The notes beneath the pieces were generated by a model. That model had not been told where the DNA came from. It saw only the letters and a program-made list of their open reading frames with translations, and made no database searches. The position numbers and the translations under genes were made by a program. Below, one piece after another: positions 1 to 64,000 of a stretch of DNA of 64,000 nucleotides. The stretch is from a bacterium. Lineage in GTDB: Bacteria > Vulcanimicrobiota > Xenobia > Xenobiales > Xenobiaceae. The stretch covers positions 9,726 to 73,725 of the forward strand of contig JALHDH010000006.1 in assembly GCA_022839105.1 (NCBI GenBank). The letters run 5' to 3'. Position 1 is the first letter of the stretch. Every line of letters begins with the position of its first letter.

Positions 1-722
1 CGACGCTTTATTCCTGTCTGAACAAGCTCAACACGGGGACCACCAATATCCTGACCATCGAGGACCCGGTCGAGTACCAGTTGCCCGGCGTGAATCAGGT
101 CCAGGTGAACACCAAGGCGAACCTGACCTTTGCCTCGGCCTTGCGCTCCTTCCTGCGTCAGGACCCCGACATCATCATGGTCGGTGAGATCCGCGACCAG
201 GAGACCGCCCGTATCGCCGTCGAGGCGGCCCTGACCGGCCACCTGGTCCTGTCGACCCTGCACACCAATGACGCCGCCGGAGCGGTCTCACGACTCATCG
301 AGATGGGGGTTGAGCCCTTCCTGGTGGCCTCCTCGGTGATCGGGGTCCTGGGTCAGCGCCTGGCCCGAACCATCTGCCCGAACTGCAAGGAGTCCTATGC
401 TCCCACTCCGGAGGCCGTCAAGCGCTTCGGGCTGGCCATGTATTCGGATTCCGAGCTGAGCTTCTATCGTGGCCGGGGTTGCGACCACTGCAAGATGACG
501 GGATACCGTGGAAGGACCGGCATCCACGAGATCATGCCCATGACCGATCGGGTCCGTGGTCTGGTCCTCCATCGCAGTTCGACGGCCGAAATCAAGCAGG
601 CTGCGATGGAGGAGGGCATGCGCGTCATGCAGGACGACGGTGTGAACAAGGTCCTGGCCGGCGTCACCTCCATGGAGGAATGTCTCCGAGTGGTCTACGT
701 CGAAAGTTCCGGCGAGTGGTAG
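1..722 (+). CDS. pilB: Type IV pilus assembly ATPase PilB (GspE family), C-terminal part; 5' end lies outside the window
   Basis: The ORF is open to the window edge in frame 3; the ORF track starts it at internal Met 81. Translation from nt 3 gives [32 protein letters not shown]. It continues with [10 protein letters not shown] (Walker B/Asp box), [11 protein letters not shown] (His box) and the CPNC...CDHC tetracysteine motif typical of GspE/PilB ATPases. It sits directly upstream of pilT and pilC. Confidence 0.9.
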
Positions 723-832
723 TCCTTCTCAAGCCCGGTCCGCGGACCGGATCCGATTGACCCAGCCGCCTGGTCCTCCGCTCGAATCGGAAGGCCGGGT
801 GGGTGGGTTCCACGCTGTCTGGAGGTTATACG

Positions 833-1924
833 ATGGCCCTGCCTCAACCGCTTCGATACACCATGGACGACCTGCTCAAGAGTACGGTCGAACGCGGCGC
901 CTCGGATCTTCACCTGACGGTGGGTCTGTCGCCGATCTTGCGGATCAGCGGGCGGTTGACGCCGACCGAGTACCCCCGGCTTGGTCCGGACGACACCAAG
1001 AGACTGATCTACAGCATCCTCAATGACAAGCAGAAGGAGAAGTTCGAGAAGACCTGGGAGCTGGACTGCTCGCATGGAGTGCGCGGCTTCGGCCGTTTCC
1101 GGGTGAACGTCTTCCGTCAGCGGGGCGTGGTCGGGGCCACCTTGCGGGCCATCCCCAGCTCCATCCCCACCCGCCAGGAGCTGAATCTCCCGCAGGTCAT
1201 CGAGGAGATGGTCTATCGTCCCCATGGCCTGATCCTGGTCACCGGGGCCACCGGTCAGGGCAAGTCCACGTCCCTGGCCTGCATGCTGGACCTGATCAAC
1301 TCCGAGAAGACCTACCATATCCTCACGATCGAGGACCCCATCGAATACATCCACCCTCACAAGAAGTCCATGGTCAATCAGAGGGAACTGGGCCAGGACA
1401 CCCAGGGATGGTTGCACGCCCTGCGTTCGGCCCTCCGCGAGGACCCGGACGTGATCCTGGTCGGCGAGATGCGCGATCTCGAGACCATTTCGGGAACCCT
1501 GACTGCGGCCGAGACGGGCCATCTGGTCTTCTCGACCCTGCACACTTCGGATGCCTCCCAGACGGTCGACCGCATCGTCGATGTCTTCCCGCCTCATCAG
1601 CAACAGCAGATTCGCATCCAGTTGGCAGCGGTGCTCGAGGCTGTCTTCTCCCAGCAGTTGATTCCCCACGCCTCGGGCGTGGGCCGGGTTCCTGCCATCG
1701 AGGTCATGATCGCGACCTCAGCGGTTCGCAACCTGATCCGCGAGGGCAAGAGCCACCAGATCTATAATGCGATCCAGACCGGATCCAAGCACGGGATGCA
1801 GACCATGGAGCAATCGCTTCTGGATCTGTATACGAACAAGCAGATCACCTTGGAAGATGCCCTGAACCACACGATGCATCCTGAGGATCTCCGTCGGATG
1901 ATCGAAGGCCAGGGTCGCAAGTAG
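833..1924 (+). CDS. pilT: Twitching-motility (retraction) ATPase PilT
   Basis: Motifs seen: GASDLHL, Walker A GATGQGKST, ILTIEDPIEY, VILVGEMRD, LVFSTLHTSDA and a C-terminal AVRNLIREGK motif. ATG 833 is preceded by GGAGG (821-825). GTG 803 from the ORF track is an alternative start. Confidence 0.9.
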   Translation: MALPQPLRYTMDDLLKSTVERGASDLHLTVGLSPILRISGRLTPTEYPRLGPDDTKRLIYSILNDKQKEKFEKTWELDCSHGVRGFGRFRVNVFRQRGVVGATLRAIPSSIPTRQELNLPQVIEEMVYRPHGLILVTGATGQGKSTSLACMLDLINSEKTYHILTIEDPIEYIHPHKKSMVNQRELGQDTQGWLHALRSALREDPDVILVGEMRDLETISGTLTAAETGHLVFSTLHTSDASQTVDRIVDVFPPHQQQQIRIQLAAVLEAVFSQQLIPHASGVGRVPAIEVMIATSAVRNLIREGKSHQIYNAIQTGSKHGMQTMEQSLLDLYTNKQITLEDALNHTMHPEDLRRMIEGQGRK

Positions 1925-2085
1925 GCGGATTCGATCCAAGTTCACCGGGGTAGGAAGAGGAGGAACGGCCTTCCTTCTGGAAGACCCCGCAGGTAGACCA
2001 GGAATGTGCGGGCGCCCTGGGAATGATCAGCGCCCTTGGGCTGCGGAAGATCCGCAGCCGTGAAGTTCAACAGGAGGTGGTTTCG

Positions 2086-2151
2086 ATGAGCGTTCTGTGG
2101 TGGCTCCTGCCCATGGCAATCATCATTGTCGGCACCCTGTCCAAGATCTGA
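2086..2151 (+). CDS. 21-aa hydrophobic micro-ORF (MSVLWWLLPMAIIIVGTLSKI), hypothetical small membrane peptide
   Basis: ATG 2086 lies 8 nt after AGGAGG (2072-2077). The 21 codons could form one TM helix. It sits between pilT and pilC and is below the ORF-track size cut-off. It is too short for codon statistics. Confidence 0.3.
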   Translation: MSVLWWLLPMAIIIVGTLSKI

Positions 2152-2191
2152 GATCCCGGTCGGGTCAAGCCGCGAAGGAGGTTGGGGTCGG

Positions 2192-3418
2192 ATGCCCGTC
2201 TTTGTCTACGAAGCCCGTGATTCTTCCGGGCAATTGAAGAAGGACAAGATCGACGCTCCGAACATGCGGATGGCGACTCAACGTCTGCAAGAGCAGAAGA
2301 TGACCGTCATCAACATCAAGGAACAGTCTGGCGGCGTGGCCCAGGCAGATGTCCTGGGCTGGTATCAGAAGTTCAAGAAGGTCAACGAACAGGCCTTGAC
2401 CGTCTTCAGCCGTCAGTTCGCGACGATGATCAACGCCGGTCTGGCGATGGTCCGCTGCCTGGACATCTTGTCAGAGCAGACCGAGGACAAGAAGCTTCAG
2501 CAGACCTTGATCCAGGTCCGCCGGGACGTCGAGGGCGGTTCGACCCTTTCGAACGCCCTGTCCAAGCACCCCACCGTCTTCTCGACCTTGTATACCAGCA
2601 TGGTCAAGGCGGGGGAGATGGGCGGCGTGCTCGATGAGGTCCTGGAACGCCTGGCCGGGTTCATGGAGAAGGACTACGCCCTCAAGAAGAAGGTCAAGTC
2701 CGCATTGACCTACCCGGTCGTCATCCTGATCATGGCGCTCGGGATCGTCTTCTTCCTTGTGACCTACATTCTGCCGACCTTCGTCACCCTCTTCGAGGGG
2801 ATGAACCTGGAATTGCCTCTGCCGACCCGGGTCCTGATCGGCACCACCAAGGCGATCCGCAACCCGGTGATCCTGATTCCCCTGATTGCGCTCGGCGTGG
2901 TCGGAGGGGTCTTCGTCAACCGCTACATCAGCACCCCGTTGGGCAAGAAGCAGTATGACCTCTTGAAGCTGAATGTTCCGGTGTTCGGCCTCCTGAACAA
3001 GAAGGTCGCCATTTCGCGCTTCTGCCGCACCTTGGGGACCCTGCTCTCCTCGGGCGTGCCCATCATGCAGGCTCTCGAGATTGTGGGCAAGGCCTCGGGC
3101 AACGAGATCATCGCCCTGACGGTCGGCAAGATCCGGGAGAGCATCCGGGAAGGTGAGAGCATCGCTTCGCCGCTCGGAGCGTCGGGGATGTTCCCCCCCA
3201 TGGTCACCCAGATGGTGGCCGTCGGGGAGGAAACCGGAAACCTCGACGCGATGCTCTCGAAGATCTCCGACTTCTACGACACCGAGGTGGAGTATCTGCT
3301 GAGCTCGCTGACCTCGATGCTGGAACCCATCATGATCGTGGGGATGGGCGGCATCGTCGGCTTCATCGTGGTCTCGGTGTTCCTTCCGCTCTACCAGCTC
3401 ATCGGCAACATGGCCTGA
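2192..3418 (+). CDS. pilC: Type IV pilus inner-membrane platform protein PilC (GspF family)
   Basis: Two GspF-type repeats with hydrophobic segments (ALTYPVVILIMALGIVFFLVTYILPTF; IVGFIVVSVFLPLYQLIGNM) and a VAVGEETGNLDAML motif. ATG 2192 follows GAAGGAGG (2174-2181). The ORF-track start at 2126 lies upstream of this RBS. Confidence 0.9.
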   Translation: MPVFVYEARDSSGQLKKDKIDAPNMRMATQRLQEQKMTVINIKEQSGGVAQADVLGWYQKFKKVNEQALTVFSRQFATMINAGLAMVRCLDILSEQTEDKKLQQTLIQVRRDVEGGSTLSNALSKHPTVFSTLYTSMVKAGEMGGVLDEVLERLAGFMEKDYALKKKVKSALTYPVVILIMALGIVFFLVTYILPTFVTLFEGMNLELPLPTRVLIGTTKAIRNPVILIPLIALGVVGGVFVNRYISTPLGKKQYDLLKLNVPVFGLLNKKVAISRFCRTLGTLLSSGVPIMQALEIVGKASGNEIIALTVGKIRESIREGESIASPLGASGMFPPMVTQMVAVGEETGNLDAMLSKISDFYDTEVEYLLSSLTSMLEPIMIVGMGGIVGFIVVSVFLPLYQLIGNMA

Positions 3419-3436
3419 AGGCCTGGCCGCTCGCTC

Positions 3437-3470
3437 GAAAGAGCCTCTCCCGGAAGGGGGGGGCTCTTTC
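3437..3470 (+). terminator. Stem-loop after pilC (putative intrinsic terminator)
   Basis: GAAAGAGCCTCTCCC-GGAA-GGGGGGGGCTCTTTC forms a 15-bp stem (two G-U pairs) with a GGAA loop. It is followed by ATTGTT and starts 19 nt after the pilC stop. Confidence 0.5.
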
Positions 3471-3736
3471 ATTGTTCAGGCTCCCCCCGAGGTGGGCAGG
3501 ATAGGTCGAAAGGATGAGTTCCTCGAGCAGCTCGTGAGGATGCTTTCCTTCAATGGCCAGGAATCCACAGGTTCCTCAGTTGTAGCCTGTTCTGGCTAGT
3601 GTGCTTCACTGCCGGAGAATAGTTCGCTCGGACGGTATCCTCTGGCGTCGGCCCCGGACTAGAATGTCATAGCAGGAACAAGCGGCTATCCGCAGAACCT
3701 GACTCCACCCAAGTCCAGGAAGGAGACGAAACTAGA

Positions 3737-4165
3737 ATGATGACTCGTCTGGTCCGTCGCAAGAAGTCTGGTGGCTTCACCCTGATCGAGCTGATGATCG
3801 TGATCGCCATTATCGCGATCCTCGCTGCCATCCTCGTTCCTAACTTCATCCGCGCTCGCGCTCAGGGTCAGTTCACCGCCTGCAAGTCCAACCTGAAGAA
3901 CATCGCCACCGCTCTGGAGATGTACTCCACCGATGCGCAGGGTCGCTATCCGAGCACTCTGTCTGCCCTCGAGGAGCAGCAGCGCTACCTGCGCACCATC
4001 CCGACCTGCGCCTCCGCCGGTGAAGACACCTACACCGACGCCTACACCGCCGCTTCCAACCCCGACCGTTATACCGTGTATTGCACCGGGACCAACCACT
4101 CTGCGGTCGATGCTCCCCAGAACTACCCGCAGTACAACTCGGTTGCCGGTCTGCTCGAGAAGTAG
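3737..4165 (+). CDS. pilA: Type IV pilin (likely major pilin), prepilin-type N-terminal cleavage/methylation domain
   Basis: Class III signal MMTRLVRRKKSGG|FTLIELMIVIAIIAILAAILVPNF with G-1, F+1 and E+5. The protein is 142 aa. The gene has its own upstream non-coding region (318 nt), its own RBS and a strong downstream terminator. Confidence 0.9.
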   Translation: MMTRLVRRKKSGGFTLIELMIVIAIIAILAAILVPNFIRARAQGQFTACKSNLKNIATALEMYSTDAQGRYPSTLSALEEQQRYLRTIPTCASAGEDTYTDAYTAASNPDRYTVYCTGTNHSAVDAPQNYPQYNSVAGLLEK

Positions 4166-4189
4166 TCTCGCGTAGCTCCGCTTCCCCTC

Positions 4190-4214
4190 AAAGGGGCGCC
4201 TCGGCGCCCCTTTT
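4190..4214 (+). terminator. Rho-independent terminator after pilA
   Basis: AAAGGGGCGCC-tc-GGCGCCCCTTT is a perfect GC-rich inverted repeat running into TTTT (4211-4214). It starts 25 nt after the pilA stop. Confidence 0.7.
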
Positions 4215-4298
4215 CGATTGTACAGGGATCCCGGAACTGCTGCGAAGCTCTCTCCTGCAGGGCTTCCTGGCCTTTCCCTGGAATCGGCCTCAGCCCTC

Positions 4299-6170
4299 AT
4301 GACCCTCGAGACCTGTCGGAAGTCCACCCGGATGGCCGCCATCGCCACCGTGCTGATGGGGGTTGCGGCGTTGGGGATGCCCCGGATTCCTTCGGCCGAT
4401 ACCTGGTGGCATCTGGCAGCGGGTCGACTCCTCGTGGAGTCCCGACAGTGGGCGCTGGAGGATCCCTTCAGCTTTGGACCTGGTCGCGGGGACTGGCTGA
4501 ACCACGAGTGGTTGGCCGAGATCCTCTTCTATCTGCTGCACCAGGCTGCAGGGTTGGACGGGGTCTTCATGCTTCGCACCCTGATCGTGGTCCTGGCCTT
4601 CGCCATCCTTCCGATGTGGGCTGCCCGCCGGGCCGGGGCCTCGATCCCCGGGGCGGGAGCCGCGATCCTGGGATGCGCAGCGGCTGCGGAGGGGTGGGCC
4701 TTCTTTGATGCCAGGGCCTACCTCTTCACCTATCTGGGACTGGCTGGAACCCTCTTCCTGGCAAGCGAGGCCCTGCGCAGGGAGGACTGGCGCCTTCTTC
4801 TGCCCCTTCCCGGTGTGACGGTTCTCTGGGCCAACTGCCACGGCGGGTTCATCCTGGGCCCGCTGCTTCTCTTCGTCGCGGCCTTGGGGTGTCTTCTGCC
4901 TCCCCGTTCGCCTCGGCTGGCATGGGGCTTCGTCCTGGTGGGCGCGGGGACTCTGGCCCTGTGCGCCGTCGCCACCCCGTTCGGGCCCGAGATCCTGGGA
5001 TTCCCGTTCAGCCTGATCCATCGGAGCGCCTTCACCCTGGGCCTCAACGAGTGGGCTCGGCCAGACCTTTCCAGGCAGCCGGCCTTCCTGGCCCTCATGG
5101 CGGTGGCGTTCCTGCTGGGGCGGCGGACGGGATGGCCCCAACGCCTGTGGCTGGCAGCCTTCCTGTCGGCCGGGCTTCTGGCCTGGCGCCACGCACCATT
5201 GGGAGCCCTGGTGTCCGCCTTCGTCCTGCCCGCTTCCTGGCCAGGATCGGCTTTCGGGCGCTCTCGGTGGGGCGTCTGGTTGGCCTTTGTGGCCTGGACC
5301 CTGGCTGTTCCGCTTTCGGCCTCCTTCCTGCACGAGCGTTTCGTCGGAGGGGCTTCGGAGTGGACCATGTTGCGGACCCATTTCCCTGTGGCTGCGGCGG
5401 ATTTTCTGCGAGCCAATCCCGGGTTGCCTCGTGATCTCTACAACCCTTATGAGTGGGGGGGGTACCTCGAATGGACGGTCTGGCCCAAGCACCGGGTCTT
5501 CATCGACGGCCGGGCCAACACCGTGTACTCGCAGAAGAGATACGCCGAGGCGCTGGCCGTGCAGTTCGGAGAGCCCTGGGGGCGTTCCCTGCAACGGGCG
5601 GGGCTCGGCGGCCTCCTGGCCGACTCAGGGGACTGGGAAGAGATCCTCGATCGGCACGGCATCCGCCTGGCGGTCTGCACGCGCCTGCAGGGAGACCTGG
5701 TGGACCGGATGAGCCGTTCCTCCAGGTGGTTCGAGGTCTACCGGGATCCTCTGGCCGTGGTCTATCTGAGGGCTGAACCCGGACTTCGCCGACTCGCTCA
5801 GGGCCTGGTCCATCCCGACTCGCAGTGGACGCTCTTCGAGCGCGCGCAGCAGAGTCTGCGCGACGGCCAGGAACCGGAGGCCCTCGAGCGGGTCTCCCAG
5901 GCCCTGAACCTGGACCCGAACTGGCCGCAGGCCCTGGTCCTGCGGGGGATCATGCGCCTTCGCGCCGGTCTGGAGGCCCAGGGAGAAGGCGATCTTCGGG
6001 CGGCCCTCGCCCGGGACCCCGCAGTCCCCGAGGCCCATTTCAACCTGGCCGTGCTGGCCTGGAATCGTGGGGAGCGGGCCAAGGCGGTCCGGGAACTCCG
6101 CCACGAGCTGTCCGTGAACCCCACGCACGCCCCGGCGCGATCCCTGCTCGAGGAACTCCTGGCCAGGTAG
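4299..6170 (+). CDS. Polytopic membrane protein with C-terminal TPR domain (candidate periplasm-facing transferase; function unknown)
   Basis: Many hydrophobic segments span the first ~400 aa (DTWWHLAAGRLL, NHEWLAEILFYLL, etc.). C-terminal TPR-like repeats follow (ALNLDPNWPQALVLRG, ALARDPAVPEAHFNLAVLAW, ELSVNPTHAPA). The start is uncertain: ATG 4299 or ATG 4332. TTG 4218 from the ORF track abuts the pilA terminator. Confidence 0.6.
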   Translation: MTLETCRKSTRMAAIATVLMGVAALGMPRIPSADTWWHLAAGRLLVESRQWALEDPFSFGPGRGDWLNHEWLAEILFYLLHQAAGLDGVFMLRTLIVVLAFAILPMWAARRAGASIPGAGAAILGCAAAAEGWAFFDARAYLFTYLGLAGTLFLASEALRREDWRLLLPLPGVTVLWANCHGGFILGPLLLFVAALGCLLPPRSPRLAWGFVLVGAGTLALCAVATPFGPEILGFPFSLIHRSAFTLGLNEWARPDLSRQPAFLALMAVAFLLGRRTGWPQRLWLAAFLSAGLLAWRHAPLGALVSAFVLPASWPGSAFGRSRWGVWLAFVAWTLAVPLSASFLHERFVGGASEWTMLRTHFPVAAADFLRANPGLPRDLYNPYEWGGYLEWTVWPKHRVFIDGRANTVYSQKRYAEALAVQFGEPWGRSLQRAGLGGLLADSGDWEEILDRHGIRLAVCTRLQGDLVDRMSRSSRWFEVYRDPLAVVYLRAEPGLRRLAQGLVHPDSQWTLFERAQQSLRDGQEPEALERVSQALNLDPNWPQALVLRGIMRLRAGLEAQGEGDLRAALARDPAVPEAHFNLAVLAWNRGERAKAVRELRHELSVNPTHAPARSLLEELLAR

Positions 6171-6221
6171 CACGCTCCTGGCGCTAGAGGGGCTGGCTCC
6201 CAATCGTCGAACCGCCGCCCG

Positions 6222-7073
6222 GTGTTTGACAACCTGCTCACCCCCACGCCCCTCAGCCTGTTCCTCGTATTCCTCTATGGGAGCCTCTTCGGCAGCTTCC
6301 TGAACGTGGTGATCTATCGGATGCCCCTGGAGCGATCCATCGTGGCTCCGGGGTCGGCGTGCGGGACCTGTGGAACCCCGTTGTCCTGGTGGCAGAACAT
6401 CCCGATCCTGTCTTATCTCCTGCTGGAAGGCCGTTGCCATGCCTGCGGCTCTCGCTACTCGATCCGCTATGCCGCGATCGAGGCCTTGACCGGGGCCGCT
6501 GCCGCCCTGATCCTGTGGCATCACGGCGGGATCGGGATGCCCTTCCTGCTCCATTTCGTGTTCTTCTGCTTCCTGGTTGCAGTCTTCTTCATGGATCTGG
6601 ACCACTGGATCATCCTCGATGAGGTCTCCTTGACCGGGGTGGCGGTCGGGCTCGTCGGCTCGGCCTTCATGCCCCTTCGCGGCGACATGCTGGTGGCCGG
6701 TCTGCATCCCTCGCTCCAGAATCTCGCCTCTTCGGTTCTGGGCCTGCTCCTGGGTGTCGCTTTCTTCTGGAGCGTGCAGGTGATCGGGACCCTCCTGGCT
6801 CGCCAGGAGGCCCTGGGGACGGGTGATATCAAGTTGGCCGCAATGATGGGCGCCTTTCTGGGATGGCAGATGGGCCTGGTCGCCTATCTCCTGAGCTTCA
6901 TCCTGGGAGCGTTGGTGGCGGTGCCGATGATGGTTCTGCGCCGCAGGCGGGGAAAGGATCCCGTGCCTCTCGGAACGTTCATGGCCGTGGCGGCCTTCCT
7001 CACGGCCCTGTGGGGAGACCGGATCTTCGAATTCTTCCTGGTCTGGCCCGAGCATCTGTACCCGCTTCTCTGA
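6222..7073 (+). CDS. pilD: Prepilin peptidase / N-methyltransferase PilD (peptidase A24)
   Basis: FGSFLNVVIYRMP and CGTCGTPLSWWQNIPILSYLLLEGRCHACG (Cys-pair zinc motif) are present. The two catalytic Asp contexts FFMDLDHW and GTGDIKLAAMMGAFLG are also present. GTG start. Confidence 0.9.
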   Translation: MFDNLLTPTPLSLFLVFLYGSLFGSFLNVVIYRMPLERSIVAPGSACGTCGTPLSWWQNIPILSYLLLEGRCHACGSRYSIRYAAIEALTGAAAALILWHHGGIGMPFLLHFVFFCFLVAVFFMDLDHWIILDEVSLTGVAVGLVGSAFMPLRGDMLVAGLHPSLQNLASSVLGLLLGVAFFWSVQVIGTLLARQEALGTGDIKLAAMMGAFLGWQMGLVAYLLSFILGALVAVPMMVLRRRRGKDPVPLGTFMAVAAFLTALWGDRIFEFFLVWPEHLYPLL

Positions 7074-7192
7074 TTCCATGGCCCTCAGGTCGCCCAGGAT
7101 CTTTCCTCGCCAGGAGGCATGCTTGTCGGACCTCGCGAAGGGTGAAAGGGCAATCCATCGGGACTGGAGAGGCGGAGAGTGGGGTGAGAGAA

Positions 7193-7594
7193 ATGCGTAG
7201 ACTCAGACGGTCTGGTTTCACCTTGATCGAAGTGATGGTGGTCATTGTCATCGTCGGCATCCTCCTGGCATTGTTGCTGCCCAACCTGGTGCGCTCCAAG
7301 CATCAGGGGCAACTGGCTTCCTGCGAGCACTCCCTGCGCGCCATGGCGTCTGCGATGGAGAACTACAACGCCCAGAACAAGCGCTATCCTGATTCCCTGG
7401 CACGACTGACCCAGGCAAATTACGTCCAGAGGGTCGTCTGCCCGACCAATCAGGCGGAGTATGGGCTGGACGTCACCGCTGAGGCCAAGGACTACACTTT
7501 GTATTGTAATGGCATCCACCATCTGGTTCTCGGAGAGATCGTCGGAACCGGCTATCCTCAGTATTCCGGGGCCGCCGGCCTGTTCCGCAAGTAG
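7193..7594 (+). CDS. Second type IV pilin / pilin-like protein (paralog of pilA)
   Basis: MRRLRRSG|FTLIEVMVVIVIVGILLALLLPNL is the class III signal. It shares with pilA three Cys positions and the C-terminal YT[VL]YC.G..H....YPQY[NS]..AGL motif. ATG 7193 follows GGAGAG; the longer ORF-track ORF from 6863 overlaps pilD out of frame. Confidence 0.85.
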   Translation: MRRLRRSGFTLIEVMVVIVIVGILLALLLPNLVRSKHQGQLASCEHSLRAMASAMENYNAQNKRYPDSLARLTQANYVQRVVCPTNQAEYGLDVTAEAKDYTLYCNGIHHLVLGEIVGTGYPQYSGAAGLFRK

Positions 7595-7990
7595 TGTGGA
7601 TGCGGAGGCCTGGTCTTGCCACCGCTCTTCAGTTCTTTCTCCGAGGCCCTGCAGGACCGATGGGTGGAACCGACGAGGGACCGAACACAAGGCCCTCCTG
7701 CATGCCATGAAAAGTCCCTCTTTTCGGGAGTCTTGGTGTTCGAACAAGCCCGCCGGGGGGCGAAAGGGTTTTCATCCGAGGGCTCGAAAGACCGGATCTC
7801 GTAAGGCACCATGAGATTTTTCAAGTCCTGGCGTTGTGGAGGTTGTAAATCAGGATGGTGGCCGGTCGTGGCTCACCCCGGTCCTTCCGAAGAAGGGCCG
7901 GCCGGGAGCTGGGGGCGGTTTTCAGAAAGGGCAGGCCGGAAGTCTTCACCGGGCCTGTTCAATCGCAGGAGAGGAGGTGAACCCAGGTAG

Positions 7991-9091
7991 ATGAATATCC
8001 TGAAACGTTGGTTCGGGCACAAGGAAGAGGTTGCCGGTCTTGATATCGGCAGCAGCACGATCAAGATCGCACAGGTCACCAAGACCCCCAGCGGCTATGC
8101 CTATTCGCGATTCGCCTCGTGTCCGACCCCTCCCATGACGATCAAGGACGGTTCCATCGTCGATGCCCGGGCCCTGGGTGAGACGATTCATCAGTTGATC
8201 CAGAGCCAGGGTATCACGGCAACCCGGATGGTCAGTGCGGTCTCCGGGCAATCGGTGGTCATCCGCCCGATCAGCATGACCCAGATGACCGAGCGGGAGT
8301 TGCAGCACGCCATCAAGTTCGAGGCCGAGCGCTACCTGCCTTATTCGGTTGCAGAGGCCCAGATCACGGGCCGGATCCTCCCAGGCAGCCAGGAGGGGGA
8401 GGACAAGATGATGGAGGTCCTCCTGGTCGCGGCTCCCAATGAGATGGTCAAGAACAGCCGCGAGGTCGTCACCCTGGCCCAGGCCACGGCAGATGCCATC
8501 GACCTCGAGCCGTTTGCTCTTCTCCGGGCACTGAGCCGCGGGATGGAACCCGAGGCGCTTCGTCAGACCATCGCCCTGATCAACCTGGGGGCTTCCTCCA
8601 GCAGCATCAACATCTTCCACGATGGGACGTTGCGTCACAATCGCACCATCACCGTGGCCGGGAACAATTTCACCAAGGCGATCGGGCAATCCCTGAATCT
8701 CTCCTTCGAAGAAGCCGAGAAAATCAAGAAGGAGAAAGGCGTGATCCGCGTCGAGAAGGATGCCACCCCGGTGGCTCCGACCACGATGCGGATCTTCAAC
8801 GTCATCATCCCGGTGCTGACGGAACTGGTGACGGAGATTCAGCGCTCTTTTGATTATTATCGAAACCGTTTCAAGGGCGAGTCGGTGGATCTGGTCGTGC
8901 TGTCCGGTGGGACAGCCAAGTTCAAGAACATCGATGTCTTCATCTCCAGCGAGTTGAGCATCGATTGCCAGATCGCCAACCCCTTCCGCAACATCTCCAT
9001 CCAGAATGTTCAGGGAATCTCGCCTGACGATCTTGAGGCTCTGGCGCCGATGGCCATGGTGGTGACCGGGCTGGCGCTTCGAAGTGAATAA
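7991..9091 (+). CDS. pilM: Type IV pilus assembly protein PilM (actin-like ATPase fold)
   Basis: GLDIGSSTIKIAQV, LINLGASSSSINIF and VLSGGTAKF are present. A strong RBS GGAGAGGAGG precedes the start. The gene is followed by pilN-O-P-Q. Confidence 0.9.
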   Translation: MNILKRWFGHKEEVAGLDIGSSTIKIAQVTKTPSGYAYSRFASCPTPPMTIKDGSIVDARALGETIHQLIQSQGITATRMVSAVSGQSVVIRPISMTQMTERELQHAIKFEAERYLPYSVAEAQITGRILPGSQEGEDKMMEVLLVAAPNEMVKNSREVVTLAQATADAIDLEPFALLRALSRGMEPEALRQTIALINLGASSSSINIFHDGTLRHNRTITVAGNNFTKAIGQSLNLSFEEAEKIKKEKGVIRVEKDATPVAPTTMRIFNVIIPVLTELVTEIQRSFDYYRNRFKGESVDLVVLSGGTAKFKNIDVFISSELSIDCQIANPFRNISIQNVQGISPDDLEALAPMAMVVTGLALRSE

Positions 9092-9150
9092 GGAGGTTCC
9101 GTGCGCATCCTGAGTAACTCGAACCACCCCACGGTCCAGGAGGAGGTGCC

Positions 9151-9846
9151 ATGACCATCAAGGTCGACCTGCTGCCTACCGAACGCAAGAGGTTCACCTT
9201 CGACCCCATGATGGGGTTCCTTTTGGTGATCATCATCGTCTGCACGGTAGGCTTCGTCATCTACGGGTCCAAGCTCCAGAACAACATCGAGACGGAGAAG
9301 GCCGGCGTCGCCCAGATCGAAGCCGAGATCAAGACCATCGAGAACAGCCTTCCCCAGATCGAGGATCTCAAGGCGGATATTGCCAAGATCAAGGCGGAGA
9401 TCAAGGTGATCGAGGGGCTGGTCTACGACCCCGTCCGTTACGGCAATCTCCTCGCCGAGGTCGGGCGTGTCCTGCCCGCCAACGTCTGGGTCGAGAGCCT
9501 CGCGATCGAGCCCGGCACCCGTTCCATCACGATGAGCGGAACCGCCGCGCAGATGGGGGCGAGCCATCCGCTGGCCACCATCGCCTCCCTCCTGGAGAAA
9601 ATCCATCAGTCCAAGATCTTCAACGATGCCTCCCTCGGCTCGACCGCCCAGGTCAAGCTTCTGGATGGCAACCTGATCGGCTTCAGCTTCCAGATCGAAG
9701 CCCGATATGACCCGGACCAGGCCGCCGGCCTGACCGAAGAAGTGCCTGCGGGTGGCGAGTCGTCCGCAGAGTTGGACGGGGTTCCGGCGGAAGGAGGAGC
9801 CGAGGCTCCACCTGAAGCTGGCGAGCCTCCCGCTCCGGGAACCTAG
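9151..9846 (+). CDS. pilN: Type IV pilus alignment protein PilN
   Basis: Short cytoplasmic N-terminus MTIKVDLLP (INLLP-like PilM-binding motif), a single TM, a coiled coil and a C-terminal domain with a Glu/Pro-rich tail. RBS is AGGAGGAGG. Confidence 0.85.
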   Translation: MTIKVDLLPTERKRFTFDPMMGFLLVIIIVCTVGFVIYGSKLQNNIETEKAGVAQIEAEIKTIENSLPQIEDLKADIAKIKAEIKVIEGLVYDPVRYGNLLAEVGRVLPANVWVESLAIEPGTRSITMSGTAAQMGASHPLATIASLLEKIHQSKIFNDASLGSTAQVKLLDGNLIGFSFQIEARYDPDQAAGLTEEVPAGGESSAELDGVPAEGGAEAPPEAGEPPAPGT

Positions 9847-9854
9847 GAGGAAAG

Positions 9855-10508
9855 ATGACTCTCACCACCCCGATGAAGATCATCCTGGCCCTGCTGGTCA
9901 TCGCGTTGATCGCAGTTGGCTTCTGGCTTCTGGACTGGCAGCACAAGCATACCGAGCTGGCTGGCATCAAGCAGCAGAGGGCGGATCTCGAGGCCAAGCT
10001 CGAACAGAACAAGGAGCTGGTCAAGGCCCTTCCGGTGCTGACCCGCGAGAAGGCAGACCTCGAAGAGAAGCTTCGCACGGTCGTGCAGACGGACCTGGTG
10101 GCCGAGCAGCCCGAACTCTTCGTGGCCAACTACATCAAGCAGATCGAGGCCGTGGTGTTGGAGCAGAGGGTTCGCATGGGGGATCCCACCTTCGACATCA
10201 TCAACATCCAGCCCGGAGCGCTCACCGCGTCCTCCCCGGCCGGAGCCGCCCCCGAGGAGGGCGCCGAAGGGGCCGACGCCACGCCGGACGCGCTCAAGTC
10301 GTTCCCGACCCGTGTCTTCAACATGAGCATGCGGGGAAGATACGCAACCCTGATCGACTTCCTCTACCAACTGGGAGCGCTGCGGCTTGAGCGTCTGGTC
10401 ACGATCGACAAGATCGCCCTGAGCCCGGCCGACAAGAACCTGACCGGCGGCAGCCCGACGCTCTCGATCACGATCCCCATCACCGCCTATATGCGGCAGG
10501 GAGGTTAG
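9855..10508 (+). CDS. pilO: Type IV pilus alignment protein PilO
   Basis: Single N-terminal TM (IILALLVIALIAVGFWLL), a coiled coil and a C-terminal domain. It starts 8 nt after pilN with RBS TAGGAGGAAAG. Confidence 0.8.
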   Translation: MTLTTPMKIILALLVIALIAVGFWLLDWQHKHTELAGIKQQRADLEAKLEQNKELVKALPVLTREKADLEEKLRTVVQTDLVAEQPELFVANYIKQIEAVVLEQRVRMGDPTFDIINIQPGALTASSPAGAAPEEGAEGADATPDALKSFPTRVFNMSMRGRYATLIDFLYQLGALRLERLVTIDKIALSPADKNLTGGSPTLSITIPITAYMRQGG

Positions 10509-10514
10509 AGAATC

Positions 10515-11165
10515 ATGAACCTGCCCGAGATTGCTCATCGGTTGCGTCGGGGAACGATGGCCCTGGCGCTGGCAGGAACGCTTGCCCTTTGCGCCGCGTG
10601 CGGCGGAGGGGGAGGCACCGGCGAGACCGAGACGACCGACTCCGGAACTCCGCCTGCGGTCAGCGGCGAGGTCCAGGTCACCGAAGAGGAAGTGGCTCTG
10701 GAACCCGAGGTTCCCGAAGCCACCGCGACTCCCGAGCGCCGTCAGCCTCAGGTCCGGTCGGTGGGTCGGGTCCGAGACCCGTTCATCAACCCGCTCGAGG
10801 CCAGTGTCGTGCCGGTCCAGCCTGCAGGTCCCGTGACCCAGCCCGGAGTCGCCGCTCCTGCCGGCGGGGCGGCTCCGATGACCGGTGCTCCCTTGGCTGG
10901 CTTCCAGAAGCCGAAGGCTCCTGAGATGCCGACCCCGGACGTCATGGTCACCGGCCTGGTGCGTTCGGGTGCGACCTATCGCGCCATCCTGACCGGCCCT
11001 GAAGGCTCCTTGATCGTGGCGGCCGGACAGAAGGTCGGCTCCTTCCAGGTGGCCTCGATCAGCCCCAAAGGGGTTGTGCTCTCCTGGAAGGGCCAGAAGG
11101 TGACCCTGCCTTTGGAACGCGAGGAGTTCGGGCCCGATGGCCTCCGTCGCGGAGAAAGGCCTTAG
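10515..11165 (+). CDS. pilP: PilP-like pilus assembly lipoprotein
   Basis: Signal/lipobox-like LAGTLALCAACGG, then a Pro/Glu-rich linker. The C-terminal beta-domain motifs are VRDPFINPLE and VTGLVRSGATYRAILTGPEGSLIVAAGQKVG...VASISPKGVVL. Its position between pilO and pilQ supports the call. Confidence 0.65.
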   Translation: MNLPEIAHRLRRGTMALALAGTLALCAACGGGGGTGETETTDSGTPPAVSGEVQVTEEEVALEPEVPEATATPERRQPQVRSVGRVRDPFINPLEASVVPVQPAGPVTQPGVAAPAGGAAPMTGAPLAGFQKPKAPEMPTPDVMVTGLVRSGATYRAILTGPEGSLIVAAGQKVGSFQVASISPKGVVLSWKGQKVTLPLEREEFGPDGLRRGERP

Positions 11166-11546
11166 AGACAGTCAACGCAGAATCCGCCGCGCGGCCCGGG
11201 TCCATTGGCCGGTCTGCGAGCACGCGGCAGGTTCCAGCGCCCCATCGGAGCGGTCTCCGATGCCGGGCAGAACAGGTGAAACGCACGGTCGGGCCTCGAG
11301 GGTGCCCGTCCGAGCGAGGCGACAGCGGCCAGCCAGGCCTCGAGGCCCGGGGTATCCCTGGGGCGGTCCCGGAACGGGGCCTCCGCGCGGCCGGCCCCTT
11401 CGACGGCGGAAGGTGGTGATCAGTGCTACGGACGGTATCGACCCTCGAGGAATCAGGGGCACACGACTTCTCCGAGGCGCCACGAGCGCAGGGGGCGGTC
11501 GGCGCCTCACCCAGAATGATGGCCAATAGGAGGTGGGTAAAAACCA

Positions 11547-13589
11547 ATGCTCTTGTCGAAGCCTAGAAGCTGGAAGCTTCTGCTCGCGTGCCTTCTGGCC
11601 GTAGGACTTTTGCTGCCTGCGACCACGACGGCCCAGGCTGCCAGCGCGACCGTGAGCGGTGTCAAGATCACGGACGGCACCGGAACCTTGAAGGTGGACG
11701 TCCAGGCCACGGCCCCGGTGAGCTTCCGTTCCAAGCGGCTTGCCCAGCCGCGGCAGATGGTTGTCATCGATGTGTGGCCGGCAGTGCTCGGCACCGGCGC
11801 CCAAGCCCAGACCGATGTGAATCGGGGCCTGGTCGAGAAGGTTCGCCTGGCCCAGTACACGCCGGATACGGTTCGCGTCTATCTGGACGTGATCTCGCAG
11901 CCGCAACTCCAGGTCAGCCCTGCGCCCGAGCGGCGTGGCCTGACGGTGGCCGTCTCCACATCTCAGATTGCCGAGGCGAAAGTCACGACAGCCCCGGCAG
12001 CTCCGAGTGCGGAGGCCACCCGTCCGGCTCCCGTTCACAAGCCGGTGGCCCAGACCGCTCCCGCCCCGAAGCCTGCTCCGCAGGCCAAGGCGCAGCCCCG
12101 TCCTGCGACCCCCGCGTCCGTCACCCGGACGCCGACCTCCACCGCTTCGGCCCTGCGGGCCCAGCGGCCTCGCCCCCGGCCGGCGCCGGCTCCCAAGACG
12201 GTCTCCATCGATTTCGTCAACGCGGATCTGGTCTTCGTGATCAAGGCTCTGGCCCAGGAGATGGGTCGGAACGTCTTCGTCGCGCCCAACGTGATGGGGA
12301 CGGTCACCGTCACCCTGAACAAGGTGCAGCCCGAAGGGGCCCTGGCCCTGATCCTGAAGATGCAGGAGAACGACTACAACTACAAGATCGTGGACGGGAC
12401 CATCGTGGTGGCCAGTCCCGAGAAGCTGGCGCAGGTCGCGGATGATATCCTCACCCCGCGGACCAAGTCGGCTGCCGCCCGTCGCGACCTGATCTCCCAG
12501 GAATTCCTGCTCGAGGCCGCTCCGGCTGCCAAGGTCACCGAGTTCCTGAAGCTCCAGTATCCCGACGTGGAGTTCACCCAGCACCCGACGCTGAACGGCT
12601 TCTTCGCCAAGGCGACCCGGGATGAGCTGCGCCAGATCAAGGCCTCCATTCCTGGCCTGGATCAGGTGCCTGAACCTCCGCCGGCCCCTCGGCGCGAGTT
12701 CATCCCGGTCAAGTATGGTGATATCCGTCAGGTCCAGGCCTTGGCCAAGACCCTGGTGCCGGACCTCGAGTACAACACGGATGATCGGCTGAACCTGCTG
12801 ATCGTCAATGGCTCGGATGCCTCGATCGAGGCCCTGCAGGAGCTCCTGGCCACCATCGACCGGCCGCAGGAGCAGGTCATGCTCGATGTCAAGGTCGTCG
12901 ACCTGACCGAGAGCGGTGGAAAGAACCTCGGCGTGACGTGGGGCGCGCCCAACGCACCCGGCTCCTTCCAGACCACCTTCGGTGAGATCGTCCCGGTCCT
13001 CACTCCTCCGGCTGGATCGATCACCAATGACCAGATCGACCTCACCGAGTTGACCGGATTGGCAATCGGCCCGTTCGGTCGCACCCCGTTCGTGGTCCAG
13101 ACCACCCTGGCGTTCCTGATCACCAACGGTGAGGCCAAGATCCTGGCCTCTCCGCGGGTGGCCACCCAGTCCGGAGGCGAAGCGAAGATCCACGTGGGCG
13201 ACAAGTTCCCCATCGTGTTCTTCGACCCGCGTGCCGGCCAGTTCCAGGTCACCTACGTCAACATCGGCGTCACCCTCGACGTCAAGCCCCAGGTCAAGGC
13301 AGATGGCTACATCGTGGCCGAAGTCAAGCCTGAGGTGTCGAACCTGGTCGATCTGGTCAACAACCAGTACCCCCGCACCACGGTCCGCACCGTCAACTCG
13401 ACGATGCGGGTCAAGGATGGCGACACGATTGTGCTGGGCGGCCTGATCTCCGAGAGTCAGCGCCACAGCGTCAGCAAGATCCCGCTTCTGGGTGACCTGC
13501 CGATCTTCGGTCCCTTGTTCCGCTCGGTGACCGATTCGGCGGATCGCAACGAAGTGATCCTGATGATGACCCCGCACATCATGAAGTAG
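11547..13589 (+). CDS. pilQ: Type IV pilus secretin PilQ with N-terminal AMIN domain
   Basis: Signal peptide, then an AMIN-like segment (VSGVKITDGTGTLKVDVQATAPVSFRSKRLAQPRQMVVIDVWPAVL) and a Pro/Ala-rich linker. The secretin C-domain shows VKDGDTIVLGGLISE...SKIPLLGDLPIFGPLFRS. Confidence 0.9.
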   Translation: MLLSKPRSWKLLLACLLAVGLLLPATTTAQAASATVSGVKITDGTGTLKVDVQATAPVSFRSKRLAQPRQMVVIDVWPAVLGTGAQAQTDVNRGLVEKVRLAQYTPDTVRVYLDVISQPQLQVSPAPERRGLTVAVSTSQIAEAKVTTAPAAPSAEATRPAPVHKPVAQTAPAPKPAPQAKAQPRPATPASVTRTPTSTASALRAQRPRPRPAPAPKTVSIDFVNADLVFVIKALAQEMGRNVFVAPNVMGTVTVTLNKVQPEGALALILKMQENDYNYKIVDGTIVVASPEKLAQVADDILTPRTKSAAARRDLISQEFLLEAAPAAKVTEFLKLQYPDVEFTQHPTLNGFFAKATRDELRQIKASIPGLDQVPEPPPAPRREFIPVKYGDIRQVQALAKTLVPDLEYNTDDRLNLLIVNGSDASIEALQELLATIDRPQEQVMLDVKVVDLTESGGKNLGVTWGAPNAPGSFQTTFGEIVPVLTPPAGSITNDQIDLTELTGLAIGPFGRTPFVVQTTLAFLITNGEAKILASPRVATQSGGEAKIHVGDKFPIVFFDPRAGQFQVTYVNIGVTLDVKPQVKADGYIVAEVKPEVSNLVDLVNNQYPRTTVRTVNSTMRVKDGDTIVLGGLISESQRHSVSKIPLLGDLPIFGPLFRSVTDSADRNEVILMMTPHIMK

Positions 13590-13610
13590 TCCTCGTTCGA
13601 GGTCGCTTCG

Positions 13611-13642
13611 CAGGAGGGTGGTGTTTCGGCACCACCCTCCTG
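13611..13642 (+). terminator. Perfect 13-bp stem-loop after pilQ
   Basis: CAGGAGGGTGGTG-tttcgg-CACCACCCTCCTG starts 22 nt after the pilQ stop. No clear U-tract follows, so it may act as a terminator or as a processing/stability element. Confidence 0.5.
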
Positions 13643-13987
13643 CCATGTCCGGCCGGGTTGGAATGCTCCTTCCCCTCCGTCTTCTTGGGAATCACGCAGG
13701 GGAGGAGGTCGGTCCTGGGGAACCGAACAGTCCGAAAGTCAAAGCCTGTCTTCTCGACCCGGGGCGCGGTTGCTTTGTTCGGGAGGGGCCCGGGGCGCTG
13801 GCCTGGGAGCCTGGGAATCCGGTCAGGTGGGGCGCCGGTTCCGGGGCCTCGGCGTCTTGATGGGATATCCGGGTTTCCGAGCAGCAGGTCTTGTCGGGCC
13901 CGCCCGGAGAGGCGGGCAGTCGGGGATTTGTTTTGCGACCCTGGGCTCGACGCAGGCGCAGGGCCCCAGAAAGTGGTGTGAACGCAA

Positions 13988-16900
13988 GTGGCCGATGACG
14001 TCCGGGATTTGATGCGGGAGGCCGAGTCGCTGATCGAGGAGCGCGACTGGGATGCCGCCCTGGAGAAGCTCAAGAGGGTCCTGGAACTTGATCCTGAGAA
14101 CGCCAAGGCGTGTGAGAGGCGGGCACACGCTTTCGCGGTTCGCGGCATGATCAAGTCGGTCGTTCAGACCTACTTCCGTTTGATGGACATCCTGGAGGCA
14201 CGCTCGGAGCTCGACCCGGCCATCGAGGTCGCCGGCTGGATTCAGCGCCTGGATCCCCAATCAGATGCCGCCAGGATGCGGGTCATCCAGATCCTGCGCA
14301 AGAAGGGCGACCAGGCCGAGGTGGTCCGTCGCTCGCGGGATCTGGCCCGGCTCTATATCGAACTCGGACAAGGCGATCAGTCGATTTCGCTTCTGAAGAG
14401 CGCCCAGGAGGCGGATCCCGAGAACCTCGAGATCGGTCTGGAACTGGCCGAGATGTTCGTCAGCCATGGGCATATCGAGGAGGGGGCCGCGCAGTATCGC
14501 AAGGTGGCCGGAGCCTTCCAGGAAAAAGGCCTGGTCGAGAAGGCCGCCGAGGCGTTCCGGCGCATGAAGGTCATCGTTCCCGATGACCCCGGGGTCTTCT
14601 TCACCCTCGGCAAGCTCTTCGTGACCTTGGGGCGTTTCAACGAGGCCGAGCAGGAATTCCGGGCGATCCTGCGCCACAACCTCAACCACGAGGAGGCCCT
14701 GCTGGCCCTGGGCGATGTGTGCCAGAAGAAGGGGCAGTTCCGCGACGCGATCCTGGCGTTCAACAAGATCCTGAGCATCAATCCCCAGGAGAATACCGCC
14801 AAGGAGAAGCTGGGGGAACTCTATCAGGCCCAGGGCATTTCTCAGGACGCTGTCAAGCACTATCTGGCCGCGGCTCATTCCTGGCAGCAGCTTGAGGAGC
14901 ATCCGCGGGCCATCAAGCTCTATCAGCGGGTCCTGGCACTGGATCCCACCAACCCCACCGCGTGTCGGGAACTGACCAACCTGGGGGCTCCGTTGACCCC
15001 CGACCCCGGGGACTTCGCCCCGCCAGCCCAGCCGGCTCCGACCCCGGAGACCGGTCGTTCCAAGTCGGCCTCACAATCTTCAAAAAACCAGTCCGGCGAG
15101 ACCATCCAGGTCCCCAAGAAGCGCCGCAAGGGTCTCGAGTCCCCGGATGGTTCCCCGCCCGCCGGAGAACGCGTCCGCAAAGGTCTGGTCCGCAAGGAGG
15201 AAGCTGGCGGCCGGGGTCTGACCCGCAAGGTGGGAGGGAAGGCCGGCCTGGTCGCGGCGAGTCTCGAAAAGCCCGTTCTCGGGCGGGGGGGGAGCGGGCC
15301 TCGTCCGGGCTTGATGAAGCCGGGCCTGGGACTCCCCGGTGCCGAGAAGCCGGTTCTCGGGGGCAAGAGGACCTTGCGCCGGAAGGACCGTGTCGAGGAG
15401 CCGCCCGAAGAAGTCTTCGAGGAGGTCTTCGAGGAAGTCTTCGAGGAGCCTGTCGAGGAGATCGTCCAGGCCAAGCCGGAACTCCCTCGGGAGGCTCCGG
15501 CAGCCGCCCAGCCTCCCGAGGAGGTCGCCCCCCCGGCTCCGCTCGAAGAACCCTTGGAGTTCATTGAAGAGGCAGCCCCGGCAATCGCCTCCGAGGCTCC
15601 TGAGATCGAACAGGCTTCCCTGGATTCCGAACTCACCGAGGCGGAGGCGCAAGTGACTCCGGTGGAAGTCGCTGCGCCTCCGCGCCCCAGCCCGGTCCGG
15701 CCCGTCATGGTGGTCCAGGCCCGACCTGGAACCTTGCAGGTTCCACCTCCGGTCCTCTTCCTGGCCGAACCCTCCCTGCTGCCTCGAATCCGCGAGCAGG
15801 TCGTGGACGCGCCGGATCCCGAGGTGCTTCCCTGGAGCCCCCTGACCGAGGTGGACGAGGACCAGGTCCGTCAGGCCCGCAAGAAGAAGACCGAGGCCCA
15901 GGTGGCCCAGGTTCCGGACGAGAAGAAGTCCGGTCCGATCGCCTCGCGCTTTGGTGGCTCCGGAGGAGGCCTGACCTTCTCGGGTGGTTCGCTTCTTCAG
16001 GGGATGCGGATGGCCGGGGGGCAGAAATCCCGGCGTCCGGCTGCGCGAGCAGAGCAACCCCAGGAGCCCCCCGCGGAAGCCACGCCCAAGACGGCCCGGC
16101 CGGCAGCCGGGCGATCTCCCTCGGCGGCCGGCTCGCTGGCCGAGAGGATCGCCAGGATGCGTGCCGAGAAGGATGCCCTGGAACGGGAACAATCCGGGCA
16201 GGTTTCCTCCGAAGAGGAGGCCGCTCCCAAGCCGCCTGCTCCGCCCAAGGTGCGCCCTGGAACGCCGCCCGTTGCCCGGGGGCGCAAGGCCTTGCTGGGG
16301 GGAACCCCGTCTGCCTCTCCACCGGTCACGGCCGCGCCGGAGCGCATCCCTGCGCCCCAGGTGACGCCCGCACCCGGAAGGATTCCAGCTCCCCAGGCCT
16401 CCGATTCGGTTGAGGCCGTTGCAGTCGAAGAGGCGGTCCCCGGACCGGGCCGCCCCGCTGTCGTTCGCGCGGGGCGCACGGCCCTGGGAAAGGCCTCGAC
16501 GCCCGTGGAGGCGCCCGCTGCCGTGCCTGCTCCCGAGCCGGTTCCGCCCCCTCAGGTCCCTGAGCCGCCCCTGGAGGTTGCCGCCCAGCCTTCGGAGGAG
16601 CCGCAGGCCCAGGTGGCGCCCGTGCTGGAGGAGGTTCCGGTCGGGGAGACCGCTTCCGAGGAGTCGTCCCAGGCCGTCGTCGAGGAGGACCTCCTTGCCG
16701 GATCCGCCTCCCAGGCTGGATTGCCGGTTGCCGCGGGAGAGGAGGAGCTCTTTGCCGGAGCCCCCTCCCAGGCGGAATTGCCGATCGGTGCCGGGGAGGA
16801 GGAGCTCTTTGCCGGAGCTCCCTCCCAGGAGGAATTGCCGATCGGCGCCGGGGAGGAGGAGCTCTTCGCGGGACCGCCCTCCCAGGAGGAGTTGCAGATC

Positions 16901-19189
16901 GGAGCCGGGGAAGAGGAACTCTTCGCAGGTCCGGCCGCGCAGGAGGAAATCCTGGCCGGGCCGGCTCCCGAAGAAAAGCCCCAGGCCCCGGAATCGGGAG
17001 GCACTCTCGAGGAGGCCGGCCCTGCCCAGCCGCTCGCCGAGGTCCCGTCCCAGGCGCTTCCGGTCGAGGAACCTGTGCCGGCCCAGCCGGAACCGGTGGC
17101 GACCCTCGCCGAAGAGTCCGAGGTTCAGGCGGAGTCGGCCCTGGTCGAGCCTGAACCTGAGGCCCAGGTGGAGTCCATCGCCGAGGGTCTTGAGCCGGAG
17201 GCACCGGTGGCGGTTGCCGAAGGCCCGTCCCCCGCAGTGCAGGCCCCGGAACCTTCGGTGGCCGAGCCTCCGGCGGCCGAGACCTTGTGCTCGCTGGCCG
17301 TGGAGTCGGAGTTCGCCCCAGAGCAGATCCAGGAGGCCCGAAGGGTTCGTGAGAAGCTCGCGGGGGCCGATGTCACCACGGCGATCAGCGCCTATCGGCG
17401 CGCGGTCGAGGAATCGCCTGAAAACCTCATGCTCCGGACGGATCTGGCCGACATCCATCTGCGCTACGGCCTGCTGGATGATGCCGTCATGCAGTACCGG
17501 CAGATCCTCATGCGCAAGCCGGACTCGATTGCCCTGCGTCACCGACTGGCAGACGCATATCTCTGGAACGCCGAGTATGAGGAGGCCGCCTCGACCTTCC
17601 TGGAACTGGCGGATCTCCACGTCCGGAATGAGCGCGAGGCCGACGCCGTCGACATCCTGCAGTCGGTGTTGAGCCTGGATCCCAACCACTTCCTGGCTCG
17701 GCGTCGGCTGGTCGACCGCTTCTCGGGGCTGGGCCAGAAGGACCGGGCGGTCCACCACCTTCGCCAGCTCGCCGAGATCGCCCTGGCCCGGGGGACCGTG
17801 GAGGAGGCCATCGGGGCTTTCCAGCAACTGATGACCCTCTCGGATGACCCCACCTTCCAGGAGCGCCTGGCCCAGGTCTACGAGAATCAGGGCGAGGTGG
17901 CCCAGGCCCTGGTCAACTACCGGACCTTGGCCCAACGCTACCGGGAAGCCCACCTGTGGGATGAGGCCACCGGCGTCACCGAGAAGCTGGTGGCCCTGGA
18001 TCCGGACAACCTGGCCGATCGCCACGCGCTGATCGAGCTCTACGAGAGGCAGCAGCGCTTCGACCGGGTCCTGGAGGGGCGCTTCGAACTCGGGTGTCGC
18101 CACGAGGACCAGGGAGCCATCTCGGAGGCGACCATGCTCTTCGAGCTGGTTCTCGAGACGGATCCTGCCCACCACGAGGCACGCCGCAGGTTGGTGGACT
18201 GCCATCTGCGCAGCGGCGATCTGGCGGCAGCCCTGAAGAATTCCCAGCCACTGACCGAGCTGTACCTCGAGACCCGGGACACCGCTCCGGCCATCGACCT
18301 GTATCGGCGCCTGACCGAGGCCGACCCGAAGTCCCTGGAGCTCCGCCGTCGTCTGCTGGAATTCTACGAGATGGCCGGTCGGCACGAGGAGGCCCTCGAG
18401 CAGTTGCTGGTCCTGGCGGACCTGCACGAGGCCTCCGGGCGTGAGAGGGAGGCCGTCCAGGTCCTGCAGAGGGCCTTGGAGGTGGCTCCGACCCGCGACG
18501 ATCTGCACTATCGCCTCGCCCGCCTCTACGACGAGAAGCTGGGCAGCCTGCCCGGCGCCCTGAACGAGTTCCGCCGGGTCTTCGAACTGAACCCTGGCCA
18601 CACCGAGGCCATGGATCGCTATGCCCGACTGCTGATGGAACAGCGCAGGGCGCGCGAGGCCGCCGAGGTCCTCAACCGCCTGGTCGAGGTCCAGTCCGAG
18701 TCGGGAGGTCTCTCTCGAACCCAGATCCTGGGCGAGTACAAGGAGCGGATCCAGGCCGAGCCGACGGACTGGCAGACCCGATTCGTCTACGGCGAGCTGT
18801 GCTATTACCTCAACCAGGTCGAGGATGCCGTCGAACAGTTCCAGAAGACCCGTTCCGACCGGGATCACGAGCTGCGCTCCTACAACATGCTCGGCCTGGC
18901 CTTCGCCAAGAATCCACGCTTCGGGTTGGACCTTGCCGTGCGTCAGTTCCGCCGGGGTCTTGAGACCAAGGGCCATGCCGAGCAGGACTACCTGGAACTG
19001 CGTTACAACCTGGCGATGCTCCTGTACAAGAATCACCGCCTGCAGGAAGCCCTGACCGAGCTCAAGGACATCCTGGCGGTCGACGTGGCCTATCGCGATG
19101 TCGACGAGAGGGTGAGGCGGCTTCAGGAGGAGATCGCCGGGGGAGGGGGCGGGAAGACCTCCCGCCTGCCACCGCAAAGGGGAGCCTGA
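13988..19189 (+). CDS. 1733-aa TPR protein with central acidic Pro/Glu/Ala-rich repeat region
   Basis: The N-terminal ~330 aa and C-terminal ~700 aa are TPR-like (LELDPENAKA, ALDPTNPTA, SLDPNHFLA, ALDPDNLAD, ETDPAHHEA, ELNPGHTEA). The middle ~700 aa are low-complexity and acidic. Third codon positions are strongly G/C. GTG start; an ATG lies 8 codons downstream. Confidence 0.8.
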   Translation: MADDVRDLMREAESLIEERDWDAALEKLKRVLELDPENAKACERRAHAFAVRGMIKSVVQTYFRLMDILEARSELDPAIEVAGWIQRLDPQSDAARMRVIQILRKKGDQAEVVRRSRDLARLYIELGQGDQSISLLKSAQEADPENLEIGLELAEMFVSHGHIEEGAAQYRKVAGAFQEKGLVEKAAEAFRRMKVIVPDDPGVFFTLGKLFVTLGRFNEAEQEFRAILRHNLNHEEALLALGDVCQKKGQFRDAILAFNKILSINPQENTAKEKLGELYQAQGISQDAVKHYLAAAHSWQQLEEHPRAIKLYQRVLALDPTNPTACRELTNLGAPLTPDPGDFAPPAQPAPTPETGRSKSASQSSKNQSGETIQVPKKRRKGLESPDGSPPAGERVRKGLVRKEEAGGRGLTRKVGGKAGLVAASLEKPVLGRGGSGPRPGLMKPGLGLPGAEKPVLGGKRTLRRKDRVEEPPEEVFEEVFEEVFEEPVEEIVQAKPELPREAPAAAQPPEEVAPPAPLEEPLEFIEEAAPAIASEAPEIEQASLDSELTEAEAQVTPVEVAAPPRPSPVRPVMVVQARPGTLQVPPPVLFLAEPSLLPRIREQVVDAPDPEVLPWSPLTEVDEDQVRQARKKKTEAQVAQVPDEKKSGPIASRFGGSGGGLTFSGGSLLQGMRMAGGQKSRRPAARAEQPQEPPAEATPKTARPAAGRSPSAAGSLAERIARMRAEKDALEREQSGQVSSEEEAAPKPPAPPKVRPGTPPVARGRKALLGGTPSASPPVTAAPERIPAPQVTPAPGRIPAPQASDSVEAVAVEEAVPGPGRPAVVRAGRTALGKASTPVEAPAAVPAPEPVPPPQVPEPPLEVAAQPSEEPQAQVAPVLEEVPVGETASEESSQAVVEEDLLAGSASQAGLPVAAGEEELFAGAPSQAELPIGAGEEELFAGAPSQEELPIGAGEEELFAGPPSQEELQIGAGEEELFAGPAAQEEILAGPAPEEKPQAPESGGTLEEAGPAQPLAEVPSQALPVEEPVPAQPEPVATLAEESEVQAESALVEPEPEAQVESIAEGLEPEAPVAVAEGPSPAVQAPEPSVAEPPAAETLCSLAVESEFAPEQIQEARRVREKLAGADVTTAISAYRRAVEESPENLMLRTDLADIHLRYGLLDDAVMQYRQILMRKPDSIALRHRLADAYLWNAEYEEAASTFLELADLHVRNEREADAVDILQSVLSLDPNHFLARRRLVDRFSGLGQKDRAVHHLRQLAEIALARGTVEEAIGAFQQLMTLSDDPTFQERLAQVYENQGEVAQALVNYRTLAQRYREAHLWDEATGVTEKLVALDPDNLADRHALIELYERQQRFDRVLEGRFELGCRHEDQGAISEATMLFELVLETDPAHHEARRRLVDCHLRSGDLAAALKNSQPLTELYLETRDTAPAIDLYRRLTEADPKSLELRRRLLEFYEMAGRHEEALEQLLVLADLHEASGREREAVQVLQRALEVAPTRDDLHYRLARLYDEKLGSLPGALNEFRRVFELNPGHTEAMDRYARLLMEQRRAREAAEVLNRLVEVQSESGGLSRTQILGEYKERIQAEPTDWQTRFVYGELCYYLNQVEDAVEQFQKTRSDRDHELRSYNMLGLAFAKNPRFGLDLAVRQFRRGLETKGHAEQDYLELRYNLAMLLYKNHRLQEALTELKDILAVDVAYRDVDERVRRLQEEIAGGGGGKTSRLPPQRGA
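15407..15466 (+). repeat. In-frame 12-bp microrepeat (EEVF x3, then EEPV, EEIV)
   Basis: gaRgaRgtcttc is repeated head-to-tail and translates to EEVFEEVFEEVFEEPVEEIV inside the 1733-aa CDS. Confidence 0.8.
16682..16966 (+). repeat. Five in-frame tandem copies of a 57-bp (19-aa) unit, EEELFAGAPSQEELPIGAG
   Basis: Units occupy 16682-16738, 16739-16795, 16796-16852, 16853-16909 and 16910-16966. Units 2 and 3 differ at only a few nucleotides. There are no spacers and the array is coding. Confidence 0.85.
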
Positions 19190-19238
19190 GGCCCGCCCCC
19201 TGGGATTCCACCCCAACTGAGCGCAGACCGGAGAAGAC

Positions 19239-22200
19239 ATGGCAGACCGCAAGAAGATCGACACGCTGATCCAGCAAGGGGACCAGTTGGCGGCCCAGAA
19301 CCGCTGGGATCAGGCCATGGGAGCCTATCGGCAGGCCCTGGAGCTGGCTCCGGAGGACGTGCAGGTTCGGGATCATATCCTGGAGGCGGCCACCCGCCGG
19401 GGGGACTATGGCGAGGTCATCAGTCAGTGCATGGCCCTGGCCGAGCTCTTCGCCGCCCAGGGAGAGGCCGACCAGGCCATCGAGCGCTACAAGATCATCG
19501 TCAACCTCGAGCAGAGCGTGCGCAAGAAGGATTTTGGAGGGGAAGAGGCCTCCGAGATCCAGAACCGGGTGTCGCAGGTCAAGCCAGAGATCTTCTCGCG
19601 GATCGGGAAGTTCTACCTGGAGAAGGGGGAGCATGACGAGTCCGTAGCCTGGCTTCGCTCCAGCCTGGACATCGACCCCGGCCGATGGGATACCCATATG
19701 GCCTTGGGCCGCGCCCTCATGGCTCAAGGCAAGGACAAGGAGGCCATCGGCGAGTTCCAGGAAGTCGTGCGGCTGGCGCCCAATGAGGCTGCCCAGGCCT
19801 ATGAGATGCTCGGCGAGGTCTTCATCCGGGCCGGGCGGACGCCCCAGACCACGGTGGTCTGGTTCCGCAATGCCGGCGAGCTCTACATGCAGCGCAAGCA
19901 GATGGTCGACGCCATCCGCACCTATGAGCGCATCCTGGAATACGAGCCGCGCAACAAGGACATCCTGGTCAAGCTTGCCGAGATCTACGCTTCGGAGGGA
20001 CGCAGCGAGCAGGCGGTGGAGACCTATCGCACCCTCGCCGGCATCTATCAGGAAGAGGGTCTGCTCGACAAGGTGATCGGCTTCTACGAGAAGCTGCTGG
20101 ATTGCGATCCCCAGAATGAGGAAGCCCGCAATCAGGTCATCGACATCTATCGCAACATTCTGGCCAGGGATCCCTCGAATACCTCGGTGCGACTCCGCCT
20201 GGTCGAGAACCTCCTGCGCCGCGGCATGACCTCGGAGGCTGGCGAGCAGCAACTGGCGCTGGCCCGTTCCCACCTGGAACGCGGCATGATCGAGGAAGCG
20301 CTCCCGGTGGCGCGTAAGCTCCTGGAGTTGGACCCGGGCAATATCGAGGCCCGCAAGCTGATGGGGGAGATCTATCGGAAGAAGGACATGAACTCGGAGG
20401 CCTTGACCGAGTTCCAGCAGGTGGTCCGACTGTACCAGGATGCCGGGGACGAGAAGGCCGCCATGGACTTCCAGCATCGCCTGGTCGAACTCTTCCCCGA
20501 GGCCTCGGACCTGCAGTACCAGGTCGCCCTGACCTTGCGAAGCCAGGGGGATCACGAGGGCGCCGTTCGCGAGCTGATGCGCCTGCTGGGAGAGCGTCCC
20601 GAGGATCTGCTGGCCATGATCTATCTGGCCGAGGAGTATTCGGCCCTGAACCGCTGGGATGAGGCGGTGGAGACCTATCGCACGGTGCTGACCCAGGAAC
20701 CCGCTCGGCTGGATGTGCGCAAGCGCCTGGTCAAGCATTGTCTGGAGTCGGGACGCCTGGATGAGGCCGTCCAGGAGATCCAGGCCCTTCCTGAAGAGGA
20801 TTTCGAGCGGGGCAGCCTGCTGTGCCGGGTGATCGAGAAGCAACTGGCGGACGGCCTCCTGGAGGAGGTCGAGCGCAACCTGGATCGCCTTTCCGATGAG
20901 GACGAACGCAAGGTCGGCTTCCGCAAGGATCTCATCAAGAGATACCTGGATGCCAACGATCTGCAGCGGGCTGACGCGGCCATGCCCCTGGTCCCTCGCT
21001 CGGACAAGGAGCGCAACCGGCTGGTGACCCGGCTGATGGAGATGTACCTCAGTTCAGGGAACCTCGAGACGGCGGCAGAGCTGATCAACCGGCTTCCCGC
21101 CGAGGACCCCCTGCGGCTCTCCTTCCAGAGGCGCCTGATCGGGTCGTATCAGGAGAGCGGTCGCCTGGAGGAGGCGGCAGCCGAGCTGGCTCGCCTTCCG
21201 GAGGGTGACGAGTCCCGCCCGGACTTCCTGGCCCGGCAGATCTCCGGATTGCTCACGGCAGGCCGCCTCTCCGAGGCGATCCGCGAGATCGAGCGGCTTC
21301 CGGAGGGGGACCCGGCCCGAAACTCGTTCATGGGCCAGTTGATCGAGGCCTACCTGCAGAGCGGCGACATCGATCGGGCCGCCGAGGAGGTCGGCCGCCT
21401 CTCGCTGGAGGACGAGATCCGACCCCGCTACCGCCGCCGCATCATCCAGGCCTACCTCAACGCGAATCGCCTGGAGGATGCCGAGCGCGACATCCATGCC
21501 CTCGAGCCGGGGGACCCCGAGAAACGCTCCTTCCTGCGCCTGCTCTTGCAGAAATTCGAGGCCACCGGGCAGATGGATCGCCTGCGCGAGATGCTTCTGC
21601 ACCTTCCCGATGACATGAACGAAAAGCAGCAGTATCTCGACGGGATCCTGCACAACTATCTCATGTCGGGGAATCTGGCCCAGATGCGCCAGGATGTCTA
21701 CCAGGTGGCGGAGTCGGTTTCGGCCGCCGGGAACCACCAGGAGGCCGAGCGTCTCTATCGCCAGTTGCTGGCCTATCATCCCGCGGACGTCGAGATTCGG
21801 TTGCGCCTCTCCCATGAGGTGGCCTGTCAGGGCGAGCTGGAGCGCGCCCGGGAAGGCATGCTGGTCCTGGCCGGGCGTTTCCACCGCGAGGGGAATGCGA
21901 CTTCGGCCGCGGACATCTACAGCCGCCTGCTCGAGATCGATCCGGAAAACCTGAATGCCCGCTATCGATTGGGCCATATCTGGGCCGAGCACGGTCAGAC
22001 CGCCCAGGCTCTGGAGCAGTTCTCCCAACTGGCCAAGGTCTACATGCTCCAGAATCTCCCCGAGGTCGCCCAGAGGGTGCTCAACCGCATCCTCGAGCTC
22101 GAGCCCAAGGACATCCCTCACCGGCGTCAGTTGATCCAGTTGTTGACGCGGAACCTGAGGTTTGACGAGGCCACCGAGCACTATCGGATGCTTCTCGGCA

Positions 22201-23660
22201 TCCATCTGGATCGCGGAGAGATCGACGAGGCGAGGCTCTGCGTCCGCGAGATTGTCAACCTCCAGCCCCTGAACCTGGAACTTCGCCAGAGGCTTGGCGA
22301 GATGTTCCTCAAGGCGGGCTTCCTGGAGGAAGGCCAGAAGCTGATGGAGGAGCTGGCTTCGACCTACAAGGGCCGGGGCGATCACAAGCACGTGATCGAG
22401 GTCTTCTGGACGCTCTCGCGGACCTTCGAGGACAACCAGCAGTGGGAGACCGCGCTGGAGTATCGCGAACGGGTTGCCGACGAGCTGGTCGAAGCCGAGG
22501 ACTGGAAGGAGGCCCAGGAGCAGTACCTCCATACCCTGGAGCACTACCTGGTCCGGGGCCGCAAGGAACGCACGGATCCTCTCTTCGTCAAGCTGATCGA
22601 CGGCTTCTTCCGCCACAAGAACGTTCCCGAGGGCATCTCCCGCATCGAGCGCCTGGAGGAGTCCTTCCTGGATCAGGGGCGCAAGAGCACCTCGCTGATC
22701 GTCAAGGATCGTCTGGCCGGGATCATGGAGAGGATGGAGGAGTGGGACCGGGCCCTGGAGCTGGTGGAGGCCATCTCCAGCCGCTACCTGGAACTCGGCG
22801 AGCACGAGCAGGCCATCGCCTACTGCCGTCGCGGTGCGGATCTGGCCCTGAATCACCAGCGCGCCGATCACGGCATGGAACTGCTCTTCCGTCTGGCTGG
22901 ACTGGTCCTGGCCTATCGCGGCGTGGAGGCGGCCCGGCCGGTCCTGGAGGAGATCCGTCGGCGTTCCGGCGAGGAGATCCGGCTCCTGGAGCGCATCGGG
23001 GATCTGCTCTTCAATGCCGAGCACTTCGAAGAGGCCCGCCCCTACTACGACGAGGTCCTGCGCAAGGAGCCGGGCTGCGCCGGGGCCCTTTCGCGGGTGG
23101 CCATCATCTATGCCCGGCAGGAGCGTCTGGAAGAGGCTGCCGGCGTGGCCCGCCAGATCTTCGCCAAGGGTCTGGTGGGTCGGATCGTCAGCGAGTATCG
23201 CCAGGCGGTCGGCTATTCACCGGAGGATGCCGGTTCCCAGATCAAGATGGGCGAGTTCTATCGCCAGATGGGCTTCCTGGAGGAGGCCATCCAGGAATTC
23301 CACCGCGCTTCCCGGGACCCGGGCAAGATGCTCGAGGCGGTGAACCAGTTGGCCCTGGCCTTCAAGGAGAAGGGATATCGGGAACTGGCCATCCGCCAGT
23401 TCCTCAAGGCCCTGGATCAGCCCGGGTTCATGGATGAGGATCTCCTGGACCTGCGCTATAATCTCGGGCAGGTCCTGGAAGAGGAAGGGCGTTTCCACGA
23501 GGCCCTCCAGGCCTACCAGGAATGCTATGCTGTGGACATCCGCTTCAGGGATGTCTCGGACCGGATCGAGGTCCTCTTCGAGAGGCTGCAGTCCGGCTCG
23601 CAAGGCGGGAACCTCGCTGAGTATGGGGAACCTGCAGACAATTGGGGCAGAGAGGGTTAG
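19239..23660 (+). CDS. 1473-aa all-helical TPR protein
   Basis: TPR-like repeats run throughout (LELAPEDVQV, DIDPGRWDTH, EYEPRNKDIL, DCDPQNEEA, ELDPGNIEA, EIDPENLNA, ELEPKDIPH). A gap-free 9 x 34-aa array lies at ~20787-21704. RBS is GGAGAAG. Confidence 0.8.
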   Translation: MADRKKIDTLIQQGDQLAAQNRWDQAMGAYRQALELAPEDVQVRDHILEAATRRGDYGEVISQCMALAELFAAQGEADQAIERYKIIVNLEQSVRKKDFGGEEASEIQNRVSQVKPEIFSRIGKFYLEKGEHDESVAWLRSSLDIDPGRWDTHMALGRALMAQGKDKEAIGEFQEVVRLAPNEAAQAYEMLGEVFIRAGRTPQTTVVWFRNAGELYMQRKQMVDAIRTYERILEYEPRNKDILVKLAEIYASEGRSEQAVETYRTLAGIYQEEGLLDKVIGFYEKLLDCDPQNEEARNQVIDIYRNILARDPSNTSVRLRLVENLLRRGMTSEAGEQQLALARSHLERGMIEEALPVARKLLELDPGNIEARKLMGEIYRKKDMNSEALTEFQQVVRLYQDAGDEKAAMDFQHRLVELFPEASDLQYQVALTLRSQGDHEGAVRELMRLLGERPEDLLAMIYLAEEYSALNRWDEAVETYRTVLTQEPARLDVRKRLVKHCLESGRLDEAVQEIQALPEEDFERGSLLCRVIEKQLADGLLEEVERNLDRLSDEDERKVGFRKDLIKRYLDANDLQRADAAMPLVPRSDKERNRLVTRLMEMYLSSGNLETAAELINRLPAEDPLRLSFQRRLIGSYQESGRLEEAAAELARLPEGDESRPDFLARQISGLLTAGRLSEAIREIERLPEGDPARNSFMGQLIEAYLQSGDIDRAAEEVGRLSLEDEIRPRYRRRIIQAYLNANRLEDAERDIHALEPGDPEKRSFLRLLLQKFEATGQMDRLREMLLHLPDDMNEKQQYLDGILHNYLMSGNLAQMRQDVYQVAESVSAAGNHQEAERLYRQLLAYHPADVEIRLRLSHEVACQGELERAREGMLVLAGRFHREGNATSAADIYSRLLEIDPENLNARYRLGHIWAEHGQTAQALEQFSQLAKVYMLQNLPEVAQRVLNRILELEPKDIPHRRQLIQLLTRNLRFDEATEHYRMLLGIHLDRGEIDEARLCVREIVNLQPLNLELRQRLGEMFLKAGFLEEGQKLMEELASTYKGRGDHKHVIEVFWTLSRTFEDNQQWETALEYRERVADELVEAEDWKEAQEQYLHTLEHYLVRGRKERTDPLFVKLIDGFFRHKNVPEGISRIERLEESFLDQGRKSTSLIVKDRLAGIMERMEEWDRALELVEAISSRYLELGEHEQAIAYCRRGADLALNHQRADHGMELLFRLAGLVLAYRGVEAARPVLEEIRRRSGEEIRLLERIGDLLFNAEHFEEARPYYDEVLRKEPGCAGALSRVAIIYARQERLEEAAGVARQIFAKGLVGRIVSEYRQAVGYSPEDAGSQIKMGEFYRQMGFLEEAIQEFHRASRDPGKMLEAVNQLALAFKEKGYRELAIRQFLKALDQPGFMDEDLLDLRYNLGQVLEEEGRFHEALQAYQECYAVDIRFRDVSDRIEVLFERLQSGSQGGNLAEYGEPADNWGREG

Positions 23661-23667
23661 AGGAGTC

Positions 23668-24684
23668 GTGAAGAGCGAGTCTCGCGTGTTCGTCTGGAGA
23701 AGCCCCTCGGCCGGGCCGCCCGGCCTGGTCTGGGGGGGCATGCTCCTGGCCTTCCTGTCCATGTCCGGGACCTGTCTGGCCGGGTCGCCTGGAGGGGGTC
23801 TGGCCGATCGCGCCGGTACCCTGCTGGGCGCCTTCTGGGTCCTGGTCGTCCTCCTGGGGGCCCTGCTCATCTGGGAGTTCCTGGATCGCCGGGCCTCTGC
23901 TGAAGGGCCTCCCCTGACGGGCACGGGCACCGGGAGTCCGGCGGCGGGCGTGGCCGAGGGCGAGGCCCCGCTCGAGGAGGAGGAGGACCCGTTCAAGGCC
24001 CTGCTCAAGAAGACCGCAGCCCCCGAGAAGGAACCCGCAGCTCCCGAACCGGGTGGGACTCCGGAAGAGCTCCTCCCCACGCGGCCTCCGGAACCGGTCG
24101 CTGCGCCCCGGCTCGACGACCTCGAGGAACTCAGCCCCTTCCAGCGTCTGGCCCAGATCGGGACCGAGGAGGTCGGTGCGATTCCGCCTGTGCCCCCTGA
24201 GGCGCGCGTGGCTGCTCCCCCACCAGCCGCTGCCGCCTCTGGCGGGGGAGACTGGGCTTCCCTGCTCAGCAAGGTGCAATCGGAGGAGGAGCCCCCGGCT
24301 CCCTCGCGGCCCTTGTCGCTGAAGTCGCCCGAGGAGGACCCCTGGAAGAAGCTCCTGGGACAGACGGCTTCGACGGAGGCGCCCGGGACGCAGCCCCCCG
24401 AGGTCGAGGAGGACCCCTGGAAATCCCTTCTCACGAAGACCGCCTCTGAAGCCTCCGCTCCGGCTGGTCCCGAGTCGAAGGCTGCTTCGATGCCGGCCAC
24501 CCCGGAGCCGTCCGCCCCGCCGGCCCGGATCAAGCTGGGAACACCCCCGGCTTCGACGCCGCCCCCGCCCCCTTCCCAGGACTCTCCGGATACCGAAACC
24601 GGCCGTCCTCGCTCCATCTCCCTTGATCTCAAACGGGAGGAGGGGCGGACCATCCCGCCCCCACCCCAGACTGAAGACGAGTAG
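23668..24684 (+). CDS. Membrane-anchored Pro/Glu/Ala-rich protein with repeated [ED]P[WF]xxLL motifs
   Basis: GTG 23668 follows AGGAG (23661-23665). Two hydrophobic segments are present (GMLLAFLSMSGTCLAG; TLLGAFWVLVVLLGALLIWEFL), followed by a disordered tail. G/C-rich third positions support this frame. The ORF-track start at 23434 overlaps the preceding gene. Confidence 0.55.
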   Translation: MKSESRVFVWRSPSAGPPGLVWGGMLLAFLSMSGTCLAGSPGGGLADRAGTLLGAFWVLVVLLGALLIWEFLDRRASAEGPPLTGTGTGSPAAGVAEGEAPLEEEEDPFKALLKKTAAPEKEPAAPEPGGTPEELLPTRPPEPVAAPRLDDLEELSPFQRLAQIGTEEVGAIPPVPPEARVAAPPPAAAASGGGDWASLLSKVQSEEEPPAPSRPLSLKSPEEDPWKKLLGQTASTEAPGTQPPEVEEDPWKSLLTKTASEASAPAGPESKAASMPATPEPSAPPARIKLGTPPASTPPPPPSQDSPDTETGRPRSISLDLKREEGRTIPPPPQTEDE

Positions 24685-24714
24685 GCCCACAGTCTTTCCA
24701 GGAGGATTCGGAAC

Positions 24715-25602
24715 TTGCAGGTCCCCAAAGGCAACATCCTGATCGAGGACGAGACGCTCCCGTACTCGGACATCAACACGATGCTCACCAACCTGGTGGA
24801 GGACACCTTCACCGGTTACGTGAAGCTGGACCTCCAGGATTCCTCGGGCCTGGTCTTCTATTCCGAGGGGAACCTGATCCGGGCCATGGAGGTCGATCCC
24901 GCCAGTGGAAGCGCCTCGGTCCACCTGCTGCCCCGACTCCTGAACCGGATCAAGAATCGCGATCTGGCCGTCTCCACCTACGTCGCTTCGGGGCAGATCG
25001 TCGACGTTCTGGGCGGACTCTTCGCATTCCAGCCCCTGTACCTCGACTATGAGGTCAAGCGACGCGAGCTCAAGAAGGTCCTGACCAACCTCGAGACCGG
25101 GGAATACAGCGGGATCATCAAGATGGCCAGCCGGGAAGGGACCCACTTCCTGTTGATGGACCGGGGAGAGCTGGTCACCGACCGCTTCAGCCGCGAGTAT
25201 GGTCAGATCCTTTGCGGGACCGACGCCGTCAGCGAGTTGCTGGACTATGTCCACAAGAACGGCGCAACGCTCAACGTCTACGCCGAGAAGGCCACCGAGA
25301 TCGAGAACCGCCGCCGCCTGAAGGAGGAGGAACTCGAGAAGATCAAGCAGCTCATCGCACGCCAGGATGGGACGTTCTTCCGGGCCGGAGACATCGTCAA
25401 GGTGGACGAGTACATCGTGCGCGAGTGGGGCCTGGATGCCAAGACGACCTTCAACGTCGAGTTGGAGACCTCCGATGGCGATCTGTATGAGTACAAGTGC
25501 CAGGCGGCCCGCAAGATGGGGGGCTATGCCGGGCTGGCACCGGCGATGATCAAGAAGATGGGCATCAAGGAAGGCGACCTGATCACCATCCGGCCCGTCT
25601 AG
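24715..25602 (+). CDS. Hypothetical protein: two similar N-terminal modules, a coiled coil and a small C-terminal beta-barrel-like domain
   Basis: TTG 24715 lies 8 nt after GGAGGA. The duplicated pattern is L.NL....F[TS]G[YI]VKL..(6)G.. versus LTNLETGEYSGIIKMASREGTHFLLMDRGELV. The C-terminus AMIKKMGIKEGDLITIRPV resembles AbrB/Cdc48-N-type barrels. Amino-acid composition is normal. Confidence 0.6.
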   Translation: MQVPKGNILIEDETLPYSDINTMLTNLVEDTFTGYVKLDLQDSSGLVFYSEGNLIRAMEVDPASGSASVHLLPRLLNRIKNRDLAVSTYVASGQIVDVLGGLFAFQPLYLDYEVKRRELKKVLTNLETGEYSGIIKMASREGTHFLLMDRGELVTDRFSREYGQILCGTDAVSELLDYVHKNGATLNVYAEKATEIENRRRLKEEELEKIKQLIARQDGTFFRAGDIVKVDEYIVREWGLDAKTTFNVELETSDGDLYEYKCQAARKMGGYAGLAPAMIKKMGIKEGDLITIRPV

Positions 25603-25621
25603 GACCTTCTGGGCTCAAGAC

Positions 25622-25650
25622 GAAAGAGGCGCCCGAAGGGCGCCTCTTTC
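25622..25650. terminator. Bidirectional stem-loop between convergent genes
   Basis: GAAAGAGGCGCCC-gaa-GGGCGCCTCTTTC is a 13-bp perfect stem. It lies between the stop at 25602 (+) and the stop at 25683 (-). Confidence 0.6.
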
Positions 25651-25682
25651 GTTCGGGCCGGGTCGCCGGGTGGCTTGGGCGA

Positions 25683-27092
25683 TCAGGCTCCGCGGCGGGG
25701 AAGGCGGACCCCGCCGATCACGATCCAGTCCTCGGACTTCTCGATGGTGCCGGCCTTCTCGGGAGAAGTGGGCTTCATGAGATCCTCTGGACGGGTGGTG
25801 TGATCGACCTCGAGGTCGGTCAGCCGGTTCCAGGTGCCCGTGGCCGGATCGCAGGACCACAGCGCCGGACCCTCGCTGAAGAGGACTCGACCATCCTCAA
25901 GATCGCCCTCCAGTTGGAACTTCTGGCGGGACGGGTCCAGGAGGATCTCGGCGTGGGTGGTTCCGTCGGTCCCCAGGCGGGAAACCCGATCCTCGTGCCG
26001 GATCAGCACGGTTCCCGGTTGGGTCCCGCTGCGGAAGGTGTCGGCCTTGGCCTTCAGGTCGGCGACCTTCTCGGGCTTGCCCTCGGCGGTGATCACCCGG
26101 ACCTCCCTGCCACCGTCGTGGAAGAAGAGGCTGCCGTCCGGATTGACCAAGAAGCGGGTCGTGTCCGAGAACTCGCCAGTCGCCCACTTCTGGGTCCCGT
26201 CGGCGGTGAGTCGGACGAAAGCCGTGCGAGTCAGGGTGGTGGGCATGAAGTGATCCGGATCGAAGTGCCGCCCCATCCCGGGGAACCCGAACATCCCGCC
26301 CCGGGGAGAGCGCATGGTCAGGTAGCTGCTCCGCTGGATCAGCACGTCCCCGTCGGACAGGCCCCAGGCCCTCTCGGTGGAGTAACTGGTCCGCTCCTCC
26401 GCCGGCCAGGTGGGAAGAGGCGTCGCCGTGGCGCCGGAACCTCCGGGGGCCAGGCGGATGGCCTTCTGGCCCGCAAGGATCATCAGGCCCCCCTCCGGGG
26501 TGGGCTGGATGGTGCGCGCCCGGACTCCGACCAGGTCGCCCGGAAGTGCGATCTCCTGGCCGTCCGGGGCGGTTGCGCGCACCGTCTCCCCATCCCGAAG
26601 CTGTTCCAGGCGCATGCCCGTCCCGTCCTGGTGGTGCGCCCGAATGGCCGGGCCTCCGGTGTGGCTCTCGGTCAGACGGCCGTCCGCCGAAGCGATCAGC
26701 CGACCATCCGGAGTCCCCAGATGGATCCTGCCATCCGGTGCCACACCCACATGCGCGATCCGATTCTCGCCCAAGGCCAGTTCCCAGGAAATCTTCCCTT
26801 GAGGGTCCACGGCCGCAAGATACGCCTTCTTGCCCTGACCGCTCTCGCTGTAGCCGATGTACAGGGTCCCGTCCGAGGCTCGAGCCCAGGCCGTGGGGCG
26901 GTAGTTGGATTCCGACTTCTTGAGCTGATTGCCCTGGGTCAGGGTCCGGGCTGCGCGCCGCAGTCGATCCGGATCCTCGGCGGGGCCCGCGCTCTCGAAG
27001 CGATCCGAAGGCGCAGCGGGGACCGGAGCACTCGGCGGATGCGGGAGCGGCGTGCCTGTTGGGATGGGGTTGAGGTTGACGTTGACGTTCAC
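25683..27092 (-). CDS. Hypothetical protein with repeated [PSAT]DG-type beta-propeller-like motifs; Pro-rich N-terminus, no obvious signal peptide
   Basis: GTG start. Recurrent motifs include SDGTLYIG, PDGRIHLGTPDGRLIASADGRL, PDGQEIAL, SDGDVLIQ, ADGTQKWA, PDGSLFFHDGG, TDGTTHAEI and EDGRVLFSEG. Composition is normal, whereas the overlapping plus-strand ORF is Gly/Arg/Pro-rich. Confidence 0.6.
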   Translation of the reverse strand: MNVNVNLNPIPTGTPLPHPPSAPVPAAPSDRFESAGPAEDPDRLRRAARTLTQGNQLKKSESNYRPTAWARASDGTLYIGYSESGQGKKAYLAAVDPQGKISWELALGENRIAHVGVAPDGRIHLGTPDGRLIASADGRLTESHTGGPAIRAHHQDGTGMRLEQLRDGETVRATAPDGQEIALPGDLVGVRARTIQPTPEGGLMILAGQKAIRLAPGGSGATATPLPTWPAEERTSYSTERAWGLSDGDVLIQRSSYLTMRSPRGGMFGFPGMGRHFDPDHFMPTTLTRTAFVRLTADGTQKWATGEFSDTTRFLVNPDGSLFFHDGGREVRVITAEGKPEKVADLKAKADTFRSGTQPGTVLIRHEDRVSRLGTDGTTHAEILLDPSRQKFQLEGDLEDGRVLFSEGPALWSCDPATGTWNRLTDLEVDHTTRPEDLMKPTSPEKAGTIEKSEDWIVIGGVRLPRRGA

Positions 27093-27107
27093 GGCTTGCC
27101 CTGACTC

Positions 27108-27788
27108 CTAATACTCTCGGGAAGAGGCTTGGGGGCGGATTTCCTGGATCCAGTTATAACCTTCGACCTGGCGGGTCAGCAGGATGGAACCCGGGGTGTC
27201 GCCGCCCCGGATGCTTCCCGTCATGGGGTTTCCATCCAGGGTGCCCTGCAGATGGGTGACCTGACCTTGAGGATCGGGTCGCCCGGCCAGGTGCAGCGCA
27301 ACCGAGCCGAAGTGGCCCACCAGTTGGAAGCCCAGGGTCCAGGGATCCACGCCGAGCTGCTGGTGCACGGGGACATCCCCCACCTGGCCGGAGTATCGGA
27401 ATCCTCCCAGAAGGGTGTCGATCCGCATGCGGTCCTGGGAGTTGCCGATGCGTCCCTGCACCTGCAGGCCCATCGGGTTGCTCAGGACCGAGGCCTCCAG
27501 GGGCTGGTCTCCTGCGTTCCCGGAAATCCGGAGACCCTGGAAGGTCTTCTCCAGCCGGTAGCAGACCTGGGTCTCCGTGCCATCCGGGGCCTGGATCCTG
27601 TTGAAGACGTCCACCACCGGGGTTCGGTTCAGCATCTGTCCCGTGACGAGGTTGGAAACGGCGTCAGCCGAGGGTGAGGCCATGGCCTCCAGGGGGGTGT
27701 CCACGCGATCAAAGCGGACGGGATGGGGATTGGAGCGGATCTGCATTCCTTTGAGCCGCCTTCTCAAGATTCCGGGTCTCATTTCCAC
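27108..27788 (-). CDS. Hypothetical protein with about five Gly-periodic repeats (G[LF]x[IVL]xGxxG), possible beta-solenoid
   Basis: Repeats seen: GLRISGNAGD, GLQVQGRIGN, GFRYSGQVGD, GFQLVGHFGS and HLQGTLDGN. Its stop is 15 nt upstream of the next gene's start. The start is ambiguous: GTG 27788, ATG 27782 or ATG 27746. Confidence 0.5.
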   Translation of the reverse strand: MEMRPGILRRRLKGMQIRSNPHPVRFDRVDTPLEAMASPSADAVSNLVTGQMLNRTPVVDVFNRIQAPDGTETQVCYRLEKTFQGLRISGNAGDQPLEASVLSNPMGLQVQGRIGNSQDRMRIDTLLGGFRYSGQVGDVPVHQQLGVDPWTLGFQLVGHFGSVALHLAGRPDPQGQVTHLQGTLDGNPMTGSIRGGDTPGSILLTRQVEGYNWIQEIRPQASSREY

Positions 27789-27904
27789 TATAAGAGGGGA
27801 GGCCCCTGCAGTTGGTGAACTGGATGTGAACGGTGCCCGGGGCGCCGGCGCAGGATCTTCCTTCTCATGGGAGAAGGGGCCGCTCGCAAGTCTGGAGGTC
27901 GCCC

Positions 27905-28261
27905 GTGTCCGATACCGCTGAGATCCTCGAAGCCTTCTCCCGTCTGGATGGGGTCTTTGGAGCCCTGGTCCTGAATGGCGAGGGTCAGATCTGCGCCGAA
28001 CATCTGGTCGATTTTGCAGATCGGGACGGCTTGTCCGCGGCGGTGCACCGCAGTCGCAATCTGGCTGGCCGCCTGACCGGCGCCCTGGGCCAGGGCAACC
28101 TGACCCAGCAGGCCCTGGAGTTCGAGGACTCCCAGGTCATCGTCGAGATCCTGGAAGGCGGTCATGCCCTGGCGGTGGCTGCGGCCGCGACCGCCAACCT
28201 GGGACGCATCCGTCTTGAACTCCGCAAGAACAGGAAGGCCGTCGAATCCAGCCTGGCTTGA
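27905..28261 (+). CDS. Roadblock/LC7 domain protein (MglB-like fold)
   Basis: The 118-aa product reads LEAFSRLDGVFGALVLNGEGQICAE...LTQQALEFEDSQVIVEILEGGHALAVAAAATANLGRIRLELRK, which matches the Robl_LC7 pattern. GTG 27905; the ORF-track upstream extension is Arg/Gly-rich. Confidence 0.75.
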   Translation: MSDTAEILEAFSRLDGVFGALVLNGEGQICAEHLVDFADRDGLSAAVHRSRNLAGRLTGALGQGNLTQQALEFEDSQVIVEILEGGHALAVAAAATANLGRIRLELRKNRKAVESSLA

Positions 28262-28269
28262 GGAATTCC

Positions 28270-28656
28270 ATGCCCCACAGGATCCTCGTCGCAGACGATG
28301 AGCCCCATATCGTCGAACTGGTCCGGGTCAGCCTGGAGGAGTTCGACGTGGAGGTCCTGGACGCCCCCGACGGAGAGGCGGCCCTGGCGGCCGCGCGTCG
28401 CCTCCAACCCGAGATCCTCCTGCTCGACGTCATGATGCCCAGGGTCGATGGATTCGAGGTGTGTCGTCGTCTCAAGGCCGAACCTTCGACCCGCGGGATC
28501 ATCGTGATCATGTTCACGGCCAAGGCCCTGGAGGCAGATCGCCAGCGTGCCCGGGAAGTGGGCGCCCAGGGCTACGTCACCAAGCCGTTCAGCCCCATGC
28601 AACTGGCTTCGGTGGTTCGGGAGCGCCTGCGGGAACTTCCGTCCGCAGTCGAGTGA
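28270..28656 (+). CDS. Single-domain response regulator (CheY-like receiver, no output domain)
   Basis: MPHRILVADDEPHIV...LLLDVMMPRVDGFEVCRRLK...IIVIMFTAKA...GAQGYVTKPFSP shows the DD, phospho-acceptor D, T and K positions. RBS is GAGGA. Confidence 0.9.
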   Translation: MPHRILVADDEPHIVELVRVSLEEFDVEVLDAPDGEAALAAARRLQPEILLLDVMMPRVDGFEVCRRLKAEPSTRGIIVIMFTAKALEADRQRAREVGAQGYVTKPFSPMQLASVVRERLRELPSAVE

Positions 28657-30242
28657 TGGTCGGGGGCCAGGAGGGGCGACCCAGAGAGCAGTTGGCCGCC
28701 CTGTATGAGATCGGCCGGGCCTTGAACTCCACCCTGGAACCGGATGAAGTCCTGGACCTGATCCTGGGCATGACCCTGGATCTCTTCTCGGCAGATGCGG
28801 GGTCCATCATGCTGCTCCATGAGGGGCTTCTCCGGATCCACCGGGCCCGCGGCCTTCCCCCGGAGGTCGTGGAGAAGACGGTGGTCCCCCTGGGCCAGGG
28901 GATCGCCGGATGGGTCGCCCTCACGGGCGAGATGCTGCTTCTGAACGGCCGGATCGACGACCCCCGGTTTCGCAACCTGGTTCGCCGGGACGACGAGATC
29001 TCGTCTTCGTTGTGCACCCCCCTGCGCAGTCGCCAGGGGGTGATCGGGGTCATGATGGTCCGCCGGGCGGGTTCGACGCCCTTCAGCCGGAGCCAACTCG
29101 ATTTCTTCGCCTCAGTTGCCGACCAGGCCGCGCTGGCCCTGGAGAACGCCCGGCTCTTCCGGAGCGAACAGGAGCGTTCCTGGCAACTGGCCCGGGAGCA
29201 ACAGAAGTTCCAGGCCATCTTCCGGGACATGGCCGACGGGGTGCTGGTCATCGACCCCTCGGATCGGATCGCCCACCTGAACGCCTCGGCCCGGCGTCTC
29301 CTGGACCGGGCCGGGGAAATCTCGGGTCTGTGCCTGGCCGAGCTTCTGCCCCGATTCCCCCTGGAACTGGTTCGCGAGACCCTCAAGACACAATCGGAGC
29401 CCTTCGAGGCCGACGTCACGCTCCAATCCGGCTCGGGGAACTCGGTCCTCAGGGTGACGGCCACCTCGCTCGGACCCTGTCCTGTCGAGCCCGAGGGTCT
29501 GGTGCTGCTCCTCCACGACGTGACCGAGAGGGTGCGGGTCGAGAGGATGAAGTCGGAGTTCCTTTCGGCGGTCTCCCACGAACTGAAGACTCCTCTGACC
29601 ACCGTCTCGGGTTTCCTGGAGCTGATGCTGAATCGCGAGTATGATCGGCCTCGGCAGGAGCAGTACCTCTCCATCAGCCTGGCCGAGGCCCAGCGACTTC
29701 AGCGCCTGATCGAGGACCTGCTGACCTTGTCGCGCCTGGAATCCGGGCAGTTCCACCTGCAGCCCGGACCGGTCCGCCTGGATCGCGTGGCGGCCGGGGT
29801 CCTTTCGGGCTTCTCCGAGCGTTACCCGGGATTCTCCTTCAAGCTCGAGGTCCTCGGAGAGATCCCGGAAGTTCAGGGGGACGGGGATCTGCTCGCCCAG
29901 GTCCTGCTCAACCTCCTGTCCAACAGCGTCAAGTACAGCCCCGATGGGGGGGAGGTCCGGGTCCTGGTGCGCGCCGAAAACCAGAGCGTCCGAGTTTCGG
30001 TCGAAGACCAGGGAATCGGGATCCCCAGGGATAAGATCCCCTTCGTCTTCGACAGGTTCTTCAGAGTCGACAACTCCCTGACCCGCAGCACTGGCGGGAC
30101 CGGCCTGGGGCTGGCCAATGCCCGCTACATCGTCGAGGGGCATGGGGGGACCATCTGGGGCGAGAGCCCTGGAGAGAAGGGAAGCCGGTTCACTTTCGTC
30201 TTGCCCTGCGAGCGGAAGGAACCTCAAGAGAGCGAGGCTTGA
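28656..30242 (+). CDS. Cytoplasmic GAF-PAS sensor histidine kinase
   Basis: ATG 28656 overlaps the receiver gene's stop (TGATG). GAF-like N-terminus (LYEIGRALNSTL...GIAGWVALTGE) and a PAS-like middle region. H-box SHELKTPLTTVSGF, N-box LLSNSVKYSP, G1 DQGIGIP and G2 GGTGLGLANARYIV are present. No TM segment. Confidence 0.9.
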   Translation: MVGGQEGRPREQLAALYEIGRALNSTLEPDEVLDLILGMTLDLFSADAGSIMLLHEGLLRIHRARGLPPEVVEKTVVPLGQGIAGWVALTGEMLLLNGRIDDPRFRNLVRRDDEISSSLCTPLRSRQGVIGVMMVRRAGSTPFSRSQLDFFASVADQAALALENARLFRSEQERSWQLAREQQKFQAIFRDMADGVLVIDPSDRIAHLNASARRLLDRAGEISGLCLAELLPRFPLELVRETLKTQSEPFEADVTLQSGSGNSVLRVTATSLGPCPVEPEGLVLLLHDVTERVRVERMKSEFLSAVSHELKTPLTTVSGFLELMLNREYDRPRQEQYLSISLAEAQRLQRLIEDLLTLSRLESGQFHLQPGPVRLDRVAAGVLSGFSERYPGFSFKLEVLGEIPEVQGDGDLLAQVLLNLLSNSVKYSPDGGEVRVLVRAENQSVRVSVEDQGIGIPRDKIPFVFDRFFRVDNSLTRSTGGTGLGLANARYIVEGHGGTIWGESPGEKGSRFTFVLPCERKEPQESEA

Positions 30243-31309
30243 CCAGGAAGATGGAGACCATGACCACCATGGAGCGACAGCTCGAAGAGGCTCGGATGGC
30301 CGTCCGTGAGGCCCCGGAGGACCTCGAGACCTTGTTGGCCTGCGGGCAGATCTGCCTGCGCCGAGACCTGCGCCTGGAGGCCCTGCAGCATTTCCAGGCC
30401 GTGTTGGAGGTCCAGCCTCGGGTCGAAGCCCGCCTGGGCCTGGCTCAGCTCTTCGCGCGCCAACAGCACCATCTCGAGGCCTACGACGAGCTCAGGCGCC
30501 TCTTCGAGCTCGAACCCCTGCACGTGCTCGGACATGCCCTGCTCCGCTCCTTGAAGGCGCGGGAGCCCGTCCCCCAGGATCTCCAGCCTCGGCTGGAATT
30601 CGTGCCCTCGCGCAAGGATCTGGCCGAGCAGCGCCGACTTCTGGAAGTCGAGCGGGAGCTGCTGACCGCTGAGGTCGACCAGTATCGGGTCCTGTCCGGT
30701 GCCCCGGACGCCGAGCCCATCCTCCAGTATCATTTCGAGGAATCTCGCCAGCGGGTCGAGCGCCTCCACGAACTCCTGGAATGCCTGGAAGCCTGGGAGA
30801 AGCAGGCCCTCGAGGTGCATCCGGGAGAGGTTTGCGAGCAGGGCGAAGCTCCTGAGCCCGGCCAGTCCTCCGCACCCCCTCCGACTTCCGAATCCGAATT
30901 GCCGGTTCGGGCCGCGGTCTCTCCGGAGGTCCTGCAGAGCTTCTACGCCGAGATCCGTCTTCAGGTCGACGAGATCCTGGGCCGGCTGGGGCGGACCCGG
31001 GGCGTGCTCGGTTCGCTGTTGCTGGCGGAGGATTTCGGCCTGGTCTGGCAGGTCGGTTTCGAGGCAGAGGTCGAGCCGGTCCTTCGGGATGTCCTGGAAG
31101 GGGTCGCCCTGCTGCGCGCCTATAGCCAGGCCTTCAGGAGCTGGATCATGGAGAGCGAGGGCGGCCTCTTCGTCGTCCAACAGGTCGATCCCGGCCATCT
31201 GCTGCTGGTCTGTGGGAAGGCCGGAGCCAATCTCGGGACCCTGCGCTACACGATCGAGAAGAACCGGATCGATCTGGCCCGACTCGTCCAGAAACGCCCT
31301 CTGTCTTGA
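30239..31309 (+). CDS. TPR / coiled-coil / C-terminal roadblock-LC7-like fusion protein
   Basis: N-terminal TPR-like hairpins (LEALQHFQAVLEVQPRVEARLGLAQLF...ELEPLH). The C-terminal ~110 aa read RGVLGSLLLAEDFGLVWQVGF...IMESEGGLFVVQQVDPGHLLLVCGKAGANLGTLRYTIEK, matching the roadblock pattern. The start overlaps the kinase stop (TTG 30239); ATG 30251 is an alternative. Confidence 0.65.
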   Translation: MTRKMETMTTMERQLEEARMAVREAPEDLETLLACGQICLRRDLRLEALQHFQAVLEVQPRVEARLGLAQLFARQQHHLEAYDELRRLFELEPLHVLGHALLRSLKAREPVPQDLQPRLEFVPSRKDLAEQRRLLEVERELLTAEVDQYRVLSGAPDAEPILQYHFEESRQRVERLHELLECLEAWEKQALEVHPGEVCEQGEAPEPGQSSAPPPTSESELPVRAAVSPEVLQSFYAEIRLQVDEILGRLGRTRGVLGSLLLAEDFGLVWQVGFEAEVEPVLRDVLEGVALLRAYSQAFRSWIMESEGGLFVVQQVDPGHLLLVCGKAGANLGTLRYTIEKNRIDLARLVQKRPLS

Positions 31310-31322
31310 GGCCCTCCGGATC

Positions 31323-33761
31323 TTGAAGAGTTCCCGGGTTCTCGCTGCCCTCCTGGACGGCCTGGCCTTCGCCGGGCTGTTCTTGGTTCTGCTCTTCCCC
31401 GCGGTGACGGCCTTGACCAGCCTCGGGCATGGGCGGGTCCCCCCCGAACTGGTGGCAGGAGGGGCGCCGGGAGGAGCAGGGGGGATTCTGCTGCAGGTCC
31501 TCTCCCAGAGTGATTCCGGCGGGCAGATGCCGGCTGCGGCTGCCCTGCTTCGGGGCCTCATCCTGCTGGCCGGAGCCCTCTGGCTGCTGAGACCCCGGCG
31601 GATGGACCCCCGACTTCTCGGGGGAACCCTCTGCGCCGGGGGGTACCTGGCCCTGGCCCTGGTCTCCGCCCTGGTCTGTGGGCATCCTCGGGATGCCCTG
31701 ACCGGTTGGGCGAACACCCTGGCCATGGTGTCGTGTTTCCTGGTGGCAGCGGGTCTGGCGCGGCAGTATCGCCATCTGCCGCTCCTGCACCTGGGGGCTC
31801 TGGCCTTCCTTCTGGCCATCGCGCCCGTGCTGCCCGCGGCCTGGTTCATGTTCATCCTGAACCCTGATCCGGACATCGCCCTCTTCGGCTCCTTCTATCA
31901 GCCGAACATGTTCGCGGGCTACCTGCTGCTGGGAGTTCCCCTGGCTTCCGCGTGTTTCTTCTTCCCCGAGGGCCAGGTCCGGGAGGTCCGGGCCCGCAGT
32001 CTTCTGGGCGGGCTCTTCCTGGTCGCCTTCCTGGTCTCCCTGTACTACACCTATTCCCGTTCCGCCTGGGCCTTCGCCTTGTTGGGGACGCTCCTGCCCT
32101 TGGCCCTGGTCCCCGGAGCGGGCGCGGCGCTCCCAGGACGACGGCTCCTGGCCATGGGTCTGTGTCTCGGGGGACTGGGAGGGGGAGCCTTGATGAGCCT
32201 CCGGGGGGAGAGCCTCTGGGCCGGCGGGCTGGTGGTCCTGGGATTGTCGGCCGGGGGCTGGTTGCTGGCCACGCTCCCCAGGGTTCGAGCCCTGGTCCCC
32301 TGGCTGGTCCTGGTCGGCCTGCTGGCCCTGGGCATGGTCTGCACCCTGGCCAAGGGCGAGGATCTGGTGGCCTCGCATGCGGTCCAGCGTGCGGGGCAAC
32401 TGGCCACCGGGCAGGACAATTCGGGGGCGGCGCGAGTGGAATTCTATCGGGCCGCCTGGAAGATGGCCCTGCAGAACCCCTGGCTGGGCGTCGGCCCCGA
32501 GGGATTCCACCGCAGTTATCCGTCCTTCCAGGCCGATCTTCGCTGGTTCGCCAAGTATGCCCATAGCCTGACGATGACTCTTCTGGCCGAGACGGGTTTT
32601 CCGGGAGCACTGCTTTTCTATCTGGCGGTGGGGCTCTGGGGCCGGGTCGGTTGGAAGCGCTCATGCTCTGCCGAGTCGCCTTCGACCCTTCCCTACGCCG
32701 GGCGGACCCTGCGTCTGGGTCTGGGCCTGGGAGTCCTGGTCTTCCTCGGGCACGCCCAGTTCGACGTGGACTTCCAGTTCGTGGCCTTGCCATTCACAGC
32801 AGCCCTGATGGCAGGGCTGGCCGTGGGCCATCCTGCCGAGGGGGAGGAGATTGAAGGACCCGCCCTTCGGCCTCGCTCGCCCTGGTCGATTCGCCCCGCG
32901 CTCGGCCTGCAGTTCCTGGTCAGCCTCCTCCTGCTGGGGGTGGTCTGGGTTGGAGCCCGCTGGGGATTGGGGGATTACCTGGCCAGCCAGGCCAGGCTGG
33001 CCTCAGAGGCCCATCGGGAGGACCTGGCCTTGGACCTGTACCGGGCGGCGACCCGTTGGGATCCCCTGCAAGGGGAGCATGAGCGCCAGGCCGCCCTGAT
33101 CCTCCTGGATGGAATCCTGGTCGGGCGGGGCACCCCCGAGAGCAGGATGGAAGCCTTGCAGAGAACCACGCGGGCCGTGGAACTCGATGCGGGTCGCGCG
33201 GTCAACCACAGCGCTCATGGTCGGGTCCTGGAGGCGCTGGGCCGGTTCGCCGAGGCCGAAGCCAGCTATCGCAAGGCGTTGCAGCTCGATCCGGTCAACT
33301 TCCCCTCCTTCTATCTGGATATAGCCCGGATGATGGCTCAGGGAGGAGATCTCGAAGAGGCCCGCCGGTTCCTGGAGGAGGCCCTGGGGCGCTATCCGCG
33401 AGAGGCCTCTGCGGTCATGTTCACGTTCCGTTCCGCTGCCCTGGACGAACAACTGGCCGAGATCCACCTCCATCTGGCTCTCATGCACCCATCAGGCTCG
33501 TCCGAGCGCCTGGAGAACCTGAAGAAGTCCGTGAGCCTGAATCCAGGTTCCTCCCAGGCCCGTTACGCCCTGGCTGTCGAGGATTTCCAGGAAGGGGTTC
33601 GACTCGAAGCCGCGGGACACCCCGAGAGGGCGCGCCCGGTCTTCCAGAGGGTGCACCGGATCCTGATCGATCTGTACCGAATCTCTCCCGACTTTCCCCC
33701 CCTGCAGAACCATCTCCGGGACCTGGAAGGGCGTGGATTCGGGGTGGAAGCCCGTCCCTGA
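31323..33761 (+). CDS. O-antigen ligase-like (Wzy_C / WaaL-PglL-TfpO family) polytopic membrane protein with C-terminal TPR domain
   Basis: YYTYSRSAWAFALLGTLL and KYAHSLTMTLLAETGFPGALLFYL are typical Wzy_C-region motifs among >10 TM segments. C-terminal TPRs are RWDPLQGEH, ELDAGRAVNH, QLDPVNFPS and SLNPGSSQA. The start is uncertain (TTG 31323 chosen). The ORF-track start at 30699 overlaps the previous gene. Confidence 0.75.
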   Translation: MKSSRVLAALLDGLAFAGLFLVLLFPAVTALTSLGHGRVPPELVAGGAPGGAGGILLQVLSQSDSGGQMPAAAALLRGLILLAGALWLLRPRRMDPRLLGGTLCAGGYLALALVSALVCGHPRDALTGWANTLAMVSCFLVAAGLARQYRHLPLLHLGALAFLLAIAPVLPAAWFMFILNPDPDIALFGSFYQPNMFAGYLLLGVPLASACFFFPEGQVREVRARSLLGGLFLVAFLVSLYYTYSRSAWAFALLGTLLPLALVPGAGAALPGRRLLAMGLCLGGLGGGALMSLRGESLWAGGLVVLGLSAGGWLLATLPRVRALVPWLVLVGLLALGMVCTLAKGEDLVASHAVQRAGQLATGQDNSGAARVEFYRAAWKMALQNPWLGVGPEGFHRSYPSFQADLRWFAKYAHSLTMTLLAETGFPGALLFYLAVGLWGRVGWKRSCSAESPSTLPYAGRTLRLGLGLGVLVFLGHAQFDVDFQFVALPFTAALMAGLAVGHPAEGEEIEGPALRPRSPWSIRPALGLQFLVSLLLLGVVWVGARWGLGDYLASQARLASEAHREDLALDLYRAATRWDPLQGEHERQAALILLDGILVGRGTPESRMEALQRTTRAVELDAGRAVNHSAHGRVLEALGRFAEAEASYRKALQLDPVNFPSFYLDIARMMAQGGDLEEARRFLEEALGRYPREASAVMFTFRSAALDEQLAEIHLHLALMHPSGSSERLENLKKSVSLNPGSSQARYALAVEDFQEGVRLEAAGHPERARPVFQRVHRILIDLYRISPDFPPLQNHLRDLEGRGFGVEARP

Positions 33762-33773
33762 AGCCCGAAGACG

Positions 33774-33802
33774 CGAAGGCGCACCCTCACGGGCGCGCCT
33801 TT
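33774..33802. terminator. Weak stem-loop between convergent genes
   Basis: AAGGCGC (33776-33782) pairs with GCGCCTT (33795-33801) around a 12-nt loop. It lies between stops at 33761 (+) and 33827 (-). Confidence 0.3.
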
Positions 33803-33826
33803 CCCTTCAGGATGAGGTCCGTGGGT

Positions 33827-34618
33827 TCAGCGGGCAGCCATGTGGTTCCCATCCAGGCCGCTGCGGACCGCATAGAAGATGAAGTTGCCGTCCGGGTGGG
33901 ACGGGGCCGTGTTCATCGCCTGCTTGGTGGTGGTCCGCAAGGCCCCCGTGGCCGGATCGGCAAAGGTGACCGTGTCCCCCTCGGTCTTGACGATGGTGAC
34001 GATATGACCCCGTCCCGAAGGCGAGAACTCGGGGCCGTTGAGCCCGACGATGACCGGGGTCTTCTCGTTGTTGACCTTGTGGTCGATCAACTCCCAGGAA
34101 GAGGCGGAAATCTCACCGCCATCGCGCCAGCGGAAGCCTGCCGAGGCCGATTCGCTGTTCAGGGCGTTGAGGAGTTCGAAGCCGTAGCGGCCATTGATGT
34201 CGTGGTCCTGCAGGTTCTTGCCCGTCAGGCTGTTGACCGCCATCGCGACGCTGGTCTGGCCACAGGAGATGTCGTTGTTCTGGGCCAGGCACTGGAGGTT
34301 CATCGATCCGGCGCGGGTGGCCCCGAAGATCGAAGGGTCCAGGCCGGCCGGCTGACGCATCAGGCTCCAGAGCTGAGGGTTCACGCCCTGGATGCCCCCC
34401 ATGGTCAGGGGCGTACTGCCCGAGGCAGAAGGCGCCAGGGCCTGAGGGATGGGGGCCCGCTCCATGCGCTCGAAAACGTGCTGGAAGGCGCCAGAATCGA
34501 CCGGTGGACCCTGGCTGATCCGGTTCTCGATCTGCTCGATCCGGCTCATGACCTGGTTGATGTTCTCGAGCATTCGGGCCTCCTCGATTCTTTGAAAGCG
34601 ATGGAATTCTCGCACCAT
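33827..34618 (-). CDS. Papain-fold cysteine peptidase, C39-like (Peptidase_C39_2-type), with ~110-aa non-catalytic N-terminal region
   Basis: LQCLAQNNDISCGQTSVAMAVN gives the Gln...Cys nucleophile context. GRGHIVTIVKTEGDTVTFADPATG gives the His context. No signal peptide is obvious. Composition is normal, unlike the overlapping plus-strand ORF. Confidence 0.65.
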   Translation of the reverse strand: MVREFHRFQRIEEARMLENINQVMSRIEQIENRISQGPPVDSGAFQHVFERMERAPIPQALAPSASGSTPLTMGGIQGVNPQLWSLMRQPAGLDPSIFGATRAGSMNLQCLAQNNDISCGQTSVAMAVNSLTGKNLQDHDINGRYGFELLNALNSESASAGFRWRDGGEISASSWELIDHKVNNEKTPVIVGLNGPEFSPSGRGHIVTIVKTEGDTVTFADPATGALRTTTKQAMNTAPSHPDGNFIFYAVRSGLDGNHMAAR

Positions 34619-34727
34619 GATTGTACTCCATGGGCGGGAATCTTGCCTGCGCAGGGCTGTAAATCTTTTGTGAACATGGGCTTCCGAACAGGTCGGGAGC
34701 CCCGTGGAAACGGGGTTTCTTGCAAGG

Positions 34728-34736
34728 TGCTATACT
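34728..34736 (+). promoter_or_regulatory. Extended -10-like element TGcTATACT upstream of the P-type ATPase gene
   Basis: TGCTATACT matches TGnTATAAT at 8 of 9 positions. No good -35 is present. It lies ~32 nt upstream of the GAGGAGG RBS. This is a motif-level call only. Confidence 0.3.
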
Positions 34737-34767
34737 GGCCTGGAGGGCGCTTGAGGAGGTGGCTGGC

Positions 34768-37227
34768 TTGTCACGCACCTGGGTCGGGAACTCACCGGTC
34801 CGACTGGAGGGGGAGGAGTGCCCCCGGTGCCGCGACTCGGTTCTGGACCAGTTGAAGAGGACCCCCGGCGTCCGGACCGTCGAGTGCGATTCAGGGGGCA
34901 GGATCCTGGTCCAGCACGATCCCGACCGGGTCACCGGGGAGGAGCTGGACCGGATTCTCGGCGCCGCTCCCGAGGGGCTGGAGCATCGGATCGTGCCGGT
35001 CCGAGGGATGGACTGCCCCGACTGCGCGGCCACCATCGAGGCCGTGCTGGCCCGCACTCCCGGGATCCGTTTCGCTTCCCTGAACTTCGCGGCCCAGCGG
35101 CTCATGTTGGAATTCGACCCCTCGCAGATCACCCTGCCGAGCATCGAGCGGGTGATCCGGCGCCTGGGTTATCGGGTTCCCACCCCGGGTGATTCCCCGC
35201 GCGAGCGCCTCTTCGACCTCCGCCTCCTCGAGGTCCGCCTGGTCCTGGCCTGCGGCCTTCTCCTGCTCCTGGGGGTCGGGGCCTGGTCGACCCTGGGGGA
35301 GGGGGCCTGGCTTCCTGGGGGGCTCTGGACCCTGGCCGCCCTGCTCGGGGGCTGGACCCCTGCGCGCCGGGCGCTGGGGGCCCTTCGGGGCCACCAGGTC
35401 GACATGAACTGTCTGATGATCCTGGCCGTCGGGGGAGCCCTGCTCCTGGGCGAGGCCGCGGAAGCAGCAACGGTGGTCTTCCTGTTCTCGTTGGGAGAGA
35501 TGCTGGAAGGCTTCGCTGCCCGACGCTCGCACCGGGCGGTGGAGTTGCTCCTCGAGCAGCGCCCGGAGGTGGCCCGGGTCGAGCGCGAGGGCCAGTTCGT
35601 CGAGGTTCCGGCACGGGAGGTCGACGTCGGCGAGTCGGTGTCGATCCGGCCCGGGGAACAGGTCCCTCTGGACGGCCGCGTGATCCAGGGGCGCTCCACC
35701 GTGGACCAGGCCTCGGTGACCGGTGAGTCGGTCCCGGTCGAGAAGGCTCCAGGGGACGAGGTCTTCGCCGGGACGCTCAACCAGGCCGGAGCCCTGCGGG
35801 TGGAGGTCACGCTGCCTTATGAGGACTCAACCCTGGCCCGGGTCCTCCAGGTCGTCGAGCAGGCCCAGACGCGCAAGAGCGACCAGCAGCGCTTCGTCGA
35901 TGCCTTCGCAGCGCGTTATACCCCGGCCGTGGTCCTGGGGGCCCTCCTTCTGGCCACCCTGGGCCCCTGGTTGCTGGGCGGGAACTTCTCGGAGTGGGCC
36001 TACCGGGCCCTGGTCCTGCTGGTGATCGCCTGCCCCTGCGCCCTGGTGATCTCGACGCCCGTCTCGGTGGTCTCGGCCCTGACCGGCGCCTTGCGCCAGG
36101 GGATCCTGATCAAGGGAGGGATCTCTCTCGAGAGGCTGGCCCGGGCCCGGGTCTTTGCCCTGGACAAGACCGGAACCCTGACTCGAGGCAGCCTGCAGGT
36201 GGTCTCCCTCCACCCCATGGGCGGGCTCACCTCGACGGAGTTGCTGGCCCTGGCTGCGGCGACGGAGGCCAATTCGGAACACCCCCTGGGGCTGGCCCTG
36301 GTGCGCCACGCCCTGGACCACGGGATCCGACCTGAGCCGGCCGAGGAGTTCCAGGCCCTTCCCGGTCGCGGGGCCTGGGCCAGGGTGCAGGGCTCTTCCG
36401 TCGAGGTCGGCCGTCCCGAGCTCTTCGCTGGGAGCCTGGATCCGGAAGCCAGGGCCCTCGTGGAAGTCCTGCGTGATCAGGGGCAGACGGTGGTGGCCGT
36501 GGTCCGGGAACTCGTCCCCGTGGGGCTGGTGTCCTTCTCGGATGCGCCCCGATCGGAGGCGGCGGCAGCCTTGGAGGAGTTGCGAACCCTGGGGCAACGG
36601 CTGGTCCTGGTGACCGGCGACCATCCTCGTGCGGCCGCGCCCCTGGCCATGCGGCTCGGCATCCAGGAGGTGCACGCCGGCCTGATGCCCGAGGGGAAGC
36701 TGGCCGTGCTGCGACGCTTCGAGGAAGAGGGGCACCCCGTCGTGATGGTCGGCGACGGGATCAACGATTCTCCGGCCCTGGCCGCGGCCACAGTGGGAGT
36801 CTCGCTGGGGGCTGCCGGCTCGGCCGTGGCCCTGGAGACCGCCGACGTGGCCCTCATGGGTGACGATCTGCGAGGCCTGCCGGCCGCCCTGCGTCTGGCG
36901 CGCCGGGCTCGGGCGGTGATCCTTCAGAACATCGCCTTTGCCCTGGTGCTCAAGGCGCTCTTCCTGTTGCTGGCGCTGACGGGCCATGCGGGGATGTGGA
37001 TGGCCATCGCGGCCGACATGGGGGCCTCCCTCCTGGTGACGGCCAACGGCCTGCGGCTGGTGGGTGCGGCCTCGAGGTCCGGCCTTCCCGACGGAGCAGG
37101 CCACCCGGAGGGCGCAGGGCATGAACACGGGCCAGGCAGGGCCTCAGAGGAGGAGGCCGGACACCACGAGGACTCCGAGCCTCCCCCCGGCCATGGTCAC
37201 AAAGGCTGCGGCTGCAGCGGGTGCTGA
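34768..37227 (+). CDS. Heavy-metal P1B-type ATPase, Zn/Cd/Pb (ZntA/CadA-like) subtype
   Basis: A degenerate HMA (ECPRC) is followed by a canonical HMA (GMDCPDCA). Other motifs: TGES (SVTGESVP), CPC (IACPCALVISTP), DKTGTLT, GDGINDSPAL and last-TM ADMGASLLV (DxG). The tail is His/Cys-rich (GHEHG...GHHED...GHGHKGCGCSGC). TTG 34768 lies 8 nt after GAGGAGG. The ORF-track TTG 34720 lies in a hairpin/promoter region. Confidence 0.9.
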   Translation: MSRTWVGNSPVRLEGEECPRCRDSVLDQLKRTPGVRTVECDSGGRILVQHDPDRVTGEELDRILGAAPEGLEHRIVPVRGMDCPDCAATIEAVLARTPGIRFASLNFAAQRLMLEFDPSQITLPSIERVIRRLGYRVPTPGDSPRERLFDLRLLEVRLVLACGLLLLLGVGAWSTLGEGAWLPGGLWTLAALLGGWTPARRALGALRGHQVDMNCLMILAVGGALLLGEAAEAATVVFLFSLGEMLEGFAARRSHRAVELLLEQRPEVARVEREGQFVEVPAREVDVGESVSIRPGEQVPLDGRVIQGRSTVDQASVTGESVPVEKAPGDEVFAGTLNQAGALRVEVTLPYEDSTLARVLQVVEQAQTRKSDQQRFVDAFAARYTPAVVLGALLLATLGPWLLGGNFSEWAYRALVLLVIACPCALVISTPVSVVSALTGALRQGILIKGGISLERLARARVFALDKTGTLTRGSLQVVSLHPMGGLTSTELLALAAATEANSEHPLGLALVRHALDHGIRPEPAEEFQALPGRGAWARVQGSSVEVGRPELFAGSLDPEARALVEVLRDQGQTVVAVVRELVPVGLVSFSDAPRSEAAAALEELRTLGQRLVLVTGDHPRAAAPLAMRLGIQEVHAGLMPEGKLAVLRRFEEEGHPVVMVGDGINDSPALAAATVGVSLGAAGSAVALETADVALMGDDLRGLPAALRLARRARAVILQNIAFALVLKALFLLLALTGHAGMWMAIAADMGASLLVTANGLRLVGAASRSGLPDGAGHPEGAGHEHGPGRASEEEAGHHEDSEPPPGHGHKGCGCSGC

Positions 37228-37231
37228 ACGC

Positions 37232-38230
37232 CTAGAGCGGCAGATCCGCCAGGAGGGGGAACTCCCTGCGGAAGCTGCCGTCCAGGATTTCTCGGACATG
37301 CTGCACCCTCTGGCCGGCCACCGGGACGAACTCCTCCCCGCCATAGGCATCGGCGTATTCGTTCCAGGGGCCCTCGCAGATCCGGAAGAAGCGACAGGAA
37401 CGGCAGGGAGGGAACTTCTCCTTGATCTGGAGGCGGACATTGGACCAGTTCTCGACGCCCCGGTCGCTGCCGTACTGGTTGAGCTCGACGTAGTCCTCGA
37501 GCTGCTGGCCGATCTCGGTGATGTGGCTCTCGTACCCCTCCATGTGGCAGTACACGAAGGTCTCGGCGTCGGCGCCGCGTCCGGCAGCCCGAATCCGGTC
37601 CAGGGCCTGATGCAGGTAGGGAACGACATCCCGGTAGCGGGGGACGACCTGGTCCCAGAGCTTGCGGGCGCGTCCCTGGGCGTGGGGGAAGGCGATGCTG
37701 ACGTGGCAGCTTCCCAATTCGATCAGGCGCTCGCAGGTCTCGGGCAGGACCTTGTAGTTCAGGCGGGAGAGGACCACCTTGCTGGTCACGCATTGCCCCA
37801 GCCCGACCAGGTTGGTGATGCCCTGGACGGTCTCGGCGAAGGAGCCCGGACGGGTGGTGACCGCATCGTGGATCTCGGCGGAGGGTCCGTGCAGGGCGAT
37901 GCAGTAGGAGATCCCGCCCAGGGCGGCCGCCTCCCGGGCCAGTTCGGGATCGGCGAAGCCCCTCCCGTTGCTCTGGATCAGGATCTCGAAACCCAGTTGC
38001 CTGGCGAAGCGCAGGATCTCCTTGAAGTCCTTGCGGATCGAGGGCTCGCCCCCGGTGATCACGACCTGGTCCCCGCGGGTTCGGGCATCGCTCAGCTCGG
38101 CCTGGATCTCCTCGAGGGTCTTGTCCTGCCTGCGCCCGGTGTGCTTCAGGGTGTCCCGAAAATCGTCCACGACGCAGTGGATGCACGCGTCGTTGCAGCT
38201 ATAACCGACCTTCAAATCGATGCGGCCCAT
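37232..38230 (-). CDS. Radical SAM enzyme with C-terminal SPASM/twitch-like Cys cluster
   Basis: MGRIDLKVGYSCNDACIHCVV carries CX3CX2C. VVITGGEPS is present. The C-terminus reads CRSCRFFRICEGPW. ATG 38230; the upstream extension of the ORF-track ORF is Arg/Ser-rich. Confidence 0.8.
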   Translation of the reverse strand: MGRIDLKVGYSCNDACIHCVVDDFRDTLKHTGRRQDKTLEEIQAELSDARTRGDQVVITGGEPSIRKDFKEILRFARQLGFEILIQSNGRGFADPELAREAAALGGISYCIALHGPSAEIHDAVTTRPGSFAETVQGITNLVGLGQCVTSKVVLSRLNYKVLPETCERLIELGSCHVSIAFPHAQGRARKLWDQVVPRYRDVVPYLHQALDRIRAAGRGADAETFVYCHMEGYESHITEIGQQLEDYVELNQYGSDRGVENWSNVRLQIKEKFPPCRSCRFFRICEGPWNEYADAYGGEEFVPVAGQRVQHVREILDGSFRREFPLLADLPL

Positions 38231-38303
38231 GCCCGCTTTTTCGTGGCCAGCCCCGGAGTGCCTGCAGGGGCACCCGCCTGCGCGCAGAACCCAGGTCCTG
38301 CCG

Positions 38304-39617
38304 ATGAGTTCTTTCAGTGCCAGCGACCCCTCCCTGATCGTCCGCAACGCGGATCTCGCCCCTTTCCGAAGGGGCTCCCGCTGGCTGGTCCTGGCCAGCC
38401 GGACCGGGGCTTCGATCCTGCTGGAAGGCCCGCGTCTGAAGCTCTTCGGAACCCTGGCCCGCCCCCTCTCCGTGCAGAAGGTGCACGAACTCAATCCGGA
38501 GCTCCCCGAAGTCGAGATCCAGGCCCTGCTCGGAGAACTCTACCAGGCCGGGATGCTGCAGGTCGCCGGGTACTGCGTCGCCCCTCCGGAACGGGAAAGG
38601 CCCCCTCTTCCCCAGATCTCGCGCCTGACCCTGAGGGTGGCGCCGGGTTGCAGCCCTTCCTGCCCGGAATGCGCGCTGCGGCACCTTGAGGGCCCTGTCC
38701 TGGAGTCCGCCGAGGCGGTGCGCCTGGTCGAGGAGGGCATGGAGAGGCTGGCGGCAGGCCCGACCTGCCTGGATCTGACCGGAGGCGAACCCCTGCGGGC
38801 CCCCGAGGCCATCGAGGCCGCCATCGTGCGGGCTCGGGAGTTGCGTCCGGGGCTGCAGGTGGCCGTGCGAACCGGAGGCTGGCTGGTCGATCCCGAGAGG
38901 GCGGCCTGGCTCGAAAGGCTCGGCGCGTGCGTGGTCCTCTGCCTGCACGAGGCTCCGGGGCGTCCAGGGCTGGAAGAAGGTCCGTTGGCTGTTCAGGCCG
39001 CCGAGGCCCTCCGTCTGCTTCCCGAAATGCTGGGCACAGGCCTGGCCTGTGCGCCGGTGGGGGTGGCCCGTCGGCCGGGTCAGGGGCAGGAGTTCTTCAA
39101 CCTCTTCATGGGGATGGGCTATCGGACCATGCGACTGGAGTTCCCGGCTCCGGCCCGGGATCAGGAGGATCGCGATGGAATCCTCGAGGCCATGGGGGAC
39201 GATCTGCTGGCCGTGGCGGAAGCGATCTGCCGCTATGAGGAGGGGGTTCCTGTCCGGGTCCGGGTCCATCCCCTGGAGGAGATGATCGCAAGGCTGGCCA
39301 GCGGCCAGGCGCACCCGGCCTGTGGACATCCGGAATGCTCTTCGCGGGTGCAGGCCCTGGAACTGGGGCTTGATCGCCCTGGAACCTGCCTTCGGGCCGA
39401 AAGGCCGGCCGCCGAGACCCACCCGCGCTGTTCCCGTTGCCCCTTCTGGAACGTGTGCGGGGGAGGGTGTCGGCATGACCGGGCGGATCGCGAACTGGAT
39501 CCGCGCTGCCGGATGTGGCTGAGGGCCTACGAGGGCCTGCTCTGGCTCATGCACGAGCACCCCGCCTGGGCTTCTCGGCGCGAAGGGCTCCAGGCGGGGG
39601 TGGTCCAGCCAGCGTAG
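38304..39617 (+). CDS. Radical SAM/SPASM enzyme with N-terminal PqqD-like (RRE-type) domain
   Basis: N-terminus WLVLASRTGASILLEGPRLKLFGTLARPLSVQKVHELNPELPEVEIQALLGELYQAGML is PqqD-like. The CX3CX2C is GCSPSCPEC, with Glu where an aromatic residue is usual. LDLTGGEPL is present. The C-terminus reads CSRCPFWNVCGGGC. ATG 38304. Confidence 0.75.
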   Translation: MSSFSASDPSLIVRNADLAPFRRGSRWLVLASRTGASILLEGPRLKLFGTLARPLSVQKVHELNPELPEVEIQALLGELYQAGMLQVAGYCVAPPERERPPLPQISRLTLRVAPGCSPSCPECALRHLEGPVLESAEAVRLVEEGMERLAAGPTCLDLTGGEPLRAPEAIEAAIVRARELRPGLQVAVRTGGWLVDPERAAWLERLGACVVLCLHEAPGRPGLEEGPLAVQAAEALRLLPEMLGTGLACAPVGVARRPGQGQEFFNLFMGMGYRTMRLEFPAPARDQEDRDGILEAMGDDLLAVAEAICRYEEGVPVRVRVHPLEEMIARLASGQAHPACGHPECSSRVQALELGLDRPGTCLRAERPAAETHPRCSRCPFWNVCGGGCRHDRADRELDPRCRMWLRAYEGLLWLMHEHPAWASRREGLQAGVVQPA

Positions 39618-39653
39618 ACCCCGAGTTTCCCCAGCAGATCCTGGGCTCGGGGT
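39618..39653. terminator. Compound stem-loop between convergent genes
   Basis: ACCCCGAG...CCCAG-cagatc-CTGGG...CTCGGGGT lies between stops at 39617 (+) and 39666 (-). Confidence 0.5.
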
Positions 39654-39665
39654 CTCCAGGCGGCT

Positions 39666-40472
39666 TCAGGAGTCTGCCGGAGTCCGCTCTTCCAGGGTGG
39701 TGCGGATCCGCTCGGAGACCTCTTCGATGGTCCCGGTCCCGTCGATGGCCAGATACTCTCCCTGTTTGCGGAAGTAGTCCATCACCGGCTCGGTTTCCTG
39801 GCGGTAGATCTCCATGCGGTTGCGGATCACCTCAGGGGTGTCGTCGGCGCGCCCCCGCCCTGCCAGGCGACGGGTGACCTCCTCCTCGGGGATCTCCAGG
39901 CCCAGGACCAGGACCCCGCCCCAGCCGAGTTCCTGGCGCATCTCCTCGAACTCCGCGAGCTGCTCGCCCTGCCGTGGGTAGCCGTCCAGGATGAATCCGC
40001 GGGCCGCATCCTCGCGTTCCAGGCGGCTCTGGACCAGGTCGCGGATCAGGGAGGGAGGCGCCAGCTTTCCGCCTCGGGTCTCTTCTTCCAGGCGCTGACC
40101 CAGCTCGGAGCCCGAAGCGACCTCCTGGCGGATCAGGTCGCCCACCGAGATATGGGGGATCCCCTTCTCCTGGCCGAGGAGTTGTCCCTGGGTGGACTTT
40201 CCGCTGCCCGGAGGGCCCAGCAGGACGAAGCGGAGTGCCGCTCCGACCGGTCCGGGAACGGCTCCCGCCGCGGCATCGGAGGCAAGCAGGGAGGCCGTGG
40301 GCATGCCCGGCAGGGTTCCCTGGACGTAGCGCGGGGGCGCGGCGGCCTGAGGAGTCGCCTCGAACCGGTCCGTCACGCGGGTTCCCTGGCTGGTCATCGG
40401 AGCGACGGCTCGCCAGGGGCCGCTCTGCAGGATCGAAGAAAGGGTCGGCCTGGAAGTGCTGATCGGATTCAT
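39666..40472 (-). CDS. adk: Adenylate kinase (short-LID type) with possible ~80-aa N-terminal extension
   Basis: RFVLLGPPGSGKSTQ (P-loop), ISVGDLIRQ, FILDGYPR and the short LID GRGRADDTPEVIRNRMEIY are present. Internal ATGs could give a shorter product. Confidence 0.85.
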   Translation of the reverse strand: MNPISTSRPTLSSILQSGPWRAVAPMTSQGTRVTDRFEATPQAAAPPRYVQGTLPGMPTASLLASDAAAGAVPGPVGAALRFVLLGPPGSGKSTQGQLLGQEKGIPHISVGDLIRQEVASGSELGQRLEEETRGGKLAPPSLIRDLVQSRLEREDAARGFILDGYPRQGEQLAEFEEMRQELGWGGVLVLGLEIPEEEVTRRLAGRGRADDTPEVIRNRMEIYRQETEPVMDYFRKQGEYLAIDGTGTIEEVSERIRTTLEERTPADS

Positions 40473-40653
40473 GGTGCCTTGAGTATAGGCGGGGTCCGGG
40501 CCGGGATCGATGAACTGAAGGTGAACAAAGTCCCTGGTTGAAGACGGGGGGGGGTTCTGCTATGTTCCTACCCGGGTCTGGCCCTTCCCACCCGGTCCCC
40601 GGTGTGCGAGATGCCCGGCACAGGCCCCCAAGGTTTCTGGGAACGCAGAGGGG

Positions 40654-41865
40654 TTGGTCCGGGAATCCGGGCTGCCCGGACGGCGGGCCCCTGCGAGGTT
40701 GCTCTTGCCCTTCTCGAACTCCACTTCTGGCAGGGGGTGCGCCCGATTCGTGCCCTCCGGCGGCCTGCTTCCGCTCGGAAGAGGCCTGGCGGTCTGGCTG
40801 GCCGTCTTGCTCGTCGTGCTCTGGGCCCCCTCGGCCTGGGGGCAGGAACCGCCTGCCGGCATGGAACCCGGGGTCCGAGGGGGCGCGACCATGCCGGGCG
40901 GGGGGATCGAGCCTTTCGGTGGAGGGGGCGGACCCGGCCCCGGCTCCGAACAGTTGATTCCCGCCCGGGGCTCCGAGTCTTCCGGGACCGGGACCGGGAC
41001 CGTGGCCTTCTTCCTGGTGGTGGTCCTGTGCCTTTTCGGTTTCCACCTCTTCACCAGTCACGGCCTGAACTCCAGGATCGATCGCCTGGAGAGGATGGCG
41101 CGCAAGGCGTCCGGGAGCCGGGAGGGCGACGAACTGGTCCCCTTCTCCTGGGATGCGGTCCTGCGCAACCTGGAGGGGGGAGCCCCCTTCCTGCCGGGGG
41201 TGACCCTCCCCCGGCCGGGCGTGGTGCTGGTCGGGGTCTCCCAACCCGAGTTGATCCCCATCCTCCTGGCCAATCTCTCGCACTGCGTCCTGCAGGATCC
41301 CGAGCTGGCCGTCCTGGCCGTGACTCGGAGCCTGGGTGCCGACGAACTGGGAAGACGCCTGCTCTCCCTGGAGACGGGGCGGGACTGGAGGACCCTGGGC
41401 CCGGAGGCCCGGCGCTCCCTGCTCCAGGGAACAGCCCGCGGCCTGCAGCGTTATGAACGCTCGCTCTTCTGCATGACCGATCTGGCCGTGTCCCCACGAC
41501 AGCTCTTCGAGGCCTGCCAGGACCTGCGCAAGGAGGCGGAAATGGGGGCCGTCCTCCTGGACGACCCGGGGGTGCTGGTGGGCGAACCCGATCTGCCGGA
41601 AATCGGGATCCTGGACCATCTCCGGCTCCTGGCCGCACGCTGTCACGTGCCGGTTTATCTGGTCGTCCCGCTCGACTCGCCGGCCTGGCAGGCACGTGAG
41701 GAATTCGACTCGTACGTGGCGATTGCCGAGATACCGCCCGTCGTGGAAGGGCGTCTTGGCCTGCGCTTCCATCGTTTCCCGGGCAGCGCCCCGGAACTGG
41801 AGCTCCGCCTGGACCCGGCCTCCGGACGGCTGGAACCGGCCCGGTCGGTCGGGGACGGCGCCTGA
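40654..41865 (+). CDS. Bitopic membrane protein with cytoplasmic Walker-A-less RecA/DnaB/KaiC-like domain (hypothetical)
   Basis: Signal-like segment LAVWLAVLLVVLWAPSAWG, a Gly/Pro-rich stretch, then the TM VAFFLVVVLCLFGFHLF. LVPFSWDAVL is followed by GVVLVGVSQPELIPILLANL where a P-loop would sit. Later come LLDDPGVL and YLVVPLD strand-like motifs. The start is uncertain (TTG 40654). Confidence 0.5.
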   Translation: MVRESGLPGRRAPARLLLPFSNSTSGRGCARFVPSGGLLPLGRGLAVWLAVLLVVLWAPSAWGQEPPAGMEPGVRGGATMPGGGIEPFGGGGGPGPGSEQLIPARGSESSGTGTGTVAFFLVVVLCLFGFHLFTSHGLNSRIDRLERMARKASGSREGDELVPFSWDAVLRNLEGGAPFLPGVTLPRPGVVLVGVSQPELIPILLANLSHCVLQDPELAVLAVTRSLGADELGRRLLSLETGRDWRTLGPEARRSLLQGTARGLQRYERSLFCMTDLAVSPRQLFEACQDLRKEAEMGAVLLDDPGVLVGEPDLPEIGILDHLRLLAARCHVPVYLVVPLDSPAWQAREEFDSYVAIAEIPPVVEGRLGLRFHRFPGSAPELELRLDPASGRLEPARSVGDGA

Positions 41866-41866
41866 A

Positions 41867-42892
41867 GTGCTCCGCCGAGTGCGTGCCTTTCTGACCCCTC
41901 GGCCCGTTCTGCGGGCCCTGCTGGTGGCGCTGGTGCCCCTGGTGGTCTTCTCCATCCTCATGGAACACCGGATCTCCACCTGGGTGGCCGGCACGGCCCG
42001 GGTCCGGAGCAGTGAGTGGACCGAGTTCCGTCCGCACCCGACGATGTTCTGGCGACTGCGCCCCAACCTGGATGTCGAACTGGCCATGCGGGGCGAGCGC
42101 TTTCGGGTCTCCACCAACTCTCAGGGGATCCGCAGCCCCGAGATCCCCTTCCGGAAGGGAGCGCGGACCTGGAGGGCCTGGTCCCTGGGAGACTCGATCA
42201 CCTACGGATACGGGGTGGATGACGACAAGACCTACCAGAGCCGTCTTCAGGACAAGCTCCAGAGGCTTCACCCGGATCGGGAGATCCAGATCCTCAACGG
42301 AGGATGCCCGGGGTGGACCTCGTTCCAGGCCCGCGAGTTGACCCGTGCGGTCGGCCTGAAGTACCAGCCGGATCTCTATATCCTGGGCTGCGTCTATGCA
42401 GACCCTGCCTACGAGGACAAGTCCGATTCCGCTCGGGTGGACGCCAACCCCCTGGTGCGCTGGTTCCGCCTGGCCCTCTTCCGCAGCGAGTTCTACATGT
42501 TCTTGCGCCAGAGGGTGGTGCGGCGCAGCAACCCCGAGGGGCTCCCGCCGGCGGATTATTCCCTGGCCACGCCCCGGGTGCCCCCCGAGGAGTATCGCGA
42601 GATCCTCAACTGGTTCGTCGGTCAGGCCCGGGCCAGCGGAGGGCATGTGGTCTTCCTGAACCTGGGCAAGCGGGACCCGGATCCTCATCCGGGCTATGAT
42701 CAGTTGCGCAGGATCGCCCAGGAGGTCGCCCGGACGACGGGGAACGCGTGGGTGGACGTGGACGCCATGTTCAAGGAACGCCCGGATCGCGCCAGCCTCT
42801 TTTCCGACCGGATCCACCCCAACGCCAAGGGATTCGAGTTGATGGCCGAGGCCCTGGCCCAGGCCATCGAGGAGAAGGGGTGGATCCCGTGA
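41867..42892 (+). CDS. SGNH/GDSL-family hydrolase, N-terminally membrane-anchored
   Basis: SLGDSITYGYG (block I Ser), NGGCPGWT (block III) and DRIHPN (block V Asp-x-x-His) are present. N-terminal TM is LLVALVPLVVFSIL. GTG 41867 lies 1 nt after the previous stop. Confidence 0.8.
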   Translation: MLRRVRAFLTPRPVLRALLVALVPLVVFSILMEHRISTWVAGTARVRSSEWTEFRPHPTMFWRLRPNLDVELAMRGERFRVSTNSQGIRSPEIPFRKGARTWRAWSLGDSITYGYGVDDDKTYQSRLQDKLQRLHPDREIQILNGGCPGWTSFQARELTRAVGLKYQPDLYILGCVYADPAYEDKSDSARVDANPLVRWFRLALFRSEFYMFLRQRVVRRSNPEGLPPADYSLATPRVPPEEYREILNWFVGQARASGGHVVFLNLGKRDPDPHPGYDQLRRIAQEVARTTGNAWVDVDAMFKERPDRASLFSDRIHPNAKGFELMAEALAQAIEEKGWIP

Positions 42893-44160
42893 GGCTGCGA
42901 ATCCTGCTGATGGCGCTCTGCAGTCTCCTGGCCCTGGCCAACCCCGTCTGGGCCCAGCAGCCAGGGCATCAGGCTTCGACCCGTCAGCCGCACATGTTCT
43001 ATGAGCCCCAGGCCAAGTACCCTCCCCTGGGCGCCATGCAGGCCTTCCGAGAGGGGCTGCCCATGGCCATCGGGTCCGCCCTGGTCTCCCTGGTCCTGGC
43101 CATGTGGTTGACCCGCCCCCTGCCGGAGGTCGAGAGGGCCCTCTACGAGCGTCAGGCCAGGAACAGCCAGCCCGAACCCCCGAAGATTCCACCTCCCCCA
43201 GGGCCCCCGGAACAGGATGCGGTGGACCTCGCAGAGCCCCTCGGGGAGGCTGCGACGCCTGAAGCAGAGGCGGAGCCGGTGTCCGGGCCCGGATCCGAAA
43301 GCCCGCTTCTGAAGGAGGTTCCTGGGCCCGCGGACCTGCCGGTTCTCGATTCTCCGGAAACCCTTCCGTCCGTTCTCAGGCCGGCAGCGCTCGAGCCGTC
43401 GCCCCCGAGGCCGGAGGCGCTCCGTCCCGTGGAGCGCCCTCCCCAGGCCCGCCCCCTCGTCCCGGCCCCTCCCGCAGGGACTTTCGGTTCCACTCGCGGG
43501 ATCCGTCCCCCCTTGGAGACCCCCCTGGTGCCGTTCGCCTGGGAACAGGTCGCCCCCGAGAACATGCTGCCCTTCCGTGAGGGGGAGTTCTGCAACCCCG
43601 GCCTGGTAGTCTACCTGGTGGAGCCGGAGCGGGTGGCGGGGCTCCTGGCAGCCCTGGCCGTGGAACTCCTGCTGGAGTCGCCCGGCAGCCTGGTCCTGGC
43701 GACGGTCTCGGCCGGTCCCCTGGAGGTGGTCCAGTTCCTTCTGGAGGCCGGTCCTGCCACCCCCCCAGCGGAACTCCTGGCCCGCCTGCGTCGGGAGGGC
43801 CGGGCCATGGAGAGGATCGTCCGCCGCGTCTGGACACCTCCCCCGGGAGGAATGCCCCTGGAGGACCTGTTGCGCCGGGCACGCGAACTCCGCGAGGGGC
43901 GCGGCGGTCTGGCCGGAGTCGTCCTCGAACCGCTCACCCGTCTGGAGTTGGGGGGAGGGGAGTTCTCCGCCTGGTTGGAGTGCCTGCACCAGGGGGCGGC
44001 CCTGGCCGGACTCCCACTCTTCATGGTCGCTTCGCGCCGGGGCTTCCCGATCGAGTCCTGCCCGGGGCGGATCCTGACCCTGGGCAAGGCCGAGGTCTCC
44101 CGGATCACGGAATCCCGAGGTCCAGGGAAGGATTCTCCCGGACCTTCGCTGGCCTCATGA
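42889..44160 (+). CDS. Paralog of 40654-41865: signal peptide, TM, Pro-rich linker and Walker-A-less RecA-like domain
   Basis: MRLRILLMALCSLLALANPVWA|QQ, then the TM MAIGSALVSLVLAMWL. LVPFAWEQVA is followed by GLVVYLVEPERVAGLLAALA, which aligns with the first paralog. GTGA overlaps the previous stop. Confidence 0.55.
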   Translation: MRLRILLMALCSLLALANPVWAQQPGHQASTRQPHMFYEPQAKYPPLGAMQAFREGLPMAIGSALVSLVLAMWLTRPLPEVERALYERQARNSQPEPPKIPPPPGPPEQDAVDLAEPLGEAATPEAEAEPVSGPGSESPLLKEVPGPADLPVLDSPETLPSVLRPAALEPSPPRPEALRPVERPPQARPLVPAPPAGTFGSTRGIRPPLETPLVPFAWEQVAPENMLPFREGEFCNPGLVVYLVEPERVAGLLAALAVELLLESPGSLVLATVSAGPLEVVQFLLEAGPATPPAELLARLRREGRAMERIVRRVWTPPPGGMPLEDLLRRARELREGRGGLAGVVLEPLTRLELGGGEFSAWLECLHQGAALAGLPLFMVASRRGFPIESCPGRILTLGKAEVSRITESRGPGKDSPGPSLAS

Positions 44161-45215
44161 GGTTTCTCTCCCGGACCGGCTGGCTGGCGGCCCTCTTCGC
44201 CGTCCAGGTCACGATGCTGGCAGCCCTGCTGGCCTGGTCGGCCAGCGTTCGCGGCGAGATCCGGATGGAACTGGAGGCTCGCCTGCCCGAGCCCGATCCC
44301 GGGATCCACCTGCCGGCCGGGGACTCCCTGGAGACCGCGAGCATCCTGGGCGGCTCAGAGTTTTTGGGGATCGAGCTGCCCACCCCGTTCCGCCGCCATC
44401 TGTCCTACCTGAACGGGCAGATGTTCTGGTTCCTTCTGAAGAGGGAGCCCTCCGCGGGAGCTCCCCTGCTGGGCCTGATCCAGAAGAGCCCAACCGAGCT
44501 GGAGGATTCCGGACGCCTCCAGGAGGGACTCCGAGACGGCGTCCTGAGTTTTCTCTATGATGTGGGCGGGCATCGGGATCTGGCCCGCCAGAACTGGTCG
44601 GCCACCGTGGTCCGCGAACTCCAGGCGCTGCCCCTGCTGCCCTGGAACAAGAAGCTGGATTTCGTGGTCCTGTCCAGTCTGGCTGATACGAGCGTCGGCG
44701 GGCTGGGTTTCATCGCCGACCTCAATCCGGAGATCCTGTTGATCATGCCGGACCACGACCCGGCCCGCCTGGAGGAGCTTCGCCTGTTCCGCCGCCGCCC
44801 CAATGCGGTGATCCTGCCCGTCGGGACCCATCCTCTGCTCCCCGGCCTGTGGGCCCAGGTGCTCGAGGCTCCCGCGGGTTCGGGACACCCGGCGGAACTC
44901 AACCTCCTGGTGGAAGGCAGGGATGGGCGACTGGCGCTCTTCTCGGGGAGTTCCCTGAATCGGCCGATCGACTCCCTGCGTCAGGCGCGGCGGAGCACAG
45001 GGCGGGAAATCCTCCGCTACGTCGGGTCGACGGGCTACACGGTCGGCACGCAGACCTCCGCACTCCAGGACGAAGTCCGGGTTCTGCGTCAGGAGTTCCC
45101 CGAGTTGGTCCTGATCCCCAACGGGGATACCAGCCTGGTGGCCCACGGTCTCCTGGAAGCCCTCCTGGGGGCGCACTATCGGCCAGGCAGTCTGGGGACG
45201 CGGGTGGAGTTGTGA
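44157..45215 (+). CDS. Membrane-anchored hypothetical protein
   Basis: ATGA overlap with the previous gene. N-terminal TM is GWLAALFAVQVTMLAALLAW. DFVVLSSLADTSVGGLGFI vaguely resembles a metallo-beta-lactamase motif-2 region but lacks the His residues. No confident family call. Confidence 0.45.
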   Translation: MRFLSRTGWLAALFAVQVTMLAALLAWSASVRGEIRMELEARLPEPDPGIHLPAGDSLETASILGGSEFLGIELPTPFRRHLSYLNGQMFWFLLKREPSAGAPLLGLIQKSPTELEDSGRLQEGLRDGVLSFLYDVGGHRDLARQNWSATVVRELQALPLLPWNKKLDFVVLSSLADTSVGGLGFIADLNPEILLIMPDHDPARLEELRLFRRRPNAVILPVGTHPLLPGLWAQVLEAPAGSGHPAELNLLVEGRDGRLALFSGSSLNRPIDSLRQARRSTGREILRYVGSTGYTVGTQTSALQDEVRVLRQEFPELVLIPNGDTSLVAHGLLEALLGAHYRPGSLGTRVEL

Positions 45216-47143
45216 ATCTCAAGCGCCGTCTTTCTTTGTCGGAATGGCTGGGCTGGGGGGGGCTCTGCGTGCTGCTGGCCTTGTGGCAGACCTCCGCCTG
45301 GCAGGGACGCTGGACCACCCACTACCTGGGCGCCGGCGAACTGGAGGGCTGGCTCTGGCGCTACTGGTGGCTCAAGATGCTCATGACCGAGGCCTGGACC
45401 ACGCCCGGTGTCGGTCTGGACCTGGCGATCTGGGTCTCCCTGGTGGCGGGAGCCTACCCGGAGACGGGCAACGTCCTGGACCTGCAGGTCCTCTCCTGGC
45501 CCCTGGAAGCCCTGTTCGGAGCCCCTCTCTATCACAACGTCAAGTGCGCCCTGGTCCTGGCCCTCAACGGCATGGCCGGCTACCTCCTGGGGCGGGAGGT
45601 CCTCAAGTCCCGGAGCGCTGCGGCGGTCTGCGGTCTGGTCCTGCTCTTGAGCCCCTACGCGCTGCACGAGATCGCCAACGGCAGGGTTCGCCAGGCCATC
45701 CTGTTTCCGCTGGCCCTGTATGCGCTGCACCTGATCCGGCTTTGGCGCTCGCCCGATGCGGTCCAGGCCGTCTACACCGGGATCTGGGCGGGACTGTGCT
45801 CGGCGGTCTACCTCTATTACGGGATGGGGGTGGCCTTGTTCACGGCCCTCTTCCTGGTCCTGGCCATTCCCTTGGGGGCGGGAGCGCGATTCCGGTTCCC
45901 TCACCTGGGCGCCGGAGTCCTGACCCTCCTGGTCGCGCTGCTGACGGCCCTGCCCTTTGCCTGGGCCTACGTGGACCACTTCTTCAGCGGGCACGGTCTC
46001 TTTGAACTCTCCTGGAAGCGCGATTTTCCGCCCTTGAGCCAGTTGACCTCGCCCGATGTCAACGTGCTCCTCAAGCAGAACGACCAGTTGCTCAACTCCC
46101 TGCAGCGCTTCCGCAATGACTCGCTGCCCTGGCAGTATCCCTTCATGCCGCGCTTCTACCGGGGAATGCCCTGGGTCTTCTCGGTCCTGGCGCTGCTGGC
46201 CATCCCCCTGTGCTGGCGGACTGGTCCGCGTTCGGAGGAGGAGACCTCGTTGCCCCGTGCCCGGGACCTGGTTCCCTGGCTGGGGGGGGCGCTCTTCTTC
46301 TACATGCTGACCCTGGGCCCGTATCTCATCAGCGGCGCGGAAGGTCGCTACGTCGCCTTCGAATCGGGAGGCGTGGCCACGCCCTACGTCTGGTTCTTCA
46401 AGAATCTTCCCGCCTTCTCTCGTCTCTTCTCGCCGATCCGGATGTCCGGGATGATGGTGGTCTGCGTCGGGGTCCTGGCAGGTGCCGCCTTCCAGGCGCT
46501 CGCCACCCGCCTGTCCATGCCTCGAGCCGTGCGCCTGGCTTCGCTGTTGCTGGTGGGCTTGCTGGTGGTCCACGGGATGAAGCTCTCCCGAGCCATCCCT
46601 CTGACAGAGACCGAGATCCTGATCCCGGAGTTCTATCATCGCCTGGCCGAAGAACCCTTCTGCGCCGTGGCCGAACTGCCGTTCCGAACCGGAGACTATA
46701 TCCAGAACTACCAGACGGTGCATGAGAAGAGGCTTCTGGGAGGCTGGTCCGGGGTGACCACGCCTCCGGGCTTTCCCGAGGGGAAGCTCACCCGGCTGGC
46801 CGAGGTCTTCACCGGTCTTCTCGAGAACACGTTCTTCCGCTACCTGGAAAGCCTCAACGCCCATCCCGAGAGCCCATCCGAGTTCACCGAACGGGATTTC
46901 CGCTGGATCGTCCAGAGGTACGGGCTGCGGATGGTGATCGTCCACGAGCGGGGCTACTATCGGGACAGCCCCTTCGGCGGTCGGGAGCAATACGAACTGG
47001 TCCTGGCTGAGCTCCAGAAACACTTCGGCCCCCCCGCCGAGATCCACACCGAGCTGGCCTTCGAACGCCTGGGTCCGAACCATTCCCCCTGGGATCTTGG
47101 CCCCTTCGAATATGAGATGGCCGTCTTCCGGGTCCGGCCCTGA
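45212..47143 (+). CDS. Large polytopic membrane protein with C-terminal soluble domain (GT-C-like candidate), paralog of 49170-51005
   Basis: GTGA overlap with the previous gene. More than 10 hydrophobic segments. It shares WLWRYWWLKMLM and YHNVKCALVLALNGMAGYLLG with the paralog's WVWRDWWFRLMM and AWNLKVGLVLAANALGGYLLG. Confidence 0.65.
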   Translation: MNLKRRLSLSEWLGWGGLCVLLALWQTSAWQGRWTTHYLGAGELEGWLWRYWWLKMLMTEAWTTPGVGLDLAIWVSLVAGAYPETGNVLDLQVLSWPLEALFGAPLYHNVKCALVLALNGMAGYLLGREVLKSRSAAAVCGLVLLLSPYALHEIANGRVRQAILFPLALYALHLIRLWRSPDAVQAVYTGIWAGLCSAVYLYYGMGVALFTALFLVLAIPLGAGARFRFPHLGAGVLTLLVALLTALPFAWAYVDHFFSGHGLFELSWKRDFPPLSQLTSPDVNVLLKQNDQLLNSLQRFRNDSLPWQYPFMPRFYRGMPWVFSVLALLAIPLCWRTGPRSEEETSLPRARDLVPWLGGALFFYMLTLGPYLISGAEGRYVAFESGGVATPYVWFFKNLPAFSRLFSPIRMSGMMVVCVGVLAGAAFQALATRLSMPRAVRLASLLLVGLLVVHGMKLSRAIPLTETEILIPEFYHRLAEEPFCAVAELPFRTGDYIQNYQTVHEKRLLGGWSGVTTPPGFPEGKLTRLAEVFTGLLENTFFRYLESLNAHPESPSEFTERDFRWIVQRYGLRMVIVHERGYYRDSPFGGREQYELVLAELQKHFGPPAEIHTELAFERLGPNHSPWDLGPFEYEMAVFRVRP

Positions 47144-47175
47144 CCTGGCTTCCAAGGTGGGGAACTCTTGAGAGG

Positions 47176-49173
47176 ATGGCGAAGGCCGCCGGCATGCTGC
47201 GCTCGCTCTTGACCCTCTTCCTGCTCTTCGTGCTGACCGGGGCTTCCTGGTGCCAGGAACTCCTGGAGGTCCAGTTCCGGTTCACCCCCTCCGGGAGTCC
47301 CCGGACCGTCTCGGTGGTGGGCTCATTCAACGGCTGGAGCCCGGAGGCCCACCCCATGTCCGACCCCGACGGGGACGGAACCTGGGAGGCGATCCTGGAG
47401 CTCGAACCGGGCCTTTATACCTACAAGTTCCTGGTGGACGGAAGGGCCTGGTATCCCGACCCTGCGGCTGGAGAACAGGCCGACGACAACTTCGGAGGGG
47501 TCAATTCGCTGCTGCGGGTGGGCGAGGTGGGCCAGGGGAGCCCGGCCGTGGCCCTCCGCCACGGAGCCGGTCCGCAGTACTGCAACCGGTTGCCTGACGG
47601 AAGGGTCCGGGTGCGCCTGCGCACGCCGCCGGGAGTGCGCGCCGAGGAGTGGGAGGTCGTCACGCCTTCCAAAAGGCTCCGCCTGGAGCCGGGCTGGAGC
47701 GATGGCGTCTTTTCCTATCCCCAGGCCCGGCTTCGCCCCGGGACGCGGATCTACTGGTTCCGCCACAAGGACGCCTGGCTGGGAGCCTCGGGCCTGGGCC
47801 GCTTCCCAGGCCGCCCCTTCGTGGTGCCCCAGGGCCCCCTCTTCCAGACTCCTGGATGGGTCTCGCAAGCCGTCTTCTATCAGGTCTTCCCCGAGCGCTT
47901 CGCCAACGGAGACCCCTCCGGGGACCCTCCGGGGACGCGGCCCTGGGGCGACCCTCCCGAGAACTTCAACTTCTTCGGCGGCGACCTGGTCGGGTTGACC
48001 AGCCGTCTCGACGAACTCCAGGACCTGGGGGTCGGGGCACTCTATCTGAATCCGGTCTTCGAGGCTCCTTCCAACCACAAGTATGACACGACGGATTATT
48101 TCCGGATCGACCCGGCCTTCGGGACCGAGCTGGATTTCCGCCATCTGGTCGAAGAGTCCCGCCGTCGGGGGATCCGCATCGTCCTGGATGGCGTCTTCAA
48201 CCATTCCGGGACCGGCTTTTTCGCCTTCCAGGACCTGGTTTCCCGAGGGCAGGAGTCGCCCTTCCGTTCCTGGTTCTTCGTCGAATCCTTCCCGATCCGG
48301 ATGGAGCCCAAGCCCAACTACGAAGCCTGGTGGGGTTTCTCCCACCTGCCCAAGCTGAATACCGGTGAACCGGCAGTCCGCGAGTACCTTCTGAAGGTGG
48401 CGACCTGGTGGATTCGCGAGTTCGGGGTCGCCGGGTGGCGCCTGGACGTGCCCAACGAGGTGCCCCACTCCTTCTGGAAGGAGTTCCGCGCCGCAATCAA
48501 GACCGTGGACCCCGAGGCCTACATCACCGGCGAGATCTGGAGCGATGCCTCTCCCTGGCTCCAGGGGGACCAGTTCGACGGGGTGATGAACTACCCGGCC
48601 CGGGCCGCGATCCTCGACCTGCTCACCGGAAAATCTGACGGTCAGGCCTTCCTGCTGTCCATCCAGAAGACCCTGCTGCCCTATCCGGAGCAGGCCCACG
48701 GGGCCCTGCTGAACCTGTTGGGGAGTCACGACACTCCGCGGATCGCCACCCTGCTCGAGAAGGACCAGACCCGCCTGGCCCTGGCCGAGGTCCTCCAGTT
48801 CACCCTTCCCGGGACCCCGATGATCTACTACGGGGATGAGATCGGAATGGAGGGAGGCAAGGATCCGGATTGCCGCCGATGCTATCCGGTGGATCCCGAG
48901 GCCGGGGATCGCCGGCAGAGGGAGCGCCTGGCGCACCTGGTCTCCCTGCGCCGGGACCTGGCTCCCCTGGTCCAGGGGGACTTCCATCCGCTCTTTGCCG
49001 AGGGGCCCGCCCTGGCTTTCGAACGGCGGTTCTTGGATCAGGCGGTCCTGGTGGCCGTCAACGCCGGATCGGAACCGGCACGGATTCCCGGGCTTCAGGG
49101 CCGGGATCTCCTGAGCGGGGATTCCCTTGCAGGAGTCCTGCCGGGCCGTTCGGCAGCGGTCCTGTCGCGATGA
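47176..49173 (+). CDS. Secreted GH13 alpha-amylase-family enzyme with N-terminal CBM48/E-set module (neopullulanase/cyclomaltodextrinase-like)
   Basis: Signal peptide MLRSLLTLFLLFVLTGASW. CBM48-like segment VSVVGSFNGWSPEAHPMSDPDGDGTWEAILELEPGLYTYKFLVDG. GH13 regions are I DGVFNHSG, II GWRLDVPNEV, III GEIWSD and IV LLGSHDTPR. Confidence 0.9.
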   Translation: MAKAAGMLRSLLTLFLLFVLTGASWCQELLEVQFRFTPSGSPRTVSVVGSFNGWSPEAHPMSDPDGDGTWEAILELEPGLYTYKFLVDGRAWYPDPAAGEQADDNFGGVNSLLRVGEVGQGSPAVALRHGAGPQYCNRLPDGRVRVRLRTPPGVRAEEWEVVTPSKRLRLEPGWSDGVFSYPQARLRPGTRIYWFRHKDAWLGASGLGRFPGRPFVVPQGPLFQTPGWVSQAVFYQVFPERFANGDPSGDPPGTRPWGDPPENFNFFGGDLVGLTSRLDELQDLGVGALYLNPVFEAPSNHKYDTTDYFRIDPAFGTELDFRHLVEESRRRGIRIVLDGVFNHSGTGFFAFQDLVSRGQESPFRSWFFVESFPIRMEPKPNYEAWWGFSHLPKLNTGEPAVREYLLKVATWWIREFGVAGWRLDVPNEVPHSFWKEFRAAIKTVDPEAYITGEIWSDASPWLQGDQFDGVMNYPARAAILDLLTGKSDGQAFLLSIQKTLLPYPEQAHGALLNLLGSHDTPRIATLLEKDQTRLALAEVLQFTLPGTPMIYYGDEIGMEGGKDPDCRRCYPVDPEAGDRRQRERLAHLVSLRRDLAPLVQGDFHPLFAEGPALAFERRFLDQAVLVAVNAGSEPARIPGLQGRDLLSGDSLAGVLPGRSAAVLSR

Positions 49174-51005
49174 GCCCGCTGGGGTGGCGCGGCTGGGCCT
49201 GGCGCGTCTCCAGGCCGATTGGCCTCCTTCCCCTGCTCATGCTGCTGGGGGCGGTGCTGGCCATCGCCTGGCCCCAACCGGGTTCCTGGAGCGGGACGGG
49301 TCGGGACCTGGGCTTGTGGGTCTGGCGGGACTGGTGGTTCCGCTTGATGATGGGGGATGTCCTGGCAGGCCGGACGCCGCCCCTGGAGGCCCTGAGCGTC
49401 CTTCTGAGCGGAGGCCTGGGCCCCAATCTCTTCAGCCCCGTGGACCTCTATCTGTTTTCGGCCCCGTCCTGGTTGATTGGGACCGGAGCGGCCGCCTGGA
49501 ACCTCAAGGTCGGCCTGGTGCTGGCCGCCAATGCCCTGGGAGGCTACCTTCTGGGCCTGGGGATCACCCGGGACCGCTGGGCGGCCCTCCTGGCCGGGGC
49601 GGTGCTGGCCTTCAACCCCACGGCACTGGGCTTGATCGAGAGGGGGGATCTGCGCGACGCCTTGTGGGTCTTCCCAGCCCTCTTCCTGGCCAGCCTCTTC
49701 CACCTGGAGAGGCCCGGGTCAGGCTCCCGATCCTGGTTGCTCTCGGCCACGCTGGCCGGTTGCTTCCTGACGACCTGGTTGCAGGGCCTCCTGGCCCTTT
49801 TCGCCCTGGGCCTGCTGGCGTTCTCGGGGACCTTGCCGGGATTCCGGAGGAATCTCCGCTCCCGGCTCTTCAGTCTGCTCCCCGGCATGCTCCTGGCCGC
49901 GATCTTCCACGGTCCCGTCCTGGCGGCCATCCTGGAGGGGGCCTATCCCTTCTCCTGGCCGGCGCCTCTGGCCGGTCCCCTGGAAATCCGCATGCTCGGC
50001 GAGCATCGGGCCTTGCACGAGAGCTCGCGGTCCCTGGATTTCCTGGCAGACCCGCAGCATCCGGAAGGCCTCAACCCGTTGCTGCTTCTTCTGCTCGTGC
50101 TCCCCCTGGCTCGAAGAACCCGGGGTTGGTACCTGCTCGCCTTCGCGGGTCTGGTCCTGGTTGCGGGACCCTATCTGCGTCAGGGCCTCGCGGGGCAGCC
50201 GGTCCTGTTGGGGGGAAGCCCCGTCCCATTGCCCTTCCTCCTCCTGTATCGTTGGATTCCGGGGATGACATGGGTCGAGTCTCCCGTCTGGTTCGCCCCG
50301 CTGCTCTATCTCGGTCTGGCAGCGCTTGGATCCCGAAATCTGGTGGCGATCCAGGGTTGGTTCGCAGAGCAGGCCTTCCTGGCCCCCCTGATGGCCCTGG
50401 TGGTGCTCGGAGTCACGGCCATGGACGCGACGCATCGGGGCAGCCTGCCCCTGCGCCACGTCCAGCTCGAGCCACCGGCCCTCTATCTCGGCCTGGAGCC
50501 TGGGGAGGGGGGCTTGATCGAGTCTCCGGGGACCGGGGATCGCAAGACCCTGGACTTCTATCAGGCCGCAACCGGACTGGTGGTCCTGGGCGGCGCCGCA
50601 GACCGCGAGGCTCTTCCCGGTCTGGCCAGCCCGGCGGCCCGAGTCTATCGGACCCCGGTGGAGGTTGCCCAGGTGCCGTTCCTGCGTCACCTGCTGGAAC
50701 CCGGACGCTTCCCTCAGGGGCCCGATCCCCGAGGCGACCTGGAGCGACTGCGCCGGGCGGGGTATTCCCACGTGATTCTTCACGAATCCAGGATGGAGGG
50801 GCTGGCTTCCGGTCCGAGGACCTTCCTGTACCTGGTGGCCAGGCTGAGCGCCTTCACGGGGCCTCCCCGCCTGGGCCTCGAGGTGCGCGAGGACTTCCCG
50901 CAGCGGGACGGAAGCCTGGTCCGTTCCCCGGAGAAGCGTCGAGGTCGGCTGGCCATGTTCTCGTTGGGGAAGGGGAGCACCGCGGTGGGTGCGAACGGGC
51001 CGTGA
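49170..51005 (+). CDS. Large polytopic membrane protein, paralog of 45212-47143
   Basis: ATGA overlap with the GH13 stop. More than 10 hydrophobic segments and shared motifs with the paralog (see 45212-47143). Confidence 0.65.
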   Translation: MSPLGWRGWAWRVSRPIGLLPLLMLLGAVLAIAWPQPGSWSGTGRDLGLWVWRDWWFRLMMGDVLAGRTPPLEALSVLLSGGLGPNLFSPVDLYLFSAPSWLIGTGAAAWNLKVGLVLAANALGGYLLGLGITRDRWAALLAGAVLAFNPTALGLIERGDLRDALWVFPALFLASLFHLERPGSGSRSWLLSATLAGCFLTTWLQGLLALFALGLLAFSGTLPGFRRNLRSRLFSLLPGMLLAAIFHGPVLAAILEGAYPFSWPAPLAGPLEIRMLGEHRALHESSRSLDFLADPQHPEGLNPLLLLLLVLPLARRTRGWYLLAFAGLVLVAGPYLRQGLAGQPVLLGGSPVPLPFLLLYRWIPGMTWVESPVWFAPLLYLGLAALGSRNLVAIQGWFAEQAFLAPLMALVVLGVTAMDATHRGSLPLRHVQLEPPALYLGLEPGEGGLIESPGTGDRKTLDFYQAATGLVVLGGAADREALPGLASPAARVYRTPVEVAQVPFLRHLLEPGRFPQGPDPRGDLERLRRAGYSHVILHESRMEGLASGPRTFLYLVARLSAFTGPPRLGLEVREDFPQRDGSLVRSPEKRRGRLAMFSLGKGSTAVGANGP

Positions 51006-51697
51006 TGAGCACCTGCAGCCTGATCCTGCTGACCTACAACGAGATCGCCGGGAGCCGGGCCCTCCATCCCAACCTGCCGCTCTCGCTCTTCGATGAGGTC
51101 CTGGTCGTGGATGGCGGATCGCAGGACGGAACCCGGGAGTTCTTCGAAGGCCAGGGGATCCGGGTCGTCGGGCAGCAGCGCAGGGGCCGGGGCGAGGCCT
51201 TTCGGGTCGGGGCTCGGAATACCACCGGCGATCTCCTGGTCTTCTATTCTCCCGATGGCAACGAGGACCCCGAGGACCTCCCACGTCTGCTGGAATGCCT
51301 GCGGGCGGGAGCCGACCTGGCCATCGCCTCGCGTTTCGCCCCGGGGGCGCGCAATGAAGAGGACGACCAGCTCTTCCGCCCCCGAGCCTGGGTCAACATG
51401 GCCTTCACCCTGATCGCCAACCTGCTCTTCGGGCGGGGGGTCTTCCTCAGCGACACCATCAATGGTTTTCGGGCCATCCGCAGGCCGGCCTTCGAGAGTC
51501 TGCGCCTGGACGAGCGCGGCTTTCCGATCGAGTACCAGATGAGCATCCGGGCCATGAAGGCCGGCCTGAGGATCGTCGAGATCCCCACCCGGGAAGGAGA
51601 CCGGATCGGCGGGGCCTCCAAGGCCGAGTCCTTCCCCGTGGGCCTCGGCCATCTCAAGGTCTTGATTCGCGAGATCCTGCGATTCAGGAGTTTCTAG
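51005..51697 (+). CDS. GT2 glycosyltransferase (polyprenyl-phosphate sugar synthase-like: DPM1/ArnC/GtrB type)
   Basis: LILLTYNE, VLVVDGGSQDGT and LLVFYSPDGNEDPEDL (DxD-equivalent) are present in a short 230-aa soluble form. The ATG overlaps the previous stop (TGATG). The 856-aa ORF-track ORF is real only over its last 230 codons. Confidence 0.85.
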   Translation: MSTCSLILLTYNEIAGSRALHPNLPLSLFDEVLVVDGGSQDGTREFFEGQGIRVVGQQRRGRGEAFRVGARNTTGDLLVFYSPDGNEDPEDLPRLLECLRAGADLAIASRFAPGARNEEDDQLFRPRAWVNMAFTLIANLLFGRGVFLSDTINGFRAIRRPAFESLRLDERGFPIEYQMSIRAMKAGLRIVEIPTREGDRIGGASKAESFPVGLGHLKVLIREILRFRSF

Positions 51698-52623
51698 CTG
51701 GCCTGGTTGCCTCGGCCCAGGTTTGGCGCCAGGGCGTAGAGCAGCCCGCCACCGACTCCGGTGGCCAACCTCAGGGCGTGGAAGAGCATGGACAAGGCCA
51801 TGGCCTGGGCCGGGGTCATGGCTTCTCCCAGCAGCGTCACCATGAACCAGTCCTGCAATCCGAATCCGTTGATGGTGACCGGCAACTGGGCGAAGACCGA
51901 GACGGTCGGCACGAACAAGAGCAGGGGCAGCAGCGGAGGGTTCAGGCCCAGGGCCCTGGCCAGCAGCGCGTGGATCCCCACCAATGCCAGGGGAGCCACC
52001 AGCGAGACGACCAGGCAGCCCCACCAGACCGTCCGCCGCCCCCGATAGGCTCCCACCGCCAGACGCAGGCGGTGCAGCCATTCCGTGAAGCCCGTCCCGG
52101 AGCGGCGTCCCCCCGGCCGGACCCCTTCGAACCACAGATAGCCCAGCACCAGGGCTGCACAGAGTCCCGCCGAGGCCAGGGTCAGCGGCCAGAGGGCCTC
52201 CGGGGCCCTCAGGAAGGCGGCCAGGAGCGTGACCGAGGCCAGGGCCACCTGGCCGACGGTGCCCGACCAGCGCTCGGCCAGGACCGAGGCCATCACCTGG
52301 GGGAGGGCCTCCTGCTCGCGGCCCAGGTCGGTCGCGCGCTTGAGGTCTCCGGTTCCCGTCAGGAAGGAGTTGAAGAAGTAGCCGACCGCGTAGTGGTAGG
52401 CCAGCCTGGCGAATCCTGGCCGGATCCCCTGGACTTCCAGCAGAAGGCTCCACTTCCAGGTGTTCACCAGCACGATTCCGGCCATCGTCAGGCCGGCCAG
52501 GCCCAGGGGGAGCCAGTGGACCCGGGTCAGGGTGGGCAGCCATTGATCCGGGGGGACCTGCGTGAGCACCAGGGCCAGCAGGCCGGCCGTCAGGAGCCAG
52601 CGCAGGATCGCCGCCGCCTTCAC
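51694..52623 (-). CDS. LPG_synthase_TM / UPF0104 flippase-like membrane protein
   Basis: About 8 hydrophobic segments. YHYAVGYFFNSFLTGTGDLKRATDL matches the family's conserved loop. GTG 52623 overlaps the upstream stop (GTGA). Confidence 0.7.
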   Translation of the reverse strand: MKAAAILRWLLTAGLLALVLTQVPPDQWLPTLTRVHWLPLGLAGLTMAGIVLVNTWKWSLLLEVQGIRPGFARLAYHYAVGYFFNSFLTGTGDLKRATDLGREQEALPQVMASVLAERWSGTVGQVALASVTLLAAFLRAPEALWPLTLASAGLCAALVLGYLWFEGVRPGGRRSGTGFTEWLHRLRLAVGAYRGRRTVWWGCLVVSLVAPLALVGIHALLARALGLNPPLLPLLLFVPTVSVFAQLPVTINGFGLQDWFMVTLLGEAMTPAQAMALSMLFHALRLATGVGGGLLYALAPNLGRGNQAS

Positions 52624-53768
52624 CTCTTTCGCGGCCTCGGCCTGGGAAAGAGCATGGGGGTCTGCTGGCGGTAGTCCAGGTATTCCTGGCCGAAGACCCG
52701 GATCAGGTCCCCATCCTGCCGGGAACCGTTCCAGGCCAGGGACCATGCGAGCAGGACCGGCAGGATTCCGGCCAGGAAGCTCCAGGAGTTGAAGACCAGG
52801 CCCAGGCCCGTGACGCCCAGGAGCTTGGCCAGGATCGAGGGATGGCGGACCACCCGGTAGGGGCCAGTCCGGACCAGGCGGCGGGTCTTGGCCGAGAAGG
52901 GGGGGACGGGACCGCCTTCGCCTTCCAGGATCAGGAAGGTGTAGCTCCAGAACAGGAGCCCCCCCCCGGCTCCCAGCAGAAGACAAGCCAGTGCGAGGTT
53001 CCAGGGGAAGGGCAGGACCTCGGGCAGACCCAACAGTTCGTCCACACGACAGCCCGCCCAGGCCAGCAGCGAGGCAAAGGGGATCAGGACGAGCCCATAG
53101 ATGGGCAGGATCACCAGCATCTCCGGGCGCAGCGCACAGCGCAGGCGGTCGGCCGTGGTGAAAGGTCCGGGCGTCCAGGAAGGGTCGAAGGCGAGGCCCC
53201 GGAGCACGGCGACCCGTCGGCCTTGGGCCTTCGGGGTTTCGGGATCTTCTCGGAATCCTCGGGATTCCAGTGCGTTCCAGGCCTCGGTGCGATCTTCGGG
53301 CAGTCCGACCCGGATCTCCCGGGCTCCTTGTCGGCTCAGCCCATCCACTGCCGCTCTGAGAAGCCCGGTGGCCAGTGCCGGGAGGGGAGGTTCCGGGCCG
53401 AACCCGATGGCCAGGATCTCGGCGGTGGTCCCGGGGCGTTGCAGGCCGCCCAGAAGGAAGCGCAACGTGCGCAGAGTCCGCCTGGGGGAGGTTCCCAGAT
53501 GGGCCAGGAAGGTCCCCGGGCGGCGGGACCACAGGTCGCAGGCCAGACGCTGGCGATCACTGGTGGCCAGGACGAATCCCTGGATCCGTCCTTCCTGGGT
53601 CACCACCGTGGCCAGGGCCAGGGGGCTCTGCAGCAGGACCTCCCAGAGCGATTCCAGGAGGGGCAGGGCTTCCGCGGGAAGGCCCAGTTCCCGGGCATGC
53701 ATCCGGGCCACCTGGGGAAGGTCCGCGGCTCGGAGCGGCCGCACGGAGGGGGGCGGAGCCTCTCTCAT
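52620..53768 (-). CDS. Fusion protein: GNAT-like N-terminal domain + ICMT/PEMT-family membrane methyltransferase domain
   Basis: N-terminus: VRPLRAADLPQVARMH...GRIQGFVLA...GLLRAAVDGLSRQGAREIRVGL...NALESRGFRE (GNAT pattern). C-terminus: RLVRTGPYRVVRHPSILAKLLG...VFGQEYLDYRQQTPMLFP (ICMT/PEMT pattern) with 4-5 TMs. ATG 53768 overlaps the upstream stop (ATGA). Confidence 0.65.
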   Translation of the reverse strand: MREAPPPSVRPLRAADLPQVARMHARELGLPAEALPLLESLWEVLLQSPLALATVVTQEGRIQGFVLATSDRQRLACDLWSRRPGTFLAHLGTSPRRTLRTLRFLLGGLQRPGTTAEILAIGFGPEPPLPALATGLLRAAVDGLSRQGAREIRVGLPEDRTEAWNALESRGFREDPETPKAQGRRVAVLRGLAFDPSWTPGPFTTADRLRCALRPEMLVILPIYGLVLIPFASLLAWAGCRVDELLGLPEVLPFPWNLALACLLLGAGGGLLFWSYTFLILEGEGGPVPPFSAKTRRLVRTGPYRVVRHPSILAKLLGVTGLGLVFNSWSFLAGILPVLLAWSLAWNGSRQDGDLIRVFGQEYLDYRQQTPMLFPRPRPRKR

Positions 53769-55231
53769 GGCGCGGACGAGTCCGTGCCCAGGCGCACCGG
53801 TTCGGGGGTCTTCTTCCGGAACACGTCCAGCGTCAGGTACAGGATCAGGTCCAGGCAGCGCAGGTAGTTCCAGATGGTGGCCAGGTGGGTCAGCTTGCGA
53901 AGTTGTCGGCGGAGGGTCTGCGGTCTCCAGTAGAAGCGGCGGTAGAACTCCTTGTGGGCGTTGAGCAGGTCTTCCCGGGTCAGTCCGTGGGGAATGAAGA
54001 CCGCGTCGAAGAAGGAATACCTCGAGTAGTCCACGTCGTTGAGGGTTCCGTACTTGCGGGCGTGGGAAAACTGGGGGGTGTTGGGCAACGGCGTGTTGAT
54101 CTGGACCGTCACGTCGGTCAGGGGGAGCGAGCAGGCGAAGTCGATGGTCTCCCGGATGGTCTCCAGGGTCTCCTTGGGATGGCCGATCATGAAGAACGCC
54201 TTGGTGTGGATTCCCACCTTCTCGCACAGCTCGATGGCGCGACGGACCTGCTCCTTGGTGATTCCCTTGCGGATGAAGTCCAGGATCTCCTGGTTGCCGC
54301 TCTCCACCCCGAAGCGGATGGAACAGCAGCCGGCCCTCTTGAGCCGACGCAGCAGGTCCTCGGTGACCATGTCGACACGGGTCGAGCAGGTCCAGGCCAG
54401 TCCCAGGTTCCGCTCCAACAACAACTCGCAGAACTCCTCGGCATCCGAACGGCGGGCGGTGAAGGTGGTGCCCACGAAGGCGATCTCCCGGGCTCCGAAC
54501 TCGCGGACCAGGTGCTCCATCTCATCGACCATGTAGCGTGGACTCGGGGTGCGATACTTCTTGCCTTCGGCGGCGTGGTCGCAGAACGTGCATCGGAAGG
54601 GGCATCCCCGGGTGGCCAACTGGGTGAATTTCGGCAGGTAGCGGACATCCGTGGGAAGCGAGGCGTAGAGTTTGGGGTTGAGCAGGTCCCGGGCCGGAAA
54701 GGGGAGGGTGTCCACGTCCACCTGCGAGAGCCGGGGCGGGGTGAGTTCGATTCCTCCTCCGGGGTGGCGCAGGATCAGGCCTCGGACCGTGCCGGGAGAC
54801 TCCCCACGGTTCAAGGCCGTGAGGAGTTCGTAGAAGGCCTGCTCCCCCTCTCCGGCGCAGCCGATGTCGAAGCAGTCGTGCTGCATGGCGGCGATCGGCG
54901 TGGCGCTGATGTGTGGGCCGCCGACGACCACGGGCATGCGGGGAGACCACCTCTTGACAGCGCGGGCCAGTTCGATGGCCCGGTGGAAGACCGGGGTGGT
55001 CGTGGTGATCCCGACGACGTCGGGGTCGGCCTTCCGGATGCGGGCCATGGTCTCTTCCAGATCCAATCTTTCGGCAGGCCCATCGATGGCCGCCACCTGG
55101 ACCCCTCGTTCGCGACAATAGGAGGCGATATAGAGCAGCCCCAGCGGCATGGCGTTGGAGAAGAGGTTGGCCACGACCGGGTTCTTCAGCTCCGTCCGCG
55201 ACAGGGGCGGGTTGATCAGGATCGCTTTCAC
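53765..55231 (-). CDS. Class B (B12-binding domain) radical SAM enzyme
   Basis: N-terminal B12-binding-like Rossmann segment (MPLGLLYIASY...DVVGITTTTP...VVVGGPHIS). The radical SAM motif is TRGCPFRCTFCD (CX3CX2C). Confidence 0.85.
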   Translation of the reverse strand: MKAILINPPLSRTELKNPVVANLFSNAMPLGLLYIASYCRERGVQVAAIDGPAERLDLEETMARIRKADPDVVGITTTTPVFHRAIELARAVKRWSPRMPVVVGGPHISATPIAAMQHDCFDIGCAGEGEQAFYELLTALNRGESPGTVRGLILRHPGGGIELTPPRLSQVDVDTLPFPARDLLNPKLYASLPTDVRYLPKFTQLATRGCPFRCTFCDHAAEGKKYRTPSPRYMVDEMEHLVREFGAREIAFVGTTFTARRSDAEEFCELLLERNLGLAWTCSTRVDMVTEDLLRRLKRAGCCSIRFGVESGNQEILDFIRKGITKEQVRRAIELCEKVGIHTKAFFMIGHPKETLETIRETIDFACSLPLTDVTVQINTPLPNTPQFSHARKYGTLNDVDYSRYSFFDAVFIPHGLTREDLLNAHKEFYRRFYWRPQTLRRQLRKLTHLATIWNYLRCLDLILYLTLDVFRKKTPEPVRLGTDSSAP

Positions 55232-55318
55232 GGGGTTGGGTGGACCTTCAGGGAAAAGGATTTCCGGTCCGCGGCGGGTTGCGCCGCGGACCGGGCAGGG
55301 GCGGAGGGCACCGGGGAA

Positions 55319-56755
55319 TCAGTAGCCCGGAAGGCGCTGGTCGCTCTCGGGAGCGGGCGTGGGATAGCCGCCATCGGTCGGGGGGGCATCCAGGTTCGGG
55401 CGGCCCGACGGGTCGGAACCGCCGGGCATGCTCGCGTTGCCCGGTGCGTGGCCGCCTGAGGGCGCCTGGACGGTGGGAGCGCTGGGGTCGGCACGGTAGG
55501 TGCCCGAGTTGGTGGCGTCCTCGATGTGGACCTTGGGAGGCAGGGGGCGATCCGATCGGATCAGCGGCGGGGGAGCGTGCTGGGGCTGTGGCTCCGGGCG
55601 CGGAGCCGCCGGCTTCTGGACGGGGCGCGTGGGCCGGGCAGGCGCAGCCCTGGGGGCCGTCGGTTGGATCAGGGGCGGCTCCTTGTGAGGCTGGGGTTCG
55701 GAGGGCGCGGAGGCCGGCGCCTGCACGGGGGGCGGAGCCGGCAGGGGGGCGGGAGGCGGAGCCTGGACCGGTGCCGGGGCAGCAACGGGGGCCGGGGCAG
55801 CCGGGGCGGGAGTGGCGGCGGGAGCAGCGGTCCGGGTGGGTTCGGCCGTGGGCGCCGAGGCCGGAGCGCCCGTGCCAGGGAGCTTCTCCAGATCGGTCCA
55901 GCTCGAGTTCCAGGAGAGCCAGTCGTCGGGCTTGTCCGGCTTGGGGCTTTCCAGGACCAGGGCGCCGGCCGTGGCCTGCTCGTTGGTCTTCACGATCACG
56001 TTGGCGGAGGTATCCTCCAGGTGGGTCACCCGGACCGAGCCTTCGAACACCTGGACGGTGGTGGTCTCGGTCAGGTCGGCCTTCTCGATCTGGCTGACCG
56101 CATAACGGGTTCCCACCGGAACCACGTTGACGTACTTGGTCTCGATGGAGACGTCGCTGTCGGGGCCTTCGCTGACGAAGACCCGACCACGGTACAGGAT
56201 CAGGTGGACCTTCTGACCTTCTCCTTGCGCCTGGATCGAGACCAGCTTGATGCTGGTCCCGCGATCCAGGCGCAGGGAGCCGCCATCACTCATGGCCAGG
56301 ACGTTGCGGTTGTCCCGGCCCGTCTTGAGCAGGGTGTCGGCGGAAACCGTGCTGGGCAACGACAAGCTCGCCCAGTCGGCACCGGACAGGTTCTTGCGGA
56401 CATCCCGTCCCACTCGCAGTTCCAGGTGGGAGTCGTCGATTCGGGCGGGGGGCCGGATCACGTTGGTCCAGATGGCCAGGAGCGCCAGCAGGAGGACGGC
56501 GGCTCCCAGGGAGCCGAAGAGAATCCGCCGATCCACGTAGACCGGTTGGGAGGTGACCTGTGAAGGGGGGCGGTAGTTGGCAGGAGGGGCTGGCCTGACC
56601 GGGCTCGCAATGGCCGAAGGAGGCACCCGCGTGGGGATGGATCGGACGCCCGGAATCGGCCTGGAGGGCGGAATCGGAGCGTTGACTCCGCCAAGAAACG
56701 GACCCGAGGGGGAGGGAGTCGGCGGCCTGGTGGGTTCGGGTTGATGATTCTCCAT
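55319..56755 (-). CDS. FecR-domain membrane protein with long Pro/Ala-rich C-terminal tail
   Basis: Pro-rich cytoplasmic N-terminus, then the TM LFGSLGAAVLLLALLAIW. The FecR-like segment reads LLKTGRDNRNVLAMSDGGSLRLDRGTSIKLVS...LILYRGRVFVSEG. A ~190-aa Pro/Ala-rich tail follows. Confidence 0.7.
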   Translation of the reverse strand: MENHQPEPTRPPTPSPSGPFLGGVNAPIPPSRPIPGVRSIPTRVPPSAIASPVRPAPPANYRPPSQVTSQPVYVDRRILFGSLGAAVLLLALLAIWTNVIRPPARIDDSHLELRVGRDVRKNLSGADWASLSLPSTVSADTLLKTGRDNRNVLAMSDGGSLRLDRGTSIKLVSIQAQGEGQKVHLILYRGRVFVSEGPDSDVSIETKYVNVVPVGTRYAVSQIEKADLTETTTVQVFEGSVRVTHLEDTSANVIVKTNEQATAGALVLESPKPDKPDDWLSWNSSWTDLEKLPGTGAPASAPTAEPTRTAAPAATPAPAAPAPVAAPAPVQAPPPAPLPAPPPVQAPASAPSEPQPHKEPPLIQPTAPRAAPARPTRPVQKPAAPRPEPQPQHAPPPLIRSDRPLPPKVHIEDATNSGTYRADPSAPTVQAPSGGHAPGNASMPGGSDPSGRPNLDAPPTDGGYPTPAPESDQRLPGY

Positions 56756-57071
56756 GGGGACCTCTTCGTTCCGGTCTGGCCTCTCCTCGACGGGGAGGCC
56801 CGCGCGCTAGATTATATCACCCGATCTGTCGGACTGCATCCGCTTCTTGTTCCCTTGAATTCCAGGAGATTTTTGGGAGGGGTCCTCAACCAGGCCAGGC
56901 CGGTTGTCGAAACCTCCTCTTGTGTGTTATGTTTGTTCGCGTGACCAGCCACCCCCTCTCTCAGAATCCTCCCATCCCAGGCGTCGGACCCCGGCCTTTC
57001 GACCAGGTCCCCGACGGGCCTGTCCTGGAGGCCCCAGGTCCTCACCTGGACGGGTGCCGTGATCTCTCCCG

Positions 57072-57812
57072 ATGAGCCTCGTCCTGCTGATCCCGGTCTA
57101 CAACGAATTGCTGCATCTGCCAGGTCTTCTGGCCCGTCTTCCCGAGCAGGCCGAAGTCCTGGTGGTGGATGACGGTTCGCGTGACGGGAGTGCCGAGTTC
57201 CTGGACGGCTGGGCCCACAGTCGACCCCAGGTGGAGATCCTGCATCTGCCTGTCAACCGGGGGAAGAGCGAGGCCCTGGCAGCAGGGCTGGAGAGAATCT
57301 CCGCGCGCCTCGAGGCAGGTCTGCTCCGGGCGGAGGATGGCCTGGTCCTGCTGGATGGAGACGGGCAGCATCCCCCCGAGCTGGCCGGTGAGCTCAGCGC
57401 CCAGCGGCTCCACAGAGGTCTGGACATGCTGGTCGCCTGTCGCGACTTCTCGCGCTATCCGTTCTGGAAGATCCTCGGCAATCGCTTCCTGACCTGGCAG
57501 GCCAGGCTGCTGACCGGAGTCGCCTGGAGGGATACCCAATGCGGGATGCGGGCCCTTCCCGTCGGCAGGGTCTCGGAGGCCCTCTCGGTCCTGGGCCGGG
57601 AGCGCTACTGTTGTGAGCAGGAATGGTGCGTGGCGCTTCCCCTGCGCGGATGGAAGGTGGCCAACGACTTCCCGATCCAGACCCAGCACTATCGCTCGAA
57701 CAGCACCTTCCTGGATGCCTGGCTGATCTTCCTGGCCGCCCTGCGCGTCTGGGCCCGACGCGGGACCCACGCGGACAGGCGGTTCACCGGAACCTCCTCG
57801 TCGAGAACCTGA
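57072..57812 (+). CDS. GT2 glycosyltransferase (polyprenyl-phosphate sugar synthase-like)
   Basis: LLIPVYNE, VLVVDDGSRDGS, NRGKSEAL and LVLLDGDGQH (DxD) are present in a short soluble form. Confidence 0.85.
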   Translation: MSLVLLIPVYNELLHLPGLLARLPEQAEVLVVDDGSRDGSAEFLDGWAHSRPQVEILHLPVNRGKSEALAAGLERISARLEAGLLRAEDGLVLLDGDGQHPPELAGELSAQRLHRGLDMLVACRDFSRYPFWKILGNRFLTWQARLLTGVAWRDTQCGMRALPVGRVSEALSVLGRERYCCEQEWCVALPLRGWKVANDFPIQTQHYRSNSTFLDAWLIFLAALRVWARRGTHADRRFTGTSSSRT

Positions 57813-57823
57813 GCCACAAGACC

Positions 57824-59590
57824 ATGGATTTGATCTCCCGCTGGACCCAGGCACTCGTTGCCCACCCCGATTTCCGGACCCCGGTCGAATTCTTCCTGGT
57901 CCGGGGCACCCTCCCGGTCTTCATCCTTCTGCTGATCCTGACCTTGCTCTTCTGGTTGCCGCGCCTGGCGGACTTTCGGCGGATCCTGGGGGAGATGCCT
58001 CGTTGGAGTGGCCTGGCCCTGGGAGGAATCTGTCTTTTTGGGGCCGGACTGCGGCTGGGATGGACCCCCCACGCGCCCCAGGTCTTCTTCGATGAGTTCA
58101 ACTTCCTGGAGCTCGGGCGCGGGATGGTCCAAGGGAGGGAGGCCCTGCTGCCCGGATGGTTCGGGGCCGGACCTGCGCTGGTCCCCATCCCGGCAGCCTG
58201 GTCCTTCTTCCTGGCATTGGTCTTCGCCCTCACCGGACCCAAGCTCGCTTCGGCCCTTGGCATGGCCTTGTTCTTCGCCATCCTGAGTCTGCCACTGGCC
58301 TTCCTGGTGGGCTGGCGTCTCTTCGGCCGCCCCCTGCCGGCCCTGTTCTTGACCCTCCTGCTGGCGGTGTTCCCGGTCCACCTTCGCATGTCCGGCAGCC
58401 TGGCCCTGGAGACCGGATCCTTGTTCTGGCTGCTGGCCACCTGGGCGGCCCTTCTGTGTCATCAGCAGGACCGGCGTCCGGTCTGGCTGTACTGCGCCGG
58501 AACCGCGGCGGCCTGGTGTGCCAACTGGCGCATGGAGAACCCCTTTGCGGTCCTCCCGCTCCTGCTGGCCTGCTTCCTGGTCCTGGATTCTCCGAGGTGG
58601 CGTCTGCTTCGCGAGAGGCATCTCTACCTGGTCGGGATCGGGGTCTTCCTCTTCTCCCTGCCGGGGCTCTTGAACTATATCCTGGGCACCGGGCAGGGGT
58701 TCTACCTCTTCTACGGCTCGGAGGCGATTCGGGCCGAGCAGGTGAGGATGAACCAGGTCAACAACCTGCTCTACTGGTTGGAGGGGCGGATCCACCCCCC
58801 GGAGATCACCGCCCTGGCCCTGCTCGGGGCCTTCACCTGGAGGCCCCGACGCAAGGCGCTGGCCTGGGGCTTGTGGCTGGTGGCGCTGCAGCTCTTCTAC
58901 TCCCGGATCCCCTCCGCCGATTTCGGCCTCCACCACACCCTGGATTCCTGGCGCAACGCCGTCCAGCCGGCCCTGGGACTCATGATCCTGGCGGCGGCAG
59001 GCCTGGACACCCTGCGCGAGAGTCTGGCCGGAAGAACCTCCAGGGGCTGGGTCGTCGCCGCGCTGGTCGCGGCCTTCCTCATCCCCTGCACCTGGCCGTT
59101 CCGCTTCGGTGGATTCGTGCATTCCCGGCATGTCTGGCAGGAAGAGTTCTACTTCATGCAGGAGGTGGCCGCGCGTCTGCCCGAAGGGGCGCAGGTCCTG
59201 GCCGACGGCCATGGCCAGCACCTGCGCAGCCTGGAACTCCACACGGCGGAATTGGGCTACGCCTCGGGTCGGGAATGGGAGCGTCTGGAAATCTCCCAGG
59301 AGGCCTTCGACATGCCCGGTTCGGGCCAGCCCCCGGCCTTCCTGGGCAGACTGGTCGACCCCGGAATGGCGGGCCGGCGCACCTTCCTGTACTACTTCGG
59401 GATGAAGGGGAGTGAATGGGACCACCAGAGGCGGACCTGGCTTCATGACCATCTGCAGATGCGGGTGGTGGCTGGTGTCTGCTTCCCGGGATCCTGGATC
59501 TCCTTGACGCTCTACGAGGTGGAGGGCCTCTCGGGACGGGCCATGGGGTGGCTCGGCGCTTCGCGGGGCCAGGGCACCGGGGAACCTTGA
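57824..59590 (+). CDS. GT-C fold membrane glycosyltransferase (ArnT/PMT-like)
   Basis: More than 10 TM segments. The first extracytoplasmic loop carries VFFDEFNFLELGRGM (DE motif). The gene starts 11 nt after the GT2 stop. Confidence 0.7.
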   Translation: MDLISRWTQALVAHPDFRTPVEFFLVRGTLPVFILLLILTLLFWLPRLADFRRILGEMPRWSGLALGGICLFGAGLRLGWTPHAPQVFFDEFNFLELGRGMVQGREALLPGWFGAGPALVPIPAAWSFFLALVFALTGPKLASALGMALFFAILSLPLAFLVGWRLFGRPLPALFLTLLLAVFPVHLRMSGSLALETGSLFWLLATWAALLCHQQDRRPVWLYCAGTAAAWCANWRMENPFAVLPLLLACFLVLDSPRWRLLRERHLYLVGIGVFLFSLPGLLNYILGTGQGFYLFYGSEAIRAEQVRMNQVNNLLYWLEGRIHPPEITALALLGAFTWRPRRKALAWGLWLVALQLFYSRIPSADFGLHHTLDSWRNAVQPALGLMILAAAGLDTLRESLAGRTSRGWVVAALVAAFLIPCTWPFRFGGFVHSRHVWQEEFYFMQEVAARLPEGAQVLADGHGQHLRSLELHTAELGYASGREWERLEISQEAFDMPGSGQPPAFLGRLVDPGMAGRRTFLYYFGMKGSEWDHQRRTWLHDHLQMRVVAGVCFPGSWISLTLYEVEGLSGRAMGWLGASRGQGTGEP

Positions 59591-59594
59591 GGAC

Positions 59595-60998
59595 ATGCGC
59601 CTCCTCCTGGTCTGGCCCGCCCATCCGCACATCATCTCGCCTCCCCATATGAAGGCGATCCAGGAGGGCCTGGGTCATCTGCCCCCCATCGGGCTGATCG
59701 GCCTGGCCACCTGGCTGCGGGAGCACTCCGAGCATCAGGCGGAGGTCCTGGACGCCCTGCTGGGGCGTATGACTCCCGAGCAGGTTGCCGAGCACGCGCT
59801 TTCCTCCGGGGCACAAGCCGTGGGTCTCTCGGCCATGACCCACACCTGGCTGGATTGCCTTCTGGTGGCCCGGGCCATCCGCAAGGCAGCTCCCGATCTG
59901 CGGATCATCCTGGGCGGCCCCCACGCGACCCTCTTCCCCCTGGAGACCCTGGAACATCCCGAAGTGGACTACGTCGTGGCGGGAGAGGGCGAAGTCCCCC
60001 TGGCCGCCCTGCTGGATCGCCTGGCCCTGGGCCGTGAGGATACCGAGGGGTTGCCCGGGGTCATGCGTCGGGGGGATCCCCCCCGCCCCCGATACCTCCA
60101 CCCCGACGTTTCCGAGTTGCCGATCCCCGATCGCCGTCTGACGCCGTGGAGGCGCTACGCCAGCGTGGTCAGCAGGCGCCCGCCCACGACCGTCATCATG
60201 TCCAGCCGGGGCTGCCCCTACCGCTGCACCTTCTGTTCCACCGCGGGAGGCAAGAAGTTCCGGGCCAATCCCGCCCCCCGTGTGGTGGAGGAGCTCGAAC
60301 ACTGCGTCAACCTGGGGATCCGGGAGTTCCTCTTCTTTGACGAGCTCTTCACCTTCGATCGCCAGCGGGTCCTGGAGATCTGTCGGCAGATCCGGGCTCG
60401 GGGACTGGACATCGCCTGGGATGTCCGCTCCCGGGTGGACCGGGTCGATCCCGAGATGCTGCAGGCCATGGCGCAGGCGGGTTGCCAACGCGTCCAGTAT
60501 GGGGTCGAGTCGGGGACCGAGCGGGTCCTGGCGCTCTTCGACAAGGACATCTCGCTGGAGCAGGCCCGCCAGGCCGTCCTGTGGACCCGTCAGGCGGGGA
60601 TCTCGACCTATGCCGACTTCATGATCGGCGCTCCTGGAGAGACCCGGGAGGAGGTCCTCGAGACCCTGAGGTTTGCGCACAGCCTGGACCTGGACTTTGT
60701 GCACTTCTCGATCACCATGTTGCTGCCCAGGACCCGGCTCTATGCCCAGGCCCTCAGGCAGGGCCTCCTGGAACGGGACGTCTGGAGGGATTATGTGCTG
60801 AATCCTTCGGAGGGCTTCCATCCGCCCTATTGGGAGGAGGTCCTCGATGCCCGGGAACTCGAGGCCCTGCTGCGCCAGGCCGTCCGCTCCTTCTACTTCT
60901 CGCCTCGCTTCCTCTGGCGCAGTCTGGCCAGCCTGCGTTCCCCGGGGGAATTGCTGCGCAAGGCGCGGGCAGGCCTGAAGCTGGCCCTGGGGCTCTAG
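59595..60998 (+). CDS. Class B (B12-binding domain) radical SAM enzyme
   Basis: LPPIGLIGLATW...AVGLSAMTHT...IILGGPHAT is B12-binding-like. The radical SAM motif is SRGCPYRCTFCS (CX3CX2C). The gene starts 4 nt after the previous stop. Confidence 0.85.
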   Translation: MRLLLVWPAHPHIISPPHMKAIQEGLGHLPPIGLIGLATWLREHSEHQAEVLDALLGRMTPEQVAEHALSSGAQAVGLSAMTHTWLDCLLVARAIRKAAPDLRIILGGPHATLFPLETLEHPEVDYVVAGEGEVPLAALLDRLALGREDTEGLPGVMRRGDPPRPRYLHPDVSELPIPDRRLTPWRRYASVVSRRPPTTVIMSSRGCPYRCTFCSTAGGKKFRANPAPRVVEELEHCVNLGIREFLFFDELFTFDRQRVLEICRQIRARGLDIAWDVRSRVDRVDPEMLQAMAQAGCQRVQYGVESGTERVLALFDKDISLEQARQAVLWTRQAGISTYADFMIGAPGETREEVLETLRFAHSLDLDFVHFSITMLLPRTRLYAQALRQGLLERDVWRDYVLNPSEGFHPPYWEEVLDARELEALLRQAVRSFYFSPRFLWRSLASLRSPGELLRKARAGLKLALGL

Positions 60999-61002
60999 AG
61001 CC

Positions 61003-62598
61003 TTGACGCGATTCCTGATCGAGGGCGGCTACCACGGCGTGCTGACCTGGCATCTGGCAGCCCTGGCCGGGCTCAGCGCCTGGGCCATCCTGGGCTGCAT
61101 CCGGGGACTGAACCGGGCGGGCCTGGCCATCCTCCTGGGCCTGCTCCTCCTGGGGACCCTGGCAGCCGGCGACCTCGGGGCTCGACCCGCGGTCTATTAT
61201 GACGAGTTCTTCTACGTGGCCATTGCCGAGAACATGGCCACCAGCGGAACGGCCGAACCCCTGCTCTACCAGGGTGTGCCGGCGCAAGTCCTGCCGCTGG
61301 GGCATTTCCAGCCGCCCTACCCCCAGGGCTGGCCCTATCTGCTCTCGTTGGCACTGGACCCCGTCGGGCCGCCTCAGCCCGGGAGGATCGAGGTGCCCGC
61401 CTGGGAGCGGGTTCTTCCGGTCAGCCGGGTCCTGTGGGCGGCCCTGGCGCCCTTGCTCTTCCTGGCCCTGGCGCCCCGCTTCTCGTTGTCGGTGGCGGCC
61501 GCTTCGGCGATGGTCCTGCCCATGCTGGCCTTCGTCTTGCGCCTGGCCGGATCCGCCGCCGCCGAGAACGGCTGGCTGGCCCTGGAGCGTTTCCGGCGCG
61601 AGCCGGGGTCGCTGCACCTGGGCTGGCTGGTCCTTTCGGTCTGTGCCCTGGCCGAGATGCGACCCGAGAATCTGCTCTACGTCCTCTTCTTCCTGGGAAT
61701 GGCGGTGCGAGGAATCGGGCAGGTCCGAGGAGTGGCCCGGGTCGTCTGGCTGGTGTTGGGGGGCGGTCTGCTCCTGCCGCCGGTCCTGGTCTTGATGGGC
61801 CATGACCCCAGCCTGGCCCACCACTTCGAGGTTGTCCCTCGTGGCGGTTTCACCCTCTGGGGGAACCGCCTGGCCAACCTCTTCAACAACGCGCTGTACT
61901 TCCTGGTCCATCGGATCTGGCCGGTCGGCTTGACCGTGCTCGCGCTGGTCGGTCTGTCGTGGTTGGCTTCCTCCTCGTCGCGTCGGGTCGCCCTGCTGGG
62001 CCTGGGTTGGATCGGGGGAAGCACCCTGCTCCTCTCCTGGCTTCCCTTCGGCGACTATGGCGCGGTGAACTCGCTGGACACCTGGAGATTTGGCCATCAT
62101 GTCGCCCTGCCCGGGGTGCTGGCTGCCGCGGCTGGAGCCGAGACCCTGGTCCGACGGGGAGGCACCGCCCGCGTGGTGGCCGGACTGCTCTTCTTGTGGG
62201 TGATTCTCGCCCCTTGGATGAATCGGGCCTTCATGACGGCCTCCCACCCCTTGCTCCGCCAGGATGGACTCGTCGAGACGCTGCGCTCGGAGCTGGGGGA
62301 CGGGATCGCGGTGGCTGAAGCCCCGGAGTACTTCTGCTATCTGCGCTATCGGCACGGGCTTCCCGCGACCCTGGCCCCCATCTCCGCCCTTCCGGAGGGT
62401 GGGGCGGTGCTCTTTTCGGTCGAGGAAGGGGTGGGATTGCCGGATCTCGAGTCGTGGAAGGCCTTCGACCTCGAGCCGTTGGCCCTGGATCAGGAACTCC
62501 GCCCTCCTGCAGCCCTGTTCCGCCTCCGCCCAGGCTCTGCGGGGGCCGAGGGGGGAAACGGTCGGCGGGTGGGGGAGGGTTCCGGATTCCCCGAATGA
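61003..62598 (+). CDS. GT-C-like polytopic membrane protein
   Basis: VYYDEFFYVAIAENM (DE motif) follows the first TMs, and there are >10 hydrophobic segments. TTG 61003 lies 4 nt after the previous stop. Confidence 0.6.
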   Translation: MTRFLIEGGYHGVLTWHLAALAGLSAWAILGCIRGLNRAGLAILLGLLLLGTLAAGDLGARPAVYYDEFFYVAIAENMATSGTAEPLLYQGVPAQVLPLGHFQPPYPQGWPYLLSLALDPVGPPQPGRIEVPAWERVLPVSRVLWAALAPLLFLALAPRFSLSVAAASAMVLPMLAFVLRLAGSAAAENGWLALERFRREPGSLHLGWLVLSVCALAEMRPENLLYVLFFLGMAVRGIGQVRGVARVVWLVLGGGLLLPPVLVLMGHDPSLAHHFEVVPRGGFTLWGNRLANLFNNALYFLVHRIWPVGLTVLALVGLSWLASSSSRRVALLGLGWIGGSTLLLSWLPFGDYGAVNSLDTWRFGHHVALPGVLAAAAGAETLVRRGGTARVVAGLLFLWVILAPWMNRAFMTASHPLLRQDGLVETLRSELGDGIAVAEAPEYFCYLRYRHGLPATLAPISALPEGGAVLFSVEEGVGLPDLESWKAFDLEPLALDQELRPPAALFRLRPGSAGAEGGNGRRVGEGSGFPE

Positions 62599-62611
62599 CG
62601 CCAGGGGTGGC

Positions 62612-62641
62612 TTGAAGCCTTCAGGCGCTGCTTGATATAAT
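62612..62641 (+). promoter_or_regulatory. Sigma70-type promoter: TTGAAG - 18 nt - TGaTATAAT
   Basis: The -35 is TTGAAG (62612-62617). The -10 is a perfect TATAAT (62636-62641) with the extended TG at 62633-62634. It lies ~65 nt upstream of ATG 62706. This is the best promoter match seen in the window. Confidence 0.5.
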
Positions 62642-62705
62642 CCCCCAGGTTCCGGCCGGCATTCGAGGGGACTCGCTTTCCGGGCCGGAGAGGACGGAGA
62701 CCCGC

Positions 62706-64000
62706 ATGGCCAAGCCCGCCATCCCTCCCCAGGTCCCTGAGCTTTGCCTTGGGGACGAAGTCCTGGTGGCTCGGACCGAGGGGATCCAGACCATCCGCCG
62801 TGGCCGCAGGATTCTGGCGATCGAGCCGGAGACGGCCTCCTGGACGGTCATGGACCCTGGCTCCTGGGAGGTCTTCACCCGCCTGGAAAGGCCTGTGCTC
62901 TTCTCGGTCCTGTGCGCCGGCCTCCCGGGGCTCGGTCGGGGGTTCGTGGCCTCGGTGGTGGAGCAGTTGCATCGGCTGGGCATGGTCGCCCTGAATGGCC
63001 GACCCTACCATGACCTCGGAACTCTCTGGCCCGACCGCGATCCTTCAGGCCCCAGGTTCCTGGCTCTCCATGTCACCCACGGGTGCAACTTCGCCTGTTC
63101 CTACTGCTACAACGCCTCGGGGGGCAATCCGCGGAAGGGCATGACGGCCGAGATGGGGCGTCGGATCCTCGAGAAGGCCTTCCAGGAGCTTCCCGCATCC
63201 CAACTCTCCTTTGATTTCCTGGGCGGCGAGCCCCTGCTGGCCTTCGAGACGATTCTGGAGATCATGGCCTTTGGCCGCGATCTGGAGCAGAAATATCAGA
63301 AATCCGCCTCCTTCCTGATGCAGACCAACGGGGCCCTTCTGACCCCCGACCGGGTCCGGTGCCTCCGCGAGTTCCGGGTGGGAGTCGGGGTGTCTTTGGA
63401 CGGCCCGGCCGAGATCCATGATCGCAACCGCTGCCTGCAGGGTGGAGGACCGACCCATCACCGGGTCGTGACCAACCTGATGAGGGCGCGGGAGCAGGGG
63501 CTGAGCGTCACGCCCCTGGGGGTCATCAGCGAGCCCGCGGACTTCCCCAGGGTCCTGGACTACCTGGTCGAAGAGCTGGGATTCGAGGTCCTGCGCCTCA
63601 ATCCATGCAGTTCCCTGGGTCGGGCCCGCGGCAGATTCGAGGCGGGGGGAGAGCGCGCCGAGTCCTTCCATCGGGGGTTCATGGAAATGGTGGACAAGGC
63701 CTGGCACCACTCTCGTCGGACAGGGCGCCCCCTGGCGGTCCTCAACCTGTCCGAGATGCTGGTCAACCTGATCTCCAAGCGCCGGGACCAGATGTGCATG
63801 CGCTCTCCGTGTGGACTCGGGGATGCCATCCTTTCCTTCTCGGGCGAGGGGCAGGTCTTCGCCTGCGAGGAGTATGAAGAGGCGACGAAGGGAACCTTCT
63901 ACCTGGGAGAACTCGAGGAACTGGAGCTGGGCGCCCTGGCCTCGGGTTCGACCCGGGTGCAGGCTTTGCGGCGCCGGCGGGTCGAGAACATCCCCCGCTG
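62706..64000 (+). CDS. Radical SAM/SPASM-type enzyme with N-terminal PqqD-like domain; 3' end outside the window
   Basis: The ORF is not in the track because it is open to the window end. N-terminus: RILAIEPETASWTVMDPGSWEVFTRLERP...VEQLHRLGMVAL (PqqD-like). Radical SAM motifs are HVTHGCNFACSYCYN (CX3CX2C), DFLGGEPLL and SLDGPAEIHD. Later, MCMRSPCGLG...VFACEE resembles the start of a SPASM domain. Confidence 0.8.
   Translation, partial: MAKPAIPPQVPELCLGDEVLVARTEGIQTIRRGRRILAIEPETASWTVMDPGSWEVFTRLERPVLFSVLCAGLPGLGRGFVASVVEQLHRLGMVALNGRPYHDLGTLWPDRDPSGPRFLALHVTHGCNFACSYCYNASGGNPRKGMTAEMGRRILEKAFQELPASQLSFDFLGGEPLLAFETILEIMAFGRDLEQKYQKSASFLMQTNGALLTPDRVRCLREFRVGVGVSLDGPAEIHDRNRCLQGGGPTHHRVVTNLMRAREQGLSVTPLGVISEPADFPRVLDYLVEELGFEVLRLNPCSSLGRARGRFEAGGERAESFHRGFMEMVDKAWHHSRRTGRPLAVLNLSEMLVNLISKRRDQMCMRSPCGLGDAILSFSGEGQVFACEEYEEATKGTFYLGELEELELGALASGSTRVQALRRRRVENIPR

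What the first reader, a model, noticed from the sequence alone, without database searches (positions are those of the whole stretch)
13988..19189. 1733-aa TPR / acidic tandem-repeat / TPR protein immediately after pilQ: FimV/HubP- or SgmX-like pilus hub candidate
Seen: TPR arrays flank a ~700-aa Pro/Glu/Ala-rich acidic core. The core contains an EEVF x3 microrepeat (15407-15466). It also contains five head-to-tail 57-bp units encoding EEELFAGAPSQEELPIGAG (16682-16966). Units 2 and 3 are nearly identical at the DNA level, implying recent expansion and likely copy-number instability. No TM or LysM segment is visible.

Established: the polar hubs FimV/TspA (type IV pili) and HubP (Vibrio) combine strongly acidic repeat regions with TPR-like ends. 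Myxococcus SgmX is a large TPR protein that switches on type IV pili at the leading pole.

Inference: this protein, encoded in line with pilMNOPQ, may be a soluble scaffold of that kind with a different architecture.
Basis: partly seen in the sequence, partly recalled or inferred. Interest (0 to 1): 0.65.

Follow-up and report, generated by a model that had tools for sequence, protein, structure and literature searches.

The report
Pilus-operon-linked giant TPR scaffold protein
This is a real 1733-residue cytoplasmic protein, two rigid TPR blocks joined by a long floppy linker, that follows the type IV pilus genes throughout the little-studied phylum Eremiobacterota. It is most likely a pilus-associated scaffold, but its function is inferred and untested.

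Summary
ORF 13988-19189 encodes 1733 aa with no membrane segment. AlphaFold gives two confident all-helical TPR blocks (residues 1-332 and about 1105-1718) around a roughly 765-aa disordered core. The EEVF x3 repeat and the five 57-bp units are where stated, and units 2 and 3 differ at 3 of 57 bases.

The protein belongs to an unnamed family confined to Eremiobacterota/Vulcanimicrobiota. In every locus I read, and in at least 27 genomes from at least 12 families, its gene lies on the same strand just after pilM(NOP)Q. A paralogous giant TPR gene follows it (19239-23660 here), then a PATAN-like, roadblock, CheY and kinase block.

The constant parts are the 335-aa N-terminal block, a basic [KR]xGL/KPxLGG motif cluster and the C-terminal block. 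The acidic repeats change unit and copy number even within the genus.

It fails the FimV/HubP features (no LysM, no membrane anchor, no FimV models). It also fails the SgmX equivalog test (52 bits against a cut-off of 1800), and no MglA-like GTPase was found in this genome. Its layout and gene position still resemble SgmX.

Best reading: a soluble pilus-base scaffold of a new architecture. This rests on gene order and phyletic pattern only.

The parts
7991..13589 (+). Context: pilM (7991-9091), pilN (9151-9846), pilO (9855-10508), probable pilP (10515-11165) and the pilQ secretin (11547-13589)
   Evidence: Pfam hits: PilM_2 5.5e-59, PilN 1.3e-7, PilO 3.5e-7, Secretin 4.9e-44 plus AMIN
13610..13643 (+). 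Perfect 15-bp stem with a UUCG loop, 21 nt after the pilQ stop. It has no U-tail. It could be a transcript-end, stabiliser or attenuator element between pilQ and the TPR gene.
   Evidence: RNA fold of 13590-13680: -49.7 kcal/mol, z = -5.46, 0 of 200 shuffles as stable. No Rfam family matched.
13988..19189 (+). Whole gene: 1733-aa cytoplasmic protein with a TPR block, a disordered core and a second TPR block
   Evidence: ORF and translation. About 66 orthologues at 44-91% identity over the C-terminal block. More clades found with the N-terminal block.
13988..14992 (+). N-terminal TPR block, residues 1-335, ending in the near-invariant TNLGAP. This is the most conserved part of the family and its length is fixed.
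   Evidence: AlphaFold2: 19 helices, pLDDT above 90. Gap-free 335-aa alignments at 36-85% identity; 57-63% to the other-class members P0129, P0134, P0142 and P0148 (36.6% to P0168), where the C-terminal block is only about 31%.
15119..15385 (+). Basic, Gly-rich cluster of short motifs ([KR]xGL and KPxLGG), residues 378-466
   Evidence: KPxLG occurs 2-6 times against 0.01 expected, and [KR]xGL 4-6 times against 0.3 expected, in nearly all orthologues. It is the only island of the disordered core conserved in all clades. It persists in the short forms P0148 and P0134. AlphaFold2 pLDDT is about 38.
15407..15466 (+). EEVF x3 microrepeat followed by EEPVEEIV
   Evidence: TRF: period 12, 4 copies; translation
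15728..15862 (+). Conserved island in the disordered core, residues 581-625 (LQVPPPVLF...IREQVVDAPDPEVLPWSPL)
   Evidence: Conserved within the home family (Xenobium/Bruticola clade) but not beyond it
16130..16201 (+). Short conserved helix-like motif SLAERIARMRAEK, residues 715-738
   Evidence: 51% mean identity to distant members of the same family; not conserved in the sister families
16682..16966 (+). Five head-to-tail 57-bp units encoding EEELFAGAPSQEELPIGAG-type 19-mers
   Evidence: TRF score 316; pairwise unit identities. Relatives in the same genus keep the acidic-L-F/L-[AG]G motif but with other unit lengths and copy numbers.
17282..19147 (+). C-terminal TPR block, residues 1099-1720, starting at the conserved LCSLAVESEF junction
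   Evidence: AlphaFold2: 35 helices, pLDDT above 90. Foldseek finds only generic long TPR solenoids.
18728..19129 (+). Last roughly 134-aa TPR module (...YGELCY...LELRYNLA...VD..YRDV), shared with the neighbouring paralogue
   Evidence: Alignment A3: 30-33% identity between paralogues, 12 invariant columns; BLASTP
19148..19186 (+). Basic C-terminal tail GGGGGKTSRLPPQRGA, matching the motif GK[TV][ST]RLxP
   Evidence: The tail recurs in other classes (SKVTRLVPRD, GKVTRLIPRE, GKVTRLPSSR) but is absent in the sister families
19239..23660 (+). Tandem paralogue: a 1473-aa all-TPR protein, alike at both ends but without the disordered core
   Evidence: BLASTP: C-terminal ends E = 4e-29, N-terminal ends E = 2e-18. 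A paralogue follows the gene in all six fully read loci and appears as a second hit 4-5 kb downstream in most genomes.
23668..25602 (+). Conserved downstream partners: a protein with no Pfam match (to 24684) and a 295-aa PATAN-like protein (24715-25602)
   Evidence: The same order holds in L001, L002, L004, L005, L030 and L031. The PATAN assignment is weak: DUF4388/PatA_N at E = 6e-4.

Best explanation
The gene encodes a soluble cytoplasmic scaffold that works with the type IV pilus machine of Eremiobacterota. Two rigid TPR solenoids serve as protein-docking platforms. One is a strictly 335-aa N-terminal block and the other a roughly 620-aa C-terminal block.

A flexible tether of 200-1300 aa joins them. 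It carries a conserved basic [KR]xGL/KPxLGG motif cluster and lineage-specific acidic repeats studded with hydrophobic motifs (EEELFAG in this genome).

I infer that this protein and its tandem paralogue connect the cytoplasmic face of the pilus base (PilM, PilB/T, PilC) to the regulatory proteins encoded just downstream: a membrane or disordered protein, a PATAN-like protein, roadblock proteins, CheY and a GAF/PAS kinase. In that way it would control where or when pili are made. This is the role SgmX plays in Myxococcus, but here without an MglA GTPase.

What is shown: the architecture, a cytoplasmic location (no signal peptide or membrane segment), family-wide conservation, fixed gene position, paralogy and repeat turnover. 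What is inferred: every binding partner and any effect on pili.
For: 1. Gene position. The gene lies directly after pilQ on the same strand in all six fully read loci from distant clades. The same downstream order follows: a TPR paralogue, a 450-500-aa protein of unknown family, a roughly 296-aa PATAN-like protein, roadblock, CheY and a GAF kinase.

2. Linkage across the phylum. The C-terminal block lies 7-10 kb downstream of pilM, on the same contig and strand, in at least 27 genomes of at least 12 families. A divergent TPR gene sits in the same place in family f20.

3. Phyletic pattern. Of 63 genomes with the protein, 56 have a strong PilM_2 match (E below 1e-40). The other 7 have weaker or fragmentary PilM matches. 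Families f15 and f21 lack both.

4. Location and structure. The protein is cytoplasmic and has two confident TPR solenoids around a disordered core.

5. Constraint. The N-terminal block keeps its length and stays 57-63% identical in most other-class members (36.6% in the most divergent, P0168). The basic motif cluster is conserved family-wide at 2-6 copies against 0.01 expected. Both point to conserved partners.

6. Resemblance to SgmX. SgmX is likewise a cytoplasmic protein with an N-terminal TPR block, a Pro-rich linker and C-terminal TPRs. Its N-terminal TPRs activate pili and its C-terminal TPRs dock a CheY-like receiver and MglA (PMC7519303, PMC9811614). A CheY is encoded in this cluster.
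Against: There is no experimental or expression evidence.

A 398-nt gap with a strong hairpin separates the gene from pilQ, so co-transcription is not shown.

No specific sequence or fold relationship to SgmX, FimV or any characterised pilus regulator was found. TPR similarity is generic: a profile of the C-terminal module hits more than 125,000 proteins.

AlphaFold2 did not dock the ELF repeats or the basic motifs onto the adjacent TPR blocks.

The co-occurrence with PilM may reflect only one or two evolutionary events, because the absences sit in two families.

The link could be to the downstream signalling block rather than to the pilus itself.
Confidence: 0.55

Rival explanations
1. The protein is a scaffold for the downstream signalling block (PATAN-like, roadblock, CheY, GAF/PAS kinase, Wzy_C-TPR) rather than for the pilus machine. 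On this reading the block controls another envelope or behavioural output, such as polysaccharide production, pilin glycosylation or cell polarity in general. Its place after pilQ would then be inherited gene order.
For: The protein always travels with the downstream block. A gap and hairpin separate it from pilQ. Wzy_C-TPR genes belong to the same cluster.
Against: The junction with pilQ is kept across at least 12 families, even where pilNOP or other parts are rearranged. The protein is absent where canonical PilM is absent. PATAN domains and roadblock/CheY modules are themselves known pilus-motility regulators in other phyla; this last point is from my own knowledge and was not tested here.
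Confidence: 0.2
2. The protein is a FimV/HubP-type polar landmark hub: an acidic-repeat protein with TPR ends that marks the pole and recruits many clients.
For: It has an acidic, repeat-rich core and TPR ends. The repeats turn over quickly, as I recall they do in HubP.
Against: It has no LysM, no membrane segment and no match to the FimV core or C-terminal models. The acidic repeats are not conserved across the family, and short members (P0148, P0168) nearly lack them. Nothing is known about its localisation.
Confidence: 0.1
3. The protein is an ordinary multi-TPR protein with a junk-like low-complexity linker and has no specific role with pili. Its position would be coincidental.
For: All domain and fold matches are generic TPR.
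Against: The position is conserved phylum-wide. The N-terminal block keeps a fixed length and stays about 60% identical between classes. The disordered core holds conserved motif islands, and the tandem paralogue is conserved.
Confidence: 0.08

Closest known systems
SgmX of Myxococcus xanthus (and Bd2492 of Bdellovibrio): cytoplasmic TPR activator of type IVa pili
   Same: Both are cytoplasmic, with no signal peptide or membrane segment. Both have an N-terminal TPR block, a Pro-rich non-domain linker and C-terminal TPRs. Both are encoded beside the pil genes. In SgmX the C-terminal TPRs dock a CheY-like receiver (PMC7519303, PMC9811614), and a CheY is encoded in this cluster.
   Different: No detectable orthology: the NCBIfam SgmX model scores 52 bits against a cut-off of 1800, and no SgmX-named protein is among the top 120 relatives. 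This protein is 1.6 times longer and its linker is 765 aa and repeat-rich. It comes as a tandem paralogue pair. No MglA-like GTPase was found in the genome.
FimV (Pseudomonas) / HubP (Vibrio) polar hubs
   Same: Both have a long acidic, repeat-containing region combined with TPR-type interaction modules, and both are linked to type IV pili or polar machines.
   Different: FimV and HubP are inner-membrane proteins with a periplasmic LysM domain. This protein has no LysM, no membrane anchor and no match to FimV models. It has large TPR solenoids at both ends.
PilF/PilW/Tgl TPR pilotins
   Same: Both are TPR proteins of pilus systems. The protein gives sub-threshold hits to TIGR02521 (80 bits against 154) and to Tgl (58 against 225).
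   Different: The pilotins are small periplasmic lipoproteins. This protein is a giant cytoplasmic one without a lipoprotein signal.
Multivalent short-motif scaffolds such as Eps15/epsin with DPF and FxDxF repeats (functional analogy only, from my own knowledge)
   Same: Both have a disordered region carrying many copies of a short acidic-hydrophobic motif: EEELFAG here, DDLFGG/GGLFDE with 10-21 copies in sister families, and DPF[SG]xP in P0134.
   Different: There is no homology. The motif's partner is unknown. The motif differs between lineages and is absent in the Bruticola clade.

Membership tests
SgmX (NCBIfam NF052243, T4PFormProtSgmX) | Scores above the curated equivalog cut-off (1800 bits) and aligns colinearly with the model | tested here: not met
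   The protein scores 52.1 bits. The best stretch, residues 20-203, matches model positions 126-289. The paralogue scores 132 bits.
SgmX | Cytoplasmic protein with an N-terminal TPR block, a Pro-rich linker and C-terminal TPRs | tested here: met
   No hydrophobic segment. AlphaFold2 models of both blocks. The linker is 15.8% Pro. The SgmX layout is taken from PMC7519303 and PMC9811614.
SgmX | Acts as an effector of the Ras-like GTPase MglA, so MglA should be present in the genome | tested here: inconclusive
   A search of the whole genome with PF00071 found only hits inside 476-899-aa ORFs, which are translation-type GTPases, and no small GTPase. The assembly is 85% complete and only one Pfam model was used.
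SgmX | Required for polar PilB and for pilus formation | not testable with these tools
   Needs genetics and microscopy.
FimV / HubP | N-terminal periplasmic LysM peptidoglycan-binding domain | tested here: not met
   PF01476 is not among the Pfam hits. The N-terminus is a charged TPR helix.
FimV / HubP | Single transmembrane anchor | tested here: not met
   The best 19-residue Kyte-Doolittle window scores 1.1 and lies inside a TPR helix.
FimV / HubP | Matches to the FimV core or C-terminal NCBIfam/TIGRFAM models | tested here: not met
   No FimV model is among the 25 NCBIfam hits at E of 1e-3 or better.
FimV / HubP | Highly acidic repeat region in the cytoplasmic part | tested here: met
   Residues 471-640 and 800-1105 have pI of about 4 and contain tandem repeats. 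The feature varies across the family.
PilF/PilW pilotin (TIGR02521) | Small lipoprotein that scores above 154 bits | tested here: not met
   The protein scores 80.3 bits, has no lipobox or signal peptide, and is 1733 aa long.
TPR superfamily (Pfam clan) | Tandem 34-residue helix-turn-helix repeats | tested here: met
   TPR_19 at 1.2e-63, TPR_14 at 4e-48 and others. AlphaFold2 predicts 19 plus 35 helices. Foldseek matches OGT, Ctr9 and Ski3.

The most novel reading that the evidence does not exclude
Eremiobacterota may position or activate type IV pili without any Ras-like GTPase. In this reading a pair of giant paralogous TPR proteins forms a multivalent hub, possibly a condensate, at the pilus base. 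The hub would be held together by the block-polyampholyte linker: a basic KPxLGG cluster and acidic repeats bearing hydrophobic motifs. A CheY/kinase and PATAN/roadblock module would switch it directly.
Probability: 0.2. Interest if true: 0.75.

Novelty: new variant of a known kind. Interest (0 to 1): 0.5.

Why it matters
How bacteria decide where and when to build type IV pili is understood in only a few models: MglA-SgmX-FrzS in Myxococcus and FimV-PilG in Pseudomonas.

This family is an unannotated component that keeps its place after pilQ across an entire, barely cultivated phylum. It has a different build (TPR block, long disordered linker, TPR block, plus a tandem paralogue), and no cognate GTPase was detected.

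If it is a pilus scaffold, it would give a third, independent solution to pilus placement. It would also be a natural example of a bacterial scaffold whose disordered linker evolves by rapid repeat turnover while its two ends stay fixed.

There is a practical point as well. The repeats break short-read assemblies inside this gene, so it is often annotated as fragments.

Tried and rejected
- **C-terminal module search.** I searched a profile of the last 134-aa module against 1.84 billion representative proteins. It returned 125,428 hits, so the module is a generic three-TPR unit and does not define a wider pilus-linked family.
- **Foldseek and PDB sequence searches**. Only generic TPR solenoids came back (Ctr9, TTC21/IFT-A, Ski3, OGT, designed CTPR proteins), with TM-scores of 0.1-0.2.
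- **In-cis docking test with AlphaFold2.** I folded each TPR block with its adjacent linker to see whether the ELF repeats or the basic motifs dock onto it. The linkers stayed at pLDDT of about 35-40. This gives no support, and it does not exclude binding in trans.
- **One universal acidic motif.** The hexamer defined from this protein is enriched in its own genus and in the sister families. It has 0 copies in the Bruticola clade, which uses other repeats such as GEQLMGGYDY. I rejected it as a family-wide feature.
- **Phylum survey with PilQ as query.** This failed twice, as did a first relatives search. I used the PilM_2 family instead.
- **Small ORF 13658-13981.** It has no family hits, and no gene is called in the equivalent gap of any related locus. 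I treat it as non-coding.
- **Rfam on the pilQ-TPR spacer.** Nothing meaningful matched.
- **** was a mistaken alignment and carries no information.
Full report
**The object.** ORF 13988-19189 on the + strand encodes 1733 aa from a GTG start. Upstream on the same strand lie pilM, pilN, pilO, a probable pilP and the pilQ secretin (7991-13589). All were identified by Pfam, with PilM_2 at 5.5e-59 and Secretin at 4.9e-44. Further upstream are pilB/pilT-type ATPases, pilC, a prepilin peptidase and pilins.

The gene is not flush with pilQ. The gap is 398 nt and opens with a perfect 15-bp hairpin at 13610-13643 (-49.7 kcal/mol, z = -5.5). No Rfam family matches the gap. The 107-codon ORF in the gap has no family hit and no counterpart in related loci.

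**Anatomy.** Pfam reports only TPR-type families. AlphaFold2, run with alignments of 36-39 orthologues, gives two very confident all-helical solenoids. Residues 1-332 form 19 helices. Residues about 1105-1718 form 35 helices. Everything modelled between them has pLDDT of about 35-40.

The protein has no hydrophobic segment; the best 19-residue Kyte-Doolittle window scores 1.1. Its N-terminus is a charged helix, so the protein is cytoplasmic.

The 765-aa core is rich in Pro, Ala and Glu, with net charge -57. It is a block polyampholyte rather than a uniformly acidic region: residues 336-470 and 701-800 have pI of about 11, while 471-640 and 800-1105 have pI of about 4.

- Five 57-bp units lie at 16682-16966.
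- Units 2 and 3 differ at 3 of 57 positions. The outer units are only 60-79% identical to the others.

**Family.** A search with the C-terminal block found about 66 proteins of 1450-2300 aa at 44-91% identity. Scores then drop sharply from 565 to 373 bits, where generic giant TPR proteins begin. The few named members are Candidatus Xenobium, Candidatus Bruticola and 'Eremiobacteraeota'. By its closest relative (P0006), the window's genome is most likely a Xenobium-like member of class Xenobia, phylum Vulcanimicrobiota/Eremiobacterota.

A search with the N-terminal block found further clades of 1170-1870 aa, labelled Vulcanimicrobiota or Eremiobacteraeota. Again there is a sharp drop, from E = 1e-74 to generic proteins at 23% identity. 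No SgmX-named protein is among the best 120.

The N-terminal block aligns without gaps over exactly 335 residues in every member. It stays 57-63% identical in the other-class members P0129, P0134, P0142 and P0148, where the C-terminal block is only about 31% identical. The most divergent member, P0168, has 36.6% and 24.6% respectively. The N-terminal block is therefore the most constrained part of the protein.

**What is constant and what is not in the linker.** Linker length ranges from about 200 aa (P0148, P0168) to about 1330 aa (P0034).

One island is conserved in all clades. It is a basic, Gly-rich cluster of [KR]xGL and KPxLGG motifs, at residues 378-466 here. KPxLG occurs 2-6 times against 0.01 expected, and [KR]xGL 4-6 times against 0.3 expected.

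Two further islands are conserved only within the home family: IREQVVDAPDPEVLPWSPL and SLAERIARMRAEK. A basic C-terminal tail, GK[TV][ST]RLxP, recurs in several classes.

The acidic repeats are lineage-specific:
- In this genus they carry an acidic-L-[FL]-[AG]-G motif. Unit length and copy number vary: five 19-mers here, four to six irregular units in species whose TPR blocks are 86-94% identical to this one, and about twenty 11-mers (EEEMLAGPAAA) in P0008.
- Sister families carry 10-21 DLFG/GLFD-type motifs against about 1 expected.
- The Bruticola clade uses unrelated repeats, and the hexamer defined from this protein has 0 copies there.
- P0134 carries DPF[SG]xP motifs.

Rapid repeat turnover between species is therefore shown. 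Many Bruticola assemblies break inside this gene, which fits with the repeats.

**Gene context elsewhere.** Six loci from distant clades were read gene by gene: L001, L002, L004, L005, L030 and L031. Five show pilQ, then this gene, then a second giant TPR gene, a 450-500-aa protein with no Pfam hit, a roughly 296-aa protein with faint PatA_N/DUF4388 hits, a roughly 118-aa roadblock protein, CheY and a GAF(-PAS) histidine kinase. Wzy_C-TPR genes lie nearby. In L005 the contig starts at this gene, so pilQ was not seen there.

I also surveyed 201 genomes of the phylum. The C-terminal block is present at E of 1e-20 or better in 63 of them. In at least 27 genomes from at least 12 families it lies 7-10 kb downstream of pilM on the same contig and strand.

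Family f20 fell mostly below that threshold. It nevertheless has a divergent TPR gene about 6 kb downstream of pilM.

Families f15 and f21, which include many closed genomes, lack both blocks. Their only PilM_2 matches are weak, at 1e-5 to 1e-20.

Counting strong PilM as E below 1e-40 gives a 2x2 table of 56/7/16/122, with Fisher p = 4e-27. The absences fall in two families, so this may reflect very few evolutionary events. The conserved adjacency is the stronger argument.

The out-group giant from Sumerlaeia (P0069) is not next to pil genes.

**The neighbour is a paralogue.** The next gene (19239-23660, 1473 aa, all TPR) matches this protein at both ends. N-terminal residues 8-330 align with its 10-330 (E = 2e-18). 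C-terminal residues 1170-1722 align with its 894-1456 (E = 4e-29). The last roughly 130 residues are the most alike, with the motifs LELRYNLA and VD.[YF]RDV. The tandem pair is kept phylum-wide.

**Comparison with known systems.**

FimV and HubP are defined by a periplasmic LysM domain, one membrane anchor and FimV-specific modules. All three were tested and are absent. The shared acidic-repeat feature is the least conserved part of this family.

SgmX is described in the literature as a 1060-aa cytoplasmic protein. Its TPR1-8 form the pilus-activating domain. A Pro-rich region follows, then TPR9-11, which bind the CheY-like receiver of FrzS, and TPR12-14, which bind MglA-GTP. SgmX is needed for polar PilB (PMC7519303, PMC9811614). 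The present protein has the same overall layout, the same kind of genomic address, and a CheY in its cluster.

It fails the SgmX equivalog model, however (52 bits against 1800). It shows no preferential similarity to SgmX. The genome, which is 85% complete, has no small Ras-like GTPase detectable with PF00071. I therefore file it as working like SgmX at best, and not as a member of that family.

**Mechanism proposed.** The shown features are two rigid docking platforms, a long flexible tether with a conserved basic motif cluster and variable multivalent acidic-hydrophobic motifs, a cytoplasmic location, and a fixed address between the pilus-base genes and a signalling block.

From these I infer a soluble scaffold. 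Together with its paralogue, it would connect the cytoplasmic face of the pilus machine to the PATAN-like, roadblock, CheY and kinase module, and so govern pilus assembly in space or time. My confidence is about 0.55.

AlphaFold2 gave no sign of in-cis docking of linker motifs, so the partners remain unknown.

The rivals are a scaffold for the downstream signalling block only (0.2), a FimV/HubP-like polar landmark (0.1), and a generic TPR protein with coincidental linkage (0.08).

**Earlier notes of this scan** describe the same module in a Bruticola genome and the roadblock operon in this window. I treated them as leads. My own locus tables and genome surveys reproduce the gene order and the lack of a nearby GTPase.

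Noticed in passing
L002:6331-9686 and L004:1281-4679: In the sister families with large genomes (about 7-9 Mb), pilM is followed directly by pilQ after a roughly 230-nt gap. No pilN, pilO or pilP is called between them. Either the alignment subcomplex genes sit elsewhere or this pilus machine lacks them.
   Followed up: no
window 13610-13643: A perfect 15-bp GC-rich hairpin with a UUCG loop lies 21 nt after the pilQ stop. It has no U-tail. Gaps of 250-535 nt between pilQ and the TPR gene occur in four of the other loci read (L001, L002, L004, L030); in L031 the gap is only about 100 nt and in L005 pilQ was not seen.
   Followed up: partly
window 4218-6170 and 30699-33761; L030:947-3010: Polytopic proteins with a Wzy_C (O-antigen-ligase-like) domain fused to TPRs flank the cluster. 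In L030 one sits between pilA and pilD, where the window has a 650-aa membrane/TPR ORF. They could be pilin O-glycosyltransferases of the TfpO/PglL kind; that comparison is from memory.
   Followed up: no
G011 and other family f15/f21 genomes: The family that holds closed 3.5-Mb genomes of the Vulcanimicrobium type lacks both TPR blocks. Its only PilM_2 hits are weak and lie inside ORFs of more than 500 aa. Yet V. alpinus is reported to be phototactic by type IV pili (PMC9758169). These lineages seem to use a differently built pilus gene set.
   Followed up: partly
Genus g2 genomes, e.g. G012:C47:369-2246, G025:C20:983-2860, G044:C2:169-2046: Short-read assemblies repeatedly end inside the repetitive linker of this gene. 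Public annotations therefore hold many truncated 'partial TPR proteins' such as P0035, P0037, P0038 and P0166.
   Followed up: partly
P0033 (L001:10001-16663): The Bruticola orthologue carries several near-identical apolar segments (SGVGLAKVAVGAVAIGAVAAASS) in its linker. This feature is absent from the window's protein.
   Followed up: no
window 13988-14992 versus 17282-19147: The two ends evolve at very different rates. Against the same other-class proteins the N-terminal block is 57-63% identical and the C-terminal block only about 31% (P0168: 36.6% and 24.6%). The N-terminal block of this genus is also closer to other classes (about 60%) than to Bruticola in its own family (47%).
   Followed up: partly
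L031:10001-16924: In the most divergent clade the first TPR protein is only 1171 aa, with a linker of about 200 aa, and the paralogue is split into two genes of 500 and 653 aa.
   Followed up: no

Follow-up and report, generated by a model that had tools for sequence, protein, structure and literature searches.

An operon with two roadblock domains and no nearby GTPase gene beside the type IV pilus genes of Eremiobacterota

Roadblock proteins act as dimers and platforms, as seen in MglB, MglC and the LAMTOR heterodimers. What might be the role of an operon that encodes two roadblock domains together with a receiver, a histidine kinase and a Wzy_C enzyme, and that has no GTPase gene in its vicinity? 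Such an operon lies in a 64,000-nucleotide stretch of DNA (the window) from the Eremiobacterota (class Xenobia/UBP9), a phylum that has been little studied. Comparison with related loci showed that the operon is part of a larger cluster beside type IV pilus (T4P) genes, conserved across the Eremiobacterota (Table 1).

The five genes, here called g1 to g5, are all open reading frames of the same strand and are tightly packed. Their junctions (8 nt, TGATG, cTTGA and 13 nt) are as described in the first-pass annotation, with the proviso that the cTTGA overlap exists only if g4 starts at the TTG codon. In-frame ATG codons at 30251 and 30260 provide alternative starts, and the N-termini of orthologous proteins favor these over the TTG. 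The true start of g4 may therefore be one of the two, in which case the gap from g3 would be 8 or 17 nt. The divergent region upstream of g1 presumably holds the operon promoter, gained after the insertion of two minus-strand genes. A scan of this region for the sigma-70 consensus gave no match, and neither a promoter nor a terminator consensus was found for the operon.

Table 1. Features of the roadblock operon and its upstream neighborhood in the window
Feature	Coordinates	Strand	Description
pilM-pilN-pilO-(pilP?)-pilQ	7991..13589	+	Directly upstream of the TPR giants; Pfam PilM_2, PilN, PilO, Secretin, AMIN
Two giant cytoplasmic TPR proteins	13982..23660	+	1735 and 1473 aa; Pfam TPR families
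Membrane-anchored proline/glutamate-rich protein	23665..24684	+	Follows the second TPR giant and precedes the PATAN-like gene
PATAN-like (DUF4388/PatA_N) protein	24715..25602	+	295 aa; ancestral neighbor upstream of g1
Divergent intergenic region	27789..27904	.	116 nt; from the gene map
g1, small roadblock	27905..28261	+	118 aa; GTG start, GGAGG ahead
g2, CheY-like receiver	28270..28656	+	128 aa; 8-nt gap from g1
g3, GAF-PAS histidine kinase	28656..30242	+	528 aa; start overlaps the g2 stop by 1 nt (TGATG)
g4, TPR/coiled-coil with C-terminal roadblock	30239..31309	+	356 aa; overlaps g3 (cTTGA) if it starts at TTG
g5, Wzy_C with TPR tail	31323..33761	+	812 aa; TTG start, 13-nt gap from g4

The domains originally assigned to the five products were all correct; Pfam recovers them, and the end of g4 is identified by structure and profile comparisons. 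The small protein g1 matches Robl_LC7 (PF03259; E 3.5e-10, 39.9 bits against a cut-off of 23) and carries the C-terminal motif N-L-G-R-x-R-L-E-x-R-K. When a profile of the g1 family was compared with the PDB, the first matches were MglC (7ct3, E 1e-8) and MglB (6h5b, 3e-8), with additional matches to an Asgard roadblock, CvnB5 and dynein LC7. Judged by its sequence, g1 is a stand-alone roadblock/LC7 protein of the MglB/MglC type.

The g4 protein is made from a TPR/helical head with a coiled-coil hairpin (residues 1-192), a disordered acidic and proline-containing linker (193-226) and a roadblock domain (229-350). The last of these is cryptic, in that Pfam detects only weak TPR matches in g4 and no Robl_LC7 at E<=0.1. 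Nevertheless, the second roadblock domain that the first-pass annotation placed here is borne out by AlphaFold2, Foldseek and profile comparisons. In the AlphaFold2 model (mean pLDDT 84, and about 77-95 across residues 229-350), the domain has the alpha-beta-beta-alpha-beta-beta-beta-alpha topology of the roadblock fold. All 50 of the top 50 Foldseek matches of this domain in the PDB are roadblock, MglB, MglC or LAMTOR structures, the best being 9jue (rmsd 1.6 A; target TM 0.85), with target TM values reaching 0.86 among the matches. A profile of the domain matches CvnB5 first in the PDB (E 0.003), with MglC and MglB also leading, and hhalign aligns it to the g1 family with 97% probability (E 8.6e-11). 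A distant g4 homolog in locus L026 does pass Pfam Robl_LC7 (E 2.5e-8). Among g4 homologs, the linker ranges from about 35 to more than 350 residues.

The receiver g2 is a single-domain Response_reg protein (Pfam E 1.2e-27) nearest to the OmpR/PhoB-type receivers; its best NCBIfam matches, which are partial, are to the receivers of PhoB, PleD and MtrA. The key residues DD9-10, D53, T83 and K105 are intact in the translation. The g3 product has GAF, PAS, HisKA and HATPase_c domains by Pfam and an H-box, SHELKTP, in its translation. No transmembrane or hydrophobic segment was found in it by hydropathy, which makes it a soluble kinase. With an H-box and HATPase_c domain in one protein and an acidic pocket with the phosphoacceptor Asp, the Thr and the Lys in the other, these adjoining genes encode a two-component system.

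The last gene, g5, encodes a Wzy_C protein (Pfam E 1e-17, 64.7 bits against a cut-off of 31.7) with TPRs at residues 610-700. R371 and H414 in its loop are invariant in 12 of 12 orthologs from four clades, as befits a member of the Wzy_C/O-antigen ligase group, and its AlphaFold2 model (pTM 0.78) has four membrane helices beyond this loop. According to hydropathy and this model, the TPR tail is probably periplasmic and could therefore hardly be a direct partner of cytoplasmic switch proteins. The pilin O-glycosylases TfpO and PglL are Wzy_C enzymes as well. With WaaL, TfpO/PilO and PglL, g5 shares the Wzy_C domain, the conserved loop Arg and His and a polytopic core, and like tfpO it is encoded near pilin and pilus genes. 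Unlike these enzymes, it has one additional transmembrane helix and a TPR arm of 250 residues. It lacks the marks of a PglL/TfpO-type pilin O-oligosaccharyltransferase: Pfam gives no match at E<=0.1 to PglL_A or Wzy_C_2, the models typical of such enzymes, and instead of directly following the pilin gene (3623-4165), g5 is 27 kb away from it. Its similarity to IctB/PEP-ligase is weak.

The missing GTPase was sought in several ways. No sizeable ORF of the 64-kb window has a Pfam match to a GTPase or to DUF742. A Walker A motif occurs in five window ORFs of at least 100 aa, namely those of PilT, of adenylate kinase and of the first TPR giant (at its C-terminal end) and two more outside the gene list (40542-41456 on the plus strand and 49544-49942 on the minus strand); none of the five matches a GTPase by Pfam or with the GTPase probes. 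Neither the window nor any of 28 related loci gave a tblastn match to MglA and Ras probes, which were approximate sequences. The first-pass annotation had reported that the 64 kb contain no GTPase or DUF742 gene, and this holds. The search of the relatives covered 10 kb on either side of each locus, and in all 28 (GC 33-73%) there was no Ras/MglA-like GTPase or DUF742 gene within this distance, and no mglA or cvnD adjoining the orthologs. Such genes are found neither in the window nor beside the orthologs, which sets the locus apart from an ordinary MglAB or conservon arrangement. It is also not a coupled MglA/MglB system, for which a GTPase gene is expected within four genes of the mglB homolog (PMC4316618); there is none in the window or the 28 loci. 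The absence is, however, less exceptional than the first-pass annotation implied, because orphan MglB homologs with no GTPase are common (328 of 749) and PATAN-MglB neighborhoods were already noted in 2006 (PMC4316618).

The same gene order was found in 10 further loci, with protein identities of 32-80%, and the arrangement is consequently not due to chance. Conservation does not, however, embrace the five genes as one unit, as was first supposed. The receiver and kinase genes and the Wzy_C-TPR gene, although the latter is present in most cases, are each missing in some relatives, and it is the PATAN-like protein, the small roadblock and the TPR::roadblock protein that are invariant, forming a constant core with the two TPR giants. 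Of the related loci, 27 have a g4 homolog and retain upstream flank, and in every one of them g1 adjoins that homolog or is near it. These comprise 22 Eremiobacterota loci, L023, L025 and three loci (L026, L028 and L029) with TPR::roadblock and roadblock pairs in reversed order. In L028, a contig labeled as Goldbacteria, the pair follows pilD-pilMNO-pilQ-aroCKB, while in L029 and L026 it adjoins aroB, with no pil genes within view.

Upstream of the core, orthologs of the TPR giants are present in all Eremiobacterota loci with enough flank (51-61% identity) and in L023 (25-29%). Their earlier description as SgmX-like reflects generic TPR similarity only: they score 132 and 52 bits against the SgmX model (NCBIfam NF052243), which has a cut-off of 1800, and unrelated TPR models score higher. 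The PATAN-like protein reaches 20.3 bits against PF14332, under the gathering cut-off of 25, and 10 of 11 orthologs also match this family (best E 5e-6) below the gathering score. In clades B and C, as in L023 and L025, its gene immediately precedes g1. In the clade of the window, the two inserted minus-strand genes separate it from g1, which gives the operon a more self-contained look than that of its ancestral form. The proposed link to the type IV pilus is thus upheld by conserved synteny: the genes always come after the TPR giants and the PATAN-like gene, which themselves come after pilMNOPQ in the window. The linkage to pil genes is directly visible in the window and L028 only, as the 10-kb flank of the other loci stops inside the TPR giants.

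The phosphorelay is less constant. Orthologs of g3 with 45-47% identity hold the same slot in Vulcanimicrobiota-labeled loci, and the receiver is present in clades A and C and missing from clade B. Neither gene was present in 12 loci of gut/rumen Xenobia or in two loci that are more distant. Because so many relatives dispense with receiver and kinase, the essential switch of the core cannot lie in the phosphorelay. In clade B, the gut Xenobia that have lost both genes, the two roadblock domains have diverged unusually fast. The PATAN-like protein is closer to that of the window in clade B than in clade C (55% versus 38% identity), as is the g4 head (43% versus 32%), but the order is reversed for the roadblock domains, with 35% in B and 43% in C for g1 and 24% and 32% for the C-terminal domain of g4. 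Going by these identities, the concerted divergence is consistent with the two roadblock domains having co-evolved and being functionally tied to the phosphorelay.

Given the observed gene structure, domain folds, synteny, lack of a nearby GTPase and concerted roadblock divergence with receiver and kinase loss, the reading tentatively favored here is that the operon makes up the downstream half of an Eremiobacterota T4P accessory cluster, with a roadblock-pair scaffold, an optional phosphorelay input and no local GTPase. The working core would be a heterodimer of g1 and the C-terminal roadblock domain of g4, tethered to the TPR/coiled-coil head through the flexible acidic linker. The head would dock the pair onto cytoplasmic pilus-associated proteins, the PATAN-like protein and the two TPR giants, and the complex would set the place or timing of pilus motor activity. 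In the lineage of the window, the soluble GAF-PAS kinase may sense a cytoplasmic signal and phosphorylate the CheY-like receiver, which might then bind the roadblock pair as an on/off input in place of the small GTPase of MglA/MglB systems. The co-transcribed g5, a WaaL-like glycan ligase or polymerase whose TPR arm is probably periplasmic, could modify a pilus-related periplasmic or surface component, either pilin or a motility-associated polysaccharide, and is not cast as a direct partner of the switch.

Several known systems share parts of this scheme. The polarity module of Myxococcus xanthus (MglA, MglB, MglC, RomR/RomX/RomY), together with the T4P regulators SgmX and FrzS, has roadblock proteins of the MglB/MglC type, which are the best PDB sequence matches of g1, as well as a receiver-domain protein, and large TPR and PATAN proteins are tied to T4P function there. 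Its paralogous roadblocks bind each other (MglB-MglC), as g1 and g4 are predicted to do. The locus departs from this module in having no MglA-type GTPase at or near it, in the fusion of one roadblock to a TPR/coiled-coil head via a disordered linker, in a soluble GAF-PAS kinase as input instead of the Frz chemosensory system, in TPR giants that are not SgmX orthologs and in the co-transcribed Wzy_C enzyme. The Ragulator/LAMTOR heterodimers (MP1-p14, LAMTOR4-5) likewise use two different roadblock subunits as a platform, as proposed here, and are a strong structural match; however, Ragulator serves Rag GTPases, none of which is evident here, and the likeness is one of fold, not of sequence. The cyanobacterial PATAN-REC regulators (PixG, PilG and TaxP-type) pair a PATAN-type protein with a CheY-like receiver encoded with T4P genes. 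In a preprint on Synechocystis, PATAN-domain regulators are described as binding the T4P motor (bioRxiv 10.1101/2021.06.11.447907), and PATAN proteins were among the candidates considered beside SopA in a study of SgmX in M. xanthus (PMC11580455). T4P-driven phototaxis is also shared, since the sole cultured member of the Eremiobacterota moves phototactically by T4P and has no flagella (PMC9758169). Unlike in cyanobacteria, the PATAN and receiver parts here are separate proteins, there is no CheA/MCP and the PATAN match is weak, whereas the cyanobacterial systems have no roadblock proteins.

It is possible, if rather unlikely, that g1 and g4 instead serve an MglA/SofG-like GTPase encoded elsewhere as MglB/MglC-type partners, whether as GAP, co-GAP or scaffold, and that this is an ordinary polarity system with dispersed genes. 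MglC and MglB are the nearest solved relatives of g1 by sequence. The characterized orphan MglC acts within the MglA network, many MglB homologs are orphans, as noted above, and the MglC subfamily is restricted to genomes encoding group-1 MglA (PMC4316618; PMC4719450). A distant GTPase gene would also lie outside the 10 kb inspected on each side. However, not one of the 28 loci, despite their wide range of GC content, has a GTPase gene within that distance. The published gene list of Vulcanimicrobium alpinus includes pilM and pilQ but not mglA, a roadblock or a GTPase, although the table is selective and the point correspondingly weak.

Two other readings give the pilus a lesser part or none. 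It is improbable that the true output of the operon is the Wzy_C-TPR enzyme, with g1-g4 controlling a surface glycan or pilin glycosylation and the proximity of pil genes being secondary. The translational coupling of g5 to g4, its position after g4 in L025 and in each of clades A, B and C, its invariant catalytic-loop residues and its kinship with TfpO and PglL speak for this; yet L023 has no such gene after g4 and the Goldbacteria-type pairs lack it too, while the roadblock pair persists in both, the TPR arm is probably beyond the reach of cytoplasmic proteins, and the lack of PglL_A/Wzy_C_2 matches and weak IctB/PEP-ligase similarity also tell against it. A general signaling role, in which kinase and roadblock would steer a developmental or metabolic program with no part for the pilus, is very improbable. 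As in the Streptomyces conservon (CvnA-D), a histidine kinase (g3) and an MglB-type roadblock (g1) are encoded in one operon, comparable to CvnA and CvnB (PMC4316618; PMC13343842), and CvnB5 heads the PDB matches of the g4 roadblock profile. However, the label conservon-like, given in the first-pass annotation, fails for two of the four defining parts, as CvnC (DUF742) and the CvnD GTPase are both missing from the operon and the window. Moreover, the kinase is a soluble GAF-PAS protein paired with a cognate single-domain receiver, the operon encodes two roadblock domains and lies in a pilus-linked setting in another phylum, and many relatives have lost the kinase yet keep the roadblock pair and its pilus-side neighbors.

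One further member of the upstream neighborhood is the proline/glutamate-rich protein, which has two N-terminal hydrophobic segments and an acidic tail of 270 residues. Its position is kept but its sequence is highly variable, with 41-54% identity in clade A only; elsewhere, the slot is filled by a gene of similar size.

The functional unit at this locus is a pilus-linked core made up of a PATAN-like protein (295 aa, similar to DUF4388/PatA_N), a small roadblock protein (g1) and a TPR::roadblock fusion protein (g4), with a phosphorelay and a glycan ligase as optional add-ons. In the window, the phosphorelay consists of a CheY-like receiver (g2) and a GAF-PAS histidine kinase (g3), while g5 is a Wzy_C membrane enzyme with a TPR tail. 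The five genes reported between 27905 and 33761 by the first-pass annotation were borne out, all on the forward strand, by the gene map, the junctions and, for most of the domain calls, Pfam. The kinase has no membrane segment, and its GAF domain, considered as a possible bilin photoreceptor in view of phototaxis in Vulcanimicrobium alpinus, appears on reading by eye to be of the generic GAF/GAF_2 kind, with no cyanobacteriochrome-type Cys-His motif. For g4, in-frame ATGs at 30251 and 30260 fit the N-termini of its orthologs better than the TTG. NCBIfam has no specific family for g1, g4 or the PATAN-like protein, and gives weak IctB and PEP-CTERM-ligase matches, and nothing else, for g5. A promoter and terminator consensus scan of 23.5–35 kb, of a kind uninformative for this phylum, found none at the operon boundaries.

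Features of the window and of related loci (locus name given where not the window)
Feature	Position	Strand	Remarks
pilB (partial), pilT, pilC			start of upstream block, in this order
Pilin gene	3623-4165		after pilC
Polytopic TPR-tail membrane protein	4176-6170	+	between pilin gene and pilD
pilD			before second pilin-like gene
Second pilin-like gene	7205-7594	+	pilD-pilM gap
pilM-N-O-(P)-Q	7991-13589		after second pilin-like gene
Two TPR giants	13982-23660		1735 and 1473 aa; after pilQ
Membrane-anchored Pro/Glu-rich protein	23665-24684	+	between second TPR giant and PATAN-like gene
PATAN-like protein	24715-25602		after Pro/Glu-rich protein
469-aa gene	25683-27092	-	between PATAN-like gene and g1
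226-aa gene	27108-27788	-	between PATAN-like gene and g1
g1	27905-28261	+	GTG start, GGAGG six bases before; Robl_LC7 (Pfam E 3.5e-10)
g2	28270-28656	+	8 nt after g1; receiver (Pfam E 1e-27)
g3	28656-30242	+	ATG overlapping g2 stop (TGATG); GAF-PAS-HisKA-HATPase_c (Pfam)
g4	30239-31309	+	4-nt overlap with g3 if TTG start; weak TPR matches only (Pfam)
g5	31323-33761	+	TTG start, 13 nt after g4; Wzy_C (Pfam E 1e-17) and C-terminal TPRs
C39_2-like cysteine peptidase	33827-34618	-	convergent with g5; P-type metal ATPase gene next
Walker A ORF	40542-41456	+	outside gene list
Walker A ORF	49544-49942	-	outside gene list
Possible modification cluster	49115-63998		radical SAM enzymes at 53765-63998
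L028 roadblock pair	8594-10357		TPR::Robl and 118-119 aa roadblock
L029 roadblock pair	8548-10360		TPR::Robl and 118-119 aa roadblock
L026 roadblock pair	3390-5109		TPR::Robl and 118-119 aa roadblock
L027 features	2653-3024, 8243-9966, 10001-10354

A second roadblock domain had been suspected at the C-terminus of g4, and both structure prediction and profile comparisons confirm it. An AlphaFold2 model built from 19 homologs (mean pLDDT 84) has a helical TPR-like head and a long helical hairpin (residues 10–192), a disordered acidic linker (193–226) and a C-terminal α-β-β-α-β-β-β-α domain (229–350). The best 50 Foldseek matches of this model in the PDB were all roadblock folds (Asgard roadblock, MglB, MglC, LAMTOR/MP1-p14), with a target TM of up to 0.86 and an rmsd of 1.6–1.8 Å. 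A profile of the domain found CvnB5, a roadblock protein, MglC and MglB at the top of the PDB matches, at marginal E-values. The g1 family matches the g4 C-terminal domain in profile–profile comparison with 97% probability (E 8.6e-11), and the two share an N-L/F-G-x-x-R-x-x-x-x-K motif in the C-terminal helix. The closest sequence relatives of g1 are MglC (E 1e-8) and MglB (3e-8). By model and profile alike, the g4 C-terminal domain is a real roadblock domain.

The g4 family comprised 19 clusters in a word-indexed search and 82 clusters at E ≤ 1e-30 when 1.84 billion representatives were searched exhaustively with an HMM. The HMM search yielded about 100 full-length two-domain members of 300–900 aa that differ mainly in the length of the linker. 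The carriers are labelled UBP9, Ca. Bruticola, Vulcanimicrobiota or Eremiobacteraeota in genome records and belong to class Ca. Xenobia of the phylum Vulcanimicrobiota (Eremiobacterota) in NCBI taxonomy. Three loci (L006, L007 and L022) have this Eremiobacterota-specific gene cluster at 51–94% protein identity, yet lie on MAG contigs labelled Burkholderiales or Selenomonadaceae; these bins are probably misclassified or contaminated.

Based on tblastn and called ORFs, the synteny of 22 loci separates three clades. In clade A (the window plus six loci), the order is TPR giants, Pro-rich protein, PATAN-like gene, two minus-strand genes, g1-g2-g3-g4-g5 and the convergent C39 gene. The 12 gut and rumen Xenobia loci of clade B have TPR giants, X, PATAN-like, g1-g4-g5 and the convergent C39; neither receiver nor kinase was found in any of them by the same procedure. 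The four loci of clade C, mostly labelled Vulcanimicrobiota, have TPR giants, X, PATAN-like and g1-g2-g3-g4. A g5-type gene directly follows g4 in L019 and L021, the two checkable clade C loci; none was detected in L022, and L020 stops inside g4. Outside these clades, L025 has PATAN-like, g1, g4 and Wzy_C-TPR genes, and L023, from an organism with 33% GC, carries TPR giants, PATAN-like, g1 and g4, with genes for ribosomal proteins after them. From this synteny, the proposal of a five-gene unit holds for the genes and their order, but not for their inseparability: what is invariant behind the TPR giants is the PATAN-like, roadblock and TPR::roadblock trio, and the phosphorelay and the glycan ligase come and go.

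Clades A and C carry the receiver–kinase pair in the same slot at 44–47% identity; most simply, an ancestral pair disappeared from clade B and from some further lineages. Only clade A has the two minus-strand genes between the PATAN-like gene and g1; in the other clades the operon is contiguous. This gene order indicates an insertion that broke up the ancestral operon, so that g1 now has a 116-nt upstream region to itself.

The two roadblock domains also diverge in concert. Identity to the window protein in clades B and C, respectively, is 55% and 38% for the PATAN-like protein and 43% and 32% for the g4 head, following the expected phylogeny in which clade B is closer than clade C. Both roadblock domains reverse that order, with 35% and 43% for g1 and 24% and 32% for the g4 roadblock domain. 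They are thus faster-diverging in exactly the clade without receiver and kinase, in a comparison that is correlative and based on a small sample. Such joint divergence is to be expected of two roadblock domains that touch one another and serve as targets of the phosphorelay, and the two domains appear, from these identities, to have co-evolved.

Searching with the g1 family led to similar pairs outside the phylum. In L028, a 685-kb contig whose protein cluster is labelled Ca. Goldbacteria by NCBI, the order pilD-pilM-pilN-pilO-149 aa-pilQ-aroC-aroK-aroB is followed by a 460-aa protein made up of TPRs, a charged-repeat linker and Robl_LC7, and then by a 118-aa roadblock protein with an NLGRGRLELKK motif. 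L029 and L026 have aroB, TPR::Robl and Robl. Gene order in these three pairs is reversed relative to the window, while the architecture is the same. In another locus, L027 (73% GC; cluster labelled “bacterium HR32”), genes for a sigma-70 factor and a weakly PATAN-like protein precede a g1-like roadblock gene, with a second small roadblock gene 7 kb upstream; no TPR::roadblock partner is in view there.

From bacterial MglB to human Ragulator, roadblock proteins are classically known as partners of small GTPases. The claim that the 64 kb holds no GTPase or DUF742 gene stands: neither turned up when all sizeable window ORFs were scanned with Pfam. Walker A motifs occur in five window ORFs of at least 100 aa. 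Two of these are given in the table; the others are PilT, adenylate kinase and the first TPR giant, at its C-terminal end. None of the five has a GTPase Pfam match or matches GTPase probes. Searches by tblastn for MglA and Ras (approximate probe sequences) found nothing in the window or any related locus, and L028, L029 and L026 have no GTPase gene within 10 kb. The suggestion that the locus is conservon-like fails on the same Pfam result, and it is neither a conservon nor a coupled MglAB locus. Among MglB homologs, 328 of 749 (about 44%) are orphans with no GTPase gene nearby (PMC4316618), so that this feature alone is unremarkable. The sole characterised orphan, MglC, binds MglB and RomR (PMC4719450). 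What is new here is the two-roadblock architecture, with one domain fused to TPRs, recurring beside pilus assembly genes and accompanied by a CheY-like receiver in some lineages.

The membrane enzyme g5 is better seen as an accessory. R371 and H414 of its Wzy_C loop are invariant in 12 orthologs from four clades; Arg and His are the residue types essential in WaaL. Four membrane helices follow the loop (416–447, 460–477, 488–502 and 525–545; AF2 pTM 0.78 and hydropathy). In the WaaL structure, three helices come after a periplasmic loop; with a fourth helix, the 250-residue TPR arm of g5 should therefore lie in the periplasm, where it would be unlikely to touch cytoplasmic proteins. The PglL_A and Wzy_C_2 signatures are absent according to Pfam. 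Foldseek with the full model gave no WaaL-type match among the best 50 in the PDB, a result dominated by the TPR arm and uninformative about the membrane core. Since g5 is absent from L023 and the Goldbacteria-type pairs and its TPR arm would be out of reach, we read it as co-expressed with the switch and not as its output.

PMC4316618, citing Makarova et al. 2006, places PATAN genes near MglB homologs. PATAN proteins were among the candidates weighed with SopA in a study of M. xanthus SgmX (PMC11580455), and a Synechocystis study has PATAN-REC regulators binding the type IV pilus (T4P) motor (bioRxiv 10.1101/2021.06.11.447907). Vulcanimicrobium alpinus, the sole cultured member of the phylum, lacks flagella, and its positive phototaxis was attributed to T4P (PMC9758169). 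Our literature search found no paper on roadblock proteins together with pilMNOPQ, nor one on Eremiobacter and MglA. We consider improbable the more far-reaching idea of a GTPase-free roadblock switch in Eremiobacterota, in which the phosphorylated CheY-like receiver would provide, in place of MglA-GTP, the binary input to a heterodimer of g1 and the g4 C-terminal domain, whose TPR head would direct the T4P motor, for example in phototaxis; TPR::roadblock and roadblock pairs by pilMNOPQ in several uncultured phyla would then form a widespread but hitherto overlooked class of pilus regulators. The locus itself is a concrete, conserved and genetically compact case of roadblock genes with no GTPase gene nearby, testable in V. 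alpinus if the strain is genetically tractable. It could reveal how bacteria other than the Myxococcus and Pseudomonas models set polarity or pilus activity and tell whether phosphorylation instead of GTP can drive roadblock platforms.

Several neighbours deserve mention. The TPR giants were considered as SgmX orthologs and rejected. The slot of the Pro/Glu-rich protein, which is very acidic in the window, holds a similar-sized gene in all Eremiobacterota loci, with barely conserved sequence. The 469-aa minus-strand product has a weak PA2928-family and beta-propeller-like match. In clades A and B, the C39_2-like peptidase gene stays in the same place, with 67–89% identity, compared to only 43% and 30% for g4 and g5. 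The polytopic protein upstream of pilD has about 5–6 hydrophobic segments and a C-terminal TPR domain, and its position recalls pilin-modifying enzymes such as TfpO; only TPR models match it, with no Wzy_C or glycosyltransferase match. The second pilin-like gene encodes an N-terminal methylation motif and has a weak ComP-type minor pilin match. The far end of the window encodes glycosyltransferases (two of GT2 type and one PMT_2), a lysyl-PG-synthase-like membrane protein, a FecR-domain protein and several radical SAM enzymes, of which two are B12-binding and one is not so classed, and may be a lipid/glycan or peptide modification cluster.

Follow-up and report, generated by a model that had tools for sequence, protein, structure and literature searches.

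An operon of eight coupled genes

What task could unite a run of tightly packed genes that encode large polytopic proteins, a GDSL-type hydrolase, an amylase-like enzyme and a short glycosyltransferase? The question arises at positions 40654–51697 of the window (the whole stretch of DNA that was analysed, 64,000 nucleotides from an uncultivated, Eremiobacterota-type bacterium of the Xenobiaceae), where eight co-directional genes on the plus strand, g1 to g8, form what we interpret as a lipid-carrier glycosylation operon. The genes g1 and g2 are separated by a 1-nt gap (g1 stop at 41865, g2 GTG at 41867), followed by a GTGA overlap of g2 and g3 (42889–42892), an ATGA overlap of g3 and g4 (44157–44160), a GTGA overlap of g4 and g5 (45212–45215), a 32-nt gap between g5 and g6 (47144–47175), an ATGA overlap that translationally couples g7 to g6 (49170–49173) and a TGATG junction of g7 and g8 (51003–51007).

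All seven junctions reproduce exactly those of a preliminary description of the locus, and its domain calls could each be verified with Pfam, NCBIfam, PDB profiles, BLASTP, hhalign and Foldseek. Its nine-gene operon is reduced to eight: the coupled, co-directional series stands, but the ninth gene, g9 (51694–52623, minus strand), is convergent, shares with g8 only the CTAG at 51694–51697 that contains the stop codons of both, and belongs to another transcription unit. As had also been stated, no Wzx/Wzy, ABC, synthase or Wza/Wzc components were detected in the operon by Pfam.

GT-C-fold proteins and a polyprenyl-phosphate-sugar synthase-like GT2

The g5 product (45212–47143, plus strand) was modelled by AF2 with a pLDDT of 90.2 and a pTM of 0.91. 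When the model was compared with known structures by Foldseek, as the preliminary description had proposed for its unknown membrane proteins, it matched STT3 (1e-6), DPY19, PglB, ArnT (1.7e-4), AftD, AftA and Pmt4, all with probability 1.0, although the likeness is moderate (TM 0.45–0.50, 11–14% identity). The model confidently points to a GT-C-fold membrane glycosyltransferase of an unclassified family. No Pfam model matches this family; signatures of STT3 or PMT were not found in g5, nor those of ArnT, PMT_2 or YfhO in g5 or g7. The family comprises 13,183 clusters (50% identity) at E≤1e-3, and all of the clusters sampled consist of unnamed metagenome proteins. Two acidic residues of the first external loop, E43 and D90, and the basic residues R158, R404 and R410 are conserved across the family, which fits the expectation for GT-C catalysis and lipid-phosphate binding. 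In the model the C-terminus carries an extracytoplasmic alpha/beta domain, and E488 and H504 of this region are conserved.

The other large polytopic protein, g7 (49170–51005, plus strand), is a divergent member of the same family. BLASTP aligned it to g5 in two segments (3e-8 and 4e-6), in agreement with the paralogy proposed earlier, and it keeps the invariant Asp of the g5-family alignment. Both proteins are predicted to be GT-C-fold glycosyltransferases of one family, and none of the proteins first listed as unknown gave a confident match to a described polysaccharide pathway.

The last gene, g8 (51005–51697, plus strand), encodes a short soluble GT2. It matches Pfam Glycos_transf_2 (2.5e-15), the NCBIfam models for AglJ (9e-27) and Dol-P-hexose transferase (1e-15), in both cases short of the cutoff, and, in the PDB, Pyrococcus DPMS, a Dol-P-Man synthase (4e-16), and ArnC (2e-6). 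These matches agree with the assignment to the polyprenyl-phosphate-sugar-synthase type and place g8 nearest to dolichyl/undecaprenyl-phosphate glycosyltransferases. Together with the GT-C fold of g5, they bear out the proposed logic of a GT2 working with a polytopic transferase. A distant g5 homologue (31% identity, locus L003) is coupled directly to a GT2.

The top structural matches of g5, namely STT3, PglB and DPY19, glycosylate proteins, as does Pmt4, and the enzymes that g8 resembles, AglJ and Dol-P-Man synthase, both serve protein glycosylation. Since g5 also has a C-terminal extracytoplasmic domain with conserved E488 and H504, g5 and g7 could be imagined as OST-, PMT- or DPY19-like oligosaccharyl- or monosaccharyltransferases whose substrates are envelope or secreted proteins. 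We consider such a general protein glycosylation system unlikely, as the C-terminal domain in the g5 translation contains no motif of the WWDxG type, the STT3 and PMT Pfam matches are lacking, the Foldseek E-values to ArnT, AftD and AftA, which use lipid or glycan acceptors, are just slightly weaker, and none of the conserved cassette proteins is a candidate acceptor.

Pseudoenzymes accompany the transferases

The product of g1 (40654–41865, plus strand; the start may be TTG at 40654 or GTG at 40750) is a type-I bitopic protein: a signal peptide and a Gly/Pro-rich ectodomain are followed by a single TM helix, and the domain on the cytoplasmic side has a DnaB-type RecA fold. It has no match in Pfam or NCBIfam, its family numbers only 17 proteins, and the sole PDB match of its profile is the DnaB C-terminal domain (E 0.03). 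The cytoplasmic domain was modelled at pLDDT 85–95, and the model matches DnaB and T7 gp4 with a Foldseek E of 2e-12 and probability 1.0. The g3 product (42889–44160, plus strand) has a similar architecture: a signal peptide precedes a short ectodomain bearing the conserved motif F-x2-P-x3-Y-P, and a Pro-rich linker joins the single TM helix to a DnaB-like domain; hhalign joined the two families with a probability of 97.3% (E 2e-11, 193 columns), making them paralogues. The earlier designation as bitopic RecA-like proteins holds for the fold, but no GK[ST] or Walker A motif was found in the g1 family alignment. Because the P-loop is missing, g1 and g3 are pseudo-ATPases.

For g4 (44157–45215, plus strand), previously an anchored unknown, the N-terminal anchor was upheld and the fold could be identified as that of a metallo-beta-lactamase (MBL). 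Its profile matched the PDB entry 7dck, a 'Lactamase_B domain-containing protein' (E 3.5e-9), TM1679 (9e-5) and 2p4z (4.5e-4). Every metal-ligand motif is replaced; for example, the template's HphwDHiGG is aligned with LSSLADTSVGG. Judged from its sequence, g4 appears to be a membrane-anchored MBL-fold pseudoenzyme. The orientation of both g4 and g2 is predicted solely from the positive-inside rule.

A conserved four-gene core

Short overlaps are common in compact high-GC genomes, and no promoter or terminator signals above background delimit the unit, as would be expected if unrelated neighbours without a common function had merely been packed together. We give this explanation almost no credence, because it is contradicted by synteny. 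The full cassette g1–g8 recurs in two other species-level genomes (L004, L005) and sub-cassettes recur on more than ten further contigs, so the arrangement exceeds chance; the order g1-g2-g3-g4-g5-(g6-g7)-g8 is kept at 45–86% protein identity in several species-level genomes. Loci L001 and L008 hold g1–g5, g8 and g9, with g5 at about 45% identity. A minimal cassette of a g1-like DnaB-fold protein, the dead MBL (g4), the GT-C (g5) and a Dpm1-like GT2 (g8), at 40–45% identity, is found in L009–L011 and in L048, where it lies in a wholly different setting, between ruvC and ruvAB.

On 15 distinct contigs the orthologues of g4 and g5 are direct neighbours, with g4 upstream; this neighbourhood comparison shows that the genes are co-conserved and not just juxtaposed. 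In the cassettes g5 is always accompanied by g4 and usually by a P-loop-less bitopic DnaB-fold protein (g1, plus g3 in the clade of the present locus). The g8 protein is 68–86% identical in L001, L004, L005 and L008–L011 and is present in L048 as well. The remaining genes have a narrower distribution: g2 is kept in L001 and L004–L008, g3 is found only in these same loci, and both are clade accessories. Occurrence of g6 is limited to L004–L007, the closest (UBP9/Xenobia) relatives, and among these g7 orthologues occur only in L004 and L005; both genes are missing from the cassettes of L001, L008, L009–L011 and L048.

Accessory hydrolases and the alpha-glucan theme

The g2 product (41867–42892, plus strand) matches Pfam Lipase_GDSL_2 (3e-19) and its translation shows the motifs GDS(I)TYG and D-R-I-H, in keeping with the proposed membrane-anchored SGNH esterase. 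It is an N-terminally anchored SGNH/GDSL hydrolase with a catalytic domain that is predicted to be extracytoplasmic. The secreted CBM48-GH13 enzyme was likewise recovered in g6 (47176–49173, plus strand), which matches Alpha-amylase (7e-71), AMPK1_CBM (1e-10) and CBM_48 (3e-6) and, in the PDB, maltogenic amylase 1sma (4.6e-139). It has an N-terminal signal peptide and intact catalytic regions GWRLD, EIW and SHD, and is of the neopullulanase, maltogenic amylase or cyclomaltodextrinase type.

On this enzyme rested the earlier suggestion of an alpha-glucan-containing surface polymer, for which the GT-Cs would use polyprenyl-P-glucose and the secreted g6 would elongate, branch or trim the product by transglycosylation or hydrolysis. 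An intact, exported enzyme of this type whose gene sits between both GT-C genes, in an order kept in L004–L007, argues for it. However, g6 is absent from an otherwise conserved cassette at 40–45% identity and is therefore a lineage-specific add-on, not core; with the GH13 and the second GT-C confined to the closest relatives, alpha-glucan cannot be the core theme. Moreover, the g8 matches do not single out glucose as the sugar, and no glucan synthase or GlgE-type gene was detected in the operon by Pfam. We regard this reading as doubtful.

The convergent operon

The convergent g9 matches PF03706 (LPG_synthase_TM, 3e-28) and TIGR00374, 'flippase-like domain' (2e-7), and encodes an MprF-flippase-like membrane protein of 309 aa from a GTG start at 52623. 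It overlaps by GTGA an upstream PEMT/ICMT-like methyltransferase gene (52620–53768, minus strand; Pfam PEMT 1e-8), which is in turn coupled by ATGA to a B12-binding radical SAM gene (53765–55231, minus strand; B12-binding 8e-25, Radical_SAM 3e-31). This coupling marks a separate transcription unit with g9 as its last gene. Thus a flippase-like gene does converge on the end of the cassette, as first described, but it terminates an operon of its own. This operon is kept near the cassette, in synteny, in L001, L004, L005 and L008; around the minimal cassettes (L048, L009–L011), neither g9 nor the lipid genes occur within 10 kb. In Myxococcota MAGs, too, B12-radical-SAM genes lie repeatedly in the vicinity of g5-family genes.

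The synteny in four loci and this recurrence, together with ArnT among the significant structural matches of g5 and a cultured member of the phylum that is diderm and has LPS (PMC9758169), would suit an ArnT- or YfhO-like decoration of lipid, lipid A or cell wall that is functionally linked to the lipid-modifying genes nearby. We hold this to be quite improbable: the minimal cassettes have none of those genes within 10 kb, all radical SAM family matches of the HpnJ-like B12-radical-SAM gene fall below family cutoffs, and g5 and g7 carry no ArnT, PMT_2 or YfhO sequence signature.

Proposed function

We favour, with a probability of about 0.6, a lipid-carrier-dependent glycosylation machine at the outer face of the cytoplasmic membrane, of the GtrB/ArnC-plus-GT-C type and with new non-catalytic subunits. 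At the cytoplasmic face, g8 would charge polyprenyl phosphate with the sugar of a nucleotide sugar; the lipid-linked sugar would be flipped, with the adjacent g9 as candidate flippase; and g5 would pass it to an extracytoplasmic acceptor, its paralogue g7 probably acting likewise in the UBP9/Xenobia clade. Purely from their co-occurrence, g1, g3 and g4 may be non-catalytic subunits that act as a scaffold, handle the acceptor or regulate across the membrane. Tailoring or processing of the product would fall to the clade-specific accessories, g2 and the secreted g6. The GH13 suggests that the sugar or acceptor of the UBP9/Xenobia clade is related to alpha-glucan; as it is missing in most cassette versions, it gives little information on the acceptor of the core system.

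Comparison with known systems

Three-component glycosylation is an established concept for bacterial glycans (PMC11127046), and the extracytoplasmic systems include GtrA/GtrB/Gtr(V), ArnC/ArnEF/ArnT, CsbB/GtcA/YfhO and PPPRS/MATE/GT136 (the last from Kelly et al. 2024, PMC11127046). The present locus shares with them a small GT2 synthase (g8) beside GT-C transferases (g5, g7) and a candidate lipid flippase nearby. It differs in its GT-C family, which no Pfam model matches and whose sampled clusters contain no named member, and in its flippase candidate, an MprF-type protein (PF03706) encoded in another operon, no GtrA, SMR or MATE flippase being present. The dead MBL and the P-loop-less DnaB fold have no counterpart in these systems. 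With STT3/PglB (GT66), DPY19 (GT98) and ArnT (GT83), g5 has in common the GT-C fold and a first external loop with conserved acidic residues, whereas its low identity, its lack of a family Pfam match and of WWDxG, and its different C-terminal domain set it apart.

The g6 catalytic domain (E 1e-139) resembles the GH13 group of ThMA (1sma) and TVAII in its intact regions; unlike these mostly cytoplasmic enzymes, it starts with a signal peptide, carries a CBM48 at the N-terminus where they usually have their N-domain, and is encoded between two GT-C genes. Profile similarity of g4 to COG1237-type MBL-fold proteins (7dck, TM1679/3h3e, 2p4z) extends over most of its domain, but its HxHxDH motif and downstream His/Cys ligand positions are all replaced, it has an N-terminal membrane anchor, and its link to a GT-C gene is obligate. 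Finally, g1 and g3 share the fold of the C-terminal RecA-like domain of DnaB and T7 gp4, including a Walker-B-like strand and the next helix-strand. They lack the Walker A lysine and the DnaB N-terminal domain, have a signal peptide, a short ectodomain and just one TM helix as membrane anchor, and are set in a glycosylation operon instead of the replication context of DnaB and T7 gp4.

Eight co-directional genes form a tightly coupled operon

The preliminary description of this region had proposed an operon of nine genes. Translation of all nine and reading of each junction reproduced its junctions exactly, and eight of the genes, here called g1 to g8, are co-directional on the plus strand at 40654-51697; the ninth, the flippase-like gene g9 (51694-52623, minus strand), proved to be convergent. 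The plus-strand genes are tightly coupled. A single nucleotide separates g1 from g2 (41865/41867), the next three junctions are overlaps of GTGA at 42889 (g2/g3), ATGA at 44157 (g3/g4) and GTGA at 45212 (g4/g5), a 32-nt gap at 47144-47175 lies between g5 and g6, and the last junctions are overlaps of ATGA at 49170 (g6/g7) and TGATG at 51003-51007 (g7/g8). The convergent stops of g8 and g9 share a CTAG at 51694-51697. The start of g1 is uncertain (TTG at 40654 or GTG at 40750); with both starts the N-terminus is signal-peptide-like, and it is kept in homologues. GC content of the window is ~67%, a scan for promoters and terminators gave signals at background, and Rfam returned no regulatory RNA element in the 33-60 kb part of the window.

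A GT2 of polyprenyl-phosphate type and two GT-C proteins of an unmodelled family

Pfam and NCBIfam searches bore out four of the domain calls made earlier and identified the convergent gene: g9 encodes an LPG_synthase_TM protein ('flippase-like domain', Pfam 3e-28). No match to g1, g3, g4, g5 or g7 was found in either collection. The product of g8 is a short GT2 (Pfam 2.5e-15) that resembles AglJ (9e-27) and Dol-P-hexose transferase (1e-15) in NCBIfam, with all NCBIfam scores below the equivalog cutoffs, and Pyrococcus Dol-P-Man synthase (DPMS, 4e-16) and ArnC (2e-6) in the PDB. By these comparisons g8 is a GT2 of the polyprenyl-phosphate glycosyltransferase type.

Weak paralogy links the two large polytopic proteins, g5 and g7 (BLASTP 3e-8). 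An AlphaFold2 model of g5, built from an alignment of 39 g5 homologues, reached a mean pLDDT of 90.2 and a pTM of 0.91, and its top Foldseek matches in the PDB were GT-C enzymes only (TM 0.45-0.50, identity 11-14%), namely yeast and human STT3, the C-mannosyltransferase DPY19, PglB, ArnT, AftD, AftA and Pmt4, with a probability of 1.0 for eight different GT-C families. Conservation in the close family extends to a diverse sample of 56 members for two acidic residues, E43 and D90 of the first external loop, for three basic residues (R158, R404 and R410) and for two residues of the C-terminal domain (E488 and H504); the acidic and basic ones would fit GT-C chemistry. The model, the Foldseek matches and the conserved acidic residues mark g5 as a transferase of GT-C fold whose active site lies outside the cytoplasm.

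A word-indexed homologue search returned tiny families (43, 17 and 14 proteins), which for g5 was misleading: exhaustive profile search, counted as 50%-identity clusters, gave 13,183 at E<=1e-3, 6,468 at 1e-10 and 1,024 at 1e-30. Pfam matched none of 56 spread members of this family except for three marginal PMT_2 hits (~1e-3), cluster look-ups for ten diverse representatives gave no informative names, and the family profile found nothing meaningful in the PDB. An oligosaccharyltransferase (OST) assignment was rejected, as its defining motifs are absent; g5 has no Pfam match at E<=0.1, and thus no STT3, and the C-terminal halves of the g5 and g7 translations contain no WWD of the WWDxG motif. 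ArnT/PMT and YfhO were likewise rejected, since neither protein matches a family HMM (Pfam PMT, PMT_2). Because Pfam and the cluster names were silent for the members sampled, bar the three marginal hits, we conclude that g5 and g7 belong to a family of GT-C-fold enzymes for which neither Pfam nor NCBIfam has a model, and not to OST, ArnT/PMT or YfhO.

These assignments suggest a generic scheme in which g8 would make a polyprenyl-phosphate sugar, this lipid-linked sugar would be flipped, possibly by g9, and g5 and g7 would then pass the sugar to an extracytoplasmic acceptor. The three-component systems covered in the review of Kelly et al. (PMC11127046) follow this logic. The acceptor could be a protein, given that the best structural matches of g5 are OST, DPY19 and PMT, but the missing OST motifs in g5 and g7 speak against it, and we regard a protein acceptor as a possibility that is no better supported than the generic scheme.

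Two enzymes that may tailor the product

The product of g2 is an SGNH/GDSL hydrolase (Pfam 3e-19) whose translation carries a GDSITYG nucleophile block and a DRIH (DxxH) motif. A signal peptide precedes the CBM48 and GH13 domains of g6 (Pfam Alpha-amylase 7e-71). The closest structures to g6 in the PDB are maltogenic amylase, neopullulanase and cyclomaltodextrinase (1sma, 4.6e-139), and its catalytic regions are intact in the translation (DGVFNH, GWRLDV, EIW and SHD), as in a GH13 enzyme of the neopullulanase type; NCBIfam equivalog cutoffs were not reached. Both enzymes would tailor the glycosylated product. The presence of a GH13 enzyme could mean that the acceptor is an alpha-glucan, yet this support is specific to the clade that carries g6, and an alpha-glucan is again possible without standing above the generic scheme.

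g1, g3 and g4 have lost the catalytic motifs of their folds

In the PDB, the profile of the g1 family (17 proteins) matched nothing but the C-terminal domain of the DnaB helicase, at E 0.03, in an alignment that spans the Walker-B strand and the helix-strand after it. The cytoplasmic domain of g1 was modelled by AlphaFold2 with pLDDT 85-95, and Foldseek matched it to DnaB and T7 gp4 with a probability of 1.0 and E ~2e-12 (DnaB 2.4e-12), which gives this domain a RecA-like fold of the DnaB type. Plain BLASTP between g1 and g3 was not significant and the g3 profile found nothing significant in the PDB; at profile level g1 and g3 are paralogous (hhalign 97.3%, E 2e-11), and they have a common layout of signal peptide, short ectodomain, one transmembrane helix, linker and DnaB-like domain. 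The Walker A motif GxxxxGK[ST] is absent from g1, the aligned loop being variable in its 17 homologues (GVSQPE, GVATPG, GASSGN and others), and the alignment of the g3 family lacks GK[ST] too. With its defining motif missing, g1 was rejected as a DnaB helicase. The term 'RecA-like', given to both proteins in the preliminary description, is therefore right as to the fold, as the DnaB matches show, and has to be amended as to activity: without Walker A, g1 and g3 are pseudo-ATPases.

The N-terminus of g3 (42889-43120) contains an ecto-motif, F-x2-P-x3-Y-P (PHMFYEPQAKYPP), that is invariant in 7/7 homologues down to 25% overall identity. Through this segment g3 might contact a partner outside the cytoplasm.

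A g4 profile built from a 14-member alignment of related loci matched metallo-beta-lactamase (MBL) superfamily structures in the PDB: 7dck, a 'Lactamase_B domain-containing protein' (E 3.5e-9), TM1679 (3h3e, 9e-5) and 2p4z (4.5e-4), the latter two being metal-dependent hydrolases of that superfamily. One of the g4 homologues is labelled Candidatus Xenobium; this label and the UBP9 names of the nearest genomes probably put the window in class Xenobia of Eremiobacterota. The HxHxDH block is missing from g4, where sSLeeesvgG aligns to sHphwDHiGG of the template, and so are the later His/Cys ligands (GCaH is replaced by SGSg and the C-terminal cHCtG by pNGdTS); Ser, Leu, Thr and Asn occupy the template's metal-ligand positions. 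Since these positions are replaced, g4 is, as judged from the alignment, an N-terminally anchored pseudoenzyme of MBL fold that lacks the metal ligands. The positive-inside rule predicts that its domain lies outside the cytoplasm.

The core of the cassette is g4 and g5

To survey conservation, a g5 profile was scanned against one genome per species, g1 to g9 were mapped by tblastn onto all fetched loci (numbered from L001), and three further contigs were looked up. The full set of g1 to g8 with convergent g9 was found in UBP9_UBA6111 and UBP9_UBA1432 (L004 and L005), and L006 and L007 carry g1 to g6 up to the contig end. The order g1-g2-g3-g4-g5-g8, with g9 nearby and without g6 and g7, occurs in L001 and in the goat-rumen genome L008 (~45% g5 identity). 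A minimal cassette of a g1-like gene, g4, g5 and g8 is present in human-gut and other MAGs (L009-L011 and L048; ~41-43% g5 identity), where the L048 version is placed between ruvC and ruvA-ruvB, and L041 has the g1-like gene, g4 and g5 before its contig ends. In Eremiobacterota ('Vulcanimicrobiota') and other MAGs, g4-g5 is often accompanied by a tandem g5 paralogue (L002/L012, L013, L017, L020), and a 31%-identity g5 homologue in L003 is directly coupled to a GT2. More distant homologues, in Myxococcota and other MAGs, are g5-family genes in tandem, with neither g4 nor g1.

From these versions we conclude that g4 and g5, together on 15 contigs and usually with a g1-like gene and a GT2, are the core, that g2 and g3 are clade accessories, and that g6 and g7 form an insertion found in the closest relatives only. 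Several MAGs with close cassette homologues (L006, L007, L014, L015, L025-L029 and other loci) are recorded as 'Burkholderiales' or 'Enterobacterales', labels that probably reflect mis-assigned taxonomy or mis-binning.

In the proposed scheme g4, g1 and g3 would be non-catalytic subunits. We tentatively go one step further, with a probability of roughly 0.3, and propose that the dead MBL-fold g4 and the membrane-spanning, P-loop-less DnaB-fold g1 and g3 might be obligate subunits of a new GT-C holoenzyme, in which pseudo-ATPase domains, arranged in the cytoplasm as a ring or platform, would be wired, through single transmembrane helices and short conserved ectopeptides, to the extracytoplasmic pseudo-hydrolase and the GT-C, coupling the cytoplasmic state to glycosylation outside. 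We know of no other glycosyltransferase with this architecture; if the proposal is correct, the large unclassified GT-C family would have its founding member here.

The operon lies in an envelope-modification neighbourhood

The flippase-like gene is the last of a minus-strand operon (51694-56755) that encodes, in order, a FecR-domain protein, a B12-binding radical SAM protein (HpnJ-like, below cutoff), a PEMT/ICMT-like methyltransferase and g9, and that is syntenic in L001, L004, L005 and L008. The ATG of the PEMT-like gene overlaps the stop of the radical SAM gene (ATGA), and the most likely start codon of g9, GTG 52623, lies in a GTGA overlap with the stop of the PEMT/ICMT-like gene and gives 309 aa as in L001. 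In L001 the corresponding operon runs on into a PMT_2-type GT-C; this 561-aa protein, which adjoins the flippase-like gene, was rejected as a g5-family member (hhalign probability 3%). The g9 operon resembles a module for modifying a lipid or a lipid-linked sugar, and g9 may serve several GT2/GT-C pairs; it is tied to g5 by proximity only. These neighbouring lipid genes, and the ArnT-like similarity of g5, make a lipid or lipid A a third possible acceptor, no better supported than the generic scheme; the one cultured member of the phylum is a diderm with LPS (PMC9758169).

Further along the plus strand, a second GT2 (57063-57812) overlaps a PMT_2-type GT-C (57617-59590), a pair also found in L001, and these are followed by a B12-binding radical SAM gene (59508-60998), a 539-aa ORF (60979-62598) and an HxsB-like radical SAM/SPASM maturase (62616-63998). 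Distant g5-family GT-C genes form tandem pairs in L024-L044 (Myxococcota and other MAGs), and most of these loci also have, 5-9 kb away, a B12-binding radical SAM gene ~30% identical to that at 59508-60998, which suggests a recurrent association of GT-C and B12-binding radical SAM genes. L002 and L003 likewise have radical SAM genes adjoining members of the g5 family.

Just upstream of the operon, at 37232-39617, two radical SAM ORFs are divergent and overlapping, one HxsC-like (minus strand) and one SPASM-type (plus strand); the pair is kept in L004-L006 and the HxsC-like member also in L001. An adenylate kinase gene encoding an N-terminal extension of ~80 aa (39666-40472, minus strand) is divergent from g1, a position kept in L004 and L005. 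A P-type ATPase and a C39-like peptidase are also encoded upstream, as are two giant TPR-repeat proteins of ~1,735 and 1,479 aa (13982-23660) and, 7 kb upstream and outside the operon, a TPR-repeat protein with a fused Wzy_C (O-antigen-ligase-like) domain (30666-33761). The TPR-repeat and Wzy_C-TPR genes are envelope-related. From these surroundings we conclude that the operon sits in a larger conserved envelope-modification neighbourhood.

Significance and comparison with known systems

If our reading is correct, a large GT-C family, with thousands of clusters and no Pfam or NCBIfam model, joins the enzymes of lipid-linked glycosylation, and the cassette offers a first functional handle on envelope glycobiology in Eremiobacterota of the uncultivated Xenobia/UBP9 branch and in their relatives from gut and rumen. 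That a GT-C is strictly linked to two different pseudoenzymes would also make it a testable question how extracytoplasmic glycosylation can be scaffolded or regulated across the membrane. The compact version, with its four genes, is of a size that suits heterologous reconstitution. The lack of a cultured host or phenotype sets a limit to the interest of the system. Literature searches on Eremiobacterota/Xenobia glycosyltransferases, on 7DCK and on PF03706 with glycosyltransferases gave nothing relevant, and nothing comparable to the two pseudoenzyme partners turned up in the literature searched.

In agreement with the preliminary description, Pfam and NCBIfam detected no Wzx/Wzy, Wzm/Wzt (ABC-type), processive synthase or Wza/Wzc component among the nine products. 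The cassette follows the same lipid-linked glycosylation logic as the Gtr, Arn and CsbB/YfhO systems, and falls outside the named GT-C families and the classical flippases. Whereas those three-component systems include a dedicated small flippase in the unit (GtrA, the SMR proteins ArnE/F or a MATE protein), Pfam and NCBIfam found none among the nine products here; the only flippase candidate among them is the PF03706 flippase-like g9, which belongs to a convergent operon and is absent near the minimal cassettes. To our knowledge, the two conserved pseudoenzyme partners have no counterpart in the three-component systems compared. Two features are of interest here: the GT-C family is large and unclassified, and the GT-C is obligatorily paired with a pseudo-MBL and a DnaB-like protein.
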